Shown: one piece after another, positions 1 to 64,000 of the stretch
Layout: every line of letters begins with the position of its first letter
How positions within the stretch are numbered: the first letter of the stretch is position 1
NCBI GenBank assembly: GCA_963731745.1
Contig: CAVSWT010000032.1
Span: forward strand, 35,369 to 99,368
Length of the DNA stretch: 64,000 bases
Reading direction: 5' to 3'
Source: an uncultured Ignavibacteriales bacterium
GTDB lineage: Bacteria; Bacteroidota; Ignavibacteria; Ignavibacteriales; Ignavibacteriaceae
Position numbers and translations under genes: made by a program
The notes under the pieces: model-generated
The model's database searches: none
Seen by the model: only the letters and a program-made list of their open reading frames with translations
What the model was told of the DNA's origin: nothing

Positions 1-1003
1 TTTCGTTTGGAATGAAAAGATTTGTATATCTTCTATTGTCATAATTTATGTCATCATCTTCAATTTCAGCCAACACATCAACAAAGCCTGTTGCCTTAAC
101 ATCTGTTTCCATTGTTAACACTTTAGTCTCTTTTGGATTGAGAGAAATACTTTGCTGTCCGCTTCTTTCACCATTAATGAATAATGATACCACTAAGTTT
201 TCTACATTTTTTGAAGAATAATTTGTAACCGTAATATTAAAACTTACAGGTTTGTTCTTTTCAAAAATCTGAGTATTGGTTTTTAATTCATCAATACCAA
301 CATTAAATATTTCTTTGCCTGAATAGTTGAATGTATAAAGATTTATTTTGTCATTAAGTAGTCCGCTCAAATCAGAAAGTGATTTTTCGTCTGCGAATAA
401 CCTGGATTGAAAATCAGAAAAAATATAAATTTCTTTATTAAAATTTTGAGAAGTTGAAAGTATTTGTCCTGCATTTACAATTGCATTATGAAGCATTCCG
501 CTTGAATAAGAAATTTGAGCTTCTTCTACTTTTTTTTCCAAATCATTTAAATTTGAGGTAAGCTTTATTTGTTCATCCGGATTTGAAACTAAAACCAAAG
601 CTGCGTCATCGCCTTCCTGCAGATGTTGAATTAAATTTTTAATTGCTTCTTTAGCCTGATTAAAGTACGAACCTTTCTGATCAATAATAGACATGCTGAA
701 CGTATTATCTAATATAAAAACGGAAGTCGTTTTTGCCGCTGATGTTGTTCCGCCAATTGCAACACCTCTTAAAGTTGGACGTGCAAATGCTGTAACTAAA
801 AAAAGTATAATCAAAACTCTTAATGCAAGTAATAACCATTGCTTCACTTTAATTTTTCTAATTTTATTTTTCTGCAGTTCCTTTAAAAACCTTAAAGTGC
901 TAAATTCAACTTTTTTTAATTTTCGAAGATTAAATAGATGAATTAAGATTGGAATTGATGCAGCTAAAAGTCCAAATAAAACAGCGGGATTTAAAAAAAT
1001 CAT
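1..1003 (-). CDS. VWA-domain protein with BatA-like N-terminal double-transmembrane anchor (C-terminal part lies outside the window)
   Basis: I translated the minus strand by hand from the ATG at 1003..1001, and it stays open to position 1. It begins MIFLNPAVLFGLLAASIPILIHLFNLRKLKKVEFSTLRFL (BatA-type start), followed by FILDNTFSMS (MIDAS-like DxTxS). It is absent from the ORF track because the window edge truncates it. Confidence 0.7.
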   Translation of the reverse strand, partial: MIFLNPAVLFGLLAASIPILIHLFNLRKLKKVEFSTLRFLKELQKNKIRKIKVKQWLLLALRVLIILFLVTAFARPTLRGVAIGGTTSAAKTTSVFILDNTFSMSIIDQKGSYFNQAKEAIKNLIQHLQEGDDAALVLVSNPDEQIKLTSNLNDLEKKVEEAQISYSSGMLHNAIVNAGQILSTSQNFNKEIYIFSDFQSRLFADEKSLSDLSGLLNDKINLYTFNYSGKEIFNVGIDELKTNTQIFEKNKPVSFNITVTNYSSKNVENLVVSLFINGERSGQQSISLNPKETKVLTMETDVKATGFVDVLAEIEDDDINYDNRRYTNLFIPNE

Positions 1004-1189
1004 AAATAACAGAGTTCTTAAATAAATAAAATTTTGTTTGTTTTGATTACAATTCTCGCTTAAATCGAAATCAAATAACAATAAGATTCAATCAATAATA
1101 AAATAAATAAGCGAGAAGAAAAAATTAAATTGAAATATTAATAATTAACCTATAATTTGAGGTGCAAATTAATTATTAAAGGCATTAAA

Positions 1190-2824
1190 ATGAATAGCAG
1201 ATATTTATACCTCAAAATCCTGATTTCATTATTAATTATTTTATTTATGGTTGGCTGTGGAAATTCTCCTGAATATACAATTGTGAAAGGAAAAGTTTTA
1301 GCAAGCGACAATCAACCGCTTTTAAAAGCAGATGTCAGCTTAAATTATACAACCGGCGGCAAACCCATTAAAACTGTAGAAGTCGGTAAAGACGGCAATT
1401 ATCAAATTCAAATTAAAGAAGAAGGAATTTTTGCACTAACTTTTTCAGGAGTTAATCACACCTCTTTGTCTGTCCCAATTTTGAATGACAAAAAAGAAGT
1501 GATAGAACTAAATGTAAAATTACAAAAATACAATTACACAGATAAATTTGAAGATGTAAATATCATTGGGGACTTTAATAATTTTAATTTCAGAACTGCA
1601 AAAAGAATGACTAAACAGGACAATGGAACATTTACTGCAGAAATTAATACTGATAAAGATTCATTAGCGTATCAATTACTTGGTGCAGAAAAAACCGGAA
1701 GAAGCATAAATGGAACACAAACAGATGAATATGTTTACGACGGCGGAGGCGATTACAGATCAGTAGTTGCTGTAAAAGGAGGAAAAGTAAAAATTGTTTT
1801 TGATCCTTCTAAAATAACAAAAGATGATTCTAAACCAGAAACTGTATTTAAGAATGATGAAAGGCAGGCTAAATTATATTCACTAAAAAAAGAACTCGAT
1901 TCAAGAGAACAAACTTATAGGCAGGAATCTGCTAAAAATCCTGGAGTAAAACCGAATATAGATTTCACAAATAAATTTTCAGAGATTAAAAGGCAAATCG
2001 AATCAGCCACAGATCATTTTGAAAGAAATCTTCAATTTATAAATTATCTTCATCTTGCAAATTTAACCGGCAATATTCCTGAGAAGGAAATTATTTCAAA
2101 AGCTTTTATCGAAATTGAACCCTCATCATATCTTTGGAGTATAGATCCAACAGTTTTGGATTTAACACTACAGCAAAACGAAAAGAACAAATATGATTTT
2201 GTTGATAAAGTAATAAATCAAAATAAAGACGATGGAGTTGTTGCCTATCTGCTTTATATTAAAATGGATGAAGCACAGAGTACAGGTAATATACAAGATG
2301 CAAAATTATATCATGGCAAACTGATAAATAAATTTGCCGACACTCCATTTGGTAAATATGCAAAGAAAGTTGTTATTGATGATAAAATAATTGCGGGAAA
2401 ACCAATCCCAAGTTTTGCAGTAAAATCCTTGACTGATCCAAAACAAATTTTCAGTGATAAAAACATGAAGGGCAAGGTTTACTTAGTAGATTTTTGGGCC
2501 ACCTGGTGTCATCCATGCATTGGTGAAATGCCATATCTTCATGAAGCATATAAAAAATATCACGATAAAGGATTTGATATTCTCAGTCTTTCTTTCGATC
2601 AGCAGCAGACAGACATTAATAAATTCCGAAATAATAAATGGAAGATGCCGTGGGAACATAGTTTTGTAGTCAATGGATTTAACAGTGATTTAGCAAAAGA
2701 ATTTCAAGTTGACGGCATTCCAAAACCGATTTTAGTTGATAAAAACGGAAATATTATAGCCACGCAAAATCAAGTTAGAGGTCAAAATTTATTAGATGAA
2801 CTGGATAGAATATTTGCCAATTAA
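1190..2824 (+). CDS. Lipoprotein with a C-terminal TlpA/thioredoxin-like thiol-disulfide oxidoreductase domain and a long N-terminal extension
   Basis: Signal peptide plus lipobox FMVGC. C-terminal VYLVDFWATWCHPCIGEMPYL (WCxxC thioredoxin fold). N-terminal region has KGKVL..DVSL..GKDGNYQIQ (carboxypeptidase-regulatory-like) and IIGDFNNFNF..M..GTF (CBM48/E-set-like). The ATG at 1190 is preferred over the track's TTG at 1157. Confidence 0.8.
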   Translation: MNSRYLYLKILISLLIILFMVGCGNSPEYTIVKGKVLASDNQPLLKADVSLNYTTGGKPIKTVEVGKDGNYQIQIKEEGIFALTFSGVNHTSLSVPILNDKKEVIELNVKLQKYNYTDKFEDVNIIGDFNNFNFRTAKRMTKQDNGTFTAEINTDKDSLAYQLLGAEKTGRSINGTQTDEYVYDGGGDYRSVVAVKGGKVKIVFDPSKITKDDSKPETVFKNDERQAKLYSLKKELDSREQTYRQESAKNPGVKPNIDFTNKFSEIKRQIESATDHFERNLQFINYLHLANLTGNIPEKEIISKAFIEIEPSSYLWSIDPTVLDLTLQQNEKNKYDFVDKVINQNKDDGVVAYLLYIKMDEAQSTGNIQDAKLYHGKLINKFADTPFGKYAKKVVIDDKIIAGKPIPSFAVKSLTDPKQIFSDKNMKGKVYLVDFWATWCHPCIGEMPYLHEAYKKYHDKGFDILSLSFDQQQTDINKFRNNKWKMPWEHSFVVNGFNSDLAKEFQVDGIPKPILVDKNGNIIATQNQVRGQNLLDELDRIFAN

Positions 2825-2918
2825 AAAATCATTAAATTAATATATTTACAAAATAACAGGGGCTGAAATTTTTTAATTTAAAAATAATTTTTTGTTATAA
2901 AATAATATAAATAGCGGT

Positions 2919-3383
2919 ATGGGCGAAGTACTTAAAAATAGAATAAAGCAATCAAAATTTGAAAGTGAAGCTCAGGAAGTTACACTAAACCTATTAGTCG
3001 CTGCCAACTATGTTCGTACAAAACATGAAGAGATTTGTTATAAGTATAAAATTACTTTGTCTCAATATAATGTTTTAAGAATATTAAAAGGCGCTTATCC
3101 GGATGGTTATCCAAGATTCGATATCATACAAAGAATGTTAGACCCAAGCCCTGATGTTACAAGACTAATAGATAAATTGGATAAAGAAAAATTGGTTGAA
3201 AGATTCACTTCAAATGAAGATAGAAGGCTTTCAATTTCCAAAATAACAAAAAAAGGGATTCAACTCTTAGAAGATATGAAACCAGCTATTACTGCTATGG
3301 ACAATCTTATTGCCTCAAAATTATCTATGGAAGATTGTAAAAAATTATCCGCATTATGTGAAAATTTGTACAAAGAAGATTAA
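2919..3383 (+). CDS. MarR-family winged-helix transcriptional regulator
   Basis: 154 aa. The pattern LSQYNVLRIL...DVTRLIDKLDKEKLVER..SNEDRRL is typical of the MarR wHTH. Confidence 0.75.
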   Translation: MGEVLKNRIKQSKFESEAQEVTLNLLVAANYVRTKHEEICYKYKITLSQYNVLRILKGAYPDGYPRFDIIQRMLDPSPDVTRLIDKLDKEKLVERFTSNEDRRLSISKITKKGIQLLEDMKPAITAMDNLIASKLSMEDCKKLSALCENLYKED

Positions 3384-3495
3384 AAATAAATTTTGCATCA
3401 TTAATTTTTTATGATACAAACTTCATATTCAACTGACCAAGGGATATGAATTACATTTATAAGTATGGCAAAATAAATTGATCTACTCGTAAATG

Positions 3496-3534
3496 AAAAA
3501 GGCTGTTCAATAAAATATTGAACAGCCTTTTTTG
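3496..3534. terminator. Bidirectional rho-independent terminator between convergent genes
   Basis: aaaaaGGCTGTTCAAtaaaataTTGAACAGCCttttt: a perfect 10-bp stem with A-run and T-run flanks, lying between the MarR gene (+) and the aconitase gene (-). Confidence 0.6.
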
Positions 3535-3548
3535 TAAATGAAGTAATA

Positions 3549-5810
3549 TTAATCTTTATTTTTTTGAGCGATAAGATTCAATGCACTGCCTGCTTTAAAC
3601 CATTCGATTTGTGCGGAATTAAAGGTATGATTTAATAAAATTTCCTCTTTTGAACCATCATTATGCTTTACAGTCATTTTAACTTGTTTTTCAGGCGCAA
3701 TAGAAGATACATGTAAATCAATTTTATCATCTTCTTTAATTTTGTCATAATCGGCAGGATTAGCAAAAGTTAATGGAAGCATGCCTTGCTTCTTCAAATT
3801 GGTTTCATGAATTCTTGCAAAACTTTTAACAATGATTGCTCTTCCACCTAAGAATCTCGGTTCCATTGCAGCATGTTCGCGGCTGGAACCTTCACCATAA
3901 TTTTCATCACCAATTACAACCCAATCATGTCCGTGTTTTTTATATGATCGCGCAACTTCAGGCACGGATTTATAATCACCTGTATAAATGTTTTTAACTT
4001 TTCCAGCATCATTAGTATAAGCGTTTATAGCACCGATAAACATATTATTCGAAATATTATCCAAGTGCCCTCTAAATCTTAACCAAGGTCCAGCCATAGA
4101 AATATGATCGGTAGTGCATTTACCTTTGGCTTTTAGCAGCACAGGCAAATCAACTAAATCCTTTCCGCTCCATTTCTTAAAAGGCTGTAATAATTGAAGT
4201 CTTTCACTCTCAGGTTTTACAACAACTTCTATCTTCGATCCATCTTTAGCCGGGGCAACGAATCCATCTTCACCTTTATCAAAACCCGTAGGAGGTAATT
4301 CTTCACCTGTTGGAGGTTCTAATTTTACTTTTTCACCTTTTTCATTTTCTAATTCATCAGTCAACGGATTGAATGAAAGTTTTCCGGCGATGGCTAATGC
4401 AGTAGTTATTTCGGGACTTGCTACAAATGCCAGGGTTTCAGGATTTCCATCATTTCTTTTTGCAAAATTTCTATTGAAAGAAGTTACAATTGTATTTTTT
4501 TCACCCGTTTTAATATCCACTCTTTTCCACATTCCTATACATGGTCCGCAAGCATTAGCTAAAACAAGTCCTCCAAAATCACTCAAAGTTTTTAATTGAC
4601 CATCACGTTCGATGGTTGCTCTAACTTGTTCTGAACCCGGTGTTATAGTAAACTGAGACTTTGCTTTTAAACCTTTTGACAACGCCTGTTTAGCAATATT
4701 TGTCGAACGGTCAATATCTTCGTAAGATGAATTAGTACAGCTTCCTATTAATGCAACCCTTATGTTATCAGGAAAATCCATTTCTTTTACAGCATCTTTC
4801 ATTTTAGAAATAGGGATTGCTTTATCTGGAGTAAACGGTCCATTTAAATGCGGTTCTAATTCGCTTAAATTTATTTCAATTACTTGATCATAATATTTAT
4901 TAGGATCGGCAAAAACTTCTTTATCAGCGACTAATTCATCTGCCAAACCCTCCGCCAATGCAGCGACATCTGCCCTTCCAGTAATTCTTAAATATGCTGA
5001 CATTTTTTCATCGAATGGGAAAATTGAAGTGGTAGCACCAATCTCGGCGCCCATATTACAAATTGTTCCTTTACCCGTACATGAAATTGTTGTGGTTCCT
5101 TCTCCAAAGTATTCGACTATTGCACCAGTACCGCCTTTAACAGTTAATATTCCGGCCAGCTTTAATATTATATCTTTGGCTGAAGTCCAGCCAGACATTT
5201 TTCCTGTCAGTTTAATACCAATCAATTTTGGCCATTTCAATTCCCATGGCATTCCAGCCATAACATCAACTGCATCAGCTCCTCCAACACCAATTGCAAT
5301 CATTCCTAATCCTCCGGCGTTTGGAGTGTGCGAATCTGTTCCAATCATCATCCCGCCTGGAAATGCATAATTTTCCAGTACAACTTGGTGAATAATTCCA
5401 GCACCAGGTTTCCAGAAACCAATTCCATATTTTCGGGAAATACTTTCTAAAAAATCATAAACTTCCCTATTCTCTTCTGTTGCTCTAAGTAAATCATCTT
5501 TAGCACCAACTTGAGCTTGAATTAAATGATCACAATGTACAGTAGATGGTACCGCCGTTTCTTTTTTGTTTGCTGACATAAATTGCAGCAAAGCCATTTG
5601 AGCAGTTGCGTCCTGCATTGCAACACGATCTGGAGCTAAATCAGCATAATCTTTTCCTTTTTTCATTTCAGATTTAACTGGATCCCATAGATGTGTGTAC
5701 AATACTTTTTCAGCATAAGTTAACGGTCTATTTAAGGTTTTTCTTATAGCTATAAGTTTTTCTCTGAATTCAGAATAATTCTTTTTTATCATTTCGATGT
5801 TTGCGGCCAT
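3549..5810 (-). CDS. acnA: Aconitate hydratase (roughly 750-aa mitochondrial-type aconitase)
   Basis: 753 aa. Fe-S ligand contexts IGTDSHT, GSCTNSS and NACGPCIG are present, along with the swivel-domain motif [15 protein letters not shown]. Confidence 0.95.
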
Positions 5811-5975
5811 GATTTATCCTTAATTTTAAAAATTTATTTTTTAATGAATGTTCTTAAAATACTAAAATAAGAATAAATTTGCGTAACCAATTTTTATATC
5901 TTAAATAAGATTTTATTATGTTTATTTTAATTTTAATTTACCTTTTAAATTGAATTTGGTTGTGGAGATTAATTA

Positions 5976-7370
5976 ATGAAAAAAACATCCATCTTAGTTG
6001 TAGATGATGAAGAAAATTATTTAATGATTTTAAAAGAATTATTGCATGAAGAAGGATACGATGAAGTAATCACTGAAAATAGATCAAGAAATGTATTATC
6101 AATTTTAAAGAATAACGATATTGATCTTATTTTATGTGATATAAATATGCCTGAAATGGATGGCTTAGAACTGCTTGAAGAGGTGTCACAGTCCTTTCCC
6201 AAGATTCCAATGATTATGATAACAGGAATGGATGATGTGGAAACAGCTTTAAAAGCCATTAAACTGGGAGCTTATTATTACATCACAAAACCACCGGATA
6301 CTGATAAATTATTTCTTACTATTAAAAGAGCTTTAGAACAGAGATTGCTTGAACTTGAAAGAGATTCGCTTAGATCTTCGTCGATAAATTCAGATAACAA
6401 AAAATTAATTTTTCAAGATATTATTACTGATTCACCTGTGATGTTTAAAGTTTTTGAACTTGTAGAAATTTTTGCTCCTACAAATGAGACTGTTTTAATT
6501 ATGGGTGAAACCGGAACCGGCAAAGATTTGATAGCAAATAAAATTCATGAACTTTCACCCAGAAAGGACAAACAATTTGTTGTTGTAAATTTAGCCTCAA
6601 TAAGCTCTTCTCTATTTGAAAGTGAATTGTTTGGCCATAAAAAAGGCTCATTTACAGGGGCCTTAAATGAAAAAATTGGTTATTTCGAAGAAGCAAATGG
6701 AGGAACTATTTTTTTAGATGAAATAGGAGAGCTTCCTTTCGAATTACAAGGTAAATTATTGAGAGCAATACAATACAGTGAGATATACAGAATTGGAAAC
6801 CCTAAGCCAATTAAATTAGATATTCGAATAATCGCTGCTACTAACAGGGACCTCGCTGAAGATGTAAATAATAAAAAATTTAGAGCGGATCTATATTACA
6901 GGCTAAATAGAGGATTTATAAAATTACCACCACTTAGAAAAAGAGGTGACGATGTTATACTTCTAGCGAAATTTTTCTTAGAAATTGGAAATACCACATA
7001 CTCTAAAAATATACCGGGCTTTACCGATACATTATTAAATTCACTCAAAAAATATAGCTATCCGGGCAATGTTCGAGAACTTGAAAATCTCATTCTAAAT
7101 TCAGTTGCAAAAAGTGATGATTTTAAACCTATAGATAAGATAAACTTTGATTCCAATAATTTGAAAATTAATCTTAATGAAGCAGATGCAGATGAATTTC
7201 AAACCGGTGAAATTAATTTATTATCAATAGAAGATGCGGTAAAAAAGCATATTAAAAATATAATGAAATATGCAGATGGAAATGTTCAAAAAGCTGCTGT
7301 GATTTTAGGTGTAAGTGAACGAACATTGCAAAGAAGATTACAACAAATGAGAAATGAGTCTACCGCCTAA
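5976..7370 (+). CDS. Sigma-54-dependent response regulator (NtrC/Fis family)
   Basis: Receiver domain (ILVVDDE..LILCDINMPEMDG..ITKP). AAA+ sigma-54 interaction domain (GETGTGKD, ESELFGHKKGSFTGA, TIFLDEIGE, YPGNVRELEN). C-terminal Fis-type HTH (AAVILGVSERTLQRRL). Confidence 0.9.
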   Translation: MKKTSILVVDDEENYLMILKELLHEEGYDEVITENRSRNVLSILKNNDIDLILCDINMPEMDGLELLEEVSQSFPKIPMIMITGMDDVETALKAIKLGAYYYITKPPDTDKLFLTIKRALEQRLLELERDSLRSSSINSDNKKLIFQDIITDSPVMFKVFELVEIFAPTNETVLIMGETGTGKDLIANKIHELSPRKDKQFVVVNLASISSSLFESELFGHKKGSFTGALNEKIGYFEEANGGTIFLDEIGELPFELQGKLLRAIQYSEIYRIGNPKPIKLDIRIIAATNRDLAEDVNNKKFRADLYYRLNRGFIKLPPLRKRGDDVILLAKFFLEIGNTTYSKNIPGFTDTLLNSLKKYSYPGNVRELENLILNSVAKSDDFKPIDKINFDSNNLKINLNEADADEFQTGEINLLSIEDAVKKHIKNIMKYADGNVQKAAVILGVSERTLQRRLQQMRNESTA

Positions 7371-7394
7371 AAAGCATATTTTGTCATTAGCGCC

Positions 7395-7423
7395 AAAAAT
7401 GACGTCATTTTTGACGTTTGACA
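7395..7423. promoter_or_regulatory. Candidate enhancer (UAS): 18-bp perfect palindrome plus extra TGAC(G/A) half-sites
   Basis: AAAAATGACGTCATTTTT occupies 7395..7412, followed by TGACG (7412) and TGACA (7419). A TGTCA lies at 7382. The palindrome is centred about 85 bp upstream of the -24 element at 7488. Confidence 0.4.
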
Positions 7424-7486
7424 CTTTCTAATTATAAAACTCCCTCTAAAACCTTATAAAATTAAACCTTCTACCGATTTACCGTA

Positions 7487-7502
7487 CGGCATATTAGTTG
7501 CG
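7487..7502 (+). promoter_or_regulatory. Candidate sigma-54 (-24/-12) promoter
   Basis: cGGCATattagTTGCg has GG at 7488-7489 and GC at 7500-7501. This is exactly the consensus TGGCAC-N5-TTGC spacing. It lies about 35 nt upstream of the ATG at 7536. Confidence 0.5.
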
Positions 7503-7535
7503 AATATTAACATAAAGTTTATATAGGAGTCAAAA

Positions 7536-7736
7536 ATGTCATTTATTCTTCTCTATGTTTTATTTGGAATTTTAGTCGGTGCCGTAAGTCTGTATTTCTT
7601 AAAATCTTCACCTAATGGATGGGAAGATAGTGAAGGATTTCACTATGGGAACCTGGGTGAAAATGAAATACAGCAAACTCAAATTGTTAAAGCTAAACCA
7701 GTTAGTGAATTAGGATACAAACTAAGACAAGTTTAG
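7536..7736 (+). CDS. Small membrane protein (66 aa), hypothetical
   Basis: AGGAG RBS 7 nt upstream. N-terminal TM helix ILLYVLFGILVGAVSLYFL. Sits immediately downstream of the sigma-54 promoter candidate. Confidence 0.5.
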   Translation: MSFILLYVLFGILVGAVSLYFLKSSPNGWEDSEGFHYGNLGENEIQQTQIVKAKPVSELGYKLRQV

Positions 7737-7770
7737 CATTTATTCTAAAATCTAATCTACTTGATAATAA

Positions 7771-7950
7771 ATGAAACAGTTAAGTTATATTGATAGAAAT
7801 CAGGAAGAATGGTCAATTGAAAAGGGAGACTGGCTAGGCTTTCAATATGAAGATGACAAAATTCAAAAAAACAAAGAAATGAAGAGGAAAATATTTGTTG
7901 TTCTTCTACTATTACCGGTTCTAATTCTACTAACCACGATTACTCTTTAA
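7771..7950 (+). CDS. Possible tail-anchored micro-protein (59 aa)
   Basis: Translated by hand as MKQLSYIDRNQEEWSIEKGDWLGFQYEDDKIQKNKEMKRKIFVVLLLLPVLILLTTITL*. It is below the ORF-track size cut-off and has no clear RBS. Confidence 0.3.
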   Translation: MKQLSYIDRNQEEWSIEKGDWLGFQYEDDKIQKNKEMKRKIFVVLLLLPVLILLTTITL

Positions 7951-8035
7951 ATTCGTTCGTTTTTAGTTCTAACAAAATAAAGTAAGTAATTATTAAGAAT
8001 AAATTATACTAGATATAATTTAGGAGATAATTTAT

Positions 8036-8293
8036 ATGCAAAATATAACTCCAATTTCCAAAGAGGAACTATACAATGAATGTTTGGACTTCTGCTTGCC
8101 AGTTAATCGTTCAGACAACGTAAACACACTTAAGAATTATCTTACGGCTGCTTATGATGAAGTAAAAGTATTTGATGATACAATTCAGAATCCGACTCCT
8201 GACGCTTTTAACCTAGATGAAGAACCCATTTATATAGGAAAGAAAAGAATAAATTTTGGATATTTATTAAGCAGAATCTTCTCACTTTTTTGA
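8036..8293 (+). CDS. Hypothetical protein (85 aa)
   Basis: ORF with an AGGAGA RBS. I recognise no motif. Confidence 0.3.
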   Translation: MQNITPISKEELYNECLDFCLPVNRSDNVNTLKNYLTAAYDEVKVFDDTIQNPTPDAFNLDEEPIYIGKKRINFGYLLSRIFSLF

Positions 8294-8294
8294 T

Positions 8295-8669
8295 CTATAA
8301 AGAAATATCATCGTTTCTAATAAATAATAGAATCGATGAATGCGGAACGATTAAAAACTTCTCTTTTTCAAATTCAATTTCAAAAGCTTCCTTCCTTAAA
8401 AAAATTGCCAAATCTCCTACTTTAGCCTGTAACGGAATATATTTTACTGGTTCTTTAGTTTCTTTCCAAGGTTCATCCTCGATATTTACAGCAGTAGCAT
8501 ATCCAGGACCAACTTTAATTACATAACCACTTTGAATTTTTTCTTTCTCCACAACCCCGGGAGGAAGGAATAAACCAGTATCGGTTTTGTTTACTTGTTC
8601 CTCAGGCCTAATGAGTACTTTATCGCCAACTACTATAAATTTTTCGATGTTATTCAATTGTAATTCCAA
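8295..8669 (-). CDS. GroES/Cpn10-like family protein (stand-alone, divergent)
   Basis: The pattern VVGDKVLIRPEE..KTDTGLFLP....QSGYVIKVGPG....PL.AKVGDLAIF....FLIV..SSIL mirrors the GroES fold signature. No groEL is adjacent. Confidence 0.55.
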   Translation of the reverse strand: MELQLNNIEKFIVVGDKVLIRPEEQVNKTDTGLFLPPGVVEKEKIQSGYVIKVGPGYATAVNIEDEPWKETKEPVKYIPLQAKVGDLAIFLRKEAFEIEFEKEKFLIVPHSSILLFIRNDDISL

Positions 8670-8847
8670 ATTGATTCTCTTTAGTAAAAATTATTTTAAA
8701 ACTATATTAAAAATATAAAATATTTTGTGAAATGTTAATTCATAGATTATGACTTACAATTAACATTCATATTGAATTCATTTAATGGTTTTCTAAAAGC
8801 ATTTAACTATTTTTATTATCGGAATTCAAAAAAGCATTTATAAAAAA

Positions 8848-10101
8848 ATGAAAAAAGTATTATTCATAACATATTTTTGGCCGCCTTCCGGCAAGGCATC
8901 TGTTCACTGGCCTTTAAATATGATAAAATATTTACCTGAATTTGATTGTGATCCATCTGTATTAACTGTCGAAATGGACAATTTTTCTCATCCAGATGAA
9001 AGCCTCTTAAAAGAAATCAACCAAAATTTAAAAGTAAAAAAGTCTAAATCATCTGAACCCTTTAATCTTTATAGAAGATTTATTGGGAAAAAAAAGGACG
9101 AACCATTAATTGCATCAGAGACAATTTCTTTAGTAAATAAAAAATTCAGTCATCGGTTATCAATCTGGATAAGGATGAATTTATTTATCCCGGATGCACG
9201 AATAGGTTGGTATTTTTCAGCAATTAAAGAAGGAAAAAAATTCTTAAATGGTTACAAGCATGACGCAATCATTACTATAGGCCCTCCCCACTCTGCTCAT
9301 TTAATCGGGAAAAAATTAAGTAAGATTTTTAAAATTCCCCATGTCCCTGTATTTATTGATCCCTGGACAAATATAATTTACTATAAAGATTTTAAGAGAA
9401 GTAAATTAACTTTAAAAATAGATAATTACTTAGAAAAAAAAGTCTTAGGAAATGCCGATAAAGTTGTTTTTGTAACCAAAACAATGAAGAAGGATTATGA
9501 TGAAAAATACCCTAATATTAAAACTAAATCTCACGTACTTTATTGGGGTTATAATGAGGAAAAGTTTATAAAAAAAGAAAAAACTTTTTTTGGCGACGAA
9601 AAGATAATCCTACATGCGGGGAATATTTTTGATTATCAAAATCCAAAAAAATTTTGGGAACAAATAAAATTAGAAATACAAAAAGGTAACAATCTTAAGT
9701 TAAGATTTATAGGAACGGTTAGTCCTGAGATTAAACAATCGATACATATGGCTGGTTTGGATGATGTTACTAATTATTTGGGATTTCTACTATATGATCA
9801 ATTGATCGATGAACTGTTGAATGCTTCTTATTTATTAGTTTGTGCTACTGAACCTCGACATGTTCCTGGTAAAATATTTGAATATTTAAGAACCGGCAAT
9901 CCAATTATAGCTTTTGGAGATGACAATAAAGAAGTAGAACAAATCTTAAGGGAATCAAATGCAGGAATGATTTTCAAATACTCGGATGATGCCCATGAAT
10001 TTTTTATAACTGCTAAAAATTTCAAAACAGATTTAGATTTTGTGAAGCAATTTGATAGAAAAAATATAGCAAAAGAATTAAGTGAAATATTAAAGAGTTA
10101 A
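8848..10101 (+). CDS. Glycosyltransferase (GT-B fold, GT4-like)
   Basis: 417 aa. N-terminal KKVLFITYFWPPSGKAS and C-terminal EPRHVPGKIFEYLRTGNPIIAFG are typical of a GT-B C-terminal domain (E-x7-E-like region). Confidence 0.65.
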   Translation: MKKVLFITYFWPPSGKASVHWPLNMIKYLPEFDCDPSVLTVEMDNFSHPDESLLKEINQNLKVKKSKSSEPFNLYRRFIGKKKDEPLIASETISLVNKKFSHRLSIWIRMNLFIPDARIGWYFSAIKEGKKFLNGYKHDAIITIGPPHSAHLIGKKLSKIFKIPHVPVFIDPWTNIIYYKDFKRSKLTLKIDNYLEKKVLGNADKVVFVTKTMKKDYDEKYPNIKTKSHVLYWGYNEEKFIKKEKTFFGDEKIILHAGNIFDYQNPKKFWEQIKLEIQKGNNLKLRFIGTVSPEIKQSIHMAGLDDVTNYLGFLLYDQLIDELLNASYLLVCATEPRHVPGKIFEYLRTGNPIIAFGDDNKEVEQILRESNAGMIFKYSDDAHEFFITAKNFKTDLDFVKQFDRKNIAKELSEILKS

Positions 10102-10153
10102 GACTTATATAAATCTTAACTCTTCTTAAAATAAAAAGAAGGACACTTTTAGA

Positions 10154-11458
10154 TTAAAACTTATTAAAAGTTAAAAATCCTATCTTCGTAGGATATGCTG
10201 AACTATTATAATACACCCGATAATTATTATCTGTTTTTATCAAGCAAGGGGAAATTGGACGTGAAGTCCAGTTATTTGCTGAATTTTTACCAGTAAAAAA
10301 AGGATTGTCATTATCTTTTTTCCAATGAATACCATCTATAGAAGTAGCTTTGCCAAACCCCATATCATAATCTGAATAGTTCATGTATATCATTTTAAAT
10401 ATACCAGATTCATAAATTACTGAAACTGAAAAAGTTCCTGTCCCCTCCCAATTTTCTGTGGCATAAAGAATTGGATTTCCTTGGTATTTATTCCAACGTA
10501 TTCCATCTACAGAAGTTGCTAAACCTTCACGGAAGCCACTTGATATTGAATATCCATGGTAATACATGTAATAAATACTGTCTCTTTTGACTAAAGAATT
10601 TGAATTGATACTATTTTCCCATCCACTTCCGTAGCTAATAACAGGTGAAGGATATCTCTCCCAATGTATACCATCTGTTGAAGTCGCTAAACCAATTTGT
10701 CCTTGTTGATGAGCCTCGATAGCTCCACTATAATACATTTTATATACACCATTTTCCTTGATTACAGGTCCAGACGATACATATCCCTCATCCCAACTTC
10801 CTTCAATATAACTTGGTTCAAGAACTGGTTCTTCGCTTATTTTCTTCCATGAAATTCCATCATTGGACTCTGCATATCCTACTGATCCCACTCCACTATT
10901 CTCCAGATTTTTGTACCACATTTTGTAGGTACCATTCTCAATTAATAATCTGGGATATTGTACGCCTTGAATTCCATAATTTGATCCAGAATTTGTGAGC
11001 ACAGGATTATTTATATAATCTGTCCAGGTATAACTAGGTGACTCTCCCCAGGAAACAAAAATATAGACACTGCCAGTTCCATTTGCTGTCGGCACTAAAG
11101 TTAAATTAATTTCTGTTAAAATATTAGCTTTGACATTTACATCACTCTCTCCTGTATAAATTACGATGCTATCTTTATTTATTGCATCTACCTTTAAATG
11201 CCATGCCCCGGCAGCAATTGATTGAAAAGAGATATCGGCAGTTGAATCTGAAAGTAAATTCAGGGAACTAATTAAAGTTTCGAAATTGTCTCTGGTTAAA
11301 TAAGCTATTACGGCAACTACATCGGATGGTGCATTTAATTTGTCAATCTTAAATAAAATACTTCCACTTGAAGAATCAGATGAAGTTACGATGGTATCTT
11401 TTGAGCAGCCAAATGATAATAATATTAAAATAATATATAATACGATCGAAACTTTCAT
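10154..11458 (-). CDS. Lipoprotein: N-terminal Ig-like domain plus five-bladed beta-propeller glycoside-hydrolase-like domain (GH43/GH130-like), paralog 1
   Basis: Lipobox LLSFGC. Five repeats of the blade pattern ..YKMWY.G ... G.A.S.DGI.W.K...NP... The ATG at 11458 (MKVS...) is preferred over the track start. Confidence 0.7.
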   Translation of the reverse strand: MKVSIVLYIILILLSFGCSKDTIVTSSDSSSGSILFKIDKLNAPSDVVAVIAYLTRDNFETLISSLNLLSDSTADISFQSIAAGAWHLKVDAINKDSIVIYTGESDVNVKANILTEINLTLVPTANGTGSVYIFVSWGESPSYTWTDYINNPVLTNSGSNYGIQGVQYPRLLIENGTYKMWYKNLENSGVGSVGYAESNDGISWKKISEEPVLEPSYIEGSWDEGYVSSGPVIKENGVYKMYYSGAIEAHQQGQIGLATSTDGIHWERYPSPVISYGSGWENSINSNSLVKRDSIYYMYYHGYSISSGFREGLATSVDGIRWNKYQGNPILYATENWEGTGTFSVSVIYESGIFKMIYMNYSDYDMGFGKATSIDGIHWKKDNDNPFFTGKNSANNWTSRPISPCLIKTDNNYRVYYNSSAYPTKIGFLTFNKF

Positions 11459-11553
11459 TATTCTACCCCACAAAATGTTTATTTTTAGTTATAATTTTAA
11501 TTTTTTATCAAATTATAATTCTGTTTATTATTCTAATATTATCAACAAAAAAT

Positions 11554-12867
11554 CTAATTTAATTTTCTAGTCACACAGATCGACCAATTTGAATTATTGA
11601 AATCAATTCCGGTATAATAAATCCTGCTTTCATTATCAATTTTAATAAAGGATGGAAAGGAAATCTTTAACCAATTATTATTACAATCCGCTGTGCTAAA
11701 AAATGGATTACTTGAATTTTTTACCCAATTAAAGCCATCTTTAGAAAAAGCAAACCCAAATCCTGTATTTGATTGAGTTTGTTGCACTGAACCTTGATAA
11801 ACCATCTCAAACTGATCATTCTCATAAATTACAGAAGGAAAGCCAACACCACTTCCCTCCCAAGTTTTATCATAAGTCATAATAGGGTTACCTGAATATC
11901 TTTCCCAATTATATCCATCTTGAGAAGTTGCTACTCCGATTTTACAGTTGTACCCTAAACCGCCTGTATAGAATAAATAATAAATTCCATTTCTCTTCAC
12001 GATAGATTGAGGCCTTATAGCATAATCCCAATCCTTACCACTCAAAACTGGATTGCCATTATATTTTTCCCAATGAATTCCATCAGAAGATGTAGCTAAT
12101 CCAACTGGCCAAATTCCGTATTGATCTTTCCATCCTGAATAATACATTTTATAAATGCCATTTTCCTTTATCACTGGTCCTGGAGCAACATGATGGGAAT
12201 CCCACTCACTTTGAGTATCAGGATATAAAATAGGATATTCACTATATTTTATCCACGTTAATCCATCTGCAGAATAAGCATAATATCCGTAAGCTGAACC
12301 ATTTGCACCTATGCCAGCATACCACATTTTATATTCATTGTCTTCCATTAGTATAAAACTTGATCCAACTCCATATTCGTCATAAGTTGAACTATCTTTA
12401 GTAACAATGGGATTATTTATGAAGTCAGTCCAATTAGATTTTTGATCCTCCCAAGAGACATAAATATATACACTGCCGGTGCCGCTACCTGTTGGTGTTA
12501 ATATCAAGTGCACCTCTTTTAATACATTCTCTTCGATATTTATGTCGCTCTCTCCAGTATAAAGTGTAATACTATCTTTATTTATTGCATCAACTTTTAA
12601 ATGCCATGCTCCTATTGGAATTGATTGAAACGAAATATCTGCTGTTGAATCCGATAATAAATTTAAATAGCCTGTAAACGTTTCATAATTTTCTCTCGAT
12701 AAATAAGCAATTACTGCAACCACATCAGCAGGTGCATTTGTTTTGTCAATTTTAAATGAAACGCTACCATTTGAAGAATCAGTATTTGAAGAAACAACAT
12801 TAGTTTTGGAACAACCAACTACCAAAAGTAATAGTAGAATATTGTAGATTATAATTGATGATTTCAT
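11554..12867 (-). CDS. Lipoprotein: Ig-like plus five-bladed beta-propeller GH-like domain, paralog 2
   Basis: Lipobox LLVVGC. Colinear with paralog 1; shared blocks include APxDVVAVIAYL, LNLLSDSTADISFQSI, AWHLKVDAINKDS and GLATSxDGIHWE. Confidence 0.7.
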   Translation of the reverse strand: MKSSIIIYNILLLLLVVGCSKTNVVSSNTDSSNGSVSFKIDKTNAPADVVAVIAYLSRENYETFTGYLNLLSDSTADISFQSIPIGAWHLKVDAINKDSITLYTGESDINIEENVLKEVHLILTPTGSGTGSVYIYVSWEDQKSNWTDFINNPIVTKDSSTYDEYGVGSSFILMEDNEYKMWYAGIGANGSAYGYYAYSADGLTWIKYSEYPILYPDTQSEWDSHHVAPGPVIKENGIYKMYYSGWKDQYGIWPVGLATSSDGIHWEKYNGNPVLSGKDWDYAIRPQSIVKRNGIYYLFYTGGLGYNCKIGVATSQDGYNWERYSGNPIMTYDKTWEGSGVGFPSVIYENDQFEMVYQGSVQQTQSNTGFGFAFSKDGFNWVKNSSNPFFSTADCNNNWLKISFPSFIKIDNESRIYYTGIDFNNSNWSICVTRKLN

Positions 12868-12927
12868 AGGTTTATGCCTTATTTAATTGGCTTAAAAAAT
12901 CTAATAAAATTATAAAAATAAACATGC

Positions 12928-14228
12928 TTATTTATATATCATACCTATTGCTTGATCATAACCATTCATGTTACCGGTGTAATAAATTCTGTACTGCCCA
13001 TTAATCTTTCTCCAGTTGGGATAAGCAATTTTGTTACACCAATTATTATGTACATTTCCTAATACAAAAATTGGATTTTTAGAATCTTTGGACCAATGAA
13101 TGCCATCTGCTGAATAGGCTATACCAAATCCGTTTGCTAAGGCATTCATAAAAACCATTTTGTATTGATTGTCATCATAAATTACCGACGCGTTCGCCAC
13201 TCCCATTGACTCCCAAATTTTATCAGCCTTTAAAATTGGATTTCCCTCAAATTTAAAAAAATGAACTCCATCCTCAGAAATTGCTAACCTAATATCATAT
13301 ACCGGATAATTTCTTGAACTATAATAAAGTAAATATTTGTTATTAACTTTAATAATATCTGTTGGACCAATCTGATATTCAGAGGAGTCAGCATACAAAA
13401 CAGGAGTAGAATATTTTTCCCATTTTATTCCATCTTGTGAAGTAGCTAATCCAATGTTCCACTTACCATATTGATCGGAGAATCCCAAATAATACATTTT
13501 ATATTCATTAGCATCTTTAATTATGGCACCGCTTTGAACATGAAGAAAATCCCACGAATTATTCAATCCATATTCAATTGAAGGAATATTATAATTGGCT
13601 TTCCAATATATACCGTTTGAAGATTCAGCGTACCAAATATCTGAAATTGCGGAATTATATAAATTTGTATACCACATTTTGTATTTGCCATTTTCAAATA
13701 ATACTTTGGAATGAAGTATACTGTTAGCTGAATTAGGACTTTGGGAAACAGTAAAAATTGGATTTCCAGGATAATCAGTCCATGAAATATTTTGTGAATT
13801 TCCCCAAGTAACGTAAATGTATACGTTTCCGGTATTGCTGCCATTATTCGTGGGAATTAAAGCTAAACTTATTTGAGTTAAAATATTTTCCTGAACTAAT
13901 ACATCGCTCTCTCCAGAATAAATCACAACACTATCTTTATCGATAGCATCAACTTTTAAATACCATGTGCCGATCGGAATGGATTGAAATGAAATATCTG
14001 CTGTTGAATCTGATAATAAATTTAAATAGCCATGTAAACGTTTCATAATTTTCTCTATTGAAGATAGGCAATAACTGCAACTACATCAGAAGGTGCATTT
14101 GCTTTATCTATACTAAATGATATGCTCCCATGGGAATTATCAGTATTGGATGAGATAATATTATCCTTAGAACAACCCATTGCTAATATTAACATTAGGA
14201 AAAAGGATAGAACAATTGAAGATTTCAT
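12928..14228 (-). pseudogene. Paralog 3 of the beta-propeller lipoprotein, split by two 1-nt insertions near codon 57
   Basis: The 5' fragment 14228..14055 encodes MKSSIVLSFFLMLILAMGCSKDNIISSNTDNSHGSISFSIDKANAPSDVVAVIAYLQ*. The body (12928..14046) resumes at ..GYLNLLSDSTADISFQSIPIG in another frame. DNA alignment to paralog 2 shows CTTCAATAGAGAAAATTATG versus TTATCGAGAGAAAATTATG, and ACATGGC versus ACAGGC. Confidence 0.65.
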
Positions 14229-14373
14229 AGATGAGCCTCCCTTTTGAAAGAATTGCTTTTAATCAATAACCTTTAAAAAAATTACTAATAATTAAGAACC
14301 AGAAAATATTTTTTCAGCCACTTTGAGTTAACTTTTGGAAATTATTTTGATAATTCATTTATTGCATTTGATA

Positions 14374-16713
14374 TTATTTTAGAAGTAACATTTTTTTAAC
14401 GGTGCTATATGATTCTGAACCATCTGTTGGATTAGCGAGCAATGAATAAAAATAAATTCCAGAAGCCAAATTACTTCCATCCCATTTAAATTGATGAGTC
14501 CCTTTTACTTGAGCATTAAGATTGAAACTATTAATTACCTGTCCCAAAACGTTAAAAATTGTAATCTTAACTCTGCTTTCTTTTAATAACGAAAATGAAA
14601 TCATTGTTGTAGGATTAAATGGATTGGGATAATTTTGAAACAATTCAAAATGATTTATAGTCTTCTCATTTTTTTTGATTCCTGTAATCACTGTTTGTTG
14701 ATCACCGGTTCTTTGATTGTTTCCTAAATAAGTTGGCCATTCTAAATTGATAGTTGAAGTCTTTTCATCAGTAGTATTTGATATAATTTTCATGACATAG
14801 ACAGATCCGTAAGTAGTACTGGCAAGCAATAAATTATTTTTTGTTACCAAAGTCGGAGCTGATACGGGACCGTCTGTTTTCAAATACCATTTTACAGAAC
14901 CCTCAGTACTGAATGCAAAAATATATCCGGCATCATTCCCAACAAATATTGAAGAGCCATCTGGTGAAATTGAAGCTGTGCTTTTTATTGATGCCTTGGT
15001 ATTATACTTCCAAATTAAATCTCCAGTCTTAGAGATTGAATAAAAATATCCATCACTTGAACCAATAAAAATTTGACCATTCTCACCAATTATCGGCGCT
15101 GAATAAACTCCACCGTTCGTATCAAATTTCCATAGGAATTCGCCATCTTCATTTAATTTATAAATTGTCCCATCTTTCGATCCAATTACAACATTATGAT
15201 CCGTACCAATAGCAGGAGAAGCTACTATTTCATCTGAAGTCAAATATTTCCAAAGTGAATCGCCATCAACTGAAACACAGTAAATCCTTTTATCTTTACT
15301 TCCAAAGTATACCCTGCCATTATTGCTAATAACCGGCGACGCCACCAACTCATCACCTGTCTGAAAACTCCATTTAATTTTACCATCATAGGTTAATGCA
15401 AAGAGTCTTCCAGTAGTTAATCCAACTAGAATTTCATTGTTTTTATAAAATGTAGGGGAAGATACAACAACACCGCCCATTGCTATATCCCAGTTAGGCT
15501 CACCATGACTATTAAATGAATATAATCTGGTATCTGAAGAAGTAACAAATATATTGTTTCCATCACTTACGGTTACTGTGGACTGAATATCTCCTCCGGT
15601 TAAAAAAGTCCACTTAATATTTCCTAAAGAATCGAATTGATAAACTCTATCATCAGCTGAACTAATAAAAAAAGTATTTTCATCTAATTCACTTATTGCA
15701 GAATATATTGGTCCCTTTGTATAAAGTTTTGCTGCGTAAACTGAGATTAAACTAGAGTCAGTGCTAACAGCGCCAGAATCATTTCTAACAGTCAAAGTAA
15801 GATATTGACTACCAGTTGGCAGACTAACTGTTGGGTTAATTCCACTAGCCAAAGTATCTAGTCCAACAGACCAAGTATAAGATAAATTTTCACCAGTGCT
15901 TAAGCTAGCATCAACTTGATTGGTTGCAATTCCAGAAAATGAATCATCTATCCAAACACTCTGAGCATTTATAATTGCATGAACTGTATTATTTGGAAAC
16001 CATTCGGCTCCATATATAATCCCGTTATTTCCATTACCACTAATATCGTGGATAATGTTTCCTTCGCCTTCAGTCATTGGCCAATACGCAACTAAACCCT
16101 GTTCATTTTGCGGGAAAAGAGTTTTATTCATTTTTTCCTGAATTTCTGCTTGACTTAATGCCCTATTCCAAAGTTGGAAGTCCTCTAAGTATCCAAAAAA
16201 GGTAAATGGATTAGACCAAGGATAAGTCCCAATCAATAGGCTATTATTATCTGGTTTAATATATCCAGTTGCAGTTAAAGCACTTTCTAAATTTCCATTT
16301 ATATAAAGTTTAAAGTTGCTATCTGGAAGATTACTTTCGTAAGTGAGCGCAATATGATACCATTTATTGATTTCTATACTGCTTTGAGAGTATATATGAG
16401 TATAATCATCTAAAAATAATGTCCCTCTAATTTTATTATCCTCAGTTGTTTTTATTCCATAATAGTTTTGCCAAACGTCACCGCGCCATAAAACAGTCTG
16501 GCCTCCTATCTCTTTTGTTTTCATCCAAATTTGAATTGTAATCGAAGTTTCGGGTGTGAATAAAATACTATTTTTGCAATCGACTCTACTATCTATACCA
16601 TTAAAAAAGAGACAAGTTTTTGAAGGCTGTGCAAAAGATGATACGCTCAATAAAAAATTTGTAATAAGAATTATTATAAAGCTAATTAAAGGTTTGCTCC
16701 CATTTGCTTTCAT
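14374..16713 (-). CDS. Secreted LamG/ConA-like lectin domain plus Ig-like domain plus PQQ-type beta-propeller repeats, with a T9SS C-terminal sorting domain
   Basis: Signal peptide. N-terminal LamG-like region (LFFNGIDSRVDC...FKLYINGNL..LSQAEI). Repeated G.I.W.F/Y...G.I.SSP/SAP blades (PQQ/BamB-like). C-terminus FELFQNYPNPFNPTTMISFSL...SGIYFYSL matches a T9SS CTD. The ATG at 16713 is preferred over the TTG at 16746. Confidence 0.75.
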   Translation of the reverse strand: MKANGSKPLISFIIILITNFLLSVSSFAQPSKTCLFFNGIDSRVDCKNSILFTPETSITIQIWMKTKEIGGQTVLWRGDVWQNYYGIKTTEDNKIRGTLFLDDYTHIYSQSSIEINKWYHIALTYESNLPDSNFKLYINGNLESALTATGYIKPDNNSLLIGTYPWSNPFTFFGYLEDFQLWNRALSQAEIQEKMNKTLFPQNEQGLVAYWPMTEGEGNIIHDISGNGNNGIIYGAEWFPNNTVHAIINAQSVWIDDSFSGIATNQVDASLSTGENLSYTWSVGLDTLASGINPTVSLPTGSQYLTLTVRNDSGAVSTDSSLISVYAAKLYTKGPIYSAISELDENTFFISSADDRVYQFDSLGNIKWTFLTGGDIQSTVTVSDGNNIFVTSSDTRLYSFNSHGEPNWDIAMGGVVVSSPTFYKNNEILVGLTTGRLFALTYDGKIKWSFQTGDELVASPVISNNGRVYFGSKDKRIYCVSVDGDSLWKYLTSDEIVASPAIGTDHNVVIGSKDGTIYKLNEDGEFLWKFDTNGGVYSAPIIGENGQIFIGSSDGYFYSISKTGDLIWKYNTKASIKSTASISPDGSSIFVGNDAGYIFAFSTEGSVKWYLKTDGPVSAPTLVTKNNLLLASTTYGSVYVMKIISNTTDEKTSTINLEWPTYLGNNQRTGDQQTVITGIKKNEKTINHFELFQNYPNPFNPTTMISFSLLKESRVKITIFNVLGQVINSFNLNAQVKGTHQFKWDGSNLASGIYFYSLLANPTDGSESYSTVKKMLLLK

Positions 16714-16780
16714 TTTAGCCCCTAAAATTTTATTGAACAACAACAATTTAATTCATTTAGTAATTTACAGCAAGAAAAAT

Positions 16781-18058
16781 TTATTTATTTATTTTAGAAT
16801 TACTTAGCGCAATGTTGTAAAGATCCAAATAACTTTCACCAATAATTTCCGGAGAGTTATTTTTTATTATATTATTTCTAGCGTTCGTAGATAAATCATT
16901 CCACTTTCCCTTATTATCAATCATCCATTTAATGCCGGTCATCAGAAGCTCAGAGTTCTTAGATTCAACTAAGTATCCATTCGTTAAATGATTTATCATA
17001 TCTGGCATTCCACCAATATTAAAAGCAATAACTGGTAATCCACAAGCAAGCGATTCCATAACCGTATTTGGATAATTATCTTCTAGTGAAGAAGAAACAA
17101 AAAAATCTGCAGCATTGTAAAATGCAACCATTTTTGCATCTGATTCTATTCTTCCGCAAAAATTAAATTTAATAGGAATTCCGGATTGCATTGATTCATC
17201 TGCACGCCCAAATACAACGATTTCAGACATATCTTTATACTCAGGATGATTAGAAATTAGTTTAATTATACTTTCCTTAAAATATTTAAATCCTTTCCGT
17301 TCGTCTTTAATGTTCATTGAACCAAAAAGGATTAACAGTTTATCTAATGGTAAATTTAATCTATTTCTTGATTCAGTTTTATCCAATTGTTTAAATAGAC
17401 TTAAATCTATTGAATAAGGAATTACATTAATATTTAAATCATTAAATAATGCACTATTTTTTGCACAATTTTTAAGCCAGTGGCTTGGGGAAACGATATT
17501 TAACTTTAATTTATCAAATATGCGTTTTTTACTTTTCCAAATTTTAAAGGAGTTATCATTAGGAGAAGAATTTTTCAAGTATGGACAACAATTACATTGG
17601 GTTATATATCTTTTACAATCATTTGCGTAATGGCATCCGCCAGTAAATGGCCACATATCATGAAGCGTCCAAAATATTGGTTTATTCAACACACTCAATT
17701 GTTCTATACTTTTTAAGGATAAAAAGCCTTCATTTATCCAATGGAAATGAAGTAAATCTGCATCTTCAATTAAATTATAACTGGATATGTCAATTCCTAC
17801 CTTTCCAAAAGAGAACCTTCCCAATTTCGTATTAGTGAATAAATACATCGGCAGTAAATCATAATAAATTCTTCTATTCGTTAAAGCATTTGAAAGCCAA
17901 GAATCAGAAATACCAAAAACATTTTTATCTAACCCAAATTTTCTCTGAACAAGCATCTTAGCTTCCACATCTACAGTATCTAATGATTTAAATATCCCAT
18001 ACCCAGCCCGGGCAGCTCCGCCTCTAATATCCGTATGGCTAACATGCACAACTTTCAT
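16781..18058 (-). CDS. Glycosyltransferase family 4-like
   Basis: 425 aa. MKVVHVSHTDIRGGAARA at the N-terminus and a GT-B C-terminal motif SSLEDNYPNTVMESLACGLPVIAFNIGGMPDMI. Confidence 0.8.
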   Translation of the reverse strand: MKVVHVSHTDIRGGAARAGYGIFKSLDTVDVEAKMLVQRKFGLDKNVFGISDSWLSNALTNRRIYYDLLPMYLFTNTKLGRFSFGKVGIDISSYNLIEDADLLHFHWINEGFLSLKSIEQLSVLNKPIFWTLHDMWPFTGGCHYANDCKRYITQCNCCPYLKNSSPNDNSFKIWKSKKRIFDKLKLNIVSPSHWLKNCAKNSALFNDLNINVIPYSIDLSLFKQLDKTESRNRLNLPLDKLLILFGSMNIKDERKGFKYFKESIIKLISNHPEYKDMSEIVVFGRADESMQSGIPIKFNFCGRIESDAKMVAFYNAADFFVSSSLEDNYPNTVMESLACGLPVIAFNIGGMPDMINHLTNGYLVESKNSELLMTGIKWMIDNKGKWNDLSTNARNNIIKNNSPEIIGESYLDLYNIALSNSKINK

Positions 18059-18780
18059 AAAACTTTTTTTGTAAATATTATATTATCGTTATAAAGATTT
18101 TTATTATTCGGTAAAATTGCGGAAACAATCAAACCGATGATTGTAAAAGGTGAAATAAAAATAAAATTAATTAACAAATTTAAATACTTATTTTTTGTAT
18201 ATAATTTATAAAAGAGGTATAGATTCCAAAACTGAAAAACTGTTTCGAGAAATTTTGTGCTTTTTTCTATTTCAATTACTTTGAATCCATTTTTTTCTAA
18301 TAGATATTTTATACCGAAACTTGAGTATCTTCCAAAATCAAAAGGCTGCTCATGTTCGTCCCAGGCAAATGGAACAGCAAACAATGCATTACCACCTTTT
18401 TTCATTACTCTATTTATTTCTGTTAAAATTTTTTCTAATTCAAAAATGTGCTCAAAAACTTCACTGCTAAAAACTGAATCAAATGATTCATCTTTAAAAG
18501 GTAAAATTTTACCATCATAGTAAATGTCTATTTCTTCCTTTTCATGCGGATGTCCGTGATCAATTACATCAACGCCTATATATTTTTCAACATCAAATAA
18601 ATTTTTATACGGCTTTGAACCACTGCCAAAATCCAGCAAAGTTCCGCTTAACCTATTCGAAAATTTATTTATTCCTTTGAACAATCCTCTTCTTATAAAG
18701 AAGAAAGGATTAATAAAAACACCTATGAATCCAGGATTAAAAGTTTGCTTTATATATATGGAGAGAAATTTATTTAACAA
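18055..18780 (-). CDS. Class I SAM-dependent methyltransferase (copy 1)
   Basis: Motif I LLDFGSGSKPY and SSEVFEHI (Methyltransf_11-like). Its stop overlaps the start of the downstream GT gene (ATGA). Confidence 0.8.
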   Translation of the reverse strand: MLNKFLSIYIKQTFNPGFIGVFINPFFFIRRGLFKGINKFSNRLSGTLLDFGSGSKPYKNLFDVEKYIGVDVIDHGHPHEKEEIDIYYDGKILPFKDESFDSVFSSEVFEHIFELEKILTEINRVMKKGGNALFAVPFAWDEHEQPFDFGRYSSFGIKYLLEKNGFKVIEIEKSTKFLETVFQFWNLYLFYKLYTKNKYLNLLINFIFISPFTIIGLIVSAILPNNKNLYNDNIIFTKKVL

Positions 18781-19387
18781 ATTCTTTATCTTCTTTGTAT
18801 GCGAAAATATTAAGTTGTAAATCCATTGAAGGTGTAATTGCGCTGGATCTATTTATGAAAGGTTTTGTTTTGTGATCATCTGATTTTATGAAATATCTAA
18901 AGTCATTTAAAGTTAAAACCTTCAGAATCTTATCAAGATGTTGCTTTGCGTTGATAAATGAATGATATTCAATAAAAATATTATCTGCTTTTTTTAGACT
19001 AGCTCCGCAATCTTCTATTACTTCAACTTCCGCACCTTCGATATCCATTTTTAGAAAATCTATTTTAGCTTCCTTGTCCAATAATTCTTTCAGTCTTACT
19101 GATTCTACTTTGGTTTTATTAGTGTTGCTATAAATGGATCCGGAGTCAGCACCTTCTGCGCCAAATTGAATTCCATCTTTATTAATCCAGATTGCTTTTG
19201 AAAATACCTCAATGTTATTAATTGAATTACTTTTCAAATTATTTTTTAAAATTTCTGCAATTGATGCATCAGCTTCGAAAGCTTTAATCCTTGCATGCGG
19301 AAAATATTTATTAAAAAAGATACAACTTGTGCCAACATTTGCACCGCAATCATAAATTATTGGTGAATTCGAAATCGTTTCAAACAT
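18770..19387 (-). CDS. FkbM-family methyltransferase, 5'-truncated duplicate copy
   Basis: IIYDCGANVGTSCIFF ... FLKMDIEGAEVEV matches the FkbM signature. The duplication junction removes the first ~17 codons of the full-length gene (21082..21033). The 52 codons after that are retained at 19388..19544 but have no start codon. Translation could begin only at the internal Met at 19387. Confidence 0.6.
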   Translation of the reverse strand: MFETISNSPIIYDCGANVGTSCIFFNKYFPHARIKAFEADASIAEILKNNLKSNSINNIEVFSKAIWINKDGIQFGAEGADSGSIYSNTNKTKVESVRLKELLDKEAKIDFLKMDIEGAEVEVIEDCGASLKKADNIFIEYHSFINAKQHLDKILKVLTLNDFRYFIKSDDHKTKPFINRSSAITPSMDLQLNIFAYKEDKEFVK

Positions 19388-19449
19388 GTAATACTGTTTA
19401 ACAAAAATTTCTTTAAACTGAAATATGAAAGAAAGACAATCTTGAACTT

Positions 19450-20268
19450 CTATATTATATTGTAGAAATTTAATTGTCTGTTTCTTATTGCGAACAGTTC
19501 GTCCATATTTAAAAAGAAGACGTACAAATTCTCTATAATATTTAATAAAACTTTTTTTGTAAATATTATATTATCGTTATAAAGATTTTTATTATTCGGT
19601 AAAATTGCGGAAACAATCAAACCGATGATTGTAAAAGGTGAAATAAAAATAAAATTAATTAACAAATTTAAATACTTATTTTTTGTATATAATTTATAAA
19701 AGAGGTATAGATTCCAAAACTGAAAAACTGTTTCGAGAAATTTTGTGCTTTTTTCTATTTCAATTACTTTGAATCCATTTTTTTCTAATAGATATTTTAT
19801 ACCGAAACTTGAGTATCTTCCAAAATCAAAAGGCTGCTCATGTTCGTCCCAGGCAAATGGAACAGCAAACAATGCATTACCACCTTTTTTCATTACTCTA
19901 TTTATTTCTGTTAAAATTTTTTCTAATTCAAAAATGTGCTCAAAAACTTCACTGCTAAAAACTGAATCAAATGATTCATCTTTAAAAGGTAAAATTTTAC
20001 CATCATAGTAAATGTCTATTTCTTCCTTTTCATGCGGATGTCCGTGATCAATTACATCAACGCCTATATATTTTTCAACATCAAATAAATTTTTATACGG
20101 CTTTGAACCACTGCCAAAATCCAGCAAAGTTCCGCTTAACCTATTCGAAAATTTATTTATTCCTTTGAACAATCCTCTTCTTATAAAGAAGAAAGGATTA
20201 ATAAAAACACCTATGAATCCAGGATTAAAAGTTTGCTTTATATATATGGAGAGAAATTTATTTAACAA
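19450..20268 (-). CDS. Class I SAM-dependent methyltransferase (copy 2) with a 31-aa read-through tail created by the duplication junction
   Basis: The first 241 aa are identical to copy 1. The native TGA is replaced at the junction (19543-19545 reads tta on the coding strand), which adds LNIIENLYVFFLNMDELFAIRNRQLNFYNII. Confidence 0.7.
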   Translation of the reverse strand: MLNKFLSIYIKQTFNPGFIGVFINPFFFIRRGLFKGINKFSNRLSGTLLDFGSGSKPYKNLFDVEKYIGVDVIDHGHPHEKEEIDIYYDGKILPFKDESFDSVFSSEVFEHIFELEKILTEINRVMKKGGNALFAVPFAWDEHEQPFDFGRYSSFGIKYLLEKNGFKVIEIEKSTKFLETVFQFWNLYLFYKLYTKNKYLNLLINFIFISPFTIIGLIVSAILPNNKNLYNDNIIFTKKVLLNIIENLYVFFLNMDELFAIRNRQLNFYNII

Positions 20269-21082
20269 ATTCTTTATCTTCTTTGTATGCGAAAATATTA
20301 AGTTGTAAATCCATTGAAGGTGTAATTGCGCTGGATCTATTTATGAAAGGTTTTGTTTTGTGATCATCTGATTTTATGAAATATCTAAAGTCATTTAAAG
20401 TTAAAACCTTCAGAATCTTATCAAGATGTTGCTTTGCGTTGATAAATGAATGATATTCAATAAAAATATTATCTGCTTTTTTTAGACTAGCTCCGCAATC
20501 TTCTATTACTTCAACTTCCGCACCTTCGATATCCATTTTTAGAAAATCTATTTTAGCTTCCTTGTCCAATAATTCTTTCAGTCTTATTGATTCTACTTTG
20601 GTTTTATTAGTGTTGCTATAAATGGATCCGGAGTCAGCACCTTCTGCGCCAAATTGAATTCCATCTTTATTAATCCAGACTGCTTTTGAAAATACCTCAA
20701 CGTTATTAATTGAATTACTTTTCAAATTATTTTTTAAAATTTCTGCAATTGATGCATCAGCTTCGAAAGCTTTAATCCTTGCATGCGGAAAATATTTATT
20801 AAAAAAGATACAACTTGTGCCAACATTTGCACCGCAATCATAAATTATTGGTGAATTCGAAATCGTTTCAAACATGTAATACTGTTTAACAAAAATTTCT
20901 TTAAACTGAAATATGAAAGAAAGACAATCTTGAACTTCTATATTATATTGTAGAAATTTAATTGTCTGTTTCTTATTGCGAACAGTTCGTCCATATTTAA
21001 AAAGAAGACGTACAAATTCTCTATAATATTTATTGGTCAAAAATAACGAAAGATTGCCTGACTTTTTCTTTAAAATATTCAT
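20258..21082 (-). CDS. FkbM-family methyltransferase (full length)
   Basis: 274 aa. Contains CGANVGTSCIFF and MDIEGAEVEV. Confidence 0.8.
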   Translation of the reverse strand: MNILKKKSGNLSLFLTNKYYREFVRLLFKYGRTVRNKKQTIKFLQYNIEVQDCLSFIFQFKEIFVKQYYMFETISNSPIIYDCGANVGTSCIFFNKYFPHARIKAFEADASIAEILKNNLKSNSINNVEVFSKAVWINKDGIQFGAEGADSGSIYSNTNKTKVESIRLKELLDKEAKIDFLKMDIEGAEVEVIEDCGASLKKADNIFIEYHSFINAKQHLDKILKVLTLNDFRYFIKSDDHKTKPFINRSSAITPSMDLQLNIFAYKEDKEFVK

Positions 21083-21085
21083 TGA

Positions 21086-22288
21086 CTAATGTCCGCATAC
21101 ATAATTAAAAGCCTCATTGTAACCATTAACAACGGTATTAATATTTATTTTCTCCAATATAATTTTTTCAGAATTTTCGCCCATAATTTTTAATTTGTTT
21201 GGATTTGCCAATAAATAATTTATTTTATCTGCGAGATCATTTTCATTATCCTCTTGAAAATACTTACCATTAAATTCATCAAAAACTAAATGTTTTTCAG
21301 TTCCATCACATACGGAACAAATTATTGGTTTCGAAAAACACATCGCTTCATTAATTGAAAGCCCTCCCATTCCTGCTAAAACATAGATTGAAGATGCCTG
21401 TAAATATTTGCCTAATTGCTTATCGTCATAAACACCGCCGACAAAAACAACGTTATTTTTTAATTCCAACTCACTTGCTAAATTTTCCAATGATTTTTTC
21501 TCAGGGCCTGAGCCTATTACAATCAATTCTGCTTGATTAAATTCAGCGTTCACTTTTTTAAAAGCCTTAATGAGAAGATCCACTTTTTTCCACTTTACGA
21601 GTCTTCCTACATGTATAATCCGAAATGGGTTTTCTGAAAGAATCGGTTCTGAATTTTGAATTTCGTTTTTAACAGAAAGTAATTTTAAAGTATCGGGGGA
21701 ATTATAGGTTATAAAAATTTTTTCCTTGGACACACCATAACTTCCTAAAACATCATACGCAGCTTCTACATAATTTACATGAGCATCAACAAGATTTAAT
21801 AAATATTTCCTAAGCAGTGTTACAAAAAAAGAACCAAGGTTGTACAAAATATAATTTGCAGATTTCAAATTTTCATCCGGTTCGGGCCTAACGTTAAAAC
21901 TTATTCCATCCCAAAATTTAGGAAGCCTAAAAGGAATATCTTTATAAATCAATTTAATATTTTTTTTCCTGATTTTACTTAAAAGAAAAATGTTAAAAAC
22001 AAAAGCCAGTATATATGGCCAGGAAATCACAATAATATCCGGATTTTCCTGTTCAATAATTTTAAAAAAATCTTTAAAAAAGTATTTTTTGTAAAAAGTT
22101 TTATATTCTTCAAGTTCAATCAGTTTGAATTCGATTCCCTGATTATCCTCATGAACACCTTCACCCATTGTTTTGCTTTTTAAAACAGGGACAACAACTG
22201 TTACATTTATTCCTTCTAAACGATTTAGCTGATTTAAAACATAATTATAATAATGCGGAAGTCCGCCGAATGTAAATAAAACCTTCAT
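21086..22288 (-). CDS. Glycosyltransferase family 4-like
   Basis: 400 aa. GT-B C-terminal pattern RIIHVGRLVKWKKVDLLIKAF...GMGGLSINEAMCFSKPIICS. Confidence 0.8.
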   Translation of the reverse strand: MKVLFTFGGLPHYYNYVLNQLNRLEGINVTVVVPVLKSKTMGEGVHEDNQGIEFKLIELEEYKTFYKKYFFKDFFKIIEQENPDIIVISWPYILAFVFNIFLLSKIRKKNIKLIYKDIPFRLPKFWDGISFNVRPEPDENLKSANYILYNLGSFFVTLLRKYLLNLVDAHVNYVEAAYDVLGSYGVSKEKIFITYNSPDTLKLLSVKNEIQNSEPILSENPFRIIHVGRLVKWKKVDLLIKAFKKVNAEFNQAELIVIGSGPEKKSLENLASELELKNNVVFVGGVYDDKQLGKYLQASSIYVLAGMGGLSINEAMCFSKPIICSVCDGTEKHLVFDEFNGKYFQEDNENDLADKINYLLANPNKLKIMGENSEKIILEKININTVVNGYNEAFNYVCGH

Positions 22289-22289
22289 G

Positions 22290-22940
22290 CTAAATGTTTA
22301 AGCAATTATTTTTTCTATAAAAAACAGAAGTATAATTATTATGACTAGTAATTGGCGACATTCCAATAAAATCAATTCTTTTAAATTCGTGTTGAATTAA
22401 ATATTCTATTGCTTCTTTATATGCAGGCCGATCGGTGTTATCAAAAATTAGAACGCCATTATCAGTTAATTTATTAATACTATACTTAGTAGAATTGACT
22501 CTATCTCTCCCATCGATTATTATCATATGAAAATTAATTTCTGAATTATTTACTTCATTTGCGTACTCACCTTCTTTTGTTAAACTTTTATGTGTGAGTG
22601 TAACATTGTCCGGAAGTTTTTTCGAAATATAATCAATCCAATTTTTATCATGCTCGACTGCTCGGATAGAATTTACTCTTGGTGCATACCATAAAGTAGA
22701 ATTACCGCAACCATATTCAAAAAGATTGAATTCTTTTTTTAGCCTTTTTTCGATAAACTTAATATATGGATAAGTGCACCAAGGAATTGGTTTTCTATCT
22801 TTATCAATTGAAGTTTTAGAATTATAGCTGTTATACCAGCCGTCTTCAATTAACGCCCCATTAAGCATTAACTGAATCGGACCTCCGATTTTTAGCGCAA
22901 TTAGAATTTTCCAAACTAAATTTTTTATTTTTCTAATCAT
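22290..22940 (-). CDS. Putative class I SAM-dependent methyltransferase
   Basis: LFEYGCGNSTLWY (motif I-like) ... IIIDGRDR ... LTDNGVLIFDN. This is a weaker call than for the other methyltransferases. Confidence 0.45.
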   Translation of the reverse strand: MIRKIKNLVWKILIALKIGGPIQLMLNGALIEDGWYNSYNSKTSIDKDRKPIPWCTYPYIKFIEKRLKKEFNLFEYGCGNSTLWYAPRVNSIRAVEHDKNWIDYISKKLPDNVTLTHKSLTKEGEYANEVNNSEINFHMIIIDGRDRVNSTKYSINKLTDNGVLIFDNTDRPAYKEAIEYLIQHEFKRIDFIGMSPITSHNNYTSVFYRKNNCLNI

Positions 22941-22953
22941 ATATCATCGTCAA

Positions 22954-24462
22954 TTACTTTTTAGATTTATTAATTTCCATATTTATATTTTCTTTCCATT
23001 TGAGTGGAGATTTCCACTTATTATAAAAGCCCTTAATACTCTCAATTTCAATAGGATCATAAAATTTAAATAACATTAGTATAAACGGAAAAATTATTAA
23101 TAAAAATATTTTTAAGGATAATCTTATTAATAAATAACTTTCATTAGATAATGTTGAAATAAAATAAAAGCCAAGTCCTAAAATAAACAACTTCGCTAAT
23201 TTTATATCCTCAAAAGGAATTTTATAAAATTTATTTGAGAAGTAATACGAACCTAGATAAAGTATTATAAATGAAAACAATGTAGTATAAGCCGCCGCTA
23301 TCATTCCTATTTTTGGTATTAATATAAAATTAAGTCCGATGTTAATAATAGCAGCGGAGGTTGTTGTAATAGCGACATATTTCGTTTCTTTTGTTAGAAA
23401 CATTCCAAGGGAAGAAATGATTCTCATCCCAAAAAAGACATAAGCTAGTGTCACTAACGGGACTATTTTATAAGCCGGCCAATAACTCGGATTTAAAGCG
23501 AATACTTTAATTATTTCCATGCTGAAAACCGAAATTGCTAACCCAACCCATACAAGTAAAAATGTAAGATAGGTCATTATCTTGCTGTAATATCTTTTAT
23601 CTCCCTCTTTCTTGTACATCTTATATGCTTGCGGCATCAACGTTAAGCTAATAGGCATTATTATAAACATATTCAAAGCACCAGCAAATCTATAACCAAG
23701 ATCATATAAACCAACCATTTCATTGTTGGTAAAATATTTAATTATGTATCTATCACTTACATTAAGAAGCATCATTGCGAGAGAGCCGAATATTAGCGGA
23801 ATGCCAAATGAAATTGAAGCAAACATAATTTTTTTATCAAATTTAAATCTCATCGATTTAAAAAGCATCGGCAGAAGTAATATTAAAATGGCTATTTCTG
23901 AAATAAGATATGAATAAAGAATTCCCAAAATTTTTAGATGAGCAAATGCGACAAAATAAGCAGTAAGGGAAATAGTTAATACTAACTTTAATATGCTGAA
24001 ACTTGTGTAAGAAATTGATCTTTCATCAGCGCGCAATTTATTTAATAAAACATTAGTTATAATCCTAGCTGAAATAATGAACAAGCTAAGTTTTAAATAA
24101 AGATAAAATTTATCCGAGATTACAATTAAACCGGAAATTTGAGGCAATATTACTTCACCTAGTAAGATAAAAATAATACAAACGCCTATAGATGAAGAAA
24201 GAATGGTAAAAAAAACTTCTTTCTTTTTGTCTGTGTATTCATCAGAATTGTTTAGCATTACCAATGCTTGACTTTGTCCAAGGTTTATCAGTTCAACAAG
24301 AATTAAGATAGTAACATCTAAAATTCCAAGTTCACCAAATTCACCTAAAGTAATGTAAGTTGTGTAAATGGGAAGTAGGATTAATCCGCTGGCTTTGGTC
24401 GCAAAATTTCCAATACTATAAATTGCAGAATGTTTTAAAAAATACTTGATGTTTTCTAACAT
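22954..24462 (-). CDS. Wzx-like oligosaccharide flippase (MOP/polysaccharide biosynthesis protein family)
   Basis: 502 aa and polytopic (about 12-14 hydrophobic helices). The N-terminus SIGNFATKASGLILLPIYT is typical of the family. Confidence 0.7.
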   Translation of the reverse strand: MLENIKYFLKHSAIYSIGNFATKASGLILLPIYTTYITLGEFGELGILDVTILILVELINLGQSQALVMLNNSDEYTDKKKEVFFTILSSSIGVCIIFILLGEVILPQISGLIVISDKFYLYLKLSLFIISARIITNVLLNKLRADERSISYTSFSILKLVLTISLTAYFVAFAHLKILGILYSYLISEIAILILLLPMLFKSMRFKFDKKIMFASISFGIPLIFGSLAMMLLNVSDRYIIKYFTNNEMVGLYDLGYRFAGALNMFIIMPISLTLMPQAYKMYKKEGDKRYYSKIMTYLTFLLVWVGLAISVFSMEIIKVFALNPSYWPAYKIVPLVTLAYVFFGMRIISSLGMFLTKETKYVAITTTSAAIINIGLNFILIPKIGMIAAAYTTLFSFIILYLGSYYFSNKFYKIPFEDIKLAKLFILGLGFYFISTLSNESYLLIRLSLKIFLLIIFPFILMLFKFYDPIEIESIKGFYNKWKSPLKWKENINMEINKSKK

Positions 24463-24532
24463 TTTTAAAACGCATTTTGACGAATTGAATTTAAGTAATT
24501 CAGGTGATGATCCTTAAATGATAAAGATAATA

Positions 24533-27085
24533 TTACACGATAACTTTTTTCCGCCGGCTGAAAATAAGAGTCAGTATTAATCCAATAACAACTAAGGAGC
24601 TTAAAACCAAAGCAACATATTTACTGATATAAAAACTTGTCGGCGCATAACTAACTTTAACATCATGCTTTCCTTGGGGAATAACCATTCCCAAATAGCC
24701 GTGATTTGTTTTATATATTTTCGTTTCATTTCCATCTACAAATGCTTTCCATCCTTTAACAAAGGTATTACCGACAAAAAGGAAATTATTTCCAATGGTC
24801 TGAACATTAAGCTCTAAATTTTCATCATTATAATTAGTAACATGCGCATAAACTGTTGAATCAATTGAATCAACTTTTAAATTTTGGTCTTCCAAATAAG
24901 CTATGTTTTTAGGGTCAAAAGAATTTGCTTTCATCGAGTTTAGAACTTCCAAACCTGGTTTTTGTTCTACGTTATTAACAAAATAAGCTCTTGGCAATGA
25001 ATTTTCATTTTGATAGACATAGCTTTTCCCATTGTCACTCAATTGCTTAAAATTAGGAAATTGAGCTGGCGGTACAGGACTTCCGGTAATTACGTATTTG
25101 ACATTAAGCATTCGCCATACAGTTTCATTAACAGGACCAACTACATCTATAATATCTTGATAAGCTCTAGGTTTAATGCCTGAATAGCCATAAAAATCTT
25201 CTGTCAGAAAATAGGCATTAAAGTTTGAGTTGTTAGTAAACGAACCTGGTGATTGATCCTGCTTTAAATTTAAAATTCTGTATGGATTTTTATCATTTTG
25301 CGCTTTAATTGTTTTAATATAATCCGGTTCCTGAAAGTAATTATCTTTTGAAAGCGGCTCGTTATATTTTGCTCCCCGACTATCGATTCGCCATAAATCA
25401 ATCAACGTCAGTAAAATTGCCGTAACGACAAACATATCTCTGCTTAAACTTTTGTTTACGTATCCAAACGCTGCCCAAAATGCGATTCCCAAAAATGCAA
25501 ATGCAAACAGCAAATCACTAACAAACATTTGACTAATATATCCTGCTAAAGCCTGAAATTGCTGTGCTAATTGCTTTTGTGAACCAGCTATAGTTTGGGA
25601 ATAATCGTTGACACGTGAAGTGAACCAGTCGGTTATTGAGCCGCTAAATAAAAGAGAAATTACAAATAAGGCTGAAAAAATCAGAGCTAAATTTTTTATA
25701 GTTTTGCCCAACTTTAAATTATTTTCTTCTCTTGCAGAAAAGATACCGAGTATTCCATATCCCGCTAAAATTGGAAAACTAAGTTGAACCAGCACTAAAA
25801 TCATGGATGGAACTCTGAACTTATTGAAGAACGGCAAATAATAAAATAATAAATCAAAAAGGATAGGAAATGTTTTTCCAAAAGAAATAAGTAAAGCTAT
25901 TCCCGAAAGTATAGTTAAAAATTGTACGAAAGGTTCTTTCCATTTTGTAAAAATTCCTAAAAGCCCCAACGCAAAAACTAATATTCCCATATAACCTACA
26001 GCTACATCCACAAATGGCATTTGTCCAAAATATGTATTTACTTCAACAGGCTGGTTTTTTGTTAATTCGCCTTTGTAAGTAGATTTTCCAAATCCATAAT
26101 ATGAAGGAACGATCATAGTTAAAATTTCGCCAGGTGAAAATGACCAGCTTGTATGATATTCATAATAATTAGATGTATTTTCTTGCTGCTTTCCACTAGC
26201 CTTATCAACTATGCTTTCAGTGCCGCGAGTAGAATATGGTGTATACTCATAGATTTGTGTGATGTTATCCATCTGAATTAAAAGAGCGATTATAACTGCC
26301 ACAACAAATACAGCAGCCGATTTGATAGTCTTGGTTCTTAATTCTGATTCCTTTTTTAAAACTGAACGTAAGAAATAGTAAATATAAAATATGCCTGCAG
26401 CAAAAAATGTATAGAAAATTATTTGTGCATGAAAGCTTTGGACAAATAGCTGCAGTGCAATTATTAAAATTAAAAAGTCCAGTAATCTAATTTTATCTTT
26501 AAATCTTAATAAGATGAGAAAAATTAAAGGATACATGCATATCGCGGTTAATTTTGTAACGTGTCCGATAAAAAGAAATACTATCAACCCTGTGCTGAAA
26601 GATGTTGCAATGGCTGCAAATAAACTAATCAAAGTATTTTTGGTTAAATGCTTCATTAAGAAGAATGAAGTCACCGCAAGTACAATTAAATAAAAGCTCC
26701 ACATTGCATAACCGACCGCAAAAAAAGATGCAAATAATGAACGTATGCTTGTAACCACAACATAGATTAAATTGAACCATTTAAAAGCTGTTCCTATTGC
26801 ATAAGCGGGCATGCCGCAAAATATTAACGGATTCCATAGAGTATAGCCTTCTCCATGATTTTCGATATATGTATGCATAGCATTAGTTGCGATGATATCG
26901 CCCGACTGAAAAGTCTTGTTGCCGAAATAGAGAGGATTTAAAAAGATTAAAAAGAGAATGATTAAAGTTAAAATCACAACCCAAACATGATGTTTTTGCG
27001 GAATAAGTTCTTCCAAATTAAATTTAGAAAGAAAGTTATCCTTGGTATTTTTTTGTGCGGCTGTTCTCTTTTTAACTTTTGTCAT
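24533..27085 (-). CDS. Large polytopic membrane protein, YfhO-like (GT-C-type extracytoplasmic glycosyltransferase candidate)
   Basis: 850 aa. About 12 N-terminal TM helices, a large soluble C-terminal domain and a final TM anchor give YfhO-like architecture. It lies two genes away from a GtrB-like GT2. Confidence 0.5.
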   Translation of the reverse strand: MTKVKKRTAAQKNTKDNFLSKFNLEELIPQKHHVWVVILTLIILFLIFLNPLYFGNKTFQSGDIIATNAMHTYIENHGEGYTLWNPLIFCGMPAYAIGTAFKWFNLIYVVVTSIRSLFASFFAVGYAMWSFYLIVLAVTSFFLMKHLTKNTLISLFAAIATSFSTGLIVFLFIGHVTKLTAICMYPLIFLILLRFKDKIRLLDFLILIIALQLFVQSFHAQIIFYTFFAAGIFYIYYFLRSVLKKESELRTKTIKSAAVFVVAVIIALLIQMDNITQIYEYTPYSTRGTESIVDKASGKQQENTSNYYEYHTSWSFSPGEILTMIVPSYYGFGKSTYKGELTKNQPVEVNTYFGQMPFVDVAVGYMGILVFALGLLGIFTKWKEPFVQFLTILSGIALLISFGKTFPILFDLLFYYLPFFNKFRVPSMILVLVQLSFPILAGYGILGIFSAREENNLKLGKTIKNLALIFSALFVISLLFSGSITDWFTSRVNDYSQTIAGSQKQLAQQFQALAGYISQMFVSDLLFAFAFLGIAFWAAFGYVNKSLSRDMFVVTAILLTLIDLWRIDSRGAKYNEPLSKDNYFQEPDYIKTIKAQNDKNPYRILNLKQDQSPGSFTNNSNFNAYFLTEDFYGYSGIKPRAYQDIIDVVGPVNETVWRMLNVKYVITGSPVPPAQFPNFKQLSDNGKSYVYQNENSLPRAYFVNNVEQKPGLEVLNSMKANSFDPKNIAYLEDQNLKVDSIDSTVYAHVTNYNDENLELNVQTIGNNFLFVGNTFVKGWKAFVDGNETKIYKTNHGYLGMVIPQGKHDVKVSYAPTSFYISKYVALVLSSLVVIGLILTLIFSRRKKVIV

Positions 27086-27095
27086 TTAATTGCAC

Positions 27096-27917
27096 CTAAA
27101 TTGAAATTTGCTTTCTTGCTATGAAATTTATTCCAGAACCTATTTTATTTTCAGATGTATAATCTAAATACATCATTAATAAGGTAAAAGGCAATGTAAC
27201 TAAGTAATAAAATGGTAGAAGTATCAAAAACAATTTGGATATATTTAACAACTGCATTGGAAATTTTATTCCAAGTCTCCAAGCCTTATCACCCCAAAAA
27301 CCATAAGTATATATTGATTGAAAAATTTTAAATCCAATAGGTTCAAGCTTTGATTTTAAATCTTCAAACGAATATCCATCCCTGGCATGTTCTCCAATAA
27401 AACTCTCTTCGTCATCTTCATGAACATCACTTCCGCCGTAAATTGAGGGAGTGTTAATCAGTAAAAATCCATCATTCTTTAATGCGTTGTAATAATTTTG
27501 AAATACTTTTACATCATCTTCAATATGTTCCATTACATCGACGCAAACAATTAGATCAAATTTATTTTTATAATTAATTTGCGTAAGGTCTTCCACTCCA
27601 AACTTTACATTTTTAATTGCCCGCTGCTTAAAAAAATCCTCAGCATCGGCAATCCATTCTTTTTTTACATCCACTGAATAAATATTATTAGGTTGTAATT
27701 TTTTTGCCATGAAGTAGGAATATTGTGCATAACCGGTACCGGCATCGTAAATACTGATATTCTTATCTTTAAAAATGTTCCTAATATTTTTAAGTTCTCT
27801 TCTAACATACCAGGAACGTAAAAACATTAAATTTAATATTTTATAAAAAAGAATTCTTAAAACGGGAATTTTTTTTATTACGGAAGCAAATACTTCTTTA
27901 ATTGGATCGTAATACAT
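27096..27917 (-). CDS. Class I SAM-dependent methyltransferase with a C-terminal membrane segment
   Basis: ISIYDAGTGYAQYSYF (motif I) and LIVCVDVMEHIEDD. Hydrophobic C-terminus LFLILLPFYYLVTLPFTLLMMYL. Confidence 0.75.
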   Translation of the reverse strand: MYYDPIKEVFASVIKKIPVLRILFYKILNLMFLRSWYVRRELKNIRNIFKDKNISIYDAGTGYAQYSYFMAKKLQPNNIYSVDVKKEWIADAEDFFKQRAIKNVKFGVEDLTQINYKNKFDLIVCVDVMEHIEDDVKVFQNYYNALKNDGFLLINTPSIYGGSDVHEDDEESFIGEHARDGYSFEDLKSKLEPIGFKIFQSIYTYGFWGDKAWRLGIKFPMQLLNISKLFLILLPFYYLVTLPFTLLMMYLDYTSENKIGSGINFIARKQISI

Positions 27918-27977
27918 AACCTCAATATATCGGAAAGAGTTTTGAATTGATTTTGTAGTTCAGGGTATAAATAATTT

Positions 27978-29084
27978 TCAGCCCTTATCTTTTATGTTGT
28001 ATTCTTTTTCATTCAGAAAATTATTTACAAGCATTTCTCCAAGTAAACCCACAGAGAAAAATTGAACACCCACGATTATTAAAAGTATACCCAAAAATAA
28101 CATTGGCCTGTTGCTTAAAGGTTGTCCCGATATCCAAAGAAATGTTAAATATCCATTTACAAAAATACCAATGACAAATGATAAAGCTCCTAAAAAGCCA
28201 AACAAGTGCATTGGCCGTTTTATGTAGCGGGTAGCAAATATTACGGTAATTAGGTCTAAAAATCCTTTGAAAAATCTGGAAATGCCAAATTTAGTTTTTC
28301 CATATCTTCTTGCATGATGTTTAACTGCTATTTCGGAAATTTTAAAACCTTGCCAATCAGCTAAAATGGGAATATAACGATGCAGCTCGCCGTAAACTTT
28401 TATATTTTCAACAACTTCTTTTCTGTAAGCTTTTAATCCGCAATTAAAATCATGAATATTAATACCGCTTAAAAGTCTGGTAACAAAATTAAAAAACTTT
28501 GACGAATGCTTTTTTATAAATGGATCATGCCTCAATTTTTTCCATCCGCTTACAACATCGTAACCTTCTTCAAGTTTCTTTATAAGATTTGGAATTTCAT
28601 TCGGATCATCCTGAAGATCAGCATCCATTGTAATTACAACATCGCCCGTGGTTTCCTTAAATCCCATATGCAATGCGGCTGATTTACCATAATTTTTTCT
28701 AAAACTTATATATTTAAATCGCTTATCCTGACGGCAAATATCTTTAATATTTTTTAACGAATTATCAGTACTGCCATCATCAACAAAAATAACTTCGAGT
28801 CCGCTGCTTAAATTTTTTACAGATTTTTTAATTTCCATTGCCAGAGGGTAAATTGATTCTTCTTCATTTAATAAAGGAACTACTACTGAGATTTTTTTAA
28901 ATGAAGAACTTTCTCGTTGCTGTTGAGAATATGACGGCTTATTATAATATCTACGCCTTCTATTATAATATGGCCTTTTTGAAGAAGATGATTTCTCAGA
29001 AGAATCATTTTTCCCTTCGTTTGGTGTCGTTTCAGATCTTATTTCCTGATCTCCTTGATTCCCGTGTTTAATATTATCTTCCAA
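27978..29084 (-). CDS. GT2 polyprenyl-phosphate glycosyltransferase (GtrB/ArnC/DPM1-like) with a disordered N-terminal extension
   Basis: ISVVVPLLNEEESI, VIFVDDGSTDNS and TMDADLQDDP (DxD), plus two C-terminal TM helices. The first ~64 aa are low-complexity S/R/Y-rich (SSSSKRPYYNRRRRYYNKPSYSQQQRESSS). Confidence 0.8.
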   Translation of the reverse strand: MEDNIKHGNQGDQEIRSETTPNEGKNDSSEKSSSSKRPYYNRRRRYYNKPSYSQQQRESSSFKKISVVVPLLNEEESIYPLAMEIKKSVKNLSSGLEVIFVDDGSTDNSLKNIKDICRQDKRFKYISFRKNYGKSAALHMGFKETTGDVVITMDADLQDDPNEIPNLIKKLEEGYDVVSGWKKLRHDPFIKKHSSKFFNFVTRLLSGINIHDFNCGLKAYRKEVVENIKVYGELHRYIPILADWQGFKISEIAVKHHARRYGKTKFGISRFFKGFLDLITVIFATRYIKRPMHLFGFLGALSFVIGIFVNGYLTFLWISGQPLSNRPMLFLGILLIIVGVQFFSVGLLGEMLVNNFLNEKEYNIKDKG

Positions 29085-29162
29085 ATGATACTCTTTTAAA
29101 AAATGTATGCCAAATTAATTGAATAATCGATTAAAAACAATTTAAGCTATTAATACATTTTA

Positions 29163-30140
29163 TCATTTAATAACAAATTTTAATAAAAATTCAGCAATTA
29201 ATTTATGACCATAATTCGAAAAGTGAATTCCGTCCGAATAAAGATATAATAATTTAGAATCGATATTTTTGTTAAAATATTTGTTTGACAAATTATATGC
29301 TTTAATTCGTTCTGAAGTTAATTTATTTACAATTAACTGTTGAGGATTTTGTGAATTTGTTTTTCTTCGCAGCTGATACTCATATGGCAAAGCTGTAAAA
29401 ATAAAATCGACACCGGATTTTTCACATAATGAATTAATTTCTGTAATAGATTTAATAGCTTTTACAAATACAGTATTAGTCGTATTATAGAATTGTTTGT
29501 CGTATTCAAAATAAGCTTTTGGCCTATCAGAAAAGATATTTTTAATAAAAATAAAAAGTCTGCTATTAAGCCTTATAGTTCTTAAAAAATCACCAAAAAA
29601 TTTTCGAAATTCACCTCCTGGCATTTTCTTGTTTATTTCAGAATCATAAAGGTCATTCAAACAATAAAATATGAATACCTTTTTTATCCTAAATTTGCTC
29701 GCTTTATTCGCCAAAAAATATTTCACGACATTTTCATAATCATAAACCGACCAGCCTATTGTTGAAGGATTTAGAATATTTATTTCAGGAAGTTTTTTGT
29801 TTATAATTGCAGCAAATGTTGAGTCATTTTCTACGCCTATTCCCATCGTTACAGAATCCCCTAAAAATAACCAGCTATCTTTAGATGTATCCACTTCGAT
29901 GCTGGATTTTCGAAATCCATTTTTATCAACATTTACTATTTTTCCATTTGAAATTCCCACTGCGCCCGGAGATAAACCAAATGAACTATAATATTCATTA
30001 TCTTTAATTAAATCTTCTGAAGTTCCTTGCGGCTGTATTTTATCATCAAATAACCTTATTAATCCCTCTGAGATTAACAGCAGAAATAGAACTACAAGTA
30101 TATTATATAAGATAATGAACGAAATTTTTTTGAATTTCAT
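29163..30140 (-). CDS. SGNH/GDSL-family hydrolase or acyl-esterase, membrane anchored
   Basis: N-terminal TM helix. Block I LFLGDSVTMG and block V DGIHFSNYGH. The ATG at 30140 is preferred over the TTG at 30197. Confidence 0.65.
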   Translation of the reverse strand: MKFKKISFIILYNILVVLFLLLISEGLIRLFDDKIQPQGTSEDLIKDNEYYSSFGLSPGAVGISNGKIVNVDKNGFRKSSIEVDTSKDSWLFLGDSVTMGIGVENDSTFAAIINKKLPEINILNPSTIGWSVYDYENVVKYFLANKASKFRIKKVFIFYCLNDLYDSEINKKMPGGEFRKFFGDFLRTIRLNSRLFIFIKNIFSDRPKAYFEYDKQFYNTTNTVFVKAIKSITEINSLCEKSGVDFIFTALPYEYQLRRKTNSQNPQQLIVNKLTSERIKAYNLSNKYFNKNIDSKLLYLYSDGIHFSNYGHKLIAEFLLKFVIK

Positions 30141-30290
30141 AATGATTTTAAAATTAAATTCTTGTAAAAATAGAAAAAAAATATCATCATTTAGCAATCT
30201 TGACTTTTTTGTATAGATTGTTTACGTTTGAAAAGAGAAAATAAATCAATATTTGTAAGAATTCTCAAATAATGTTTGTTAGGAGAATTA

Positions 30291-31739
30291 ATGAGTACAA
30301 CTGAAACTTCCACCATTGAACAATTAGCGAATAAAGAATATAAGTATGGTTTTGTAACTGAAATTGAAGCAGATAGTTTTGCTAAAGGTTTAAGTGAAAA
30401 TATAATCCGTCAGCTTTCGGCAATAAAAAACGAGCCGGAATGGATGCTTGAGTGGAGATTAAAATCATATAAACACTGGCTGACGATGAAAGAACCGCAT
30501 TGGCCGAATGTAAAGTATAATAAAATAAATTATCAAGATATCTCCTACTACTCCGCTCCTAAAAAGAAACCGAAATTAAACAGTCTTGATGAAGTTGATC
30601 CTGAAATGCTGGAGACATTTAAAAAGTTAGGAATATCATTAGACGAACAAAAAAGATTAAGCAATGTAGCTGTTGATGCTGTATTTGATTCAGTTTCTGT
30701 TGCAACTACGTTCAAAGAAACACTTGCTAAAGAAGGAATAATTTTTTGTTCAATTTCGGAAGCAATCAAAAATCATCCGGAATTGGTAAAACAATATTTG
30801 GGAAGTGTGGTTCCCTATACAGATAACTTTTTTGCAACATTAAATTCTGCGGTATTCAGTGATGGTTCTTTCGTTTATATTCCTAAAGGAGTTCGCTGCC
30901 CGATGGAGCTTTCCACTTACTTTAGAATTAACGCTGCTAATACAGGACAGTTTGAAAGAACATTAATTATTGCTGATGAAGGAGCTTATGTAAGTTATCT
31001 TGAAGGCTGCACAGCTCCAATGAGAGACGAGAATCAGCTTCACGCTGCGGTAGTGGAATTGGTTGCGCTAGATAATGCACAAATTAAATATTCAACCGTT
31101 CAAAATTGGTATGCAGGTGATAAAGAAGGCAAAGGCGGAATTTATAATTTTGTAACCAAACGTGGAGCTTGTCGCGGAATAAACTCAAAAATTTCATGGA
31201 CTCAAGTTGAAACTGGATCCGCTATTACCTGGAAATATCCAAGCTGTATTCTTCAAGGTGATAATTCAATCGGTGAATTTTATTCTGTTGCGATGACAAA
31301 TAATTATCAGCAGGCGGATACTGGTACAAAAATGATTCATATTGGAAAAAACACTAAGAGCACAATTATCTCTAAAGGAATATCAGCCGGTAAAAGTCAA
31401 AATAGTTATCGCGGCCTAGTTAGAATTATTAAGCGCGCAGATAATGCTAGGAATTTTTCACAGTGTGATTCTTTATTAATCGGAGATAGATGCGGTGCAC
31501 ATACTTTCCCCTATTTAGAAATTAATAATCCTTCTGCGCAGATAGAGCATGAAGCAACAACTTCAAAAATTGGTGAAGATCAAATTTTCTATTTAAATCA
31601 GCGCGGCATTTCTACTGAAGACGCGATAGGATTAATTGTCAACGGTTACTGTAAAGAAGTTTTTAAAGAACTGCCGATGGAGTTTGCTGTTGAAGCTCAA
31701 AAACTGTTAAGCATAAGTCTTGAAGGCAGTGTTGGATAG
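30291..31739 (+). CDS. sufB: Fe-S cluster assembly protein SufB
   Basis: AGGAGA RBS. Conserved SufB blocks [22 protein letters not shown] and [16 protein letters not shown]. Confidence 0.95.
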
Positions 31740-31840
31740 TTATGTTTTGTCGTTCCAAATTTTAATTGAAAACTATTTAATTCATAAGATGCTGAATCAA
31801 GTTCAGCATGACGGAATAAGAAAATAATTTAAGGAATAAA

Positions 31841-32611
31841 ATGTTAGAAGTTAAAAATCTATTCGTAAAAATTGAGGGAAAAGAAATATTAAAAGGTATT
31901 AATCTAAAAATAAATGCCGGCGAAGTTCATGCAATTATGGGACCGAATGGTTCAGGTAAAAGCACTTTAGCTTCCGTGCTTGCGGGAAAAGAAGAATATG
32001 AAGTAACCAAAGGTGAAGTAATATTTAACGGCAAAAATTTATTCGATCTTTCTACCGAAGATAGAGCAAGAGAAGGTATATTTTTAGCTTTTCAATATCC
32101 TGTTGAGATTCCTGGAGTGAGCAATACAAATCTTTTAAAAACAGCTCTAAATGAAATAAGAAAGTACAGAGGTGAAGAAGAATTAGATACAATGGATTTT
32201 CTTACCTTAATAAAAGATAGAATGAAATTAGTTGAATTAGACCAATCTCTGCTTAGCCGTTCTGTTAACGAAGGATTTTCCGGCGGTGAGAAAAAAAGAA
32301 ATGAAATTTTTCAGATGGCAGTGTTAGAGCCGAAGCTTTCAATTCTTGATGAAACAGATTCGGGACTTGATATTGACGCATTGAGAATTGTTGCAAACGG
32401 TGTGAATAAATTGAAGACAAAAGATACTGCAACTATAGTGGTTACGCATTATCAGCGATTGCTTAATTACATTGTGCCGGATTTTGTTCATGTGCTTTAT
32501 AATGGAAGAATAGTAAAATCAGGCGGCAAGGAATTAGCTTTTGAGCTTGAAGAAAAAGGTTATGATTGGATAAAAGAGGATAAGAACGAATTAGTTGAAT
32601 CTAATAATTAA
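31841..32611 (+). CDS. sufC: Fe-S cluster assembly ATPase SufC
   Basis: Walker A GPNGSGKST, ABC signature FSGGEKKRNEI, Walker B LSILDETDSGLD. Confidence 0.95.
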   Translation: MLEVKNLFVKIEGKEILKGINLKINAGEVHAIMGPNGSGKSTLASVLAGKEEYEVTKGEVIFNGKNLFDLSTEDRAREGIFLAFQYPVEIPGVSNTNLLKTALNEIRKYRGEEELDTMDFLTLIKDRMKLVELDQSLLSRSVNEGFSGGEKKRNEIFQMAVLEPKLSILDETDSGLDIDALRIVANGVNKLKTKDTATIVVTHYQRLLNYIVPDFVHVLYNGRIVKSGGKELAFELEEKGYDWIKEDKNELVESNN

Positions 32612-32716
32612 TGTTAAGATAAGTGTTGTACATAAACTCAATTTCTTAAAGAAATAGGTTTATAAAAAACTACTAATTTTTGTTAACAAAAAAGATTTTG
32701 GAGCTAAAATAAGAAG

Positions 32717-34033
32717 ATGAGTAATGCAGTAGAATTTAAAAATTGGTTTTTAAAAAACTTTGAGGCTTTTGAAAACAGTCTTAATGGCGAAAGTAAAAAA
32801 CCAATTCACAAAATTAGAAAAGAAGCTATCAGTGAGTTTAGTGAATTAAACTTCCCCACTCTTAAAGATGAAGAATGGAAGTACACAAATATTTCTCCTT
32901 TACTAAATCATAATTTTGTTCCTTCAAAAGGCGAAGCAAAATTATCGCAAAAAGATATCAGCAAATTTTTATTCGATAACATAAAAGACAATCATTTAGT
33001 ATTTGTGAATGGTTTTTATTCAGAAGAATTATCAAATCTTGATAAAATTACAAAAGGAGTGGTAGTTAAAAATTTATCTTCCGCAATGGAAGAGAATTCA
33101 GAAATTGTTCAAAAACATTTTGGTAAATACGCTGTTTCTAAAGGACAAATTTTTACATCTCTTAGTACGGCATTTACAAATGACGGTGCTTTTATTTATG
33201 TACCCGATGGTAAAATTGTTGAAGAACCAATTCACATAATGTTTATTACTGATTCAACGAATAAAAAAGTATTATCACAACCGCGTAATTTATTTATTGC
33301 TGGCAGGAATTCTCAAGTAACAATTATTGAACATTATTTTTCATTAGATGATTCAATTTATTTTACAAATTCTGTCACTGAATTTGTTGCAGATGAAAAT
33401 GCAATTATTGATCACATAAAACTGCAGGAAGAAAGTAAAAACGCATTTCATATTGCAAGAATGGAAGTGGGTCAAGAACGTTCAAGTAATTTTACTTCAC
33501 ATTCAATATCACTCGGAGCTTCAATCGCTCGAAATGATTTTAATTCTAAGTTTAATGATGTTGGCGGCGAGTGTATGATGAACGGTTTATTCTTAACCGA
33601 AGACTCCCAGCTTTTTGATACGCATACTTTAATTGATCATGCAAAACCTCATTGCAATAGTCACGAACATTATAAAGGTATTTTAGATGATAAATCTCGC
33701 GGAGTTTTTAACGGGAAAGTAATTGTAAGGCAGGATGCACAAAAGACAAATGCTTTTCAGGAAAATAATAATATAATTTTATCAAACGAGGCGCTTGTAA
33801 ATACCAAGCCCCAATTAGAAATTTTTGCCGACGATGTTAAATGTTCGCATGGCGCAACCATTGGTCAAATTGATGAAGAAGCAATGTTCTATTTGAATAC
33901 ACGAGGAATTGGAAAAGATGCGGCCAAAGCAATGTTAATTCATGCATTTGCAAGTGATGTTTTAACTTCAATAAAAGTTAAAGAAGTTCGCGAATATCTT
34001 GAGGTAATATTAAATAAAAAATTTGATAGCTAA
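32717..34033 (+). CDS. sufD: Fe-S cluster assembly protein SufD
   Basis: 438 aa. SufB/D beta-helix C-terminus KPQLEIFADDVKCSHGATIGQIDEEAMFYL. Position between sufC and sufS. Confidence 0.9.
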   Translation: MSNAVEFKNWFLKNFEAFENSLNGESKKPIHKIRKEAISEFSELNFPTLKDEEWKYTNISPLLNHNFVPSKGEAKLSQKDISKFLFDNIKDNHLVFVNGFYSEELSNLDKITKGVVVKNLSSAMEENSEIVQKHFGKYAVSKGQIFTSLSTAFTNDGAFIYVPDGKIVEEPIHIMFITDSTNKKVLSQPRNLFIAGRNSQVTIIEHYFSLDDSIYFTNSVTEFVADENAIIDHIKLQEESKNAFHIARMEVGQERSSNFTSHSISLGASIARNDFNSKFNDVGGECMMNGLFLTEDSQLFDTHTLIDHAKPHCNSHEHYKGILDDKSRGVFNGKVIVRQDAQKTNAFQENNNIILSNEALVNTKPQLEIFADDVKCSHGATIGQIDEEAMFYLNTRGIGKDAAKAMLIHAFASDVLTSIKVKEVREYLEVILNKKFDS

Positions 34034-34154
34034 TTCATTAAATGGTAATTATTGTCAGTCTGAATTTGTCTACGACTGATGATTTATAATCAAGTCACGT
34101 TTTGACAAACTTAATGTGACGACATCATTCTTAAATTATAAATATTTTTAAAAA

Positions 34155-35405
34155 ATGAGTATAGAAACTTCTTCAATAAATAGAATTGCTTTTGATGTAG
34201 AAAGAATCAGAAATGATTTTCCGATTTTGAAACAAAAAGTTCACAGTAAGCCATTGGTTTATTTTGACAATGCCGCAACTACTCAAAAACCACAGGCGGT
34301 TATTGATTCACTGACGAATTATTATTCAACAATAAATTCAAATATACATAGAGGAGTTCATGCTTTAAGTGAAGCGGCTACTGAGGCATTTGAAAATTCA
34401 AGAATCAAAATTCAAAGGTATATAAATGCTAAAAGCGAAAAAGAAATAATTTTTACTCGTGGTACAACTGAAGGAATAAATTTAGTTGCAAATTCTTTTG
34501 GTAAAAGTCATTTGAATGAAGGTGACGAAATTATTATTTCCGCAATGGAACATCATTCAAATATAGTCCCCTGGCAATTGCTTGCATCAGAGAAAAAATT
34601 AAATTTAAAAATAATTCCCATTAATGATGATGGTGAAATAATATTTGAAGAATTTGAAAAATTAATTTCAAATAAAACAAAATTAATTTCAGTAGTATAT
34701 GTTTCAAATTCTTTAGGCACAATAAATCCAATTGAACGGATTATTCAAACTGCTCATGCAAATAATATCCCGGTTTTAATTGATGCTGCTCAAGCTGTCA
34801 GCCACTTCCCTATAGATGTTCAAAAATTAGATTGTGACTTCCTTGCTTTTTCAGGACACAAGCTTTATGGCCCAACAGGGATTGGAGTACTTTACGGCAA
34901 ACAAGATTTATTAGAATCGATGCCTCCATTTATGGGCGGCGGAGATATGATTTCAAAAGTAACTTTTGAAAAAACTACTTTCAACGAATTGCCTTATAAA
35001 TTTGAAGCCGGCACATCGAATATTGCAGATGCAATTGGATTAGGTGCGGCGATTGATTATGTACAGAATATCGGCTTGGAAAATATTTATCATCATGAGA
35101 AAGATATTCTCGATTACGCAACAAAAGAAATTTTAAATTTAGGCAAAGTTAAATTGATTGGAACTGCAAAAAATAAAAGCGGAGTTTTATCCTTTATTAT
35201 TGAGGACATTCATCCGCATGATGTGGGTACATTTGTCGATTTTGAAGGAATTGCAATTAGAACCGGACATCATTGCACACAGCCGGTAATGGATAGGTAT
35301 AATATTCCAGCCACTTCGCGTGCATCATTTGCAATATATAATACAAGAGAAGAAGTTGATCTTTTTATTAAAGCGTTAAAAAAAGTTTCAGAGGTTTTTA
35401 ATTAA
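34155..35405 (+). CDS. sufS: Cysteine desulfurase SufS (class V aminotransferase)
   Basis: YFDNAATTQKP, PLP lysine context FSGHKLYGPTG, active-site loop RTGHHCTQP. Confidence 0.9.
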   Translation: MSIETSSINRIAFDVERIRNDFPILKQKVHSKPLVYFDNAATTQKPQAVIDSLTNYYSTINSNIHRGVHALSEAATEAFENSRIKIQRYINAKSEKEIIFTRGTTEGINLVANSFGKSHLNEGDEIIISAMEHHSNIVPWQLLASEKKLNLKIIPINDDGEIIFEEFEKLISNKTKLISVVYVSNSLGTINPIERIIQTAHANNIPVLIDAAQAVSHFPIDVQKLDCDFLAFSGHKLYGPTGIGVLYGKQDLLESMPPFMGGGDMISKVTFEKTTFNELPYKFEAGTSNIADAIGLGAAIDYVQNIGLENIYHHEKDILDYATKEILNLGKVKLIGTAKNKSGVLSFIIEDIHPHDVGTFVDFEGIAIRTGHHCTQPVMDRYNIPATSRASFAIYNTREEVDLFIKALKKVSEVFN

Positions 35406-35860
35406 TGGATGCGGAATTAAGAGAGTTGTATCAGCAAGTAATTTTAGATCATAATAAAAGTCCAAGAAATTTTAGGAAGTTAGAAAACGCAAATCATTTT
35501 GCTGAGGGCTATAATCCGTTATGCGGAGATAAAATTGATATTTATTTGTTTGTCGAAGATGATAAAGTAAAGGATATTTCTTTTCAAGGAAATGGGTGCG
35601 CTATTTCAAAAGCATCCGCATCATTGATGAGTTCAATTGTAAAAGGCAAAACAGTTAGTGAAACAAAAGAGTTGTTTGAAAAATTTCATGATTTAATTAC
35701 AGGAAAAATAGATAACGATTCTGCATTTGATACTCTTGGAAAATTGTCTGTATTCGCCGGAGTAAAAGAATTTCCATCAAGAGTAAAATGCGCTTCGCTT
35801 GCTTGGCACACAATGAATGCAGCATTGAAAAATGAAGAACAAAATGTTACGACTGAATAA
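35405..35860 (+). CDS. sufU: SUF-system NifU-family scaffold / sulfur acceptor SufU
   Basis: NPLCGDKIDI, GNGCAISKASAS and VKCASLAW (Cys/Asp ligand set). Start overlaps the sufS stop. Confidence 0.85.
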   Translation: MDAELRELYQQVILDHNKSPRNFRKLENANHFAEGYNPLCGDKIDIYLFVEDDKVKDISFQGNGCAISKASASLMSSIVKGKTVSETKELFEKFHDLITGKIDNDSAFDTLGKLSVFAGVKEFPSRVKCASLAWHTMNAALKNEEQNVTTE

Positions 35861-35885
35861 ATTTTTAAAATGAATGAATATTTAA

Positions 35886-36227
35886 ATGGAAAATGAAACA
35901 AAAGTTATGGCTGAAATAAACAAACAAGCTTTAGAAGATAGAATTATTCAGGTTTTAAAATCCTGTTACGATCCTGAAATTCCTGTAGATATTTTTGAGC
36001 TTGGTTTAATTTATGAAATTAGAATAGACAACGAAGCAAATGTTATATTAAAAATGACTTTAACATCTCCTGCTTGTCCTGTTGCCGGTTCATTGCCTGG
36101 AGAAGTCGAAAGCAAAGTTGCTTCAATTCCGGAAGTGAATAGCTGCAAGATTGAATTAGTTTGGAATCCGCCGTGGGATAAAGATATGATGTCCGAAGTC
36201 GCAAAGGTGGAATTAGGATTTATGTGA
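35886..36227 (+). CDS. sufT: SufT / DUF59 (MIP18-family) Fe-S assembly protein
   Basis: DPEIPVDIFELGLIY ... MTLTSPACPVAG is the DUF59 signature. Confidence 0.8.
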   Translation: MENETKVMAEINKQALEDRIIQVLKSCYDPEIPVDIFELGLIYEIRIDNEANVILKMTLTSPACPVAGSLPGEVESKVASIPEVNSCKIELVWNPPWDKDMMSEVAKVELGFM

Positions 36228-36248
36228 AATTAAAGTCAAAAATCAAAT

Positions 36249-36305
36249 TTCAAAAGTCAAAATAAATTTAAAAACTTTTTTGAATTTTGACCTTTGACTT
36301 TTGAA
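36249..36305 (+). terminator. Imperfect hairpin built from AAAGTCAAA(A) repeats, possible attenuator or terminator after sufT
   Basis: TTCAAAAGTCAAAAT (36249-36263) pairs with ATTTTGAC(cttt)GACTTTTGAA (36284-36305). The stem is AT-rich, so function is uncertain. Confidence 0.3.
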
Positions 36306-36357
36306 TTCATTATAGAAGTAAAAAATTAATCGATTAATAAATATAAAAGGAGTACCC

Positions 36358-36891
36358 ATGTTCAACATACTTTCTCGTCAGCCTATGTATGATCAAGATG
36401 CTGTACAGCCAATGAGAGACGAATTGGTTGCAGTTGGATTTGAAGAATTGCTAACACCCGAAAAAGTTGACGAAGCATTACAGGTAAAAGATGATAAGAC
36501 TGCTTTGGTAATGATAAACTCAGTGTGCGGATGTGCTGCGGGAAGTGCACGTCCAGGAGTTTCACTTGCACTACAAAATAATATTATCCCTGACAAACTT
36601 TATACAGTTTTTGCGGGTCAGGAAAAAGATGCAGTTGATAGAGTTCGACAAATGGTTAAAGAATATCCGCCTTCATCACCAAGTGTAGCATTATTTAAAA
36701 ATGGAGTTTTGATTTATTTCATGCAAAGATTAGATATTGAAGGCTACAATGCTCAACATATTGCAAACGAATTGATAAATGTTTTTAATGAACATTGTTC
36801 TGCAAATGGCCCTTCAATTCCTGCTGAAGCATTTGCTGAAGTACAATACGCAAAACAGTGCGGATCAAAAATTCCGCTTTATAAAGCTTAA
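36358..36891 (+). CDS. Bacilliredoxin (BrxA/BrxB, YphP/YqiW DUF1094 family) with a ~30-aa C-terminal extension
   Basis: Colinear with my recollection of B. subtilis YphP: PMRDELVAVGFEEL, INSVCGCAAGSARP (CGC redox motif), VFAGQEKDA, PSSPSVALFKNG, IEG. Confidence 0.85.
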   Translation: MFNILSRQPMYDQDAVQPMRDELVAVGFEELLTPEKVDEALQVKDDKTALVMINSVCGCAAGSARPGVSLALQNNIIPDKLYTVFAGQEKDAVDRVRQMVKEYPPSSPSVALFKNGVLIYFMQRLDIEGYNAQHIANELINVFNEHCSANGPSIPAEAFAEVQYAKQCGSKIPLYKA

Positions 36892-36992
36892 TGGTTTAAA
36901 GAATAAGCGAATGATTGGATGAGTTAAACTTATTCAATCATTCATTTTCTAAAAATAAGATTAGATTTTTTGATTTAAAAAAGTTAAAAAAA

Positions 36993-37457
36993 ATGAAATT
37001 CAGTTCACAAGAAGAATTTGGCTTAAGATGCTTGTTAAGAATTGGTAATGCGCCTAACGGATTAACAATTCCTGAAATAAGTGAGATGGAAGGAATTTCA
37101 ACTGCTCTTGCAGGCAAGCTTTTAAGGTTACTTCGATTAGGCGGATTTATTGATAGTTCCAGGGGTCAAAGCGGCGGTTACAAATTATCACGTCCCGCAG
37201 ATGAAATAATTATTGGCGAAGTTCTCGAAGTATTAGGAGGAAAGTTATTTGAATCTGGTTTTTGTGATGATCACGCCGGCACTGAAATGATTTGCACTCA
37301 CACAGTTGACTGTTCAATAAGATCATTGTGGCGAACTGTTCAAAATTTATTAGACAGTGTTTTGAGTAAAACTACTCTCCAAAATTTACTTGGAAGTGAA
37401 AACGAAGTGAAAGTTTTAGTAAATACTTTAATATCAAATGAAGAATTATCAAATTAA
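36993..37457 (+). CDS. Rrf2-family (IscR/SufR-like) transcriptional regulator with a 3-Cys cluster
   Basis: MKFSSQEEFGLRCLLRI is a typical Rrf2 start, followed by a wHTH. Cys ligand spacing is C-x9-C-x5-C (CDDHAGTEMICTHTVDC). The ATG at 36993 is preferred over the track's TTG at 36915. Confidence 0.8.
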   Translation: MKFSSQEEFGLRCLLRIGNAPNGLTIPEISEMEGISTALAGKLLRLLRLGGFIDSSRGQSGGYKLSRPADEIIIGEVLEVLGGKLFESGFCDDHAGTEMICTHTVDCSIRSLWRTVQNLLDSVLSKTTLQNLLGSENEVKVLVNTLISNEELSN

Positions 37458-37460
37458 AAA

Positions 37461-37823
37461 TTATTTTTTCTTCTTACCGGTTTTGTCACTTTCATCTTCA
37501 GGTTTTAAATATCCCTCTTTTATTAAAGCCTCATTTGATTTGTAAACCGTAATTTTAACTTCGTTAGAAAAATTAAATCCCGTTGATTCAACTTTAACTC
37601 CGTCAATTACTTTTTCCAATTTTACTGAAGCATACATTTTATCATCAGCAACTAGATCCTCATCTAATTTAGATTTCCGATCTGAGATATTTGCTAATGC
37701 CCAATACACACCTTTCTTTGCATTTTGATATGCGGTATTTATATCATCTTCCATTTTTGATTGAGAAAATGATAAAGTTGAAAAGAAGGACAAATATATT
37801 ATTGAAATAATTATTAATCTCAT
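37461..37823 (-). CDS. Small secreted protein, hypothetical
   Basis: 120 aa with signal peptide MRLIIISIIYLSFFSTLSFSQ. I recognise no motif. Confidence 0.4.
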   Translation of the reverse strand: MRLIIISIIYLSFFSTLSFSQSKMEDDINTAYQNAKKGVYWALANISDRKSKLDEDLVADDKMYASVKLEKVIDGVKVESTGFNFSNEVKITVYKSNEALIKEGYLKPEDESDKTGKKKK

Positions 37824-37917
37824 ATTACAGCCTTTCCATTAATTAAATCTAACTGAAATTTAGTATCTTAAAAATAGTCAATTCAAATTCTTTCAAATAA
37901 CTTTTTAAAATAATCTA

Positions 37918-38855
37918 ATGAAAAAAATAAATATAATTTTTGTATTCGCTAATATTTTATTATTTGCAATTTCCGGCTTTCCTCAGCAAGCTTCTGAAAC
38001 GAATAAGAAGACGCAATTTATAAAAATTGCTGAAAACTTAAATTTTCCTGAAGGGCCTGCCTGGGATGGGAAAAACAATTTGTTTGTCTCAAGCTGTTAT
38101 GGAGGTTTTATATATGAAATATCCGGCGACTCATCGTTTAAGTTTATTGATTCAACACAAAAGCCGTTTAGATTGAAACAAACAAATGGGTTAACATTTG
38201 ATGAAGATGGTAATATATTCGCTTGTGACTATGGAATAGGAGCAATCTTAAAAATTTCGCCAACTGGTAAAACTGAAATTTATGCCAATGGCTACGAAGG
38301 TAAAAAATTTAATCGTCCAAATGATTTGGCATTTGACCCGAATGGAAACCTTTATTTTACAGATCCGAAATCATACGGAAAAGATAAACCAGATGGCGTG
38401 GTTTATATGATAAATATATAAAACAAAAAATGTAATTCCTGTTGCGGAAGAACTCTGTTTTCCAAATGGGATTGCATTTTCGTTGGATGCTAAAAATTTA
38501 TTTGTTTGTGAATCAGCTCAATAATAGAATTTTAAAATTTGCTGTTGACAAAAATGGAAGACTTTCGAATAAAAATGTTTTTATCGAATTACCCGGCGGC
38601 GATCCTGACGGTATTGCATTTGATGAAAATGGAAATTTGTATGCTGCTCACTTTGGCGGCGGACATATTTTTGTTATCTCTCCAAATGGACAAATAGTTG
38701 ATTCGATTCAAACTCCTGGTAAAAAACCAAGTAATGTAGAATTCGGCGGAAAAGATTTTAAGACTTTATTCATAACTGAAGATGAAACAAATTCTGTTTA
38801 CAAAGCGAATATTGAAATTCCTGGTGCAAAGTTATTTTATTCACCCGAAGACTAA
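37918..38855 (+). pseudogene. SMP-30/gluconolactonase/LRE-like beta-propeller gene interrupted by two +1 frameshifts
   Basis: Frame 1 (37918..38421) reads ...NFPEGPAWD...NRPNDLAFDPNGNLYFTD..GVVYMINI*. Frame 2 (about 38414..38524) reads YKTKNVIPVAEELCFPNGIAFSLDAKNLFVCESAQ*. Frame 3 continues to 38855 as NRILKFAVDKNG...PDGIAFDENGNLY...PSNVEFGGKDFKTLFIT. The shifts fall in ATATATAAAAC (about 38414-38419) and CAATAATAG (about 38519-38524). Confidence 0.7.
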
Positions 38856-38984
38856 AATTTAATTTATTGCTTAACAAAGAAGTTCAATTCAAACCGACTT
38901 TTTGCATTCAGATAAATCTATAATTATTTTTGTTTCAACATTTTGATATTTTTCAGAATAATATTCTTAGCAAAGGAGAATTAA

Positions 38985-39731
38985 ATGCACAAATTAGTTT
39001 TATTACGTCACGGTGAAAGTGTTTGGAATAAAGAAAATTTATTTACTGGTTGGACAGATGTTGATTTATCCGAACAAGGATTAAAAGAAGCAAAAAGGGC
39101 CGGCCAGCAGCTTAAAAAAGATGGATATGTTTTTGATATTGCTTTTACTTCAGTATTAAAAAGAGCAATAAGAACTTTATGGATATCGCTTGATGAACTT
39201 GATATGATGTGGATTCCTGTCTACAGGAATTGGCGATTGAATGAAAGACATTACGGCGCATTACAGGGATTGAACAAAGCTCAAACTGCGGAAAAATATG
39301 GCGATGATCAGGTTAAGATTTGGCGACGAAGTTATGATACTCCCCCACCGGTTTTAGAAAAGAATGATGAAAGATATCCTGGTAATGATAGAAGATACAA
39401 AGAACTAAGTGAAAATGAGTTACCTCTTACTGAATGTTTGAAAGATACCGTGGCAAGGTTTCTCCCGCTTTGGAAAGAAACTATTGCTCCAACTATCAAA
39501 AGCGGGAAACGTGTAATTATAGCTGCACACGGAAACAGTTTACGAGCCCTGGTTAAATACCTTGATAATATATCGGAAGATGAAATTGTTAATTTAAATA
39601 TTCCTACCGGCGTTCCACTTGTTTATGAATTAGACGATGATTTAAAACCAATTAAACATTATTATTTAGGCGATCCGGAAGAAATTGCAAAAGCGGCTAA
39701 TGCAGTTGCAAATCAAGGTAAAGCAAAATAG
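38985..39731 (+). CDS. gpmA: 2,3-bisphosphoglycerate-dependent phosphoglycerate mutase
   Basis: [26 protein letters not shown] (RHGE catalytic His), RSYDTPPP and [10 protein letters not shown]. Confidence 0.95.
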
Positions 39732-39760
39732 CTGTTTCATTTATTGATCTTACAATTTTT

Positions 39761-39833
39761 AAAGATTGGCAATTAACCGTCAGAACATAAAATTAGCCTT
39801 GACTTTCAAACCCAATTTGCCAATCTTTTTTCA
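39761..39833 (+). terminator. Long-loop hairpin followed by a T-run downstream of gpmA
   Basis: AAAGATTGGCAA (39761-39772) pairs with TTGCCAATCTTT (39817-39828), followed by TTT. The 44-nt loop is atypical for a simple terminator. Confidence 0.3.
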
Positions 39834-39873
39834 GCTTTTTTATAAAATAAAGTTTATGGTGGAATTTTAATAC

Positions 39874-40929
39874 ATGCCGAAAAAATTCTTATTCATTCCG
39901 ACATTTTTAATATTTTTCTTATTTAATATTAATACAAATGCACAAACTGTAATCGCAAAATATGCCGGTGAATTTATGGCATTGGGTGTCGGCGGAAGGC
40001 CATCGGGAATGGGCGGCGCTTTTACTGCAATTGCAAATGATGCAACAGCAGGATATTATAATCCGGCGGGTTTAGCACGTTTGAACTATCCGGAAATATC
40101 GCTAATGCATTCCGAACAATTCGGCAGCTTGGTTAATTATGATTATGCGGCAGTTGCAATTCCTTTCGGCAAAGATTTAACTTTTAGCGTTAGTGGAATT
40201 AGATTAGCCGTAGATGGAATACCGGACACTAGAAATGCAATTTATGATGTGAATGGTGATGGAATTGCTGACATAAATGATGTTAATGATCCCAACTTTA
40301 GGCCTCAGACTGATTTGATTACGTATTTTAGTAATCAAGATTATGCTTTTTATTTTTCCTTTGCAAAAAGACAATCAGATAATTTTTCTTATGGCGGTAA
40401 TGTGAAAATTATCAGAAGAGATATTGGTGATGCGGGAGCTACCGGAATTGGAATTGATGTAGCAGCCTTGTATTCGCCATTAAAAGATTTTTTTGTCGGC
40501 GCAAATTTACAAGACGTAACTACAACCTTAGTTGCATGGAGCACTGGTCGAAATGAACTTATAACACCAACGTTGAAATTAGGTGCAGCTTACGGCATTG
40601 ATTTTTTAGGCGGCAAAATTACTCCAGCTTTAGATTTTGATATAAGATTTGAAAACAGACAATTCGCTTCGCAATTTAATATCGGCCCGGTTAGTTTCGA
40701 TGCACATTCAGGACTTGAATTTAATTATAAAAACATCTTCGCAATTCGCGGCGGATATTCAGATGTTAAACAGTTTACAATCGGGGCAGGTGTAAAACTT
40801 CCCAAATTGAATATCGATTATTCATTTGCACGCTTCAATGCTTCTTCATTAGACAGGTTAGATGACACTCATCGAATTTCCTTGATACTTACTTTAGAAG
40901 AGCCTAAATTTTTAAGGGATGGAATTTAG
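39874..40929 (+). CDS. Outer-membrane beta-barrel protein, PorV/PorQ-like
   Basis: Signal peptide ending NAQ. The segment GEFMALGVGGRPSGMGGAFTAIANDATAGYYNPAGLA resembles the PorV/PorQ-family N-terminal signature. Alternating beta-strand pattern through to the C-terminus. Confidence 0.45.
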   Translation: MPKKFLFIPTFLIFFLFNINTNAQTVIAKYAGEFMALGVGGRPSGMGGAFTAIANDATAGYYNPAGLARLNYPEISLMHSEQFGSLVNYDYAAVAIPFGKDLTFSVSGIRLAVDGIPDTRNAIYDVNGDGIADINDVNDPNFRPQTDLITYFSNQDYAFYFSFAKRQSDNFSYGGNVKIIRRDIGDAGATGIGIDVAALYSPLKDFFVGANLQDVTTTLVAWSTGRNELITPTLKLGAAYGIDFLGGKITPALDFDIRFENRQFASQFNIGPVSFDAHSGLEFNYKNIFAIRGGYSDVKQFTIGAGVKLPKLNIDYSFARFNASSLDRLDDTHRISLILTLEEPKFLRDGI

Positions 40930-40950
40930 CACTTATTAAGGAGATGGATA

Positions 40951-41175
40951 ATGTTTCCTGAACTCCAACCTTTAGGTAAAATATTAATTGTAGTTGGACT
41001 ATTTATAGTTGTAGTAGGGATATTTTTGTTATTTGGAGATAAGATTCCATTTCTCGGCAAGCTTCCTGGCGACATAATTATCAAAAAGAAAAATTTTACA
41101 CTCTACTTCCCTATTGTTACTTCAATCATTCTTAGCATAATAATCAGTTTGATAATTTATCTATTTAGAAAATGA
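40951..41175 (+). CDS. DUF2905-family small membrane protein
   Basis: 74 aa. LGKLPGDIIIKKKNFTLYFPIVTSIILS matches the DUF2905 core as I recall it. Confidence 0.65.
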   Translation: MFPELQPLGKILIVVGLFIVVVGIFLLFGDKIPFLGKLPGDIIIKKKNFTLYFPIVTSIILSIIISLIIYLFRK

Positions 41176-41206
41176 TACTATTGCAGTAAACTAAAGTATG
41201 CTTTTT

Positions 41207-41803
41207 TTAAGATTTAGATTTTAAATCTTCAATTTGTTTTACAAAGGTTTCTTTATCAACTAATCCAACATACTTCGCAACAATTTCTCCATTTTGATCA
41301 ATTACAATGGTAGTCGGAATTGCTTCAATTCCACCATAATCGTTTGTAACCTTTTCATCTCCATAAACAATGGGATAATTAATATTAAACTTTTCTGCAA
41401 AGGGTATGACGTCATTTTTTGTACTTGTGTCTAACGAAATGCCAATAACTCTTAAATCATTTTTGTATTTATCCTGTAAAGAAACTAAATCTGGAATCCC
41501 TCTTCTGCAGGGTCCGCACCAAGTAGCCCAAAAATCAAGAATAACTATTTTCCCATTATAATCTTTTAAGCTTACAGTTTTTCCATCAGTACTTTCCAAA
41601 GAAAAATCCGGTGCAGTTTTATCATTTTTATTAACATTGATTTGAGATGTTCTTGAATTAGATTCTGCATTATCATTTTCAGCTTTTGAATTTTTAGAAC
41701 AGCCAAATACAAACAACAGCGTTACTAAAAAGATTACAAATAATATATTATATCTTAACTTTTGCACATTGCATCCTTTCATTAGGTTACTTCTTTTTAT
41801 CAA
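41207..41803 (-). CDS. TlpA-family thiol-disulfide oxidoreductase lipoprotein
   Basis: Lipobox FVFGC. ILDFWATWCGPCRRGIP is present. Confidence 0.85.
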   Translation of the reverse strand: MIKRSNLMKGCNVQKLRYNILFVIFLVTLLFVFGCSKNSKAENDNAESNSRTSQINVNKNDKTAPDFSLESTDGKTVSLKDYNGKIVILDFWATWCGPCRRGIPDLVSLQDKYKNDLRVIGISLDTSTKNDVIPFAEKFNINYPIVYGDEKVTNDYGGIEAIPTTIVIDQNGEIVAKYVGLVDKETFVKQIEDLKSKS

Positions 41804-42044
41804 TTTGAAGATTGGGACTTATGGTTGTATCCACTTTGCTTTTTTCAGATTGTTTGTAATACGGGGGATACGGGCCAGCAGCAGGAACATCTCTCGTGTT
41901 ATTAACTATAAAGAATATTAATAGAATCACAAAAATTATAATCGTCCAAATTGTATTTTTATATTTTGGATCTATCAAATGCTTCTTTTCAATCTTTGTT
42001 TTCCCAATTTGTCTTTCTCTTGGTTTGTTATTTTTTTGAGCCAT
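41787..42044 (-). CDS. Small single-pass membrane protein, hypothetical
   Basis: 85 aa with a basic N-terminus and TM helix IWTIIIFVILLIFFIV. It overlaps the start of the TlpA gene by 17 nt, which suggests translational coupling. Confidence 0.35.
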   Translation of the reverse strand: MAQKNNKPRERQIGKTKIEKKHLIDPKYKNTIWTIIIFVILLIFFIVNNTRDVPAAGPYPPYYKQSEKSKVDTTISPNLQIDKKK

Positions 42045-42123
42045 AACTTGTTAAGTGTTCCTTAAATTGTTTTTATCTAATCGTTAAACTTAATAAATAA
42101 TGTATTATTATTCTAAACTAATG

Positions 42124-43197
42124 CTAATTAAAAAGCTTAAGCTGATTGTTGTATGAATTGATAAAATTCTTAACTTCAATACCAATTCTTTGTTTATTTA
42201 AACCATATTTCTCACAGCTCAAATAAAAAAGATTATGAATCGCTTCAGCCTGCTCGCCTTTTGCGGAAAACCTTTCACCAAATTCAGATGAATTTAATTT
42301 ACCATCTCTCATTTCTTTTATTTTATTAATTATTTTTTTCGCTCTATCGGGAAATTCTCTTTCAATCCAATCAGTAAATAAATCTTTAACTTGGTATGGA
42401 AGCCTTAACATGATGTGTCCCGCGTATAGCGCACCTCTTTCCGAGGCTGATTTTAAAATATCAGGAATCTCTTTGTCATTTAATCCGGGAATTATAGGAG
42501 CGATATTTACCCCAGTTGGTATATTATTTTTAGCCATCAGTTCAATTGTTTCAAGTCTTTTAATTGGTGATGCCGTGCGTGGTTCCATTTTTCTGCAAAG
42601 CTTTGGGTCCAAACTTGTTATAGATAATGTAACGGAAACTAATTTTTCTTTTGCCATTTCTTTTAGTATGTCAACATCTCTTTGCACTAAAAGATTTTTT
42701 GTAATGATTGAAGCGGGATTTTTGTATCTCAAACAAACTTTAAGCGCTTCACGAGTTATTTTTAATTTCCTTTCCAATGGCTGATAACAATCCGTATTAC
42801 CCGAAAACATTATCATTTTAGGAACATAATTCTTCTTTTGAAATTCTTTTTCTAAGAGGTGCGGCGCATCTAGCTTAACCATTATTTTAGTTTCAAAATC
42901 TAGTCCGGATGAGAAACCTAAAAATTCATGCGTGGGTCTGGCATAACAATAAATGCATCCATGTTCACAACCACGATAAGGATTAAAAGAGTAATCAAAT
43001 CCAACATCGGGACTGTCATTTTTTGAAATAATGCTTTTTGACTCATCCTTTAGATAAGTTGTGGGAATTTTCCTTTCAACATCTTCATCATAGAAATTAT
43101 CTATTTCATCCGATTTAAAATCATCAATAGAAAATTGTTCAAATCGATTTTTGGGATTTAAACGAGATGCTCTGCCTAATGGTTTTTGTTCAAACAT
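42124..43197 (-). CDS. Radical SAM protein (PA0069 / SplB-like family)
   Basis: CEHGCIYCYARPTHEFLG is a CxxxCxxC motif in the context typical of the PA0069 family. Confidence 0.75.
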   Translation of the reverse strand: MFEQKPLGRASRLNPKNRFEQFSIDDFKSDEIDNFYDEDVERKIPTTYLKDESKSIISKNDSPDVGFDYSFNPYRGCEHGCIYCYARPTHEFLGFSSGLDFETKIMVKLDAPHLLEKEFQKKNYVPKMIMFSGNTDCYQPLERKLKITREALKVCLRYKNPASIITKNLLVQRDVDILKEMAKEKLVSVTLSITSLDPKLCRKMEPRTASPIKRLETIELMAKNNIPTGVNIAPIIPGLNDKEIPDILKSASERGALYAGHIMLRLPYQVKDLFTDWIEREFPDRAKKIINKIKEMRDGKLNSSEFGERFSAKGEQAEAIHNLFYLSCEKYGLNKQRIGIEVKNFINSYNNQLKLFN

Positions 43198-43335
43198 ATT
43201 AATTTTTGGGAAATTTAACCCGAATATAATTATTAAAAATTAATTTTAGTGTGTTAAAAAGAATCTCTCAATTCTACTTATTATCAGCTAATTTATTATA
43301 ATTGGAGTGATTCTTAACTAAAGTTAAAAAATAAA

Positions 43336-44679
43336 ATGATTTTTGAAAAAGAAACTATCGAAATTTTAAAAAGAGCTTTAACTAAACTAGAGCATGAATT
43401 TAAATTGCCGGAAATTCCTGAAGCTGCTGATTTAGATTATGAAAAAATTGAGTCTATACTATCCGAAACTGCTGATAAATTAAAGGATAATTTTCCGTAT
43501 TTTCATCCGCTTTACGCAGGCCAAATGTTGAAACCGCCGCATCCGATTGCTCGAGCAGCATATATGCTTAGCATGTGGATAAATCCAAATAATCATGCTT
43601 TGGATGGAGGGAAAGCAAGCTCGCAAATGGAAAAAGAAGCTGTTTCAGAAATTGCAAAAATGTTTGGCTGGGAAGAACACCTTGGACATTTAACCGGAGG
43701 CGGAACTATGGCCAATTTGGAAGCCTTATGGATTTCGGGTAAACTTCATCCAAATAAAATTATAGTTGGTTCTGATCAAGCGCATTACACACATCAAAGA
43801 ATATCAGATGTTTTAAAATTGCCATTTAAAAAAATCAAATCAACTAATTGTGGGCAGATGGATATAAATGATTTAGAAAATATTTTACGAGAAGAAAAAG
43901 TTGGAACTGTCGTCGTTACAATCGGAACAACGGGAACCGGCAGTGTTGATCCTCTTTATCAAATAATTGAATTACAAAAAAAATATAAATTTAGGATTCA
44001 TGCTGATGCTGCTTACGGCGGATACTTTACACTTGCCGATAATTTGCAGAAAGAAACATCTAAAAATTATGAACTATTAAGTGAAGTTGACAGTATAGTA
44101 ATTGATCCTCATAAACACGGCCTTCAACCATACGGCTGCGGTTGTATTCTATTTAAAGATCCGTCAGTGAGTAAATTTTATTACCATGATTCCCCTTACA
44201 CTTATTATAGCTCGGAAGAAATTCATTTAGGAGAAATCAGCTTAGAATGTTCCCGTCCCGGCGCCTCCGCAGTTGGGCTTTGGGCTACACAAAAATTGCT
44301 TCCTTTAGAAAAGAACGGCGAGTTTGCAAAAGAAATTTCCAAATGCAGAGATGCGGCAAAACAAATTGTCCAAAAAATTAATAATGATGACAGATTTAAA
44401 TTAATTTTAGAACCCGAATTGGATATTGTAGTTTGGTATATACGGGCAAAAAGCACTCAAAAAATATCGGATCTGTCAAGAAAGTTTTTTAAAAAAGCAG
44501 AAAAAAATAATTTGTTTCTTTCTCTGTTGAATATTCCATCTTCAAAAATTAATTTGGATAATGTTTTAATCAATAGCGAGAATGTAACATGCTTAAGGTC
44601 ATGCTTGATGAAACCCGAACATTTAAATTGGGTTGAAGAATTATGGAATCGAATTCAAAAAACAATGGATGAGATGTGA
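43336..44679 (+). CDS. PLP-dependent group II decarboxylase-like enzyme
   Basis: GGGTMANLEAL and the PLP-lysine context SIVIDPHKHGLQPYGCG. Confidence 0.7.
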   Translation: MIFEKETIEILKRALTKLEHEFKLPEIPEAADLDYEKIESILSETADKLKDNFPYFHPLYAGQMLKPPHPIARAAYMLSMWINPNNHALDGGKASSQMEKEAVSEIAKMFGWEEHLGHLTGGGTMANLEALWISGKLHPNKIIVGSDQAHYTHQRISDVLKLPFKKIKSTNCGQMDINDLENILREEKVGTVVVTIGTTGTGSVDPLYQIIELQKKYKFRIHADAAYGGYFTLADNLQKETSKNYELLSEVDSIVIDPHKHGLQPYGCGCILFKDPSVSKFYYHDSPYTYYSSEEIHLGEISLECSRPGASAVGLWATQKLLPLEKNGEFAKEISKCRDAAKQIVQKINNDDRFKLILEPELDIVVWYIRAKSTQKISDLSRKFFKKAEKNNLFLSLLNIPSSKINLDNVLINSENVTCLRSCLMKPEHLNWVEELWNRIQKTMDEM

Positions 44680-44698
44680 TTATTTTTCTAACGAGGCA

Positions 44699-45373
44699 TT
44701 AATTTTTTATTTTCGAAATAACTTTCACAAGGCTATTTTCATTATCTGTTTTATTCTTATCATACCAGTTCAATAAATCTTCTATAACGTCTATATCATT
44801 TAGCTTATCTATCGTCTCAAAGTTTAAATTATTTAATTCAATTTTTTCGATTGTATTTTTGAATACCGAATCATTTCCCCAATTAATTCCTTCAAAAACT
44901 TTATTGAAATATTTATTCATTCCAATTAAATAGTAACCGCCGTCCTTAGAAGGTCCAATAACAATTTCATTTTTGTCCAATACTTTAAATGATTTTGTTA
45001 AAATTGTTTCTGATATATCAGGAATATCAGTTCCGATTAGAATAATTTTTTCAAAACCTAGGGTAAATACAGATTCAAAAGCATTTGCCATCTTCTCGCC
45101 AAGATCCGCTCCCAGCTGCGAATAAATTAAAAATCTTATGTCAAGCCAATCTCGCCATAACTTTTCTTCACCTTCATTTAAATAGAAAACAAAAAGTGTA
45201 TATTCATTTTCATCTAGCTTTAAACATTCCCTGATTGTATGCTCGGCTAAAAGTTTATGAATATTATATGCCGATTCATTTCCGACCGATGCGGCCAATC
45301 TTGTTTTTACTTTTCCGAATTCAGGATATCTGGTAAAAATGATTACCGCATTTTTGTTTTTTTTATGATTCAT
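44699..45373 (-). CDS. DUF2064-family (TIGR04282-like) nucleotide-diphospho-sugar transferase-fold protein
   Basis: AVIIFTRYPEFGKVKTRLA ... LGEKMANAF ... LIGTDIPD ... GPSKDGGYYLIG. Confidence 0.65.
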   Translation of the reverse strand: MNHKKNKNAVIIFTRYPEFGKVKTRLAASVGNESAYNIHKLLAEHTIRECLKLDENEYTLFVFYLNEGEEKLWRDWLDIRFLIYSQLGADLGEKMANAFESVFTLGFEKIILIGTDIPDISETILTKSFKVLDKNEIVIGPSKDGGYYLIGMNKYFNKVFEGINWGNDSVFKNTIEKIELNNLNFETIDKLNDIDVIEDLLNWYDKNKTDNENSLVKVISKIKN

Positions 45374-46052
45374 TTTTGATTTGAGAGAAAATCGTTTTCA
45401 AAATAATTATGCTCGCCATAAAAGTTCCTTTTAAGGTTCCTGTAACTTTTGATTTTCCTATTCTTTTTCTATAGCCCACAGGTATTTCTAAAATTTTATA
45501 TTTTTTCTTGGCCGCCTTAATTTGCATTTCAACGGTCCAGCCATACCATTTATCTTTCATATTTAACGATAAAAGTTTGTCAAACTTTATGGCCCTAAAC
45601 GGACCGAGATCCGTATATTTAACTTTCCAAAACGCATTAATTAAAAATCCAGCAATTATGCTTCCCACTTGCGATTGAAAAGGCAAAGAACCTTTTTCTC
45701 TTTTACCTAGAATTCTACTGCCAATTACAAAATCAAAATTGTCATTAATAATTGGATTTAAAAGAAATGAAATTTCTTTTGGATAATCGCTATAGTCACC
45801 ATCTAAAAAAACAACTATCTCACATTTTTTGGATTTGGCATATTCAATTCCTTTCAAACACGCAGCCCCGTATCCTTGAAAAGCTTCATATAAAACTGTT
45901 GCGCCGGCTTCCCTTGCCACGAAGGCTGTATTGTCAGTGGAATTATTATCAACAACTATAATTTCATTTACAATATCCGAGGGAATTTCATTTATGACTT
46001 TGGCAATTGATTTCTCTTCGTTAAAGGCCGGTATGATAGCAAAAATATTCAT
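45363..46052 (-). CDS. GT2-family glycosyltransferase
   Basis: IFAIIPAFNEEKSI, IIVVDNNSTDNT and FLDGDYSD (DxD). Overlaps the downstream DUF2064 gene by 11 nt. Confidence 0.8.
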   Translation of the reverse strand: MNIFAIIPAFNEEKSIAKVINEIPSDIVNEIIVVDNNSTDNTAFVAREAGATVLYEAFQGYGAACLKGIEYAKSKKCEIVVFLDGDYSDYPKEISFLLNPIINDNFDFVIGSRILGKREKGSLPFQSQVGSIIAGFLINAFWKVKYTDLGPFRAIKFDKLLSLNMKDKWYGWTVEMQIKAAKKKYKILEIPVGYRKRIGKSKVTGTLKGTFMASIIILKTIFSQIKNES

Positions 46053-46109
46053 TTGTCAAACAAAATCTTTACTGCTTTTTAATAATTATTTTGGAAATTA
46101 TAGGGATTG

Positions 46110-47654
46110 TTATTTAGGATTAAATGCAAAAATATGACTGCCATAACTTCTTAATTCAACATAAAGCCCTTGAGTAATGATATCAGAAACGGAGCGTTTA
46201 TATTTTTGATTGTCTAATAAATCTACCAATTCAATTTCAGGGTTTGTATTACTTGGATCAAATTTTACTCTGCATTGAGAAGTATTTTCTGAAAAATTAA
46301 TAATAGTTAATCGATAATTATTTTCCAGTCTCCATAAAAAGACAAATATATTTTCGTAACTATGGTTGTCGGGTGAAACCGGGAATGCTTTTAGTTGTAA
46401 AAATTCACCGTCGATAAAGATTCTATCTTTGGTAATCTTTAATATTTTATCATAAAATTCTTTTATCCTTTCGGATTCCTTTTCTTTTGGTTCTCTGCCA
46501 AGCTGAACCGGAAGTTTAATTTTTTTGCCTTCAAACTGACCATCATAATAAAGTTTCATTCCAGGCACCGAGCTTATTAAAATTGCTGCTGCCATGGAAG
46601 CTTGTTTTCCAAATTTTTCTATCGCTCTTTTCTCATCATGGTTTTCAATAAATCTAACAGACTTTAATTGAAAAGATAAATCAGCGTGTAAATGATTTCT
46701 TACACCTGTTAAATCGTGTGATGATAATCTATCCAATAATCTTTTATCATATGTATAGTCGAATCCTAATTGCTGCAATTGCCATTCTAAATCCCAATAT
46801 GCTTCGGCAATAAAAATAAATTCTTTGTTTTTATTTTTAACTTTTCTTATAGCATATTGCCAAAATTCTTCAGTTGGTTTATGAATATCATGTTTGTTAA
46901 TCACTCCTAGCCATGTATTTTTAAAGACGTTATTTAGCTGAAGCATTGCCATATCGCATCGAACTCCATCGCAGACTTCAGTTAACTTTAACAGTGTGTT
47001 GGTTAAAAACTCTCTAGCATTTTCATTGAAAAGATTCAACTGAATTGTATCTGTCCAGGCGGGAAATAACGGATCTCGGCCATGCGCAAAAATTTTATCT
47101 GGCTGAAGATCAGATTTGAAAAAAGTGTGTGGATCATTTTTAAATATTTCTTCATCTGCTTGAAGAAATATTTCTGGATTAGTTTGAATTAATTTAGTCC
47201 CACCACTTAAATGATTGGGAATAAAATCAAGAATTAATTTTAATCCCTCTTTATTTAAATCTGCTTTGAATTTTTTCAAATCTTCCCAGGAGCCATAATC
47301 GGGATTAACTTCATAGCTGCTTATTGAAAAAGGAGAGCCTATTACGTCTTCCTCTTTCCAATCTTTAAGTGCTTTGTTGTACGCGGAAATTAATCCAGAC
47401 TCAAAGCAGCATTCTTTAATGATGTTTTCGTCACTCGTTTTCCACATACCCATAAGCCAAAAAAAACTGATGCCTTTTTCAGCAAGAGTACGAAAATAAT
47501 TCGTCGGGATGCCTGAAATTTTTGCCTGCTCACCAAAATTTTTAATCCATAATCTAAAGTTTATTTCATAAATTTTAGGATTTATAGTACCCAATTTTTG
47601 CCTAATTTTTTTTGAAGGTGTTGTAAAAGTTACGTAATATTTAAGTATTTTCAA
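46110..47654 (-). CDS. Alpha-amylase-family (GH13-like) glycoside hydrolase
   Basis: LILDFIPNHLS (region I), GVRCDMAML (region II), FIFIAEAYWD (region III), RFIENHDEKR (region IV). Confidence 0.75.
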   Translation of the reverse strand: MKILKYYVTFTTPSKKIRQKLGTINPKIYEINFRLWIKNFGEQAKISGIPTNYFRTLAEKGISFFWLMGMWKTSDENIIKECCFESGLISAYNKALKDWKEEDVIGSPFSISSYEVNPDYGSWEDLKKFKADLNKEGLKLILDFIPNHLSGGTKLIQTNPEIFLQADEEIFKNDPHTFFKSDLQPDKIFAHGRDPLFPAWTDTIQLNLFNENAREFLTNTLLKLTEVCDGVRCDMAMLQLNNVFKNTWLGVINKHDIHKPTEEFWQYAIRKVKNKNKEFIFIAEAYWDLEWQLQQLGFDYTYDKRLLDRLSSHDLTGVRNHLHADLSFQLKSVRFIENHDEKRAIEKFGKQASMAAAILISSVPGMKLYYDGQFEGKKIKLPVQLGREPKEKESERIKEFYDKILKITKDRIFIDGEFLQLKAFPVSPDNHSYENIFVFLWRLENNYRLTIINFSENTSQCRVKFDPSNTNPEIELVDLLDNQKYKRSVSDIITQGLYVELRSYGSHIFAFNPK

Positions 47655-47895
47655 CTATTAGTTTTTAAAGAATTTTAAAATCACTGCTAAACCAACTTTT
47701 TTCACAAATTATGTTCTATTATTTCTAAAAAGATAAAATTAGAAAGATAGTTGCTATGTGGAATAATAATTGTTAAGCAATTATGATTTCATGCTTTTCA
47801 TCGTTACCTAATTAATAATTTGTGATTTAGTTATCAGATTTAAAAGTGATTAAGTTATAACTTGTTTACTTAAATTAAGAAAATTTGAGGCGTTA

Positions 47896-48843
47896 ATGAT
47901 TGAAACTAAAAAAACAGTTGAGCCAGCAATTGCTACAAAGTCGACTGGCAATGGTACCAACGGGCTAGAGGGAAAAGTAAATTATTACAAAGATGCTGCC
48001 CTTAACAAAATAAACTTTTCTGTGATTCTAAAGCCTTTGTCAATTTCTTTCGGTGCTCTTATAATATCATTTTTTCTCGACCTATCCTCCGTTCCAATTC
48101 TTGGAAATGTAACTGTTAATATTGCTAAATATTTATTCCCCACCTGGGAACCAGTGCAAGAATCTTTTGCCCCATATAGTTTTTGGTGGCTGCCTGTATT
48201 AGTATTTGTATTTTTTGTTTTCATGGCATTTTTAGCTTATAATAAACTTAAGGTTGAAATTAGCAGAACTCCCGTATCAGAAACTATAGATAGAATTATA
48301 AATTCTTACACAAGTATAGTTGACGGGCTTGCTACAGCGCTTCCATTAATTGGTGCGGCAATACTTTTAATAAGCATTAAACTTGGGGAAGAAGTCTTTC
48401 TCGGTTTGTCTGTTCCGTTTGAAATTAAAGCCTTAATAGTTTTAGCAATTGGTAAATTATTCGAACCGGTTTTAGATCAACTCGGCGTGGAGTTCCAAAA
48501 TGTAGTTACTCATGTTCATGATATCAGAGAAAAATATTATTCAGAAACTAGATATGAAGATGAACGAAGTAATATTTCTAATTTACCGGAAATATCTCTT
48601 CAAGATCTTGAACGATACAAAACCGTCTTACAACAGTCTTCAACTTTAAGCGAAAGCATGGTGAAAAATTTTAATGCTGTAAGTGTTATTCTTCAAAAAA
48701 TTAATGAAAGCCAAAGTATCACTTCTGAGAAAATTGATAAGTTGAATCAATTAACTCAATCAATAACTAACGCCGCAAAGTCACTAAGTGACGAAAAAAC
48801 TATATCCGGCTTAAAATCATTAGAATCAATCGTAAAAAAATAA
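47896..48843 (+). CDS. Polytopic membrane protein with C-terminal coiled coil; GldL/MotA-ExbB-like stator-subunit candidate
   Basis: GAGG RBS and four predicted TM helices. The last hairpin, PLIGAAILLISIKLG..FEIKALIVLAIGKLFEPV, resembles GldL TM1/TM2 (GMGAAVVIVGALFK..TEALIFALSAFEPV, recalled from memory). The C-terminal 120 aa are Q/S/K-rich helical. The CDS call is solid; the function is tentative. Confidence 0.4.
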   Translation: MIETKKTVEPAIATKSTGNGTNGLEGKVNYYKDAALNKINFSVILKPLSISFGALIISFFLDLSSVPILGNVTVNIAKYLFPTWEPVQESFAPYSFWWLPVLVFVFFVFMAFLAYNKLKVEISRTPVSETIDRIINSYTSIVDGLATALPLIGAAILLISIKLGEEVFLGLSVPFEIKALIVLAIGKLFEPVLDQLGVEFQNVVTHVHDIREKYYSETRYEDERSNISNLPEISLQDLERYKTVLQQSSTLSESMVKNFNAVSVILQKINESQSITSEKIDKLNQLTQSITNAAKSLSDEKTISGLKSLESIVKK

Positions 48844-48852
48844 AACACAACT

Positions 48853-49809
48853 ATGATTAAAAAAGAAAGAGATAGTAAATTTATTATTTACCAGGTTCTT
48901 TACATTTTCGTGATAACCGTTCTGGCGTTAAAGGGAGCTGATTTGGATTTAAGCAGAGTAGTTTCAAAAGATAAGGCTGTAGATAAAAGTGTGCGCGATT
49001 CACTTGTTGTAATGATTGATTCTCTAAACGCTCTAGGACTTAAATTCGATATTAAAATTCAAGAAAATACTCTCGAAGAAAATCAGGAATTGAAAGAGAA
49101 GATCGCATCGATGAATATGAAAATGAAAGATCTTACACAAAAAATTAAAGAAATTCCACCGGAAGTAAAAAAGGAAGAACCAAAGCCTCCTGAAAAAGAA
49201 CAAACCAGGTTGCAATTGCCAATATCAAAAAGCGAAACTTTTATTCAATATACTTGGAACGTTGCAAGAAATACAGGTAATGTACAAACAGCACTTTATG
49301 ATCCAGATAATATGAATTCACCTTTAGTAGTAATTCCACCAAACTCCGAAAAGAAGTTTAATTTAACTGACCAAACTGAAGTTATTGCAAAATTTGGAAG
49401 TCAGGAGTCTAAAATTCAGGTTGTTCCAAATAAGCCGCCTGAAATAAAAATTGAGAGAGTTACAACTAAGATGAACGCCTCGGATATTTATGTTCGGGAT
49501 TTGCAGAGAATAACTGTATTTAAAGTTACTATAGTGGATGAAAGACCGGATCAGCTTAAAATTGTTAATTCAGGACCTATATCAGTTTCTGGCCCAACAA
49601 AAGATAACAAAGGAAATTTAGTTTATAACGTTTCATTAAAAATTGCCTCTACTCAAACAAAATATGATGAGTGGATTGATCGATATGGAAACCTTCGAGA
49701 ACCTGATGGAAGATATAAAGTAAACTTTTTCTTCACTGCCACTGACCAAATATCAAAGGATCGTGTTCAAGTTGGTGACTCATTTTATTTTACTGACTTT
49801 TCTAAATAA
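48853..49809 (+). CDS. Single-pass membrane protein; short GldM/PorM-like candidate
   Basis: The N-terminus MIKKERDSKFIIYQVLYIFVITVLALK aligns without gaps to GldM residues 1-27 (..PRQKMINLMYLVFIAMLALN). Matches are a basic residue at 9, Tyr17, Ile21 and LAL at 24-26. This is followed by a K/E-rich coiled coil and a beta-rich periplasmic part. It starts 9 nt after the upstream gene. Confidence 0.4.
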   Translation: MIKKERDSKFIIYQVLYIFVITVLALKGADLDLSRVVSKDKAVDKSVRDSLVVMIDSLNALGLKFDIKIQENTLEENQELKEKIASMNMKMKDLTQKIKEIPPEVKKEEPKPPEKEQTRLQLPISKSETFIQYTWNVARNTGNVQTALYDPDNMNSPLVVIPPNSEKKFNLTDQTEVIAKFGSQESKIQVVPNKPPEIKIERVTTKMNASDIYVRDLQRITVFKVTIVDERPDQLKIVNSGPISVSGPTKDNKGNLVYNVSLKIASTQTKYDEWIDRYGNLREPDGRYKVNFFFTATDQISKDRVQVGDSFYFTDFSK

Positions 49810-49829
49810 ATTATTGCGGAAATCAAATT

Positions 49830-50960
49830 ATGAAAAATAAAGTACTGCTGCTCTTTACATTACTTGTTCTTATAGTTGCTGTAAAAACTAATGCTCAAGA
49901 GGATGAAGAAAAAATAGTTTATTATCAAATGGAACCTCTTGATGACAGTTTATTCATTCATATACAAAATGAAGTTTTCATCGATCCGCCTGATCCAAAA
50001 GCTGAAATTATCGTTGACTTAAGAGATCCAAATGACCAGACTATTTCCATTAAAGGATCACTCTACCCTTTCCTAGCTTTAACTCCTGAAACAAGAGCAA
50101 AGATTATAACTTATCCTTTTAAAATTAATTTAGAAGAAAGTGTAAACTACGGAAGTGTTTTTACTCGTGTAGTCGACAAACTGAGTCTTAAAAAAGTGTT
50201 TTCTCCACCAACATTAACACAGATTTCTTCAACTCGTTATTTCGTCAATCCTTTCTTGCAATTATTTGGCGGCGAAAGATTTGGATTGCCGTTAAAGAAT
50301 GATATAGGAATTTCATTAGGTTTGGGAACCCCCTATTCCGGTCCGCTTGAAACAAATTTTATGGAAGCTAATTTTCATATACTAGGTTTTAAAGCCGGTG
50401 CTTTTACACGAATTGACGGCTTTGTGACAATAAAAGATGTAAACAACCACAACAATTTATATGTAACGGGTGGATATCAATTCAGTTATGTGCTTCCATT
50501 CGGGAACTTTTTTGAGGTCGGATTTCAAGGTCCTTTCGACACTCCATCAGATGCAGATTATAAGAATTTTCAGCAGTATGATACATTGGGATATCATGCA
50601 AAAATTGTAGATAAAGAATATCTAGACTGGGAATTGAGATATCCAATCAGTTTACTTGGATCTACCAGAGGAAAATTTTATGTAGCAAAATATTTAGGCG
50701 AATGGCATGCCGGTTATACAGGCCGGGAGTTATCTTTGGCTGGCAGCACTTTTGATTTTCGCTTTGATGCAATGCCCAAAAGTGATGTAAGACAGCCTCA
50801 ATATGTTGTTGATTTGTTAGTTCAAAAAGTTTTCGAAACCTGGGCATTTAGTGCTTTCGCAATTGGCCCTTCAGCTATATTTTCCAGACAAGATGATGGT
50901 AATTTTGGAATCACTTCCATATTTGTAAATTTTCGTCTAAAAGTGGGGACATCATTTTAA
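49830..50960 (+). CDS. Outer-membrane beta-barrel protein, unknown family (paralog A)
   Basis: Signal peptide ..VAVKTNAQ, amphipathic beta-strand pattern and a C-terminal beta-signal FVNFRLKVGTSF*. Confidence 0.6.
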   Translation: MKNKVLLLFTLLVLIVAVKTNAQEDEEKIVYYQMEPLDDSLFIHIQNEVFIDPPDPKAEIIVDLRDPNDQTISIKGSLYPFLALTPETRAKIITYPFKINLEESVNYGSVFTRVVDKLSLKKVFSPPTLTQISSTRYFVNPFLQLFGGERFGLPLKNDIGISLGLGTPYSGPLETNFMEANFHILGFKAGAFTRIDGFVTIKDVNNHNNLYVTGGYQFSYVLPFGNFFEVGFQGPFDTPSDADYKNFQQYDTLGYHAKIVDKEYLDWELRYPISLLGSTRGKFYVAKYLGEWHAGYTGRELSLAGSTFDFRFDAMPKSDVRQPQYVVDLLVQKVFETWAFSAFAIGPSAIFSRQDDGNFGITSIFVNFRLKVGTSF

Positions 50961-51036
50961 TATAATTTTTAAGCTACAATTCGATACATTTAAAAAAGTT
51001 TGGATAAATTATTTTATCACTTAATATGGTGACACC

Positions 51037-52200
51037 TTGCAATTTAAATTTTTACAGAATTATCATTACAAAAGAATTTTTTGGATAATTTTCTTTTCAC
51101 TAATTATAATAACTAATATTACTGCTCAAGAACAAGAAAAAAATCCTGCGCTTATAAAATATTTTCAAATGGAACCATTTGATGACAGTTTATTCGTCAA
51201 AATTCAGAATGAAGTATTTATTGATCCTCCCGATCCCAAGGCCGAAATAATTGTTGACTTACGTGACCCTAATGATCAATCAGTTGCTATTAAAGGTGCA
51301 TTGTATCCTTTTTTAGCATTTACACCCGAAACACGCGCGAGAATAATAACATATCCATATAAAATAGATTTGGAAGAGGATATAAATTATGGAAGTGTAT
51401 TCACACGTGTTCTTGAAAAAATGAAATTAAGCAAAGTGATTGCACCGCCAAGCAAGGCTCAAATAAGTCCTGGACTGCAATACATCAACCCATTTTTACA
51501 AGCTTATGGCGGTGAAAGATTTGGTTTCCCAATAAAAGATGATATAGGATTTTCAGTCGGAATTGGAACTCCTTACTCAGGAATATTGGAAACAAATTTT
51601 GTTGAAGCAAATTTTCATATCGTGGGATTTAAAGGAGGAATATTTAGCTCAGTTGACGGACTTACTGAACTTAGAACAAAGAACAACCATAATAATTTAT
51701 ATACAACTTTTGGAATACAGCTTGGATACGTAGTTCCATTTGGTAATTTTTTAGAATTCAGTCTTCAAGACGTAACAAATGAACCATCTAAAAATCAACT
51801 GAATAAGTATAGTAAAAATGATACGCTTGGATATAAAGCAAAAGTTTTACAAGATACTTACTTAAGTTGGGAATTCCGTTACCCCATACAAGTATTAGGT
51901 TCAACCAGATCAAAATTCTATGTTGCTAATTATCTTAGTGAATGGCATGTCGGATATACCGGACGCGAACTTTCCTTAGGAGGAAGTACTTTTGATTTGC
52001 GTTTAGATTATATGCCGAAAAGTGATGTTCGCCAGCCTCAGTTAGTTTTTGAAGTGCTTACACAAAAACTTTTTGGAAGCTGGGCTTTTAGTGCTATCTC
52101 ATTAGGGCCTTCGGCTGTATTTGCAAATACGGATTCAGGGAATTTTGGTTTGCTGACAATTTTTGTTAATGCAAGAATAAAAGTAGGAACCTCTTTCTAA
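51037..52200 (+). CDS. Outer-membrane beta-barrel protein, unknown family (paralog B)
   Basis: Colinear with paralog A, sharing blocks QNEVFIDPPDPKAEIIVDLRDPNDQ, GGERFG.P and GYTGRELSL.GSTFD.R.D.MPKSDVRQPQ. It ends FVNARIKVGTSF*. The only in-frame start is the TTG at 51037. Confidence 0.6.
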   Translation: MQFKFLQNYHYKRIFWIIFFSLIIITNITAQEQEKNPALIKYFQMEPFDDSLFVKIQNEVFIDPPDPKAEIIVDLRDPNDQSVAIKGALYPFLAFTPETRARIITYPYKIDLEEDINYGSVFTRVLEKMKLSKVIAPPSKAQISPGLQYINPFLQAYGGERFGFPIKDDIGFSVGIGTPYSGILETNFVEANFHIVGFKGGIFSSVDGLTELRTKNNHNNLYTTFGIQLGYVVPFGNFLEFSLQDVTNEPSKNQLNKYSKNDTLGYKAKVLQDTYLSWEFRYPIQVLGSTRSKFYVANYLSEWHVGYTGRELSLGGSTFDLRLDYMPKSDVRQPQLVFEVLTQKLFGSWAFSAISLGPSAVFANTDSGNFGLLTIFVNARIKVGTSF

Positions 52201-52204
52201 TTTT

Positions 52205-52969
52205 TTATTTAAGAAATTTCGCCGCACTTTTATCAAGATACCAATCGGATTTTTCGTCTAACGAATGAACCATTGCAGCAGGATATTTATTTCCAGATGC
52301 ATGATCTGTAAATATTTCCTTTATTTTATCCGCTTTTTCTTCGCCTGAAATAAAAAATGTAACTCGCGAAGAATTATTAATTAATTCTTCCGTCATACTT
52401 ATTCGTTTCTGCCCGCTCTGAGGATGAGTCGCAACCCCAAATAAATTCTCTGCAATATGTTCAAGTTTTTGATTAGGAAATAAAGATGCCGTATGCCCAT
52501 CTGCTCCCATTCCCAATAATACCCAATCAAATTGAGGATAGTTATTTTCACTAGCAGGTAAAATCTGATTCACCAATTTTGCATATCGCGCTGCTTCGTT
52601 TACAGGATTACTTTCGCCTTTAATTCTATGAATATTATCCCGGGGTATTTTTACATTTTCAAATAATAATTGTTCTGTCATTCCAAAATTACTTTCGGGA
52701 TCATCCGGGGCAACACATCTTTCATCCACCCAAAAAATCATTAACTTATTCCAAATAATTTTTTCGGAATAAGCTGTTGTTGCCAATAACTTGAACAAAG
52801 CTTTAGGAGTACTCCCGCCAGAAATTGCTAAATAGAAATTTTCTTTTTGAGTATTTTTAAGAGCGCTTATTAATTCATCTGCAACATGAATTGCCATCGC
52901 TTGGGGGCTATCAAATATTACTAAATTTCTTTTTATTACCATTTCTTTATTTTTATTCACAATTCGCAA
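52205..52969 (-). CDS. pgl: 6-phosphogluconolactonase
   Basis: LAISGGSTPKALF and LLGMGADGHTASLFP. Overlaps the zwf stop. The true start may be the Met at 52942. Confidence 0.85.
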   Translation of the reverse strand: MRIVNKNKEMVIKRNLVIFDSPQAMAIHVADELISALKNTQKENFYLAISGGSTPKALFKLLATTAYSEKIIWNKLMIFWVDERCVAPDDPESNFGMTEQLLFENVKIPRDNIHRIKGESNPVNEAARYAKLVNQILPASENNYPQFDWVLLGMGADGHTASLFPNQKLEHIAENLFGVATHPQSGQKRISMTEELINNSSRVTFFISGEEKADKIKEIFTDHASGNKYPAAMVHSLDEKSDWYLDKSAAKFLK

Positions 52970-54507
52970 TAAAGATCTTCGTCAGTGAGATTTTTACATG
53001 GATATCGCCATTCAATATTCGGCTCATCAAATAAATCAAAAGATTCCTTTGGCCCCCAAGTGCCGGCAGGATATCCGTAAACTTTTATGTTAGGATTTTC
53101 ATTCCATGCTTCAATAATTGGATCTACAAATTTCCAACATTCTTCTACAGCATCACCACGCGTATAAAGAGTTGAATCGTTTAATAAAGCATCAAGTAAA
53201 AGTCTTTCATAAGCCGCTGGTAATTCAACTTCGGTTATATCGGAATAATGAAAATCCATATTAACTTTTTGAATTTTAAATCCGGCTCCGGGAGTTTTTA
53301 ATCCAAACTTCAATAATATACCTTCATCCGGTTGGATTCTTATTACAAGCTGATTTGTAAATTCATAATGATTATCTCTTGCGAAAAGAAAATGGGGAGT
53401 ATTTTTAAAATGAATTACTACCTCAGTCACTTTTGTTGGCAGCCTTTTACCTGCACGAATGTAAAAAGGAACTCCGCCCCATCTCCAGTTATCAATATAT
53501 AATTTTACAGCAGCAAACGTTTCAGTTTTTGAATTAGGAGATACGCCTTTTTCTCCTCTATAACCTAATAATTTTTTACCTTTAACATTGGATTCTACAT
53601 ACTGGCCTCGAACAGTAAATTTATCAACTTCCTCTTTTTTTATTGGCCGCAATGCTTGAAAAACTTTTAAGGTTTCATTTCTAATAGAATTTGCATCAAA
53701 GTTTGCAGGCGGTTCCATTGCTATAAAAGCCGCAACCTGAAGCATATGATTTTGAATCATATCTCTTAAGGCTCCAATTCCCTCATAATAACCGCCGCGG
53801 CTTTCAACGCCTATATTTTCTGCTGATGTTATTTCTACCCGTTCAATATAGTTTCTATTCCAAAGCGGTTCGAAAATTCCATTTGCGAATCTTAATACCA
53901 AAACATTTTGAACTGTTTCTTTGCCAAGATAATGATCGATTCGATAAACCTGATCTTCATCGAAAACAGAGTGAAGTTTTCTATTTAGCTCTTCAGCAGA
54001 TTGGAGATTAAAACCAAAAGGTTTTTCAACAATAATTTTTTTCTCATTGCTTTCACCATTTTTGTGAAGATTTGATTTTCGCAGTCCATCAATAATTGTA
54101 TCGTATAATTTAGGCGGTGTGGATAAATAAAATATATGTTTCCCATCTATTTTAAATTTCGAATCTAATTCTGAAAGTTTTTGTTTTAATTTTGAATAAT
54201 CATCCGGATTCTCAGTTTCAATGGAAATATAAAATATACTTTTAACAAAATTCTCAATTGTATTTTTATCTATATTTTTTCTATCTGAATATTGAATTAT
54301 ACTATCTAACATTTTCTTTCGAAAGTCTTCATCAGAATATTCACTTCTACTCACACCAAGAATTGCAAATCCGCTGCAGAACAACTTCTGGTTATAAAGT
54401 TCGAATAAGGCAGGTATTAATTTTTTTTTAGTAAGATCTCCCGAAGCACCAAAAATTACTATAATGCTATTTTCCGGAGTGTGCATATTACTGTTTTTTA
54501 ATCCCAT
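52957..54507 (-). CDS. zwf: Glucose-6-phosphate dehydrogenase
   Basis: IFGASGDLTKKKL, RIDHYLGKE (active-site signature) and MIQNHMLQV. Confidence 0.95.
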   Translation of the reverse strand: MGLKNSNMHTPENSIIVIFGASGDLTKKKLIPALFELYNQKLFCSGFAILGVSRSEYSDEDFRKKMLDSIIQYSDRKNIDKNTIENFVKSIFYISIETENPDDYSKLKQKLSELDSKFKIDGKHIFYLSTPPKLYDTIIDGLRKSNLHKNGESNEKKIIVEKPFGFNLQSAEELNRKLHSVFDEDQVYRIDHYLGKETVQNVLVLRFANGIFEPLWNRNYIERVEITSAENIGVESRGGYYEGIGALRDMIQNHMLQVAAFIAMEPPANFDANSIRNETLKVFQALRPIKKEEVDKFTVRGQYVESNVKGKKLLGYRGEKGVSPNSKTETFAAVKLYIDNWRWGGVPFYIRAGKRLPTKVTEVVIHFKNTPHFLFARDNHYEFTNQLVIRIQPDEGILLKFGLKTPGAGFKIQKVNMDFHYSDITEVELPAAYERLLLDALLNDSTLYTRGDAVEECWKFVDPIIEAWNENPNIKVYGYPAGTWGPKESFDLFDEPNIEWRYPCKNLTDEDLYCEL

Positions 54508-54516
54508 ATTTTTTCC

Positions 54517-55410
54517 TTAGTTAGATTTTACTGCATGGCCGCCAAATTCATTTCTTAACGCAGCAAGTACTTTCATTGCAAAAGATTCTTGTTCTCTTGA
54601 ACGAAATCTATTGAACAATGAAGCAGAAATTGTATGAGCAGGTACTTCAAGTTCCATAGCGGTCTCAACTGTCCAACGGCCTTCCCCGCTGTCTTCCACG
54701 TATCCTTTAATTTTAGAAAGGCCAGGATCATTTGAAAGAGCGAGAGATGCTAATTCAAGCAGCCAGGAATTTACTACGCTGCCATGCTGCCACACTTTTG
54801 AAACACCTGTTAAATTAATATTAAATTTTGACTTTTCCATTATTTCAAATCCTTCTGCAATAGACTGCATCATGCCGTATTCTATTCCGTTATGAACCAT
54901 CTTTACAAAATGCCCGGCACCATTTTCACCGCAATGGAAATAACCTTCAACAGGAGCGAGAGTTTTAAAAATTGGTTCAACATAATCTACAATTTCTTTT
55001 TCACCACCATACATCAAACAGTAACCATTTTTTAGTCCCCAAATTCCTCCGCTAACTCCGCAATCAATAAAATGAATTGCTTTTTCATTTAATAATTTTG
55101 CTCTTCGAACAGAATCTTTATAAAATGAATTTCCGCCATCAATAATTATATCATCCTTATTCAATAAAGGTATCAATGAATCAATTAAGTCGTCTATGAT
55201 TTTACCCGAAGGAACCATTAACCAAATTATTTTTCTTCCTTTTAATTTAGAAGTTAACTCCTCTAACGAGTTTGAGGCTTCTGCTCCCTTTTTTGCTACT
55301 AAATCTATTTGTTCTTTTGATTTATCAAACACAGCTACTTGATGATCTTTTAATAATCTTTCTACCATGTTGCTTCCCATTTTACCGAGACCAATCAATG
55401 CTAATTCCAT
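54517..55410 (-). CDS. gnd: 6-phosphogluconate dehydrogenase, decarboxylating (short ~300-aa form)
   Basis: LIGLGKMGSNMV (NAD(P)-binding), GVSGG and GAGHFVKMVHNGIEYG. Confidence 0.9.
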   Translation of the reverse strand: MELALIGLGKMGSNMVERLLKDHQVAVFDKSKEQIDLVAKKGAEASNSLEELTSKLKGRKIIWLMVPSGKIIDDLIDSLIPLLNKDDIIIDGGNSFYKDSVRRAKLLNEKAIHFIDCGVSGGIWGLKNGYCLMYGGEKEIVDYVEPIFKTLAPVEGYFHCGENGAGHFVKMVHNGIEYGMMQSIAEGFEIMEKSKFNINLTGVSKVWQHGSVVNSWLLELASLALSNDPGLSKIKGYVEDSGEGRWTVETAMELEVPAHTISASLFNRFRSREQESFAMKVLAALRNEFGGHAVKSN

Positions 55411-55582
55411 TTTCTATCTCCATTTTTAATTTTTTTAACTCATAAGTGTTAATGACACAAAAGTTTAATTAAAAAGTTAATTATAATAATCAATGCAAGG
55501 TTTGCTATTTAACACATTTAGTAATCTCTTAAGAATTATTTAATTTAACGATAACAACTGTCAGCAATATTTTAATTTGAAC

Positions 55583-56347
55583 ATGAAACAAATAATTATT
55601 CTTTGGTCAAGTGCAATCTTAATAACTTTTTTGGCTGGCTTTATTCAAAGCGGTCTTAGTGAGTATTATCCTATAACAGGAACTTTTGGTATTGAAGGTA
55701 AAAAGGTTTCTTACAAGTTGGAAAAATTATATAGAGGTAATGAAAATTACCACATTCAAATCTTAACAGACATAGAAGGTTTATCCGGGAAAATTTATTG
55801 GCGAGTAAAAAATTCCGGAAAATCATGGCAAGAAATTGATATGACCTCCTCAAAAAAAATATTAGAAGGTTATCTGCCCGTTTTGAAGCCCGAAAAGCAA
55901 ACAGAATATTTCATTAAAATATTTTTTAAAGGTAAAGAATATAAAATACCTGGAGACAGAATCATTTCTATAAAATTTTTAGGCAATGTACCGCCAACAA
56001 TAATGAATCTTTATACATTTTTCCTTTTATTTGGAATAGTACTAAGTACGCGAACCGGCCTGGAATACTTCAACATAAATGCTAAAACTAAAAAGTTATC
56101 TTTAATTACTTTCTTTTTCTTTTTTTCACTTGCAATAGTTATCACTCCATTTAAGTCAACTTATGAATTAAATGCCATCAATCATAGTATACCAACTATA
56201 TCCAGGCTTTATGATTTTAAATCTTTATTTATGTTAGGAATCTGGACAGTGGCTGTATTGTTTATTTTTAAATCAAAATTTTCGAAGCTGTACGCATTGA
56301 TTTTTGCTTCAGTTATAATATTAGTTTTTGTCTTATTAAAAAATTAA
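55583..56347 (+). CDS. Membrane protein, hypothetical
   Basis: N-terminal TM helix, a ~120-aa soluble segment, then 4 TM helices. I recognise no motif. The ATG at 55583 is preferred. Confidence 0.45.
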   Translation: MKQIIILWSSAILITFLAGFIQSGLSEYYPITGTFGIEGKKVSYKLEKLYRGNENYHIQILTDIEGLSGKIYWRVKNSGKSWQEIDMTSSKKILEGYLPVLKPEKQTEYFIKIFFKGKEYKIPGDRIISIKFLGNVPPTIMNLYTFFLLFGIVLSTRTGLEYFNINAKTKKLSLITFFFFFSLAIVITPFKSTYELNAINHSIPTISRLYDFKSLFMLGIWTVAVLFIFKSKFSKLYALIFASVIILVFVLLKN

Positions 56348-56352
56348 GACAT

Positions 56353-57117
56353 TTAAGTATTTAATATTTTAATTACTTCTTGAAAAATACTAGGCGTACA
56401 TGCAATTATACTATTCCCTTTCAGAGCATCATTGCCATGATAATCAGTTATAATTCCACCAGCGCCTTTTAAAATTGGAATCAATGCCATCTTATCCCAA
56501 ACCGACATTTGGGGATCGATCATTATATCAGCAAATCCGGTGGCTACAAGATAGTATCCATAACAGTCACCCCAATTTCTGTATAATTTAACTTTCCTTA
56601 TCAGCTGATCAAAGGATTTACTATTTTGATATTTTTCAATGTTCAAATGATCAGTCGTTAACAATACCGCCTCTGATAATTTATTAGTTTGTCTCACTTC
56701 TACTTTTGTATCATTTAGCTGAGCTGATAAATTATCTCCGATTAAAAATTCATTTAATATTGGCTGGTTTATGACACCGATTAATGGTTTACCATTTTTC
56801 AGCAATGCAATCAGCGTTCCGAAAGTGACACTACCATAGATAAAACTTTTAGTTCCATCGATGGGATCTAGTATCCATTCATATTCAGCGCCAGTATTGT
56901 GCTTTCCAAATTCCTCGCCTAATATTCCATGATCCGGAAATTTTTTCATGATTTCTTCCCGCATCAATTCTTCGGCATTTTTATCAGCTATAGTGACAGG
57001 AGATAGATCATTTTTGGATTCAACAGAAATTTGTTTTCTAAAATAACTCTTAATAATTTCGCCGCTTATATTTGCAAGATGCTTTGCGAACAATTTGTAT
57101 TCAGATAAGTTTTCCAT
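56353..57117 (-). CDS. Inositol monophosphatase-family phosphatase (IMPase / HisN-like)
   Basis: ILGEEFG, WILDPIDGTKSF and WGDCYGY, the metal-binding motifs of the IMPase fold. Confidence 0.85.
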   Translation of the reverse strand: MENLSEYKLFAKHLANISGEIIKSYFRKQISVESKNDLSPVTIADKNAEELMREEIMKKFPDHGILGEEFGKHNTGAEYEWILDPIDGTKSFIYGSVTFGTLIALLKNGKPLIGVINQPILNEFLIGDNLSAQLNDTKVEVRQTNKLSEAVLLTTDHLNIEKYQNSKSFDQLIRKVKLYRNWGDCYGYYLVATGFADIMIDPQMSVWDKMALIPILKGAGGIITDYHGNDALKGNSIIACTPSIFQEVIKILNT

Positions 57118-57256
57118 TTATATAAATAATTATGGATGAAAAGTTTAATAACTAAAATGATAATTAATTAGCATAAAGTCATTTGTCGTAAATTAAATTA
57201 TTGTTATCAAAATAAAACTTGAAGTGCGTTTTTAAAATAGAAAAATTGGCCAACAT

Positions 57257-57585
57257 ATGAGAACGATAATTCTAATAACAATATCAAATATTTTTATGAA
57301 CATTGCATGGTACGGCCATTTAAAATTTAAAAGTGCCCGCTTTGGATTGTAATCTTAATTAGTTGGGGAATTGCATTTTTCGAATATATATTTCAAGTTC
57401 CTGCGAATAGAATTGGCTATGGGGAATTTAATGCTGCGCAACTAAAAACTATTCAAGAAGTTATTACTTTAATTATTTTTAGTATTTTTTCAATATTTTA
57501 TTTGAATGAACAATTCCGGTGGAACTACGCCGTAGGATTCTTATTTATTGTATTAGCTGTATTTTTTATTTTTTACAAATGGTAG
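57257..57585 (+). pseudogene. DUF486 / DMT-superfamily small membrane protein with a 1-nt frameshift
   Basis: Frame 1 reads MRTIILITISNIFMNIAWYGHLKFKSARFGL* with its stop at 57350-57352. The next frame continues PLWIVILISWGIAFFEYIFQVPANRIGYGEFNAAQLKTIQEVITLIIF...FYKW*. Total span is 329 nt (not a multiple of 3). The shift falls in the A/T run TTTAAAATTTAAAAGTG. Confidence 0.6.
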
Positions 57586-57672
57586 ATATTTTTTTTATAA
57601 ACAATTTAAATAGTCTTTGGGTGATTTAATAAACATTATTATATTTGTGTCTTAAATTTTGAAATAAAACTC

Positions 57673-57759
57673 GGAGAGTTGGCAGAGTGGTTGAATGCGG
57701 CGGTCTTGAAAACCGTTAAGGATGCAAGTCCTTCCGGGGTTCGAATCCCTGACTCTCCG
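57673..57759 (+). tRNA. tRNA-Ser (anticodon UGA)
   Basis: Cloverleaf folded by hand. Acceptor stem GGAGAGT/ACTCTCC plus discriminator G. Anticodon stem GCGGT/ACCGT with loop CTTGAAA. Long variable arm. T-arm CGGGG-TTCGAAT-CCCTG. Confidence 0.9.
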
Positions 57760-57962
57760 CGACTAAAAAAAGACTCAAAATACAACATGCAAATTGTGTT
57801 TTTGAGCCTTTTTCGTATAGTCTCGTCTCTCAGATACACTCAAATACCCCCTTTTAAAACTAGGTTTGGAGACTTTTTGGAGACCTTTTTAATATCGTAC
57901 TTTTATATATTATGACAATTATAAACTGACTAGGTAAAAAATCTTTTATTTAATATTTACTA

Positions 57963-59045
57963 TTATGGAAGTAAATTCTTTAAGCTACTTACCTCTTGAT
58001 GAAGCAGTTCAGCCTTGTGGTGAGCATATATTTCAGTTTGAACAACAGACCAGTGTCCTAATAATTCTTTAACAGAATGAATAGGAACTCCATTCTGCAC
58101 GAGCATTGATGCAAAAGTATGTCTGAACTTATGCAGGTAGGCGTTCGTATTTATACCTGCTGCTTTTGCAACTTTTTTACAAACTGTAAGCAGATTTCTT
58201 TCTCGCAATTTTTTTCCAGATGGTGAACAAAATGGAAATTCAAATGCATTCGGTTTTTTATGTTCTTCAAGCAATAATTCATAAAGCAGATTATGCATTG
58301 GTATATTTCTTTCAGAATTAAATGATTTGGTCTTAAAATTTTCACTTGATCGTATATGGATCAATCGATTTTTGAAATCAATGTCATCCCAGGTTAAATT
58401 AGCCAATTCCCCAAACCTTGCGCCGGTAAACAATAATCCTAGAAACGCTTTTCTATAAGCCGAGTTCATCTGCTGCTGAAAAAATAATTTAATCTCTTCT
58501 GGAGAATAATAATCGGGTTTTTTCTTATCCACCTTTAAGTTTTTGATATGCATCATTGGACTTTGTTTGATATGTCCTTTAATAACTTCCTGATTAAATA
58601 CTGCCTTAACAGTTTGAATAAAGAAATTGATGGTTTTTGGTTTAGGCATTGCCATTTTTGAATTGTTTTTACCTCGTTCTGGTTTTTCACGAACAAGTTC
58701 ATTATAAAGCTTTGTAGCATGATCTGGGGTGAACTCATCAACATAAGTTACATTAAATACTTTTGCAACTAATTTCATTTGAGTTATAACATATTTATTT
58801 TTTTTAATTGAGGCAGGACGCAAATGTATTTTACTTGCAAGAAAATCATCAAGCGCTTGATTCATTGGATATCTTGCGGTTAACAGTTTTGCTGAAATTA
58901 GTTTCTCATCATATTTGGATTTTTCATTAGCACCATCGAATGCCTTTGCTTCAGCTTTAGTTCGAAATGTTTTTTGAATCCTGTTCCCATATTTATCTCG
59001 GGTGTCTACTTGGAATTTTCCGTTGGGTTTAGTTTTAATTGCCAT
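57963..59045 (-). CDS. Tyrosine recombinase / phage-type integrase
   Basis: N-terminal SAM-like core-binding domain. Catalytic residues in context: GARFGEL (Arg), HKFRHTFAS (H-x-x-R) and LLGHWSVVQTEIYAH (His..Tyr). Confidence 0.9.
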   Translation of the reverse strand: MAIKTKPNGKFQVDTRDKYGNRIQKTFRTKAEAKAFDGANEKSKYDEKLISAKLLTARYPMNQALDDFLASKIHLRPASIKKNKYVITQMKLVAKVFNVTYVDEFTPDHATKLYNELVREKPERGKNNSKMAMPKPKTINFFIQTVKAVFNQEVIKGHIKQSPMMHIKNLKVDKKKPDYYSPEEIKLFFQQQMNSAYRKAFLGLLFTGARFGELANLTWDDIDFKNRLIHIRSSENFKTKSFNSERNIPMHNLLYELLLEEHKKPNAFEFPFCSPSGKKLRERNLLTVCKKVAKAAGINTNAYLHKFRHTFASMLVQNGVPIHSVKELLGHWSVVQTEIYAHHKAELLHQEVSSLKNLLP

Positions 59046-59372
59046 TTAGGTTACTCCTTCTATTGTTAATCTTGCAATTTCTGTTAAATGAATTTTTGGT
59101 TTGTCTCCCAAATTGATTGTTCTAATTGATCCGGATTTTATTCGGCGACGAATGAACTCCTCCCCTACTCCAAGTATTTTTGCTGTTTCATTTGCCGTAA
59201 ATAATATTTTATCAGGGTGGTTATGAACCAGTATTTGAATGGTAGTCTTTAAATTCTCAGCATCGTTAACATTAGACAAATTTTCATTTGCCGGACAAAT
59301 AATTTGAGTCCCGTCCTTTGCAAGTAAAGTTTTTGTAGAACTTAAATGCGATATTTCTATTAACGATGCCAT
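59046..59372 (-). CDS. Excisionase-like / MerR-type HTH DNA-binding protein
   Basis: LFTANETAKILGVGEEFIRRRIKSGSIRTINLG is an HTH_17-like pattern. Its stop abuts the integrase start. Confidence 0.55.
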   Translation of the reverse strand: MASLIEISHLSSTKTLLAKDGTQIICPANENLSNVNDAENLKTTIQILVHNHPDKILFTANETAKILGVGEEFIRRRIKSGSIRTINLGDKPKIHLTEIARLTIEGVT

Positions 59373-59403
59373 AGCTTATTATAATTATCTTATACCTTTT
59401 TCA

Positions 59404-59436
59404 AAATAAAAGCCGCTGAACTTTCAGCGGCATTTT
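59404..59436 (-). terminator. Rho-independent terminator
   Basis: On the minus strand it reads aaaatGCCGCTGAAagTTCAGCGGCttttatttt. It lies 25 nt downstream of the 59461 stop and separates the orphan-gene operon from xis-int. Confidence 0.65.
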
Positions 59437-59460
59437 ATGAAATTATTTAAGTCTATTCAT

Positions 59461-60090
59461 TTAATCTTCGTCATTACTATCTTGAATGGTATTTTCATCC
59501 TCAATGCTATCCTCCAAGTTTTCATCAACTTCAGGATCGGCATTTCTAGTATTAGAATCATTAAAATATTTGTCATCTTCGTACTCAATTAGATGTAAAA
59601 TTTTAACTGCTAAAGGAGTTAACATTTCATAAATTCTAAGAACCACTTGTACAAATGTAAATTCTTCAACTTCAAATTTGTAATAATAATTAGTATCAAA
59701 ATAAAATTTGTATTCACCATTCTTTATAAAAGATAAATTGAGTAAATCCGCCATTCCTTTACTTTGTTTATAGACAAAGTTTCTGCTTTTATATAAACTG
59801 TTGATTATACCGTAGTTATCATTATGATCATAAATAGTATACAAAAATTCTACTTCATACTTTTTATTACCTTTAAATTTTACCTTCACATTAAATCTTT
59901 TTGGAACTTCTTGTGGTCCAATTGGCAATTCAAATTCAATTGTCTCATTAACATTCATTTTATAGGCAACTACTTTTAAGGTTGCTTCTGCGATTTCATC
60001 CTTTTTGAATGTACTGACTTCAGGATTTGTGGTGTCGCCATCGTCTGTTTGAGAATTATTTGTTACTTCTTTGTTTAATATATTTTCCAT
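59461..60090 (-). CDS. Hypothetical protein with acidic disordered termini
   Basis: 209 aa. Beta-rich core flanked by a D/E/T-rich N-terminus and a C-terminus reading DPEVDENLEDSIEDENTIQDSNDED. I recognise no motif. Confidence 0.5.
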   Translation of the reverse strand: MENILNKEVTNNSQTDDGDTTNPEVSTFKKDEIAEATLKVVAYKMNVNETIEFELPIGPQEVPKRFNVKVKFKGNKKYEVEFLYTIYDHNDNYGIINSLYKSRNFVYKQSKGMADLLNLSFIKNGEYKFYFDTNYYYKFEVEEFTFVQVVLRIYEMLTPLAVKILHLIEYEDDKYFNDSNTRNADPEVDENLEDSIEDENTIQDSNDED

Positions 60091-60144
60091 AACTTTTCCT
60101 TTAAATATTAGGACTGGATAAATCCAGCCCCGGTTAATGTTTAG

Positions 60145-60810
60145 TTATTTATTTTTCTCCCAGCCAAAAGTTTCTCTGATTGATCTGTAGATCTGAGTTT
60201 TCACTTGCGGATATTTATTCAATAATGAATAAGTATCTTTAAGCTCGTTTCTTAGGATCACATTCAACTGACTATTAAAGTCTTTCCCATTAATCATTGC
60301 GACGTCCTTTAACATTGCAATGCGATGATCTTTTTTCTCTTTCAACTTTCCCAGCTTAGCTAGTATATCTTTTTGGAATCCTTCAGCATTCTTCTTTATT
60401 TCTCTCTTTAAAGCAATTTGAGAATTGATAGTTTTCATTCTCCCCTTAGCAGCCCGTGAATTAGTTGTACATGCGCTGCTATACTTTTTACCCCAACTAT
60501 TCAACGCAAGTTTAGTTTTCTTTTGTTGAAGTTTGGTTAGAGTAAGCTTAGCTTTAAATGCTTTGACTTCGGGGCTTGTAAGATTTTTGATGGTAGGATC
60601 TTCTCCTTCCTTTTCGGAAGGAATTTCGATTTGTTTAGAGCTAATGATTTTCTCCAAAACTATTATTGAATCAGAGAGTTCATAATTTTGATTGAGATGG
60701 TATGAATAACTCTTCTCAATTCCATTGAATCTTTTAGGAGATAATGTTCTGTAATTATTATTATCTCCTTTCGGATCAGCTAACTTTATTTTTGGCATCT
60801 TTGCCTCCAA
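60145..60810 (-). CDS. Hypothetical lysine-rich helical protein
   Basis: 221 aa with a strong GGAGG RBS. Central K-rich helices. I recognise no motif. Confidence 0.5.
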   Translation of the reverse strand: MEAKMPKIKLADPKGDNNNYRTLSPKRFNGIEKSYSYHLNQNYELSDSIIVLEKIISSKQIEIPSEKEGEDPTIKNLTSPEVKAFKAKLTLTKLQQKKTKLALNSWGKKYSSACTTNSRAAKGRMKTINSQIALKREIKKNAEGFQKDILAKLGKLKEKKDHRIAMLKDVAMINGKDFNSQLNVILRNELKDTYSLLNKYPQVKTQIYRSIRETFGWEKNK

Positions 60811-60865
60811 ATTGATTTAACTTCTGTTATTTAGATTGAAGTTATTTTTAACTTCGACACAATGA

Positions 60866-60882
60866 GGCAATAGATATACCGC
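60866..60882 (-). promoter_or_regulatory. Candidate sigma-54 (-24/-12) promoter
   Basis: The minus strand reads tgcGGTATatctaTTGCc. GG (60880-60879) and GC (60868-60867) sit at exact consensus spacing. It lies about 57 nt upstream of the ATG at 60810. Confidence 0.4.
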
Positions 60883-60929
60883 AGAAATGATTTAAAATTT
60901 TTAGTTTTGTAACTTATTTTTGGAATTGT

Positions 60930-60957
60930 ACTTGAAGTATTTCAAGTAAACTTGAAG
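60930..60957. promoter_or_regulatory. Candidate enhancer: inverted repeat plus a third half-site
   Basis: ACTTGAA-gtat-TTCAAGT occupies 60930-60947, followed by aa-ACTTGAAG (60950-60957). It lies about 50-75 bp upstream of the -24 element and just after the stop of the EBP gene. Confidence 0.35.
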
Positions 60958-60979
60958 ATGTTAGAGTTGGCGCAAATTA

Positions 60980-62866
60980 TCAGAGGTTTAATTTCTTTTT
61001 GATCTCTCCATATTTATTATAAGCTTTGTTAAGTTTTGATTTACTGAACTGTGTTCCGTCCATGCCAACAATAACCGATGCCGATTCTTTTTTTAGAGTT
61101 TTGTTCCAATGCATATTGAAGTCATCTAAGTATAATTTCGCGATTATTGGTTCAACAAAATTATCAAGAAATTTTCCGTCTTTATCCGGCGACCAGTTAT
61201 TTAAAAATAATAGTAGTAATTCATTTAATCTTTCAAAATCTTCTTCATGATATATCGGCGTGTTCTCAATTGGTTCCTTTTTAATTTGCTCAACTTTAAT
61301 TCTAGTTTGATTTTCCGACAGACAATTAAAATATAAAATTTTCAAATACTGATTTAGCTGTCTAATATTCCCCGGCCAGTTTAGAGATTGCAAGTATTCT
61401 ACAGCGACCTCATCAATAGTGATATATCGATCTCTCTTTCGATTCAATTCCGACAGAAAAGAGTCAATCATTATTCTTATGTCTTCTGATCTTTCACGCA
61501 GTGCCGGAATCTTTATTATTCTTCCCGTGATTCTATAATAAAGATCGTCTTCAAATTCCCCCTCTTTAAATAGTTTTTTTAAATCCTTATTTGAACCAAA
61601 AATAAGCCTTACATTAGCTTGAGTTGATTTGCCTTCACCTAAAACTTCAAATTTCTTTGTACCTATAAAAGTAATTAATCCATCACGCGTTTCCTTAGTT
61701 GTTCTGTCAATCTCATCAAGAAATAAAGTACCTCCTTCAGCTCGTTTTATTTTCCCGTCATAATCTTTTATTGCTCCAGTGAAAGCTCCTTTTTTCCAGC
61801 CGAATAATTTTTGATCTAGTTTATCACTGGACAAATTACCACAATTTTGTTCTTCATAATTTTTATTATGTCGATCGCTTTCATTATGAATTATATTAGC
61901 CAACCATGATTTTCCAACACCGGTTTCACCTAAAAGCAAAATAGGAATATCGTCTTCATTTATTACTGAAAGAACGGAGCGCAATTGTTGCTTATAATTA
62001 TTATCGTTTGTTAATACTTTCTTACTTAATGATTCTAACTGCTCATCGATGGTTTTTGTTGGACTCAAAATTTTTTCTTCTGGTTGATTTAATCTGATAA
62101 CTGTCTTTTCGAATAAATTTTGTTCTTGAATGGTATCGAATAAAAATGAAAATAAAGGTTTTAGTTCTGAAGTATTATATATTGAAATCCAATATATTAG
62201 CTGGGAGACAATTAAATAAAAATAGATTTTTAATTGTTCAGTATTATTTGAATCAGTGAGAATAATTTTAAATAAATTGTTTTTACTTTCTTGTTCATAA
62301 ATAGTTATCACTACCTTTCTCAATGCAACCAACAATTTATCTATCTTATTTTCATTACCTTCGGAATTATCAAAGATAATATATATTGGTGTATCGTTAT
62401 CCTTTATACCTTGGAAAAAATTTCCCGGTGGGAAATTCTTAAACATGTTAGCATTAATTCCCTCATCTTTCAAAATATTAGGAATGGTTGTTGAATTTAT
62501 TAAGTAAATGAATGATTGAAAATTGTTCGTATCTTTATTGTTGATTATACTGATTTGTTCAAAAGCTTTAATAAAACTTTCATCTAATTTTTTTTTACCT
62601 TCTTTCAGATTTATTTTAACTTGTGTGGATTGCTCATTGTCCCCACTCGATGTAAATGACCTTAAATTATCTGCCTTAAATTCTTTGTCATTGTTGACCG
62701 TTTCAAATATTGAATCAAGCGCTTTGTTTTTGAGCTGGTTTAATTCATCAAAAACTTGTCTTTCCTCAATTGACGATATATTGAATGACTTCTTTAATTC
62801 AGTTTCAACCTCTTGAATTAGATCAAAATATCTACCTTCAGATAGTAGTTTTTGAATTTTTTCCAT
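60980..62866 (-). CDS. Sigma-54 enhancer-binding-protein-type AAA+ ATPase with an uncharacterised ~300-aa N-terminal domain
   Basis: Walker A LLGETGVGKS, intact sigma-54 contact loop FGWKKGAFTGA, Walker B TLFLDEID, LYYRI and WPGNIRQL. The C-terminal end SKSKLNKAYNKYGEI looks like a degenerate Fis-type HTH. There is no receiver, PAS or GAF pattern in residues 1-300. Confidence 0.8.
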   Translation of the reverse strand: MEKIQKLLSEGRYFDLIQEVETELKKSFNISSIEERQVFDELNQLKNKALDSIFETVNNDKEFKADNLRSFTSSGDNEQSTQVKINLKEGKKKLDESFIKAFEQISIINNKDTNNFQSFIYLINSTTIPNILKDEGINANMFKNFPPGNFFQGIKDNDTPIYIIFDNSEGNENKIDKLLVALRKVVITIYEQESKNNLFKIILTDSNNTEQLKIYFYLIVSQLIYWISIYNTSELKPLFSFLFDTIQEQNLFEKTVIRLNQPEEKILSPTKTIDEQLESLSKKVLTNDNNYKQQLRSVLSVINEDDIPILLLGETGVGKSWLANIIHNESDRHNKNYEEQNCGNLSSDKLDQKLFGWKKGAFTGAIKDYDGKIKRAEGGTLFLDEIDRTTKETRDGLITFIGTKKFEVLGEGKSTQANVRLIFGSNKDLKKLFKEGEFEDDLYYRITGRIIKIPALRERSEDIRIMIDSFLSELNRKRDRYITIDEVAVEYLQSLNWPGNIRQLNQYLKILYFNCLSENQTRIKVEQIKKEPIENTPIYHEEDFERLNELLLLFLNNWSPDKDGKFLDNFVEPIIAKLYLDDFNMHWNKTLKKESASVIVGMDGTQFSKSKLNKAYNKYGEIKKKLNL

Positions 62867-63117
62867 ATAAGTCTATGTGTTTTAGTTAATAAATTGGTTA
62901 ACAGCTTTGAAGATTCATTGAATTTTTGCAAGGGTGCTTAAATATTGATATAAAAGTTTAATTTTATTTGTAAAAATTCTCAAAAATAAAATAAGGTATA
63001 CGAATTAATTAGTCGATTATCATAGAAAACTGATAAAAAAATCTCAATTAATTAAGTAGAATTACACAATTAATCATTTTTTATTTTATTCAACTATTGT
63101 TAAAGCTTTATTTTTCA

Positions 63118-64000
63118 TTAAGTTATAAGCAAATCTCTTTCAATTAGCATAAAGCTAGCCCAATAAAAAGGATTAGGGTACATTTGCTTAAGAATTAATT
63201 GTGCTTCTCTAAATGACTCAAATTTATTATCATTGATTAACCATTTAGAATAAAATTCTGTTATAAATTCTTTAGAAATTTTGTCATCAATTTCCCACAG
63301 ACTGATAATAATAGATTTTGCTCCAGCCTTGTAAAAAGCTCTTTGTAAACTTAAATAATCTCCAGATTCTAGTTCAAAACCTAAACCCGATTGACATACA
63401 CTTAATACCACCAGTTCGCAACTTTGCAGATTCATACTTCTAATTTCGTCGGGTGTTACAACTCCATTAAAATTGATATATTCTTTTCCGTCGATGTCCA
63501 CAGAACATCCGGACAGTAATATTCCAGACATTGTATATGAATCATCTATCTTTTCAATTTGTTTTAAATTGGGTAAGAAATATCCATGCGTTGCTACATG
63601 CAAAATTGTAGGAGAATTAACATCCATAAAATTATTTTTTGAAGCATCATCGTGGATATATAATTGCACTTTCCAATTATGTCCGTTCAATAATGAAGCG
63701 ACTTCATTTACTTCATTCTTGCTTTCGGGTAATGGTTTGATTTCATAATCATTTAATTCATATACAGAATTGTATTCATTTGGAATTTTATATCCACTTT
63801 CTAAACTAACTGCTCTGTAGGCTGGGGATCCAAATAAACATGCAGTTTTTTCTAAATTATTATTTGGGATAATTCTCATGTTTATCAAATTGTTTGTATA
63901 TCTGATTTTTTTATTTAATATTAAATACTCGCCACCAGAAGACAATAATGAATCGAAATTTATAAATCTTAATGCTCCATCTGAAGATAAAAAGATTTCA
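63118..64000 (-). CDS. CHAT-domain (caspase-like) protease, C-terminal part; N-terminus lies outside the window
   Basis: The His/Cys dyad is in context: ILHVATHGYF and LVVLSVCQSGLG. By hand translation the frame stays open upstream of the track's TTG at 63945 through to position 64000 (..EIFLSSDGALRFINFDSLLSSGGEY..). Confidence 0.8.
   Translation of the reverse strand, partial: EIFLSSDGALRFINFDSLLSSGGEYLILNKKIRYTNNLINMRIIPNNNLEKTACLFGSPAYRAVSLESGYKIPNEYNSVYELNDYEIKPLPESKNEVNEVASLLNGHNWKVQLYIHDDASKNNFMDVNSPTILHVATHGYFLPNLKQIEKIDDSYTMSGILLSGCSVDIDGKEYINFNGVVTPDEIRSMNLQSCELVVLSVCQSGLGFELESGDYLSLQRAFYKAGAKSIIISLWEIDDKISKEFITEFYSKWLINDNKFESFREAQLILKQMYPNPFYWASFMLIERDLLIT

Follow-up and report, generated by a model that had tools for sequence, protein, structure and literature searches.

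Four co-directional genes, here called g1 to g4, follow one another closely on the plus strand of the window (the whole 64,000-nucleotide stretch of DNA analysed), and the ORF map confirmed the predicted gaps of 9 (g1 to g2), 20 and 76 nt and the 241-bp intergenic region in front of them (Table 1). This region is common to g1 and a divergently transcribed GH13 gene and is the presumed promoter region; a sigma-70-type scan of it gave no sites above shuffled sequence, promoters of the Bacteroidota type lying outside the tool's range, and a search for a conserved internal regulatory signal in the cassette returned none. All four proteins are free of cysteine. None has a recognisable function, as the original prediction held: Pfam and NCBIfam searches of the four matched no named family, and PADLOC and PDB-sequence searches gave zero matches, so the cassette is not an already named system. 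The proposed layout of a multi-TM inner-membrane protein, a bitopic periplasm-spanning partner and one or more outer-membrane barrels is supported, and we describe the cassette as an undescribed trans-envelope module, an inner-membrane pair plus an outer-membrane barrel, without a family name.

Table 1. Features of the cassette (window coordinates)
Feature	Position	Strand	Description	Basis
Intergenic region	47655..47895	+	241 bp, upstream of g1	ORF map
g1	47896..48843	+	315 aa; inner-membrane protein, 4 TM and cytoplasmic helical/coiled-coil tail	
g1 TM3-turn-TM4 hairpin	48331..48471	+	residues 146-192	conservation scores, family motif
g2	48853..49809	+	318 aa; type-II bitopic protein	
g2 N-terminal segment	48862..48942	+	residues 4-30	conservation 0.98, motif in remote variants
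g3	49830..50960	+	376 aa; signal peptide, N-domain, predicted beta-barrel	
g4	51037..52200	+	387 aa, TTG start; tandem paralogue of g3, same architecture	

Across the 80 species-level Ignavibacteria genomes compared (185 genomes matched the motif scan), the order g1-g2-g3 is kept at every locus with enough sequence, and the second barrel copy is found at only about one quarter of related loci. The expected synteny and a conserved envelope cassette are thus borne out, but the conserved unit is three genes rather than four; g4, 61% identical to g3, is a tandem copy and a lineage-specific duplicate. The cassette is widespread, occupies a conserved chromosomal locus and retains its conserved neighbour genes at most related loci, and the same triad order recurs in remote metagenomic lineages where g1 identity is just 25-36%. 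Remote lineages also hold a five-gene variant (g1', a short g2', two secreted proteins and g3') and a larger operon with an OmpA-domain protein at its head. A set of four unrelated ORFs that merely adjoin one another, or a mobile or defence island (e.g., Zorya-like), is scarcely credible: the missing internal regulatory signal would suit unrelated neighbours, but synteny of the triad across all loci and remote lineages refutes both versions, and the empty PADLOC search, the housekeeping flanks and the absence of a composition anomaly speak against an island.

As predicted, g1 is a four-TM protein with a cytoplasmic coiled coil. Its hydrophobic segments lie at about residues 45-65, 96-116, 146-162 and 167-189, its charge distribution is consistent with an N-in/C-in topology, and its C-terminal ~125 residues are helical/coiled-coil and carry the conserved terminal motif SLSDEKT..GLK.LE.IV.K. 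None of 1115 homologues is annotated or has a Pfam assignment, and only 81 cluster representatives occur among 1.84 billion proteins. Conservation is highest in the TM3-turn-TM4 hairpin: within the core family TM3/TM4 reach 0.95, and across the divergent superfamily they still score 0.74-0.77, where the outer TM1/TM2 fall to 0.45-0.47; other parts of the protein lie at 0.4-0.5. Its invariant or almost invariant residues are Pro150, Gly153, Pro174, Glu176, Lys178, Lys187 and Phe189, the invariant acidic Glu176 being placed mid-membrane in TM4, and the motif GTALPL[IL]GAA ... VPFE[IV]K..[IV]LA.AKLFE is kept in relatives of 25-35% identity. The invariant Lys178 adjoins Glu176 and could neutralise it structurally.

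The partner g2 is single-pass, again as predicted, and runs from a cytoplasmic MIKKERDSK through one N-terminal TM helix (10-26), a helical region (~33-100) and a Pro/Glu/Lys-rich linker (100-131) to two Ig-like beta-sandwich domains (135-205 and 220-313), which is the layout of a periplasm-spanning stalk. All of its 966 homologues are unannotated. Conservation peaks in the N-terminal TM segment, at 0.98, where every helical face is invariant, as expected if the helix were buried in protein and not in lipid. Invariant positions between residues 4 and 30 are K4, R6, D7, S8, K9, F10, Y13, Q14, Y17, T22, K27, G28, A29 and D30, which places an invariant Asp, Lys and Tyr (Asp7, Lys9, Tyr17) at the cytoplasmic end of the helix, and the motif (R)D-x-KF[IV][IL]YQ-x-LYI is present in every remote g2 variant. 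The AF2 model, built on a shallow alignment, is of moderate confidence (mean pLDDT 64.6), and a fold search with it gave generic Ig matches only, PorM/GldM being absent from the top 50.

In g3 a signal peptide (residues 1-22) precedes a highly conserved N-domain (23-157) and a C-terminal barrel region (158-376) for which AF2 predicts 13-14 strands, and the protein ends in a beta-signal-like KVGTSF. Signal peptides with an invariant A|Q cleavage site and KVGTSF ends, VGTSF having been predicted, were seen in both g3 and g4, but Leu is a commoner last residue than Phe across the family. The g3 model is likewise of moderate confidence on a shallow alignment (mean pLDDT 60.3); its weak Foldseek list (best E 0.13) consists mostly of outer-membrane barrels, among them FadL, PorB, OmpF, CdiB, BrkA, VDAC, OprB, FapF and OmpG. 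In the module proposed below, the conserved N-domain would be periplasmic and the likely docking site for g2.

Type IX secretion and gliding are powered by GldL-GldM, or PorL-PorM, a proton-driven 5:2 motor (PDB 6YS8, 7SAT-7SAZ), and the original prediction had called g1 and g2 GldL/GldM-like. As a statement of relatedness this fails by that prediction's own yardstick, since HMM profiles, hhalign and the g2 fold search revealed no significant similarity of either protein to stator families. Profiles for GldL, GldM_N and GldM_C gave no match to 26 diverse members even at E<=10, hhalign probabilities against GldL/GldM were 1% or less, and g1 and g2 were not among the best matches when HMMER profiles of the GldL/GldM TM regions were run over 1.45 Mb of Ignavibacteria DNA. 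The residue-level observations fared better. The quoted GldL and GldM fragments are accurate when compared with PDB chains 6YS8, 7SAZ, 7SAU, 7SAT and 7SAX; the g2 N-terminal segment aligns gaplessly with GldM 9-27, pairing Lys9 with Arg9, Tyr17 with Tyr17, Ile21 with Ile21 and Leu24-Ala25-Leu26 with LAM or LAL; and the acidic residue is offset by about one helical turn, standing 13 residues before the Phe of 'FEPV' in g1 and 9 in GldL. 'FEPV' itself is present, but it occurs in only two of five GldL/PorL structures and is FESV or FDSV in remote g1, so the match is one between lineage-specific variants.

The best local hhalign alignments join g1 145-196 to GldL 15-65 and g2 14-27 to GldM 14-27. 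For the g2 helix the score was 16.4 against 10.8 +/- 1.8 for shuffles, a value reached by none of 100, at a probability of only 0.9%, while the g1-GldL score was equalled by 7 of 100 composition-matched shuffles; only the g2-GldM TM similarity rises above shuffled controls, and modestly. The g1 hairpin against MotA/ExbB/TolQ fell within shuffle noise. Kinship of g1/g2 to GldL/GldM, or membership of any stator family, is not demonstrable. The same hhalign test detected ExbB against MotA, our positive control, at 92.7% probability, but GldL against MotA/ExbB scored 0.44%, and since GldL is itself undetectable in this way, missing similarity is no argument against a 5:2-type motor.

Could g1 and g2 nevertheless be extremely diverged GldL/GldM (PorL/PorM) homologues, the cassette being the missing T9SS energiser with g3 replacing the GldK/GldN-PorG/SprF coupling? 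If true, the cassette would be the missing power unit of Ignavibacteria type IX secretion. The window holds a Por_Secre_tail cargo gene (14374-16746) and a gene for a PorV/PorQ-family protein (39874-40929), this PorV2-like gene has a same-strand position 1-8 kb upstream of the cassette in 59 of the 80 loci, as it does in I. album, and remote contigs bearing the cassette also encode CTD proteins. Ignavibacterium and Melioribacter are reported to possess SprA, PorV and Plug and to lack every other T9SS protein, GldKLMN included (PMC11705866), and M. roseus has many CTD-bearing enzymes, yet only Sec and T2SS have been recognised in it (PMC3534657). Both best hhalign registers pair functional residues, including the invariant Tyr17 of GldM, and an acid on the multi-TM subunit with a base on the single-pass one amounts to inverted GldLM-type charges. 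Apart from the poor profile scores, however, Pro150 of g1 stands at the place of GldL Tyr13, the Glu is shifted by 4 residues, and the TM and Ig-domain counts differ. Inherited gene order could account for the PorV2 linkage, given that GH13, an unrelated gene, is likewise retained; the absence of GldKLMN comes from one BLAST-based paper; and coupling by the GldK-SprF/PorG disulfide (PMC12635249) is inapplicable to four Cys-free proteins. We regard this reading as unlikely.

The best explanation, which we advance tentatively and at somewhat less than an even chance, is a stator-like ion-driven trans-envelope module of three conserved parts, a PMF-motor mechanism that we infer from the architecture. 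The buried-helix conservation of g2 and the inner/outer layering of g1, which is like that of MotA, count in its favour, as do the constant triad order, the 9-nt spacing of g1 and g2, the mid-membrane acid of g1, the stalk layout of g2 and the barrel features of g3; the missing stator-family similarity and the Lys178 beside Glu176 weigh on the other side. In this proposal g1 would oligomerise in the inner membrane, its near-invariant TM3-TM4 hairpins enclosing the near-invariant g2 TM helix, and ions, probably protons, would flow through the g1-g2 interface, between the membrane-embedded Glu176 with Pro174 and Lys178 on one side and the Asp7/Lys9/Tyr13/Gln14/Tyr17 face of g2 on the other. This flow would make g2 rotate or change conformation, a movement that the helical stalk, flexible linker and two Ig-like domains of g2 would carry across the periplasm to the barrel g3 (duplicated here as g4), docked via its N-domain. 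By carrying ion-driven movement to a barrel, the module would work like the GldLM, ExbBD-TonB and TolQRA transducers.

The stalk could instead serve a passive or Tol-Pal-like tether, in which anchored g1-g2 binds g3 for outer-membrane attachment or spacing with no conversion of motor energy. An Ig-domain stalk with a flexible linker would suit this, as would the wide spread and conserved locus expected of a housekeeping envelope function, and variant cassettes adjoin peptidoglycan-binding or outer-membrane-tethering genes: in L083 the gene immediately upstream encodes an OmpA-domain protein, and in L082, L084 and L088 genes for an Lpp-like lipoprotein and a LysM protein lie downstream. A static tether does not explain the invariant charged and polar residues within the membrane or the conservation of all g2 helix faces, however, and a Pfam search found no peptidoglycan-binding domain in the window cassette; we think it improbable. 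Tripartite efflux and type I systems join an inner-membrane component, an N-terminally anchored adaptor of helices and beta domains, and an outer-membrane barrel, and the cassette layout resembles theirs. An exporter of a small molecule, lipid or polymer, with g1 as PMF-coupled channel, g2 as MFP-like adaptor and g3 as duct, would also accommodate the intramembrane Glu/Lys pair and a barrel whose duplication would suit diversification of substrates or porins. It is nonetheless a distinctly poor prospect, as Pfam and NCBIfam show no HlyD/MFP, RND, MFS, ABC or TolC similarity, g1, with 4 TM segments and a short hairpin, would be a small transporter, the g2 domains are Ig-like and not of the lipoyl or beta-barrel MFP type, and the modelled g3 barrel, behind a 135-residue N-domain, has the look of a plugged or docked structure and not of an open duct.

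Set beside known systems, the proposed module shares features with several, without demonstrable membership of any. MotA (MotA-MotB/PomAB), like g1, has four TM segments with a conserved, proline-containing inner TM3-TM4 hairpin and a less conserved TM1-TM2 outside it, and MotB, like g2, is a single-pass partner, but the TM2-TM3 cytoplasmic loop is ~100 aa in MotA and ~30 aa in g1, g2 has no OmpA-like peptidoglycan-binding domain, and neither family or profile similarity nor a flagellar context is present. ExbB-ExbD-TonB and TolQ-TolR-TolA likewise combine a multi-TM inner-membrane protein with a single-pass partner, conserved charged residues, a periplasm-spanning proline-rich flexible element linked to an outer-membrane barrel, and a chromosomal housekeeping-type distribution. 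The MotA_ExbB and ExbD families are unmatched by g1/g2, though, the roles of ExbD and TonB would be united in g2 as stator axle plus stalk, and the plug and 22-strand barrel signatures of TonB-dependent receptors are absent from g3. PorV, PorQ and PorP-SprF resemble g3/g4 as secreted ~14-strand-class barrels of a T9SS-bearing lineage, and the cassette has a PorV/PorQ-family gene as a conserved neighbour close by; Pfam and NCBIfam searches nevertheless match g3 to none of these families, hhalign aligns it with the local PorV2 family over the signal peptide alone, and its conserved N-domain is extra. Against GldLM, no sequence, profile or fold comparison of the cassette reached significance, GldL has two TM helices where g1 has four, g2 (318 aa) has two Ig domains to the three of GldM (about 510 aa), and gldK and gldN are absent from the cassette, as predicted, a novel outer-membrane barrel gene coming next instead. 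GldL nonetheless shares with g1 a TM hairpin, an invariant intramembrane Glu, a cytoplasmic helical tail and an adjacent partner gene; GldM shares with g2 an N-terminal helix with a basic residue at 9 and an invariant Tyr17, then periplasmic helices and Ig-like domains; and the hosts of both belong to the same lineage (FCB, or Bacteroidota sensu GTDB) and encode T9SS cargo and PorV-family proteins.

The four envelope genes followed here, g1 to g4, hold a real, strongly conserved and undescribed three-component envelope module, made up of g1 (a four-TM inner-membrane protein), g2 (a single-pass protein) and g3 (a secreted barrel-type protein, of which g4 is a paralogue). The ORF map bore out the four co-directional genes of the original prediction, with intergenic gaps of 9, 20 and 76 nt and a 241-bp intergenic region between g1 and a divergent GH13 alpha-amylase-family gene. 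In tblastn and HMM searches g1, g2 and g3 were adjacent and co-directional wherever the locus sequence sufficed. The proposed four-gene cassette thus held for these three genes but not for g4: only about one locus in four had a second g3 copy, so we regard the core as three genes and g4 (61% identical to g3) as a lineage-specific tandem duplicate. At E<=10 none of the four proteins matched a named family in Pfam or NCBIfam. Their 90%-cluster homologues (1115 for g1, 966 for g2 and 1369 for g3) were nearly all unnamed or labelled 'hypothetical', none with a Pfam domain, and the named ones came almost entirely from Ignavibacteria, including IALB_2935 of Ignavibacterium album. A motif scan using one genome per GTDB species recovered 185 genomes, the best 80 of which were all Ignavibacteria MAGs. 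The g1 family is narrow, as an exhaustive profile search found just 81 representatives among 1.84 billion cluster representatives.

Features of the window and of variant loci in relatives (positions in relatives follow the name of the locus)
Feature	Position	Strand	Remarks
Por_Secre_tail cargo protein	14374-16746	-	790 aa, secreted; Laminin_G_3 + beta-propeller; 39 bits vs cutoff 27
SUF iron-sulfur cluster assembly region	30276-37457	+	SufB/D, SufS, SufU; with bacilliredoxin and Rrf2-family regulator
PorV/PorQ-family outer-membrane protein	39874-40929	+	NCBIfam PorV_fam 122.8 bits, cutoff 90
GH13 alpha-amylase-family gene	46110-47654	-	divergent from g1
g1	47896-48843	+	315 aa, ORF map
g1 extreme C-terminus, residues 291-315	48766-48840	+
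g2	48853-49809	+	318 aa, ORF map
g3	49830-50960	+	376 aa, ORF map
g3 N-domain, residues 23-157	49896-50300	+
g4	51037-52200	+	387 aa, TTG start, ORF map
pgl-zwf-gnd, oxidative pentose-phosphate string	52205-55410	-	downstream, convergent with g4
256-aa multi-TM protein	55577-56347	+	no Pfam or NCBIfam match
A-type three-gene cassette (full) + B-type in tandem	L081 3222-9565		one metagenomic contig
B-type five-gene form	L082 298-4432; L084 1669-5796; L086 9001-14470; L088 10001-15578; L081 6786-9565
OmpA-domain variant	L083 5860-15449		698-aa OmpA-domain protein directly upstream of g1-like, g2-like, g3-like genes
Plain g1-g2-g3 triad	L087		44% GC lineage

Synteny, the housekeeping context and the PADLOC defence models, which gave no match below E 0.08 for the cassette proteins, together exclude a gathering of unrelated neighbours or a defence island. 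A known anti-phage system, e.g., Zorya with its ZorAB motor, was rejected on the same PADLOC result and the conserved housekeeping locus. Base composition is uniform across the locus (GC ~31-34%), and promoter and terminator scans of it performed no better than chance. The GH13 gene keeps its position in most of the 80 species-level Ignavibacteria loci, I. album included, and is missing from remote cassette-bearing lineages; its retention beside the cassette probably reflects inherited gene order rather than function. At the other end, the stop codons of g4 and the pgl-zwf-gnd string lie 4 nt apart with no terminator-like site between them. All four envelope proteins are devoid of cysteine.

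In g1 and g2 conservation is strongest in the membrane segments. The four hydrophobic segments of g1 (about 45-65, 96-116, 146-162 and 167-189) are accompanied by six Lys/Arg in the N-terminal segment, four in the 117-145 loop, one in the 66-95 loop and none in the 163-166 turn; net charge differences are small, and the pattern is consistent with an N-in/C-in topology that would leave a helical tail of ~125 residues in the cytoplasm. Conservation of TM3 and TM4 reaches 0.95 in the core family of close relatives and 0.77/0.74 in the divergent superfamily, where the rest of g1, TM1 and TM2 included, falls to 0.4-0.5. Remote g1 representatives, of 235-437 aa and 25-36% identity, keep the core IVDGIGTALPL[IL]GAAILL ... 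F.GFAVPFE[IV]K.I.[IV]LA.AKLFE[SP]VFD. Within it Glu176, in the middle of TM4, never varies in the core family and is conserved at 90% or more across the superfamily. At its extreme C-terminus g1 has the motif L[KS]D....[KG]L..LE.[IL]....K, whose persistence even in relatives of 25-35% identity suggests that the tail may dock a cytoplasmic partner. In g2 a basic cytoplasmic nonapeptide precedes one TM helix (residues 10-26), which has a conservation of 0.98 with all faces invariant; the motif (R)D-x-KF[IV][IL]YQ-x-LYI was present in every remote arrangement.

We tentatively favor, at slightly under an even chance, the reading of the module as a stator-like energy transducer coupled to the g3 barrel. 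Several features would suit an ion-coupled complex rather than a mere anchor: every face of the single-pass g2 helix is conserved, the partner hairpin in g1 is preserved better than any other element across large evolutionary distances, g1 has an invariant Glu/Pro/Lys set in mid-membrane, Asp/Lys/Tyr/Gln do not vary where the g2 helix meets the cytoplasm, and the two genes are nearly contiguous. The g1 hairpin and the g2 helix would then assemble into an intramembrane ion-coupled complex, and the g2 stalk, in contact with an obligatory outer-membrane partner in g3, would turn this into a trans-envelope device.

After the TM helix, the AlphaFold2 model of g2 (mean pLDDT 64.6) has helices of low confidence as far as residue 100; the Pro/Glu/Lys linker (100-131) is disordered, and two beta-sandwich domains follow with pLDDT of about 80-85. 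Foldseek matched these domains only with generic Ig-like folds (Fc, cadherins, pilins; best E 7e-4). Both g3 and g4 begin with a signal peptide (helix 2-22) whose A|Q cleavage site is invariant, fitting the 'Q-rule' for signal cleavage reported in I. album (PMC5837995), and both end in ...KVGTSF, the family form being ...R[LI]KVGTS[FL] with Leu commoner than Phe at the end. The g3 model (mean pLDDT 60.3) has 13-14 long strands at residues 158-376, with block-mean pLDDT of about 56-90 and mostly 65-90. With signal peptide, beta-signal and predicted strands, g3 and g4 have the makings of generic outer-membrane beta-barrels. The N-domain of g3 is modelled at pLDDT below 50 and is the better conserved part (0.84, against 0.75 for the barrel), and remote relatives retain mainly positions from 106 on. 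Foldseek returned nothing significant for g3 (best E 0.13), its weak list consisting mostly of outer-membrane barrels (FadL, PorB, OmpF, CdiB, BrkA, VDAC/Tom40, OprB, FapF and OmpG). A PorV/PorQ/FadL-type relative was rejected at the sequence level: PorV_fam, T9SS_PorQ and T9SS_PorP_fam of NCBIfam matched neither g3, g4 nor the I. album g3 orthologue, and against the local PorV2 family hhalign aligned the signal peptide alone. At the fold level the FadL likeness (Foldseek probability 0.41, E 0.28) is suggestive at most.

The original prediction saw in g1 and g2 a GldL/GldM-like motor pair. Its GldL and GldM sequences are correct, matching the chains of 6YS8, 7SAZ, 7SAU, 7SAT and 7SAX, and the residue correspondences it listed exist in those chains. 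The shared 'FEPV' is probably coincidental, since it occurs in just two of the five GldL/PorL structures and is lost in remote g1 relatives. A structural study found GldL Glu49 and GldM Tyr17 invariant, GldM Arg9 and GldL Tyr13 highly conserved, and Arg9 paired with Glu49. In g2 an invariant Tyr17 stands in register with that of GldM, and an invariant Lys9 takes the place of Arg9. In g1, by contrast, Glu176 lies 13 residues from the cytoplasmic 'FE' instead of the 9 in GldL, i.e., four farther, and Pro150 occupies the position equivalent to GldL Tyr13.

Kinship with GldL/GldM found no significant match in family models, PDB sequence search, profile-profile comparison or the fold search of g2. 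The curated Pfam and NCBIfam models for GldL gave nothing with g1 at E<=10, nor did GldM_N or GldM_C with g2, and 26 diverse members of the g1 superfamily brought no GldL match or other relevant hit at E<=1. Profile HMMs of g1 and g2 run against PDB sequences yielded coiled-coil noise, with no GldM/PorM for g2, and PorM/GldM was absent from the Foldseek top 50 of g2. Against a GldL/PorL hairpin profile built from the five solved structures, hhalign gave g1 probabilities of 1.0% (E 0.055) and 0.2% (E 0.31), and 7 of 100 column shuffles scored as high. The g2 helix scored 16.4 with the GldM TM segment (probability 0.9%, E 0.061) against 10.8 +/- 1.8 for shuffles, and none of 100 column-shuffled templates reached it; swapped pairings with the GldL and GldM profiles scored 9.5-14.9. 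Neither protein was among the top HMMER matches when the GldL/GldM TM profiles were run on 1.45 Mb of Ignavibacteria DNA (4676 ORFs), a sample of parts of genomes that also contained no canonical GldL or GldM, and the cassette and its flanks contain no gldK-like or gldN-like genes. GldM/PorM is a protein of ~510 aa whose periplasmic helical D1 is followed by three Ig-like domains in an arch of ~18 nm, whereas in the 318 aa of g2 helices of low confidence are followed by two Ig-like domains. In the 5:2 complex of the known pair a GldL cage encloses the GldM helices; the invariance of the g2 helix on all faces would be no more than an indirect sign of a similar assembly. By these comparisons of sequences and profiles, relatedness of g1/g2 to GldL/GldM is statistically not demonstrable, and we consider it unlikely that the pair is a true GldLM homologue, altered beyond recognition, that energizes a type IX secretion system (T9SS). 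Of the interpretation first offered, the envelope machine is supported and the motor plausible by inference, and the descent from GldLM is not shown.

Among the known motor families compared, none gave a clear match to g1 or g2. The MotA/ExbB/TolQ (PF01618) hairpin bears the signature SP..GL.GT ... PGIAEAL.ATA.GL, and the candidate equivalent in g1, 'LPLIG ... PFEIKALIVLAIG', was rejected, as hhalign scores against real, verified ExbB, TolQ and MotA sequences fell within the range of the shuffles. ExbB against MotA, run as positive control, gave a probability of 92.7% (E 4e-7). MotB, ExbD and TolR have an essential intramembrane Asp, while the invariant Asp7 of g2 sits at the cytoplasmic boundary; their periplasmic part has the ExbD fold or an OmpA-like domain, while that of g2 is Ig-like and matched neither ExbD nor OmpA families in Pfam or NCBIfam. 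It also should be considered that GldL and MotA/ExbB, analogous 5:2 motors known from structures, are equally invisible to each other by hhalign (probability 0.44%); missing similarity therefore lowers the case for g1 being a GldL and has little bearing on whether it works like a stator. A paper on Ton/Tol evolution had a coverage that ended short of the Ignavibacteria lineage.

What such a transducer might drive leads to type IX secretion. As the window encodes a Por_Secre_tail cargo protein, the organism uses type IX-style secretion. The PorV/PorQ-family protein is best described by the 'PorV2' model (204 bits, under that model's cutoff of 325), and in 59 of the 80 Ignavibacteria loci the orthologous gene precedes the cassette by 1-8 kb, on the same strand. 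In L050 and L074 nothing but small reverse ORFs lies between PorV2 and g1. In I. album the PorV2-like gene is 3 kb upstream, and two CTD proteins of >1000 aa also flank the cassette. Gene order passed down by descent could also account for this linkage, as the GH13 gene, which is unrelated, has been retained just as well. One survey credits Ignavibacterium and Melioribacter with SprA, PorV and Plug 'but no other T9SS protein' (PMC11705866); the M. roseus genome has many CAZymes with Por sorting domains, and its recognized secretion is Sec and type II only (PMC3534657); other papers go no further than calling T9SS possible in Ignavibacteriota. Going by the survey, these organisms combine SprA/PorV/Plug and plentiful CTD cargo with no recognizable GldKLMN. 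Given the cargo, the PorV linkage and this literature, the T9SS power source in Ignavibacteria is a real question to which the cassette is a candidate answer. That g1-g2-g3 is the missing T9SS inner-membrane energizer and coupler, whether as a diverged GldLM homologue or an independent invention, strikes us as doubtful; if true, a compact motor touching an outer-membrane barrel directly could power T9SS without the PorK/N ring or a track.

Variant cassettes broaden the picture. In the B-type, g1' measures 246-350 aa and g2' is shortened to a TM segment and a helix (123-141 aa). Between g2' and g3', which is sometimes duplicated, stand two conserved secreted proteins (about 250-290 and 190-250 aa) that belong to no known family. 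BLAST similarity was absent between the secreted pair and g2, and their interpretation as its detached Ig domains was rejected. A-type and B-type can share one genome, standing in tandem on one contig. In L082, L084 and L088 the B-type is followed by an Lpp-like lipoprotein and by a LysM protein, and in the OmpA-domain variant four further secreted proteins without a known family come after the g3-like gene, together with a TPR/CHAT protein. The OmpA, LysM and Lpp-like neighbors speak for a Tol-Pal-like or passive tether; set against the features that suit ion coupling rather than anchoring, we think this at best an outside contender. A tripartite exporter seems to us improbable.

The stator-like transducer that we prefer would join a short list. 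To our knowledge, the ion-driven envelope motors described are few (MotAB, ExbBD, TolQR, AglRQS, GldLM and ZorAB). The discovery of each showed how energy gets to the unenergized outer membrane. Should the module be a motor, it would represent a new class or else a much reduced GldLM, and the power source of the T9SS translocon, apparently an orphan in Ignavibacteria, would become a testable question; cultured hosts are available, among them I. album with IALB_2935 and its two downstream neighbors. If not, it is still a widespread uncharacterized envelope system deserving family definitions, its three protein families lacking a Pfam or NCBIfam model while being conserved in at least 185 species-level genomes and in more distant lineages. 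Kinship to known transducers is not demonstrable, yet the module has their hallmarks in architecture and conservation, and its predicted architecture parallels that of known motor-driven trans-envelope systems.

Follow-up and report, generated by a model that had tools for sequence, protein, structure and literature searches.

Tyrosine-recombinase islands that target tRNA genes (with a P4- or lambda-type Int, arm sites and Xis) carry Int and a recombination directionality factor (RDF) beside the tRNA 3' end, are bounded by a direct repeat of that end that forms attL and attR, regenerate the tRNA, and combine repeats on two arms with variable cargo. NBU2 integrates at the 3' ends of two tRNA-Ser genes, known phage satellites measure roughly 5-18 kb, CHAT proteases function in conflict systems, and RteB belongs to the NtrC/EBP class. 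The backbone of PICI and P4-like satellites pairs int with a primase-helicase (pri-rep) whose primase domains are phage-like, and RtcR, a CARF-AAA+-HTH protein, activates the rtcBA RNA repair operon. Integration of the tRNA-Ser/XerCD type has been described in Bacteroides for MTn (PMC13597742), and in CTnDOT a cascade leads from RteA/RteB to RteC and on to the excision operon (PMC3809561).

The window analysed here, a 64,000-nt stretch of contig C32 from an Ignavibacteriales genome, ends in an element that shares the features given above for tRNA-targeting islands. Positions 57673-64000 very probably make up the left-hand 6.3 kb of a genomic island of at least 52 kb, which we call island A, that integrated site-specifically into the 3' end of tRNA-Ser(UGA). 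Judged from its sequence, island A is a real mobile genomic island with a serine-tRNA gene of this genome as its insertion point, and it represents a family that had not been described before and whose only targets are serine-tRNA genes. This family differs from the other tRNA-targeting islands in being confined to tRNA-Ser, yet using all four isoacceptors, in its strictly 11-bp-phased, element-specific arm pair, and in a sigma-54 cassette beside xis-int. Island A is an element of an ordinary kind with some unusual parts, namely a replication gene of its own and a putative internal sigma-54 switch. Its attachment region contains the following features.

57673-57760, plus strand: tRNA-Ser(UGA), intact, the integration target on the attL side (ARAGORN; Rfam RF00005, 57.8 bits)
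57743-57760, plus strand: 18-nt att core GAATCCCTGACTCTCCGC, attL copy, with its attR partner outside the window at C11:44638-44655
57772-57808, plus strand: hairpin and T-run right after the tRNA, supplied by the element (read directly from the sequence)
57833-57850, plus strand: P' arm repeat pair GATACAC-TCAA-ATACCCC
57867-57884, plus strand: P' arm tandem repeat TGGAGAC-TTTT-TGGAGAC, in 11-bp phase

An initial annotation had proposed an integrative element at this tRNA, to be delimited by an attR repeat of the tRNA 3' end, as opposed to a core gene order kept in all relatives with no such repeat. Both points came out in favour of the element. The core GAATCCCTGACTCTCCGC has exactly two copies in the 5.1-Mb genome, in the same orientation (chance expectation, 1.5e-4 copies), one in the tRNA and the other on contig C11, where it lies beside a DUF5659 gene and a primase-helicase module and marks the right end of island A. 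The left flank is kept in G001 and G006 (about 80% DNA identity), where neither int nor cargo follows the tRNA. A cleanly empty tRNA-Ser(UGA) site was not found, as other genes lie behind the tRNA in G001 and the GH127 right flank is located at a contig end. In six genomes of the same genus, C11:19001-41300 lacks any ortholog, and only scattered short matches were obtained with C11:1-19000.

The right boundary lies beyond the window, as annotated, and beyond the contig as well: C32 stops 1463 nt past the window, within the N-terminus of the CHAT gene, and island A runs off it. The island's minimum size is 52 kb, of which about 41 kb lie on C11. We infer the physical continuity of C32 and C11, rather than see it, because the contigs do not overlap and at least the first 20 CHAT codons are absent from the assembly. 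As a correction to the annotation, island A far exceeds the visible 6.3 kb and adds the primase-helicase module at its far end.

The same genome contains a sibling, island B, that is 97.7% identical, is inserted in tRNA-Ser(GCU) and has a matching 18-nt repeat of its own. For each of the two tRNA 3' 18-mers the genome contains a single further copy, correctly oriented, on C11 for the UGA-type core and on C6 for the GCU-type core. Homologous 3.46-kb right modules (96.1% identical) precede the two attR cores, and C6:17.7-29.3 kb carries, in the right orientation, orthologs (85-88% at the amino acid level) of the genes located behind tRNA-Ser(GCU) in G004 and G006. In the roughly 30 nt to the right of the attR cores, A and B are identical at 24 of 30 positions, a likeness not expected from simple attP x attB recombination.

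It is conceivable, if unlikely, that the locus is composite or rearranged, with a mobile part of only some 10-20 kb, and that the 41 kb on C11 are other accessory DNA, either a second island or a product of homologous recombination between siblings, that has come to lie between the two att sites. A and B share a 1.75-kb block with zero mismatches and therefore do recombine, short repeats at C11:8400-8755 and 9141-9396 recur just outside the attR of island B (C6:6952-7350) and near tRNA-Asn in G006, and the genes located after tRNA-Ser(tga) in G001 sit behind tRNA-Ser(gga) in G000, suggesting that flanks were exchanged in the past. However, no internal degenerate att was found besides the single extra core copy per tRNA, and a relative in G045 that is complete on one contig is bounded by a single pair of cores 42,960 nt apart (43 kb; GC content 44-45% vs 53% in the flank). 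Moreover, the DUF932 gene at the start of C11 (C11:81-660) is a family gene, with a 60-65% amino acid homolog inside the complete G045 element. We favour a single island A that extends from the tRNA to the core on C11.

The two genes next to the attachment region encode the predicted recombination functions.

57963-59045, minus strand: tyrosine integrase, 360 aa (PF00589, E=9e-30; phrog_1, 1e-62)
59046-59372, minus strand: Xis-like HTH protein, 108 aa (HTH_17, 3.6e-5; TIGR01764 'excise', 1.5e-5; phrog_66 excisionase, 4.6e-5)

All catalytic residues of the integrase (R210, K238, H305, R308, H331 and Y340) are present, and the gene, which is convergent with the neighbouring tRNA, ends 202 nt from the tRNA 3' end, where the annotation gave 204. 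The excisionase-like HTH gene reported directly upstream abuts the int start and holds this position in 13 of 16 related loci; its product, a putative RDF, scored slightly under the curated cut-offs (24.4 vs 27 bits and 25.3 vs 28.8 bits). The related integrases at these 16 loci, mostly from Ignavibacteriales MAGs, were 36-57% identical, and a convergent tRNA-Ser was present about 200 nt from int in all 12 loci with sequence past int, with four anticodons covered.

Every family member has element-specific tandem 7-8-mers between about +95 and +118 relative to the tRNA end, equivalent in position to the TGGAGAC pair, and the sequence of these repeats varies between elements yet changes jointly in both copies. 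The TGGAGAC pair of island A recurs on C11, at about -75/-64 relative to the attR core. Wherever the attR is known (G000, G036 and G045) the arm pair is found on both arms, with an attR-side offset of -75/-64 (-77/-66 in G045), and the second core copies in these three are not tRNA genes. An exact second core copy was not found in five of the nine family members checked. An ATACACC/ATACCCC pair similar to the first P' arm repeat lies at the same place in L043, L044, L045, L047 and L053. The TGGAGAC repeats are candidate arm-type binding sites for Int and Xis. Int, guided by such arm sites, would recombine an attP core that mimics the 3' strand of the tRNA-Ser T-arm/acceptor with the tRNA gene, and integration would regenerate an intact tRNA while the element supplied a new terminator. 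The hairpin at 57772-57808 is likely this replacement tRNA terminator, and equivalent hairpins are found behind the tRNA in related elements. Excision would be directed by Xis, and replication of the excised circle would fall to the primase-helicase.

The right end of island A encodes the DUF5659 protein and an AEP-primase/VirE-type helicase. This module matched a PHROG primase (8.5e-20), phrog_28855 (1.4e-69) and phage 'virE' and 'primase small subunit' proteins, and a DUF5659 protein with a primase or DUF5906 protein also occurs in G036 and G045. As the layout of int, regulator and primase-helicase is a satellite hallmark shared with PICI and P4-like elements, we considered that the island might be a helper-phage-dependent satellite in which the EBP senses infection and orf221 and orf209 (both described below) interfere with or hijack the helper. 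The phage matches of the primase halves, the lack of cellular homologs of the orf221 coiled coil and the resemblance of the EBP sensor domain to ADP-ribose-binding macro folds fit this explanation, which we nevertheless judged improbable: at 52 kb or more (43 kb in G045) the islands are 3-5 times larger than known satellites, their cargo is dominated by metabolism, and no terS, packaging, capsid-remodelling or capsid-redirecting genes or cos/pac features were seen.

A comparably small probability attaches to an integrative mobilizable element of the Bacteroides NBU2/MTn type, excised by Int/Xis and transferred in trans by a conjugative element. Such elements share the host phylum (in GTDB terms) and the tRNA-Ser 3' end as target with our family and can use more than one tRNA-Ser gene, as islands A and B do. 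Bacteroides MTn of the NBU1/NBU2 type have been linked to tRNA genes and XerC/D-like integrases (PMC13597742). In contrast, the scanned ORFs of A, B, G036 and G045 (with the assembly gap in A) yielded no relaxase, mob, oriT, T4SS, conjugation or virion genes, the best plasmid-borne integrase matches were at most 27.5% identical, and the islands span 43 to 52+ kb, compared with less than 15 kb for NBU2/MTn. Unlike NBU2/MTn, they also combine an AEP-primase/VirE helicase with a sigma-54 cassette, which in island A lies beside xis-int.

59403-59431, minus strand: intrinsic-terminator-like hairpin GCCGCTGAAAGTTCAGCGGC with T-run after orf209 (sequence read directly)
59461-60090, minus strand: orf209, acidic orphan protein encoded by the second gene of the sigma-54 transcription unit
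60145-60810, minus strand: orf221, basic coiled-coil protein, conserved first gene behind the sigma-54 promoter
60866-60881, minus strand: sigma-54 promoter CGGTATATCTATTGCC, GG-N10-GC with TTGC, ending 55 nt before the orf221 start
60930-60957, minus strand: putative EBP binding sites (UAS), a clustered 8-mer pair, CTTCAAGT-TT-ACTTGAA-ATA-CTTCAAGT
60980-62866, minus strand: sigma-54 enhancer-binding AAA+ activator (EBP), 628 aa (Sigma54_activat, E=4e-46)

The ORFs annotated to the right of xis (two unknown proteins, the EBP and CHAT) were confirmed, and the 209- and 221-aa products had no family match; for orf209, which is 100% identical in sibling B, this covered Pfam, NCBIfam, PADLOC and PHROGs. 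The EBP was earlier counted as accessory cargo, a view that did not hold: as read from the sequences compared, the EBP, promoter and target gene are a conserved cassette of the element family and not loose cargo, whereas CHAT is variable. The EBP contains Walker A at 313, an intact GAFTGA at 360 and Walker B at 381, and rpoN is present in the genome. CGGTATATCTATTGCC is the only GG-N10-GC of the EBP-orf221 spacer, and a -24/-12 promoter lies 54-57 nt before the start codon in four divergent elements (island A, L045, L053 and L051). Clustered pairs of CTTCAAGT occur at three places genome-wide, two of which are the sibling cassettes, and L045, L053 and L051 have element-specific palindromes at the UAS-equivalent place. 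Distant homologs of orf221 occupy the same position in L045 (21%) and L053 (26%), with an analogous 198-aa basic protein in L051; the AF2 model of orf221 (pLDDT 85) had no fold match in the PDB.

These parts form a self-contained unit adjoining xis-int, composed of the EBP, palindromic sites, a -24/-12 promoter, orf221 and orf209. We tentatively suggest that it could be a switch by which the element responds to a signal, either to induce itself or to launch a response that it encodes. In L051 the cassette is inverted relative to xis-int, and therefore it does not simply drive xis-int by read-through. Some family copies are degenerating: the EBP and primase genes of sibling B are frameshifted, and L053 has decayed.

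RtcR is the best-scoring named family for the EBP (NCBIfam RtcR, 1e-64), which it resembles in being a one-component EBP whose N-terminus is an alpha/beta domain of the ligand type. However, the NCBIfam score of 219 bits is far under the 650-bit cut-off, no rtcA or rtcB lies near the EBP, and the AF2 model of its N-domain is closest to macrodomain-like folds and not to CARF. This sensor domain of about 290 aa is rare, with only 6 matches among 1.84 billion representative proteins. The cassette also resembles CTnDOT, a mobile element of the same phylum whose own activator turns on a small regulator gene beside excision functions. It differs in that a one-component sensor domain in the EBP takes the place of a receiver domain and kinase, and in that island A has no tra genes; orf221 is not an RteC homolog, because its model is a coiled coil without a winged helix.

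Upstream of the EBP the genes vary by element (CHAT, an SNF2 helicase, or pentapeptide/beta-lactamase/GNAT genes), and in island A the last gene of the window is the following.

63118-64000, minus strand: TPR-CHAT protease, C-terminal part (CHAT, E=5e-45), extending past the window to the contig end

Its His/Cys dyad is present (HVATHG/SVCQSG), and the full-length copy in sibling B is 801 aa long, with TPR_12 and TPR_8 in its N-terminal half. A two-gene defence system of EBP and TPR-CHAT, in which infection would lead the EBP to turn on the protease or its partners, is very improbable: the genes are adjacent on the same strand and the best PADLOC match of the EBP is the RtcR_PspF2 CARF-AAA-HTH model (1.7e-69), but CHAT is upstream of the EBP and has no PADLOC match, the sole sigma-54 promoter faces orf221, away from CHAT, a search for a -24/-12 site ahead of the CHAT gene of sibling B found none, CHAT is missing beside the EBP homologs of L045, L053 and L051, and no EBP accompanies the CHAT homolog of L047. 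From this arrangement the cassette would not be a CHAT regulator, and CHAT, on comparison of the elements, is swappable, variable cargo.

Between the ends of island A, the variable cargo comprises TPR-CHAT, a stretch with DUF932, DUF2130 and SRAP, and a LacI-controlled cluster of roughly 25 kb with ADP-ribosylglycohydrolases, an ABC transporter and SusC/D-like genes. The annotated defence or conflict character of the cargo finds partial support in the complete G045 element, which carries type I R-M, KAP NTPase, AAA_13/DUF4145, PLD and RHS genes, but does not apply to most of the cargo in island A, which is the LacI-regulated metabolic cluster.

At the right end of the window, the initial annotation had placed a tRNA-Ser gene with a nearby integrase, an excisionase-like helix-turn-helix protein, two orphan genes, a sigma-54 enhancer-binding protein (EBP) and a CHAT protein, and all of these features were present:

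57673-57760, tRNA-Ser(tga)
57963-59045, opposite strand to the tRNA and convergent with it, tyrosine integrase (Int) of 360 aa, PF00589 at 9e-30
59046-59372, Xis-like ORF of 108 aa, HTH_17/excisionase-like, abutting the integrase gene
60980-62866, EBP of 628 aa with an intact GAFTGA loop
end of the window, C-terminal 293 aa of a CHAT protease whose gene runs on past the window end

The catalytic set of the integrase (R210, K238, H305, R308, H331 and Y340) was present and most of it was invariant in a four-sequence alignment, while the two orphan ORFs between the EBP and xis-int, of 209 and 221 aa (orf209 and orf221), had no family match. The genome, G000, is assembled in 32 contigs totaling 5.1 Mb; the window is C32:35369-99368, and C32 stops 1463 nt beyond it, within the N-terminus of the CHAT gene. 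With CHAT domain scores (PF12770) of 5e-45 and 3e-46, HVATHG and SVCQSG motifs forming a His/Cys dyad, and TPR repeats in its N-terminal half, the product of this gene is a predicted CHAT caspase-like protease. On the 5' side of the tRNA (window 57257-57585), a DUF486/DMT-like membrane protein gene that is intact (110 aa) in the relative G001 has no ORF of at least 50 aa in G000, which is consistent with a 1-nt frameshift, whether in a true pseudogene or as an assembly error.

The initial annotation had also expected a direct repeat of the tRNA 3' end to mark the far boundary of the element, and one was found, on contig C11 rather than on C32. In an exact search, the 3'-terminal 18 nt of tRNA-Ser(tga), GAATCCCTGACTCTCCGC, had a single further genomic copy at C11:44638-44655, and the equivalent 18 nt of tRNA-Ser(gct) likewise had a single further copy at C6:6807-6824. 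Both extra copies are oriented as attR should be, against a chance expectation of 1.5e-4 copies for a random 18-mer in this genome, and both are preceded by homologous modules of 3.46 kb (96.1% identity), with genes for a DUF5659 protein and for a protein of 774 aa that matches AEP primases at its N-terminus and phage VirE/D5-type primase-helicase domains over its C-terminal 400 aa. Because of these paired cores and homologous right modules, we delimited two elements. Island A, of at least 52 kb, starts at window position 57743, runs off the end of C32 into an unassembled gap and continues on C11 up to the core (C11:1-44655). Its sibling B, at tRNA-Ser(gct) and of at least 19.5 kb, starts at C7:12763, reads leftward to position 1 of that contig and resumes beyond a gap as C6:1-6824. 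A 153-bp match on C7, obtained by BLAST of the tRNA and downstream spacer against the genome, was considered as attR and proved instead to be the attL arm of sibling B. No overlaps were found between the contig ends of C32 and C11 or of C7 and C6. The proposed physical link between C32 and C11 is indirectly supported by their matching core types and by DUF932 family homology, since C11 opens with a DUF932 gene to which the complete element of another genome, G045, contains a homolog (60-65% aa). A region of the relative G006 (C7:235-247 kb) was rejected as a bridge for this gap, as it holds only scattered fragments beside a tRNA-Asn gene, without int, EBP or CHAT genes.

The expectation that relatives would not share this gene order was borne out as well: in both G001 and G006 the left flank and the tRNA are present without the integrase or the cargo. 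G001 is the nearest of the relatives that share this left flank (~82% DNA identity), and its tRNA precedes genes for an MFS transporter and secreted proteins; G006 lacks every backbone protein at its tRNA-Ser(tga) locus. Among six same-genus genomes, no ortholog of C11:19001-41300 was found and C11:1-19000 gave only scattered short matches, while a GH127 gene lying immediately outside attR of island A is kept in G001 (80-92% aa identity). Island A thus combines a catalytic recombinase, a tRNA 3' repeat at both boundaries and absence in relatives, as a tRNA island should. A joined-flank query of 40 relatives found none with both flanks adjacent, as a perfectly empty tRNA-Ser(tga) site would have, and the same query for B revealed DNA conservation of the left flank only. 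At the protein level, the genes after tRNA-Ser(gct) in the relatives G004 and G006 are orthologs (85-88% aa) of those at C6:17.7-29.3 kb, matching in order and orientation, which argues that C7 and C6 were adjacent before the insertion of B.

Two irregularities were seen on the right of the attR sites. The 30 nt that follow the cores (C11:44656-44685 and C6:6825-6854) are identical between A and B at 24 of 30 positions, where the trailers of two different tRNA genes would be expected, and the native trailers of relatives are unlike them except for the GCU trailer of G006. Additionally, the distance from attR of B to the first syntenic gene (C6:6825-17700) is ~10.9 kb in G000 compared with 2.1 kb in G004; this interval, extra DNA specific to the strain, holds an S8-type ORF of 1187 aa and a 380-nt stretch resembling part of the cargo of A (C11:8668-9382) and the tRNA-Asn locus of G006 (C7:246.4 kb). 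It may consist of mobile DNA that is older and tandemly arranged, or of a small family of repeats.

Sixteen related loci (36-57% identity) were recovered with a four-integrase alignment, mainly in Ignavibacteriales or Melioribacteraceae MAGs; the exceptions, by MAG label, were one Ectothiorhodospiraceae, two contigs of one Bacillota MAG, and three MAGs labelled only as Bacteroidetes. A convergent tRNA-Ser gene lay ~200 nt away in every locus with sequence beyond the integrase stop (12/12), with anticodons tga, gct, gga or cga, and a Xis homolog directly preceded Int in 13 of the 16. Target specificity is therefore clean, for tRNA-Ser genes only and of any isoacceptor; G000 itself has four tRNA-Ser genes, two of them occupied. 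Every member carries a tandem repeat with an 11-bp phase ~95-118 nt past the tRNA end, which is element-specific and in which both copies covary (TGGAGAC, TGGTACC, TGGCAAC, TGGACAC, TGGAAAG, TGGGCGG, TAGTCAC or TGTGAAAG). Wherever attR was located (A and B of G000, and the elements of G036 and G045), the same element-specific pair stood at -75/-64 from the core (-77/-66 in G045), and the second core copy was not a tRNA gene. The core repeat is 18 nt in G036, whose attR is on another contig with none within 15 kb of its tRNA, and 25 nt in G045. Such covarying arm pairs are the signature of putative arm-type recombinase/RDF sites co-evolving with their protein, and would offer a natural system for the diversification of DNA recognition by integrases and RDFs.

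The G045 element is complete on one contig (locus L056, G045:C10:50599-93576), with cores 42,960 nt apart, a DUF5659 and DUF5906 replication module near its right end, conflict-type cargo (RHS, HsdM, KAP NTPase, AAA_13/DUF4145 and PLD nuclease) and a GC content of 44-45% compared with 53% in its flank. At 43 kb, this complete element shows that sizes of 40-50 kb are normal in the family. Its MAG is labelled Ectothiorhodospiraceae, yet the element encodes a protein with a T9SS C-terminal sorting domain and deviates in GC content, so that the element was either transferred across phyla or lies on a contig that is chimeric or mis-binned. By the same reasoning, the two loci labelled Bacillota (L046 and L057) look like mis-binned Ignavibacteria contigs.

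Sibling B is 97.7% identical to A across all 7.7 kb of A that remain on C32. Xis, orf209 and orf221 (100% identical), Int (98.9%) and CHAT (~96%; 801 aa) are intact in B, and the EBP and the primase (each ~96%) are frameshifted there. The B EBP is split into 449 + 163 aa (C7:7640-9525) by a 1-nt deletion at the equivalent of window position 61564, and the primase into 728 + 59 aa (C6:3733-6055), likewise by a single-base frameshift. Barring assembly errors as the source of these frameshifts, neither the switch nor the replication function of B is likely to have survived. A 1.75-kb block spanning xis, orf209 and orf221 (approximately window 58993-60742 and C7:9766-11515) contained zero mismatches between A and B, whereas the flanking bins were 1-8% diverged; this contrast indicates recent gene conversion between siblings residing at different tRNA-Ser genes.

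The EBP, orf221 and orf209 form a putative sigma-54 cassette. Reading of the 169-nt spacer between the EBP and orf221 genes yielded the promoter candidate CGGTATATCTATTGCC, which is the sole GG-N10-GC in the spacer and ends 55 nt ahead of the start codon. Upstream of it, CTTCAAGT/ACTTGAA half-sites are clustered, and a clean terminator follows orf209; the clustered half-site pair occurs at three places in the G000 genome, two of which are the sibling cassettes. Scanning the elements with a strict sigma-54 consensus gave no match, and the looser weight-matrix matches all fell within coding regions. With its AAA+ domain (PF00158, 4e-46), GETGVGKS (Walker A) at 313, GAFTGA at 360 and LFLDEID (Walker B) at 381, a predicted -24/-12 target, and rpoN present in the genome (C3:42798-43271), the EBP has the features of a sigma-54 activator and is predicted to act as one. 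The same layout recurs in three further elements, whose EBPs are 35-37% identical and each of which has its own palindromes upstream of the promoter, bringing the candidate promoter to four elements.

Candidate sigma-54 promoters in the three further elements (locus; promoter; distance to start; product)
L045; TGGTCTTTTATTTGCA; 54 nt; orf221 homolog, 21% identity
L053; CGGCTTCTTCTTTGCA; 57 nt; orf221 homolog, 26% identity
L051, in G040; TGGTATATCTGTTGCA; 57 nt; 198-aa basic coiled-coil protein

On its other side, the EBP gene has neighbors that vary by element (TPR-CHAT, SNF2 helicase, or pentapeptide/beta-lactamase/GNAT genes), and locus L047 has a CHAT homolog without an EBP. Because the layout recurs while these neighbors vary and CHAT can occur without the EBP, the cassette is, as judged from gene order, a conserved self-contained module beside xis-int in part of the family, and CHAT is cargo. 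In the 940-nt spacer upstream of the CHAT gene of sibling B, no sigma-54 promoter was found. As the cassette of L051 is inverted relative to xis-int, the cassettes cannot in general act by simple read-through into these two genes.

The cassette proteins have few relatives. A search for related loci with the EBP alone found none, and a word-based search of 5.8 billion proteins with the N-terminal 290 aa of the EBP returned only the sibling copy beyond its own; the word-based search with orf221 gave nothing beyond the copies of the window and the sibling. When 1.84 billion representatives were searched in full with HMMER, the EBP N-domain had only six matches, three of which were EBPs of 620-625 aa with the same architecture. 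The AF2 model of this domain, of moderate confidence (pLDDT 69; 7-sequence alignment), consists of a helical hairpin and an alpha/beta domain, and the best fold matches of the latter were macrodomains and the macro-like N-domain of M17 peptidases (E ~6e-5, target-normalised TM ~0.62). A CARF sensor, as a PADLOC match had implied, would be at odds with this model, as the fold search gave macro-like rather than CARF folds. For orf221, the model is confident (pLDDT 85) and combines a helical bundle with a long coiled-coil hairpin tipped by a beta-hairpin; it had no significant match in the PDB. The orf209 protein is acidic and has no detectable relatives.

Taken from sequence, the anatomy of these elements is that of a lambda/P4-style integrative element, with a core copied from the tRNA-Ser 3' end, predicted two-arm sites, Int and Xis, and a primase-helicase. 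Int crossover inside the 18-nt core would regenerate the tRNA, Xis-dependent excision would yield a circle, and the primase-helicase could replicate the excised circle. It is possible, and we propose it tentatively, that the element uses the sigma-54 cassette as a signal-dependent switch of its own, with orf221/orf209 as an output that acts on excision and replication or on an element-encoded response to stress or infection. We consider it unlikely that the cassette is, in addition, a new element-borne one-component sigma-54 switch in which a macrodomain-like sensor of an ADP-ribose-type or related nucleotide (arising, for example, from phage attack or NAD+ turnover) fires a single local promoter for the basic/acidic orf221/orf209 pair, leading to excision and replication or to an abortive-infection-like response. 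If true, this tRNA-Ser island family would couple mobility or defence to sigma-54. The conserved cassette is itself a compact, testable circuit, comprising a single activator, enhancer and promoter together with two orphan proteins.

As an element type, tRNA-integrated islands with a tyrosine recombinase are well known and ordinary, and island A belongs among them. NBU2 targets tRNA-Ser. The closest named relatives in behavior are the Bacteroides NBU2/MTn elements at tRNA-Ser (PMC13597742), which differ from the present family in size and modules; the ORFs scanned in assembled A and B and in the G045 element included no mob gene, and the best integrase matches in a plasmid collection were at most 27.5% identical. 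Phage satellites (PICI/P4-like) have a similar int and pri-rep backbone, but they measure roughly 5-18 kb compared with at least 52 kb for A and 43 kb for G045, and the content is against membership, as no terminase or capsid genes were seen in the scanned ORFs of these elements or in Pfam or PHROG scans. Integrative conjugative elements were rejected, since the scanned ORFs of assembled A and B and of the complete G045 element contained no relaxase, T4SS or other conjugation genes. The regulatory logic of the cassette recalls CTnDOT, in which a cascade runs from RteB to RteC to the excision operon (PMC3809561), but orf221 had no Pfam RteC match and its model, a coiled-coil hairpin and helical bundle, argues against an RteC-like winged-helix regulator. 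The EBP scored 219 bits against the NCBIfam RtcR cut-off of 650 and had no rtc genes nearby, and because its N-domain model is macro-like rather than CARF, its PADLOC/NCBIfam resemblance to RtcR would come mainly from the AAA+ core. A Type III-E CRISPR Craspase (Csx29) was dismissed, as no cas-like domain occurred among the neighbors scanned and CHAT had no PADLOC match.

In the searchable literature we found neither this tRNA-Ser island family described nor any integrative element whose backbone includes an EBP cassette, although such an absence is weak evidence. The present account would be the first to describe the anatomy of a mobile-island family from Ignavibacteriales, for whose mobile elements few descriptions exist. 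These islands appear to move large metabolic or defence cargo. On C11, island A carries DUF932 (split), DUF2130 and SRAP genes, four ADP-ribosylglycohydrolase paralogs, an ABC sugar-type transporter, a serine hydrolase, NHL and LVIVD propeller proteins (one with a T9SS sorting domain), SusC-like pieces and a LacI regulator. The four paralogs are in tandem (C11:15887-20255, loci L006/L007) and adjoin the transporter, hydrolase, propeller, SusC/D-like and LacI genes, forming an unusual strain-specific catabolic cluster in which the SusC-like gene is seemingly split into several ORFs.

Two siblings in one genome appear to recombine, and by residing at different tRNA-Ser genes they may drive chromosome rearrangement between those loci. 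The same MFS/T9SS-cargo genes were observed after tRNA-Ser(tga) in G001 (C30) and after tRNA-Ser(gga) in G000 (C29:66666-72083), which suggests that flanks were once exchanged between tRNA-Ser loci, as inter-island recombination would produce.

Follow-up and report, generated by a model that had tools for sequence, protein, structure and literature searches.

The locus described here raises the question of whether a spacer of 169 bp (60811-60979), lying between an activator (EBP) gene and two downstream genes, could contain everything needed at the DNA level for a local sigma-54 circuit. The EBP gene, the spacer and the two genes are all read on the minus strand of the window, by which we mean the whole stretch of 64,000 nucleotides that was analysed. 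A preliminary description, made from the sequence alone, had proposed a circuit in which the EBP acts through an enhancer on a -24/-12 promoter to express the two genes. That proposal is supported in its general form by the conservation of the parts, by an EBP with a GAFTGA motif and by a terminator after the second gene. In our view the spacer is likely to be the control region of a two-gene sigma-54 unit, situated in the core of a family of islands integrated at tRNA-Ser.

Elements of the spacer and the activator gene

All of the letters previously described in the spacer are present on its minus strand. The features of the locus are, in the direction of transcription:

beyond the EBP gene, minus strand: gene for a TPR-CHAT protease
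60980..62866, minus strand: EBP gene, 628 aa, with Pfam Sigma54_activat
60982..60980, minus strand: stop codon TGA of the EBP gene; the distal dyad begins 13 bases further on
60967..60950, minus strand: distal dyad ACTCTAAcatcTTCAAGT, 18 bp, imperfect (ACTCTAA and TTCAAGT around CATC), centred at about -104 (-103.5)
60947..60930, minus strand: proximal dyad ACTTGAAatacTTCAAGT, 18 bp, perfect (ACTTGAA and TTCAAGT around ATAC), centred at about -84 (-83.5)
60929..60882, minus strand: A+T-rich stretch of 48 nt between the dyads and the promoter, containing AAAAATTTTAAA
60881..60866, minus strand: candidate sigma-54 -24/-12 promoter element CGGTATATCTATTGCC, with exact GG-N10-GC spacing
60855..60838, minus strand: predicted transcription start and 5′ leader hairpin GAAGTTA-aaaa-TAACTTC, placed by geometry and comparison
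60808..60804, minus strand: ribosome-binding site GGAGG
60145..60798, minus strand: orf221, first gene of the unit, 217 aa from ATG 60798
59461..60090, minus strand: orf209, second gene, 209 aa with acidic tails
59431..59403, minus strand: intrinsic terminator, GCCGCTGAAAGTTCAGCGGC then TTTTATTTT, between orf209 and the xis-int genes
59046-59372, minus strand: excisionase-like HTH gene (xis), adjoining the integrase gene
57963-59045, minus strand: tyrosine integrase gene (int)
57673-57760, plus strand: tRNA-Ser(UGA), adjoining the integrase gene

The GG and GC of the promoter element stand at exact sigma-54 spacing, as originally noted, and they occupy -25/-24 and -13/-12 if G 60855 is taken as +1. 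The start was placed at this G (±2) as the position 12 nt beyond the C of GC, which is the usual sigma-54 geometry. The ACTTGAA-N4-TTCAAGT repeat and the GGAGG had also been read correctly. A third half-site, CTTCAAGT, is indeed present in the letters but is not a stray element; it is the right half of the distal dyad, which agrees with the dyad consensus at 12 of 14 specified bases, lies 20 bp upstream of the proximal dyad and is separated from it by 2 bases. Two measurements have been revised. The proximal dyad stands 49 nt, rather than about 55 bp, from the GG, and the leader is probably about 57 nt rather than 46 nt, because TTG 60810 overlaps the ribosome-binding site and ATG 60798 is therefore the likelier start of orf221. 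The product would then be of 217 rather than 221 aa, which is the form held in the protein database.

The A+T-rich stretch could possibly act as a bending or looping region, and no IHF consensus was found in it by eye. In the homologous spacers discussed below, A/T tracts and a length of about 48-52 nt recur between palindrome and promoter, and the leader hairpin starts at the equivalent point in every lineage, with differing stem sequences (including that of L040).

Together these elements suggest a possible mechanism. A sigma-54 promoter is locked until activated, and sigma-54 RNA polymerase would form a closed complex at CGGTATATCTATTGCC (60881..60866). The EBP encoded by the island would assemble on the tandem dyads near -84 and -104, contact the polymerase over about 50 bp of A+T-rich DNA and use ATP for promoter opening, presumably in response to a signal sensed by its N-terminal domain of about 285 aa. 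Transcription would begin near G 60855, with the short hairpin first in the transcript. The RNA would encode a 217-aa coiled-coil protein and a 209-aa acidic protein, and would end at 59431..59403, before xis-int.

Residues 288-447 of the EBP match Pfam Sigma54_activat (PF00158, E 3.7e-46), and the motifs GETGVGKS, GAFTGA and DEID of its AAA+ domain are intact; the EBPs of relatives have the loop variants GSFTGA, GAFTDA, GSYTDS, GSFTNA and GGFTSA. The best profile matches are RtcR (NCBIfam) and RtcR_PspF2 (PADLOC), mostly over the AAA+ part, and the best PDB sequence matches are NifA, NtrC1, FleQ and PspF. The N-terminal ~285 aa (residues 1-286) gave no Pfam or PDB sequence match, and a CARF domain at this end is accordingly unsupported. 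Only in the window EBP does the PADLOC match extend N-terminally as far as residue 197; in homologues it begins with the AAA+ domain. An AlphaFold2 model of the EBP (pLDDT 45) was too poor to judge the fold. At the C-terminus HTH_8 was not detected, even at E 10; there is a conserved pattern, A-x3-G-x-x-G-x5-S-x-L-x-K-x-Y, which looks like a helix-turn-helix by eye only, and the EBP is a presumed DNA-binding protein. The protein is 618-638 aa long in related islands, apart from a form of 449 aa in genus g50.

The -24/-12 element in the host genome and in related islands

Taken alone, the window promoter is a marginal match, suggestive only and not convincing. It agrees with the extended consensus TGGCAC-N5-TTGCW at 7 of 12 positions, having C at -26 and T at -23, and GG-N8-TTGC turns up in 0.9% of dinucleotide shuffles of the window spacer. 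Some 20 EBP genes are present in the host genome (5.1 Mb, 33% G+C), where strong TGGCAC/TGGCAT-N5-TTGC sites precede genes and several of these sites adjoin EBP genes. From the host's best sites (TGGCAC or TGGCAT-N5-TTGCC) we built a sigma-54 matrix, on which the training sites score 15-24 bits. A scan of the genome, as had been suggested, does detect the window promoter, at 11.9 bits and about 30th among intergenic sites, but 215 coding positions score equal to or above it on the same matrix. GG-N8-TTGC has 2093 occurrences in the genome. Because the host-wide scan shows no overall enrichment of this pattern in intergenic DNA, and no orientation bias among sites which, like the candidate, match TGGCAC at 3 of 6 positions, the genome scan alone cannot decide. 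It had also been suggested that a CGGYAT -24 box may be specific to the lineage; the host's best sites have TGGCAC or TGGCAT instead, the family consensus given below has TGGCAT, and the CGGTAT of the window is simply a weak variant of the canonical -24 box.

Two side observations come from the same searches. In a rough count, GG-N8-TTGC sites less than 3 kb from EBP genes are over-represented, and one of the strong host sigma-54 sites is found within the window at 7487-7502.

Homologues of orf221, at 21-31% identity, were found in the Ignavibacteria genomes G096, G039 and G051 and in three genomes of genus g50, and a contig look-up of the profile-search clusters added nine lineages to the comparison. 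Ignavibacteria genomes and metagenomes together supplied about 14 diverged islands with the module of EBP, spacer and 217-aa protein. A -24/-12-like element is present 64-90 nt before the start codon in all 14 lineages, including the window. The 16-mers outside the window are:

G096: TGGTAACATATTTGCA
G039: TGGCCCCACCATTGCA
G051: TGGTCTTTTATTTGCA
G410: CGGCTTCTTCTTTGCA
G301: CGGCCTTTTCTTTGCC
L032: TGGCTTTTGGATTGCA
L033: TGGCTCACTGTTTGCA
L035: TGGCATTTCCATTGCA
L039: TGGCACATGGATTGCA
L040: TGGCAGCAAAGTTGCA
L029: TGGCACTTTAATTGGC, deviating at -12 (TTGG)
L037: TGGCCCCTTCTATGTA, deviating at -12 (ATGT)
L042: CGGTTTCCTATCTGGT, deviating at -12 (CTGG)

All EBP-linked spacers follow the general pattern YGG-N8-(T/A/C)TG(C/G/T). 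By column, GG, T-14 and G-13 are each found in 14/14 lineages, C-12 in 11/14, and T-26 and C-23 in 10/14 each. The family consensus, TGGCAT-N5-TTGCA, agrees with the extended sigma-54 consensus, and L039 carries a textbook TGGCACatggaTTGCA. The expectation that the motif would be conserved in homologous islands is thus borne out, with GG in every lineage and TTGC in 11 of 14, at the same position. The L037 island, where restriction genes stand upstream, also has a -24/-12-like element. L041 provides a natural negative control: here the gene upstream of the orf221 homologue encodes a 549-aa protein other than an EBP, and no -24/-12 element is present. Outside the conserved elements the flanking spacer sequence is not alignable between lineages, and the conservation of -24/-12 therefore reflects selection. 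The probability of the pattern in shuffles is about 1% per spacer, with a product of 2.7e-10 over five lineages, which serves as an illustration and not as a formal P value because the lineages are related.

It is conceivable that the GG-N10-GC match arose by chance, or is the site of another protein, and that a housekeeping-sigma promoter drives orf221. The weak score of the single site would be in keeping with this, as would a 9/12 sigma-70-like match at 60945..60916, which overlaps the dyads. However, sigma-70-like matches in the region are no commoner than in shuffles, the homologous spacers contain no conserved promoter of the sigma-70 type or of the Bacteroidetes type TAnnTTTG, and GG-N8-TTGC, with its exact spacing, is kept in 11/14 lineages. 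We regard a chance match as highly improbable. The TTGC was also considered as a sigma-70 -35 box or as part of a TAnnTTTG element, and this was rejected for want of a conserved partner element. It is on the comparative evidence, and not on the single-site score, that we accept the -24/-12 element as very probably a real sigma-54 promoter.

A second alternative concerns the sigma factor itself. The absence of rpoN had been named as an observation that would speak against the circuit. The gene is in fact there, once, on contig C3; in this assembly a one-base frameshift splits it into frames of 152 + 323 aa. If the frameshift is real, the circuit would be silent in this strain, and the spacer would be a fossil whose elements are genuine and no longer used. 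The split falls in a run of A, four long here (A4) and five in congeners (A5), in a gene without a second copy, and one of the two island copies, on contig C7, has lost its EBP through a one-base deletion (449 + 163 aa). The EBP copy in the window is intact, however, and rpoN is otherwise 93-95% identical to that of congeners with no further defect. One-base homopolymer differences are a common assembly error. Because some 20 EBP genes and the strong sigma-54 promoters remain intact, the frameshift is probably either such an error or a very recent mutation, and we consider a fossil circuit decidedly unlikely. Among the relatives examined, rpoN is present in 20/20, and 18 of these have an open frame of 484-510 aa; the shorter frames are those of G156 (374 aa) and G003 (216 aa, a partial match only).

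The palindromes upstream of the promoter

The perfect dyad, with its 14 specified bases, is found genome-wide only at the two island copies, with about 0.07 occurrences expected from base composition in 5.1 Mb. In the homologous spacers a palindromic element takes one of three layouts, and in all three it ends 48-52 nt before the GG. In type A, represented by the window, L033/34, g50, L037 and L042, there are two 18-bp dyads with a period of 20-21 bp and no T-run. For example, L033/34 has two perfect ACTTGAA-N4-TTCAAGT dyads (ACTTGAAttatTTCAAGT-aa-ACTTGAActacTTCAAGT), g50 and L037 have TTGAActtcTTCAA twice (TTGAA-N4-TTCAA), and L042 has a changed half-site, ACTTAGA-N4-TCTAAGT, also twice. In type A′ (G096, G051, L029, L032 and L035) the inner TTCAxGT-aa-ACTTGAA is kept and the outer arms are now TTGCT and AGCAA, and the whole palindrome forms a hairpin of about -24 kcal/mol, as folded for G096 and G051, followed by a T-run. 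Type B (G039, L039 and L040) is a different hairpin, GGTAGAAA...TTTCTACC, again followed by a T-run. The conservation of the repeats in homologous islands, which had been named as a check, is seen as the dyad pair in type A and as its core in the five type A′ lineages; type B has a different hairpin.

The hairpins suggest another possible function, in which the promoter is real and the palindrome does no more than terminate the EBP gene, or is what is left of a decayed terminator, with the EBP acting from elsewhere or from solution. Folding is strong for G096 (-24.8 kcal/mol, z -6.3), G051 (-24.0, z -4.8) and G039 (-12.3, z -2.8), each with a T-run directly after the hairpin, and the same layout is seen in L029, L032, L035, L039 and L040. 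The outer half-site changes of the G096 type are compensatory, in that they preserve the hairpin and not the individual dyads, and the lack of a detectable HTH_8 in the EBP is in line with a palindrome that the EBP does not bind. On the other hand, the type A spacers have no T-run, and two of them fold no better than shuffles: the proximal dyad of the window gives a weak RNA hairpin (-7 kcal/mol, z -0.96), and the g50 palindrome does not fold (z +0.14). In addition, the inner 16 bp, TTCAAGT-NN-ACTTGAA, are conserved in sequence in G096, G051, L029, L032 and L035, beyond what concerns pairing and across spacers that are otherwise unalignable, while an enhancer typically consists of tandem dyads that recur every 20-21 bp and keep a constant distance from -24. 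One palindrome can also serve both as terminator and as enhancer. We consider it unlikely that the palindrome is a terminator or remnant only.

Our own reading of the alignments is that the palindrome would be an EBP-binding site that in several lineages also serves to terminate the EBP gene. The proximal dyad of the window is a probable EBP-binding site, that is, an upstream activating sequence. A conserved segment of the EBP C-terminus tracks the palindrome type, being YN(S/T)SxL in A and RGx(R/K)xAL in B, which fits recognition of the palindrome by the EBP and would also be in keeping with plain shared ancestry. An enhancer role for the dyads in the window seems reasonably likely, and is less secure than the promoter because of the terminator-like hairpins in several relatives.

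The island, its genes and comparison with known systems

Of the two genes in the unit, orf221 appears from its conservation to be the output of the circuit, as the sole conserved downstream gene. Its family is rare, with 45 clusters among 1.84 billion representative proteins in an exhaustive profile search, and homologues from different EBP-linked islands are only 21-30% identical. Word-based protein searches and pattern-based locus searches returned only the protein itself and two relatives, and there were no family matches of note in Pfam, PHROG or PADLOC. The AlphaFold2 model (pLDDT 85.6) has a helix at 25-58, a beta-hairpin, a helix of 62 residues and a small helical bundle; the predicted coiled-coil protein is thus a long helical hairpin, tipped by the beta-hairpin and joined to the bundle. 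Fold searches of PDB and BFVD gave no significant match; the best (E 0.3 and 0.17) were prefoldin-like coiled coils. The possibility that orf221 is PspA-like was rejected, since it has no PF04012 match and no PspA/Vipp1 fold match; in the host genome as a whole, PspA_IM30 (PF04012) has no match at E 0.01. The second gene, orf209, is lineage-specific and without family matches. Homology of orf209 to the second genes of related islands was considered and discarded, as they are not alignable, and those genes are mutually unrelated. Both the window and L040 have a terminator before the recombinase genes (in L040 a comparably strong one between the orf221 homologue and xis), and xis-int is therefore not simply part of the same transcript.

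The usual order in the islands is variable cargo, EBP, spacer, orf221 homologue, 0-3 small variable genes, xis and integrase. Synteny of EBP, orf221 and recombinase is found in G096, G039, G051, three g50 genomes, L029-31, L033/34, L039, L040 and L042. In L042 a large serine recombinase replaces xis-int, and so the position of the module holds with either class of recombinase. In g50 the islands are inserted at the tRNA-Ser site used in the window, and the neighbouring inositol-monophosphatase-like gene is likewise shared. The cargo is of defence type, for example the TPR-CHAT protease of the window, PDC-M19B in g50 and a SNF2 helicase in G051, and the L037 and L043 islands have type I restriction genes. 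An attR repeat was searched for and not found. From gene order, the module appears to be the conserved core of a family of tRNA-Ser-integrated islands of Ignavibacteria.

The switch is hence ordinary. Its place is less so, since a mobile island has it in its core, with variable defence-type cargo on one side and recombinase genes on the other. The novelty lies in the module itself, which is rare, restricted to Ignavibacteria and makes up the conserved core of small tRNA-Ser islands carrying such cargo. A full-text literature search gave no account of integrative islands that have a sigma-54 and EBP module in their core, and no sigma-54 promoters seem to be documented there for Ignavibacteria, for which the present sites add examples. 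The module, with a single activator and promoter and one small family of proteins, is also a testable system for the signal to which the island responds.

A more far-reaching idea, which we offer tentatively and think doubtful, is that EBP, promoter and orf221 are the master switch of an undescribed family of small integrative defence islands, with a sensor domain that reads stress or infection. If this were true, sigma-54 would switch on a coiled-coil protein that triggers xis-int or the serine recombinase, and the island would leave; alternatively, the coiled-coil protein would act back on the EBP, in the manner of PspA and PspF. An implication would be a life-cycle decision of a mobile element that is gated by sigma-54.

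As a regulatory device, the switch is a standard, textbook circuit of a local EBP and sigma-54, and it can be compared with several known systems. In the pspF/pspA-E locus of Enterobacteria, the first product of the sigma-54 promoter is PspA, a coiled-coil protein of 222 aa that feeds back on PspF. The likenesses are that the EBP gene adjoins the sigma-54 promoter it serves, that activator sites lie about 80-110 bp upstream, and that a helical coiled-coil protein, some 220 aa long, is encoded first (by model in the case of orf221). The genes here are co-directional, however, whereas those of psp are divergent; PspF is without a large N-terminal domain, such as the window EBP has; orf221 has no PspA_IM30 match and its model has a beta-hairpin tip; and the window locus lies on a mobile island. 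With pspF/pspA the locus shares no more than its layout.

Among profiles, RtcR and RtcR_PspF match the AAA+ part best. Activators of the RtcR_PspF type, with CARF, AAA+ and HTH domains, are linked to restriction-modification systems and have been predicted to control adjacent defence genes (Makarova et al. 2014, PMC4012209). Predicted local sigma-54 control in a defence or mobile setting is common to both, and related islands carry type I restriction and other defence candidates. The N-terminus of the window EBP differs in having no CARF match in Pfam and PDB sequence searches, and there is no rtcA or rtcB beside the EBP gene, the downstream genes being orf221 and orf209.

The arrangement of the spacer itself resembles that of NtrC at glnAp2, where two dyads about two helical turns apart also lie upstream of GG-N10-GC with an A+T-rich stretch between; the dyad sequence, the DNA-binding segment and the sensor domain are different, and the window EBP has no receiver domain. 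Finally, XylR and the Pu promoter of the TOL plasmid resemble the islands described here in that a mobile element carries both the activator and the promoter on which it acts, and the sigma-54 is that of the host. XylR controls a catabolic cargo, whereas the module in the window is the conserved core beside the recombinase genes, and it is the cargo that varies.

Two copies of the island in the host genome

The island, integrated at tRNA-Ser in the window, is present twice in the host genome:

window 57737-64000: island copy 1
contig C7:5043-12769: island copy 2

The C7 copy is located at another tRNA gene than the window copy, and the two are 97.7% identical across 7.7 kb. From xis through orf221 (59046-60810), orf221 being the first gene of the sigma-54 unit, there are zero differences, and the sole difference in the spacer is a one-base indel at 60893. 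Divergence is 1.3% in the integrase gene, 1.9% in the EBP (enhancer-binding protein) gene and 3.1% in the CHAT gene, a pattern that resembles recent gene conversion of the central segment.

Integrity of the activator and rpoN genes

In the C7 copy, a one-base deletion splits the EBP gene (C7:7640-9525) into 449 and 163 aa, and in the related genome G039 a frameshift within a T-run splits the EBP gene (L008:707-2570) into 400 and 213 aa. There are two possible explanations for the island family: (i) the activator gene has been broken recurrently; or (ii) the assemblies contain indel errors. The assembly has a single copy of rpoN:

contig C3:42792-44239 (locus L001:1492-2939), minus strand: rpoN

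This gene is in two pieces of 152 and 323 aa owing to a single A that is absent from an A-run, which is A5 in congeners versus A4 in this assembly. The frame is open (484-510 aa) in 18 of the 20 relatives examined. The split rpoN reflects a mistake in the assembly or else a loss of sigma-54 that is very recent.

The sigma-54 unit and a second local circuit

Two features of the sigma-54 unit are considered here:

window 60838-60855, minus strand: short hairpin, beginning exactly at the predicted start site
window 60145-60810, minus strand: orf221

The hairpin occurs at the equivalent position in every lineage among the related loci, with stems that differ in sequence (GAAGTTA/TAACTTC, GAATTC/GAATTC, GACTTT/GAAGTC, GTTC/GAAC and GAAC/GTTC), and at one locus, L040, a T-run comes after it. 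Possible roles for the hairpin are those of a 5′ stabilising stem, an attenuator or an operator. The orf221 protein is confidently predicted (pLDDT 85.6) to fold into a long helical hairpin with a beta-hairpin tip and a C-terminal helical bundle, for which no significant match was found in PDB or viral predicted structures. The family is rare: a search of 1.84 billion representative proteins yielded 45 clusters.

Another local sigma-54 circuit is found in the window at 7383-7502 (plus strand):

5976-7370, plus strand: EBP gene, upstream of the palindromes
about 7383-7424, plus strand: GTCAT...ATGAC-type palindromes, 3′ of the EBP gene
7487-7502, plus strand: sigma-54 site CGGCATATTAGTTGCG, 18.5 bits with the host matrix, preceding a gene that starts at 7537

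Variant loci and cargo

At L042 (981-6081), the module of TPR-CHAT, EBP and orf221-like genes adjoins a large serine recombinase (Resolvase, Recombinase and Zn_ribbon_recom domains) rather than a tyrosine integrase, and the dyads have an altered half-site (ACTTAGA-N4-TCTAAGT). At L041 (406-2894), an orf221 homologue lies downstream of a 549-aa non-EBP protein without a Pfam match, and its upstream region has neither a -24/-12 element nor dyads.

The cargo 5′ of the EBP gene varies from island to island:

L020:8711-9547: PDC-M19B defence candidate (E 2.4e-116)
L009:1101-3968: SNF2-type helicase
L043:170-4828: AAA_15 ATPase and type I restriction subunit HsdR
L010:4983-7388 (C7 copy): TPR-CHAT protease, 801 aa

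The island family appears to serve as a defence-gene carrier.
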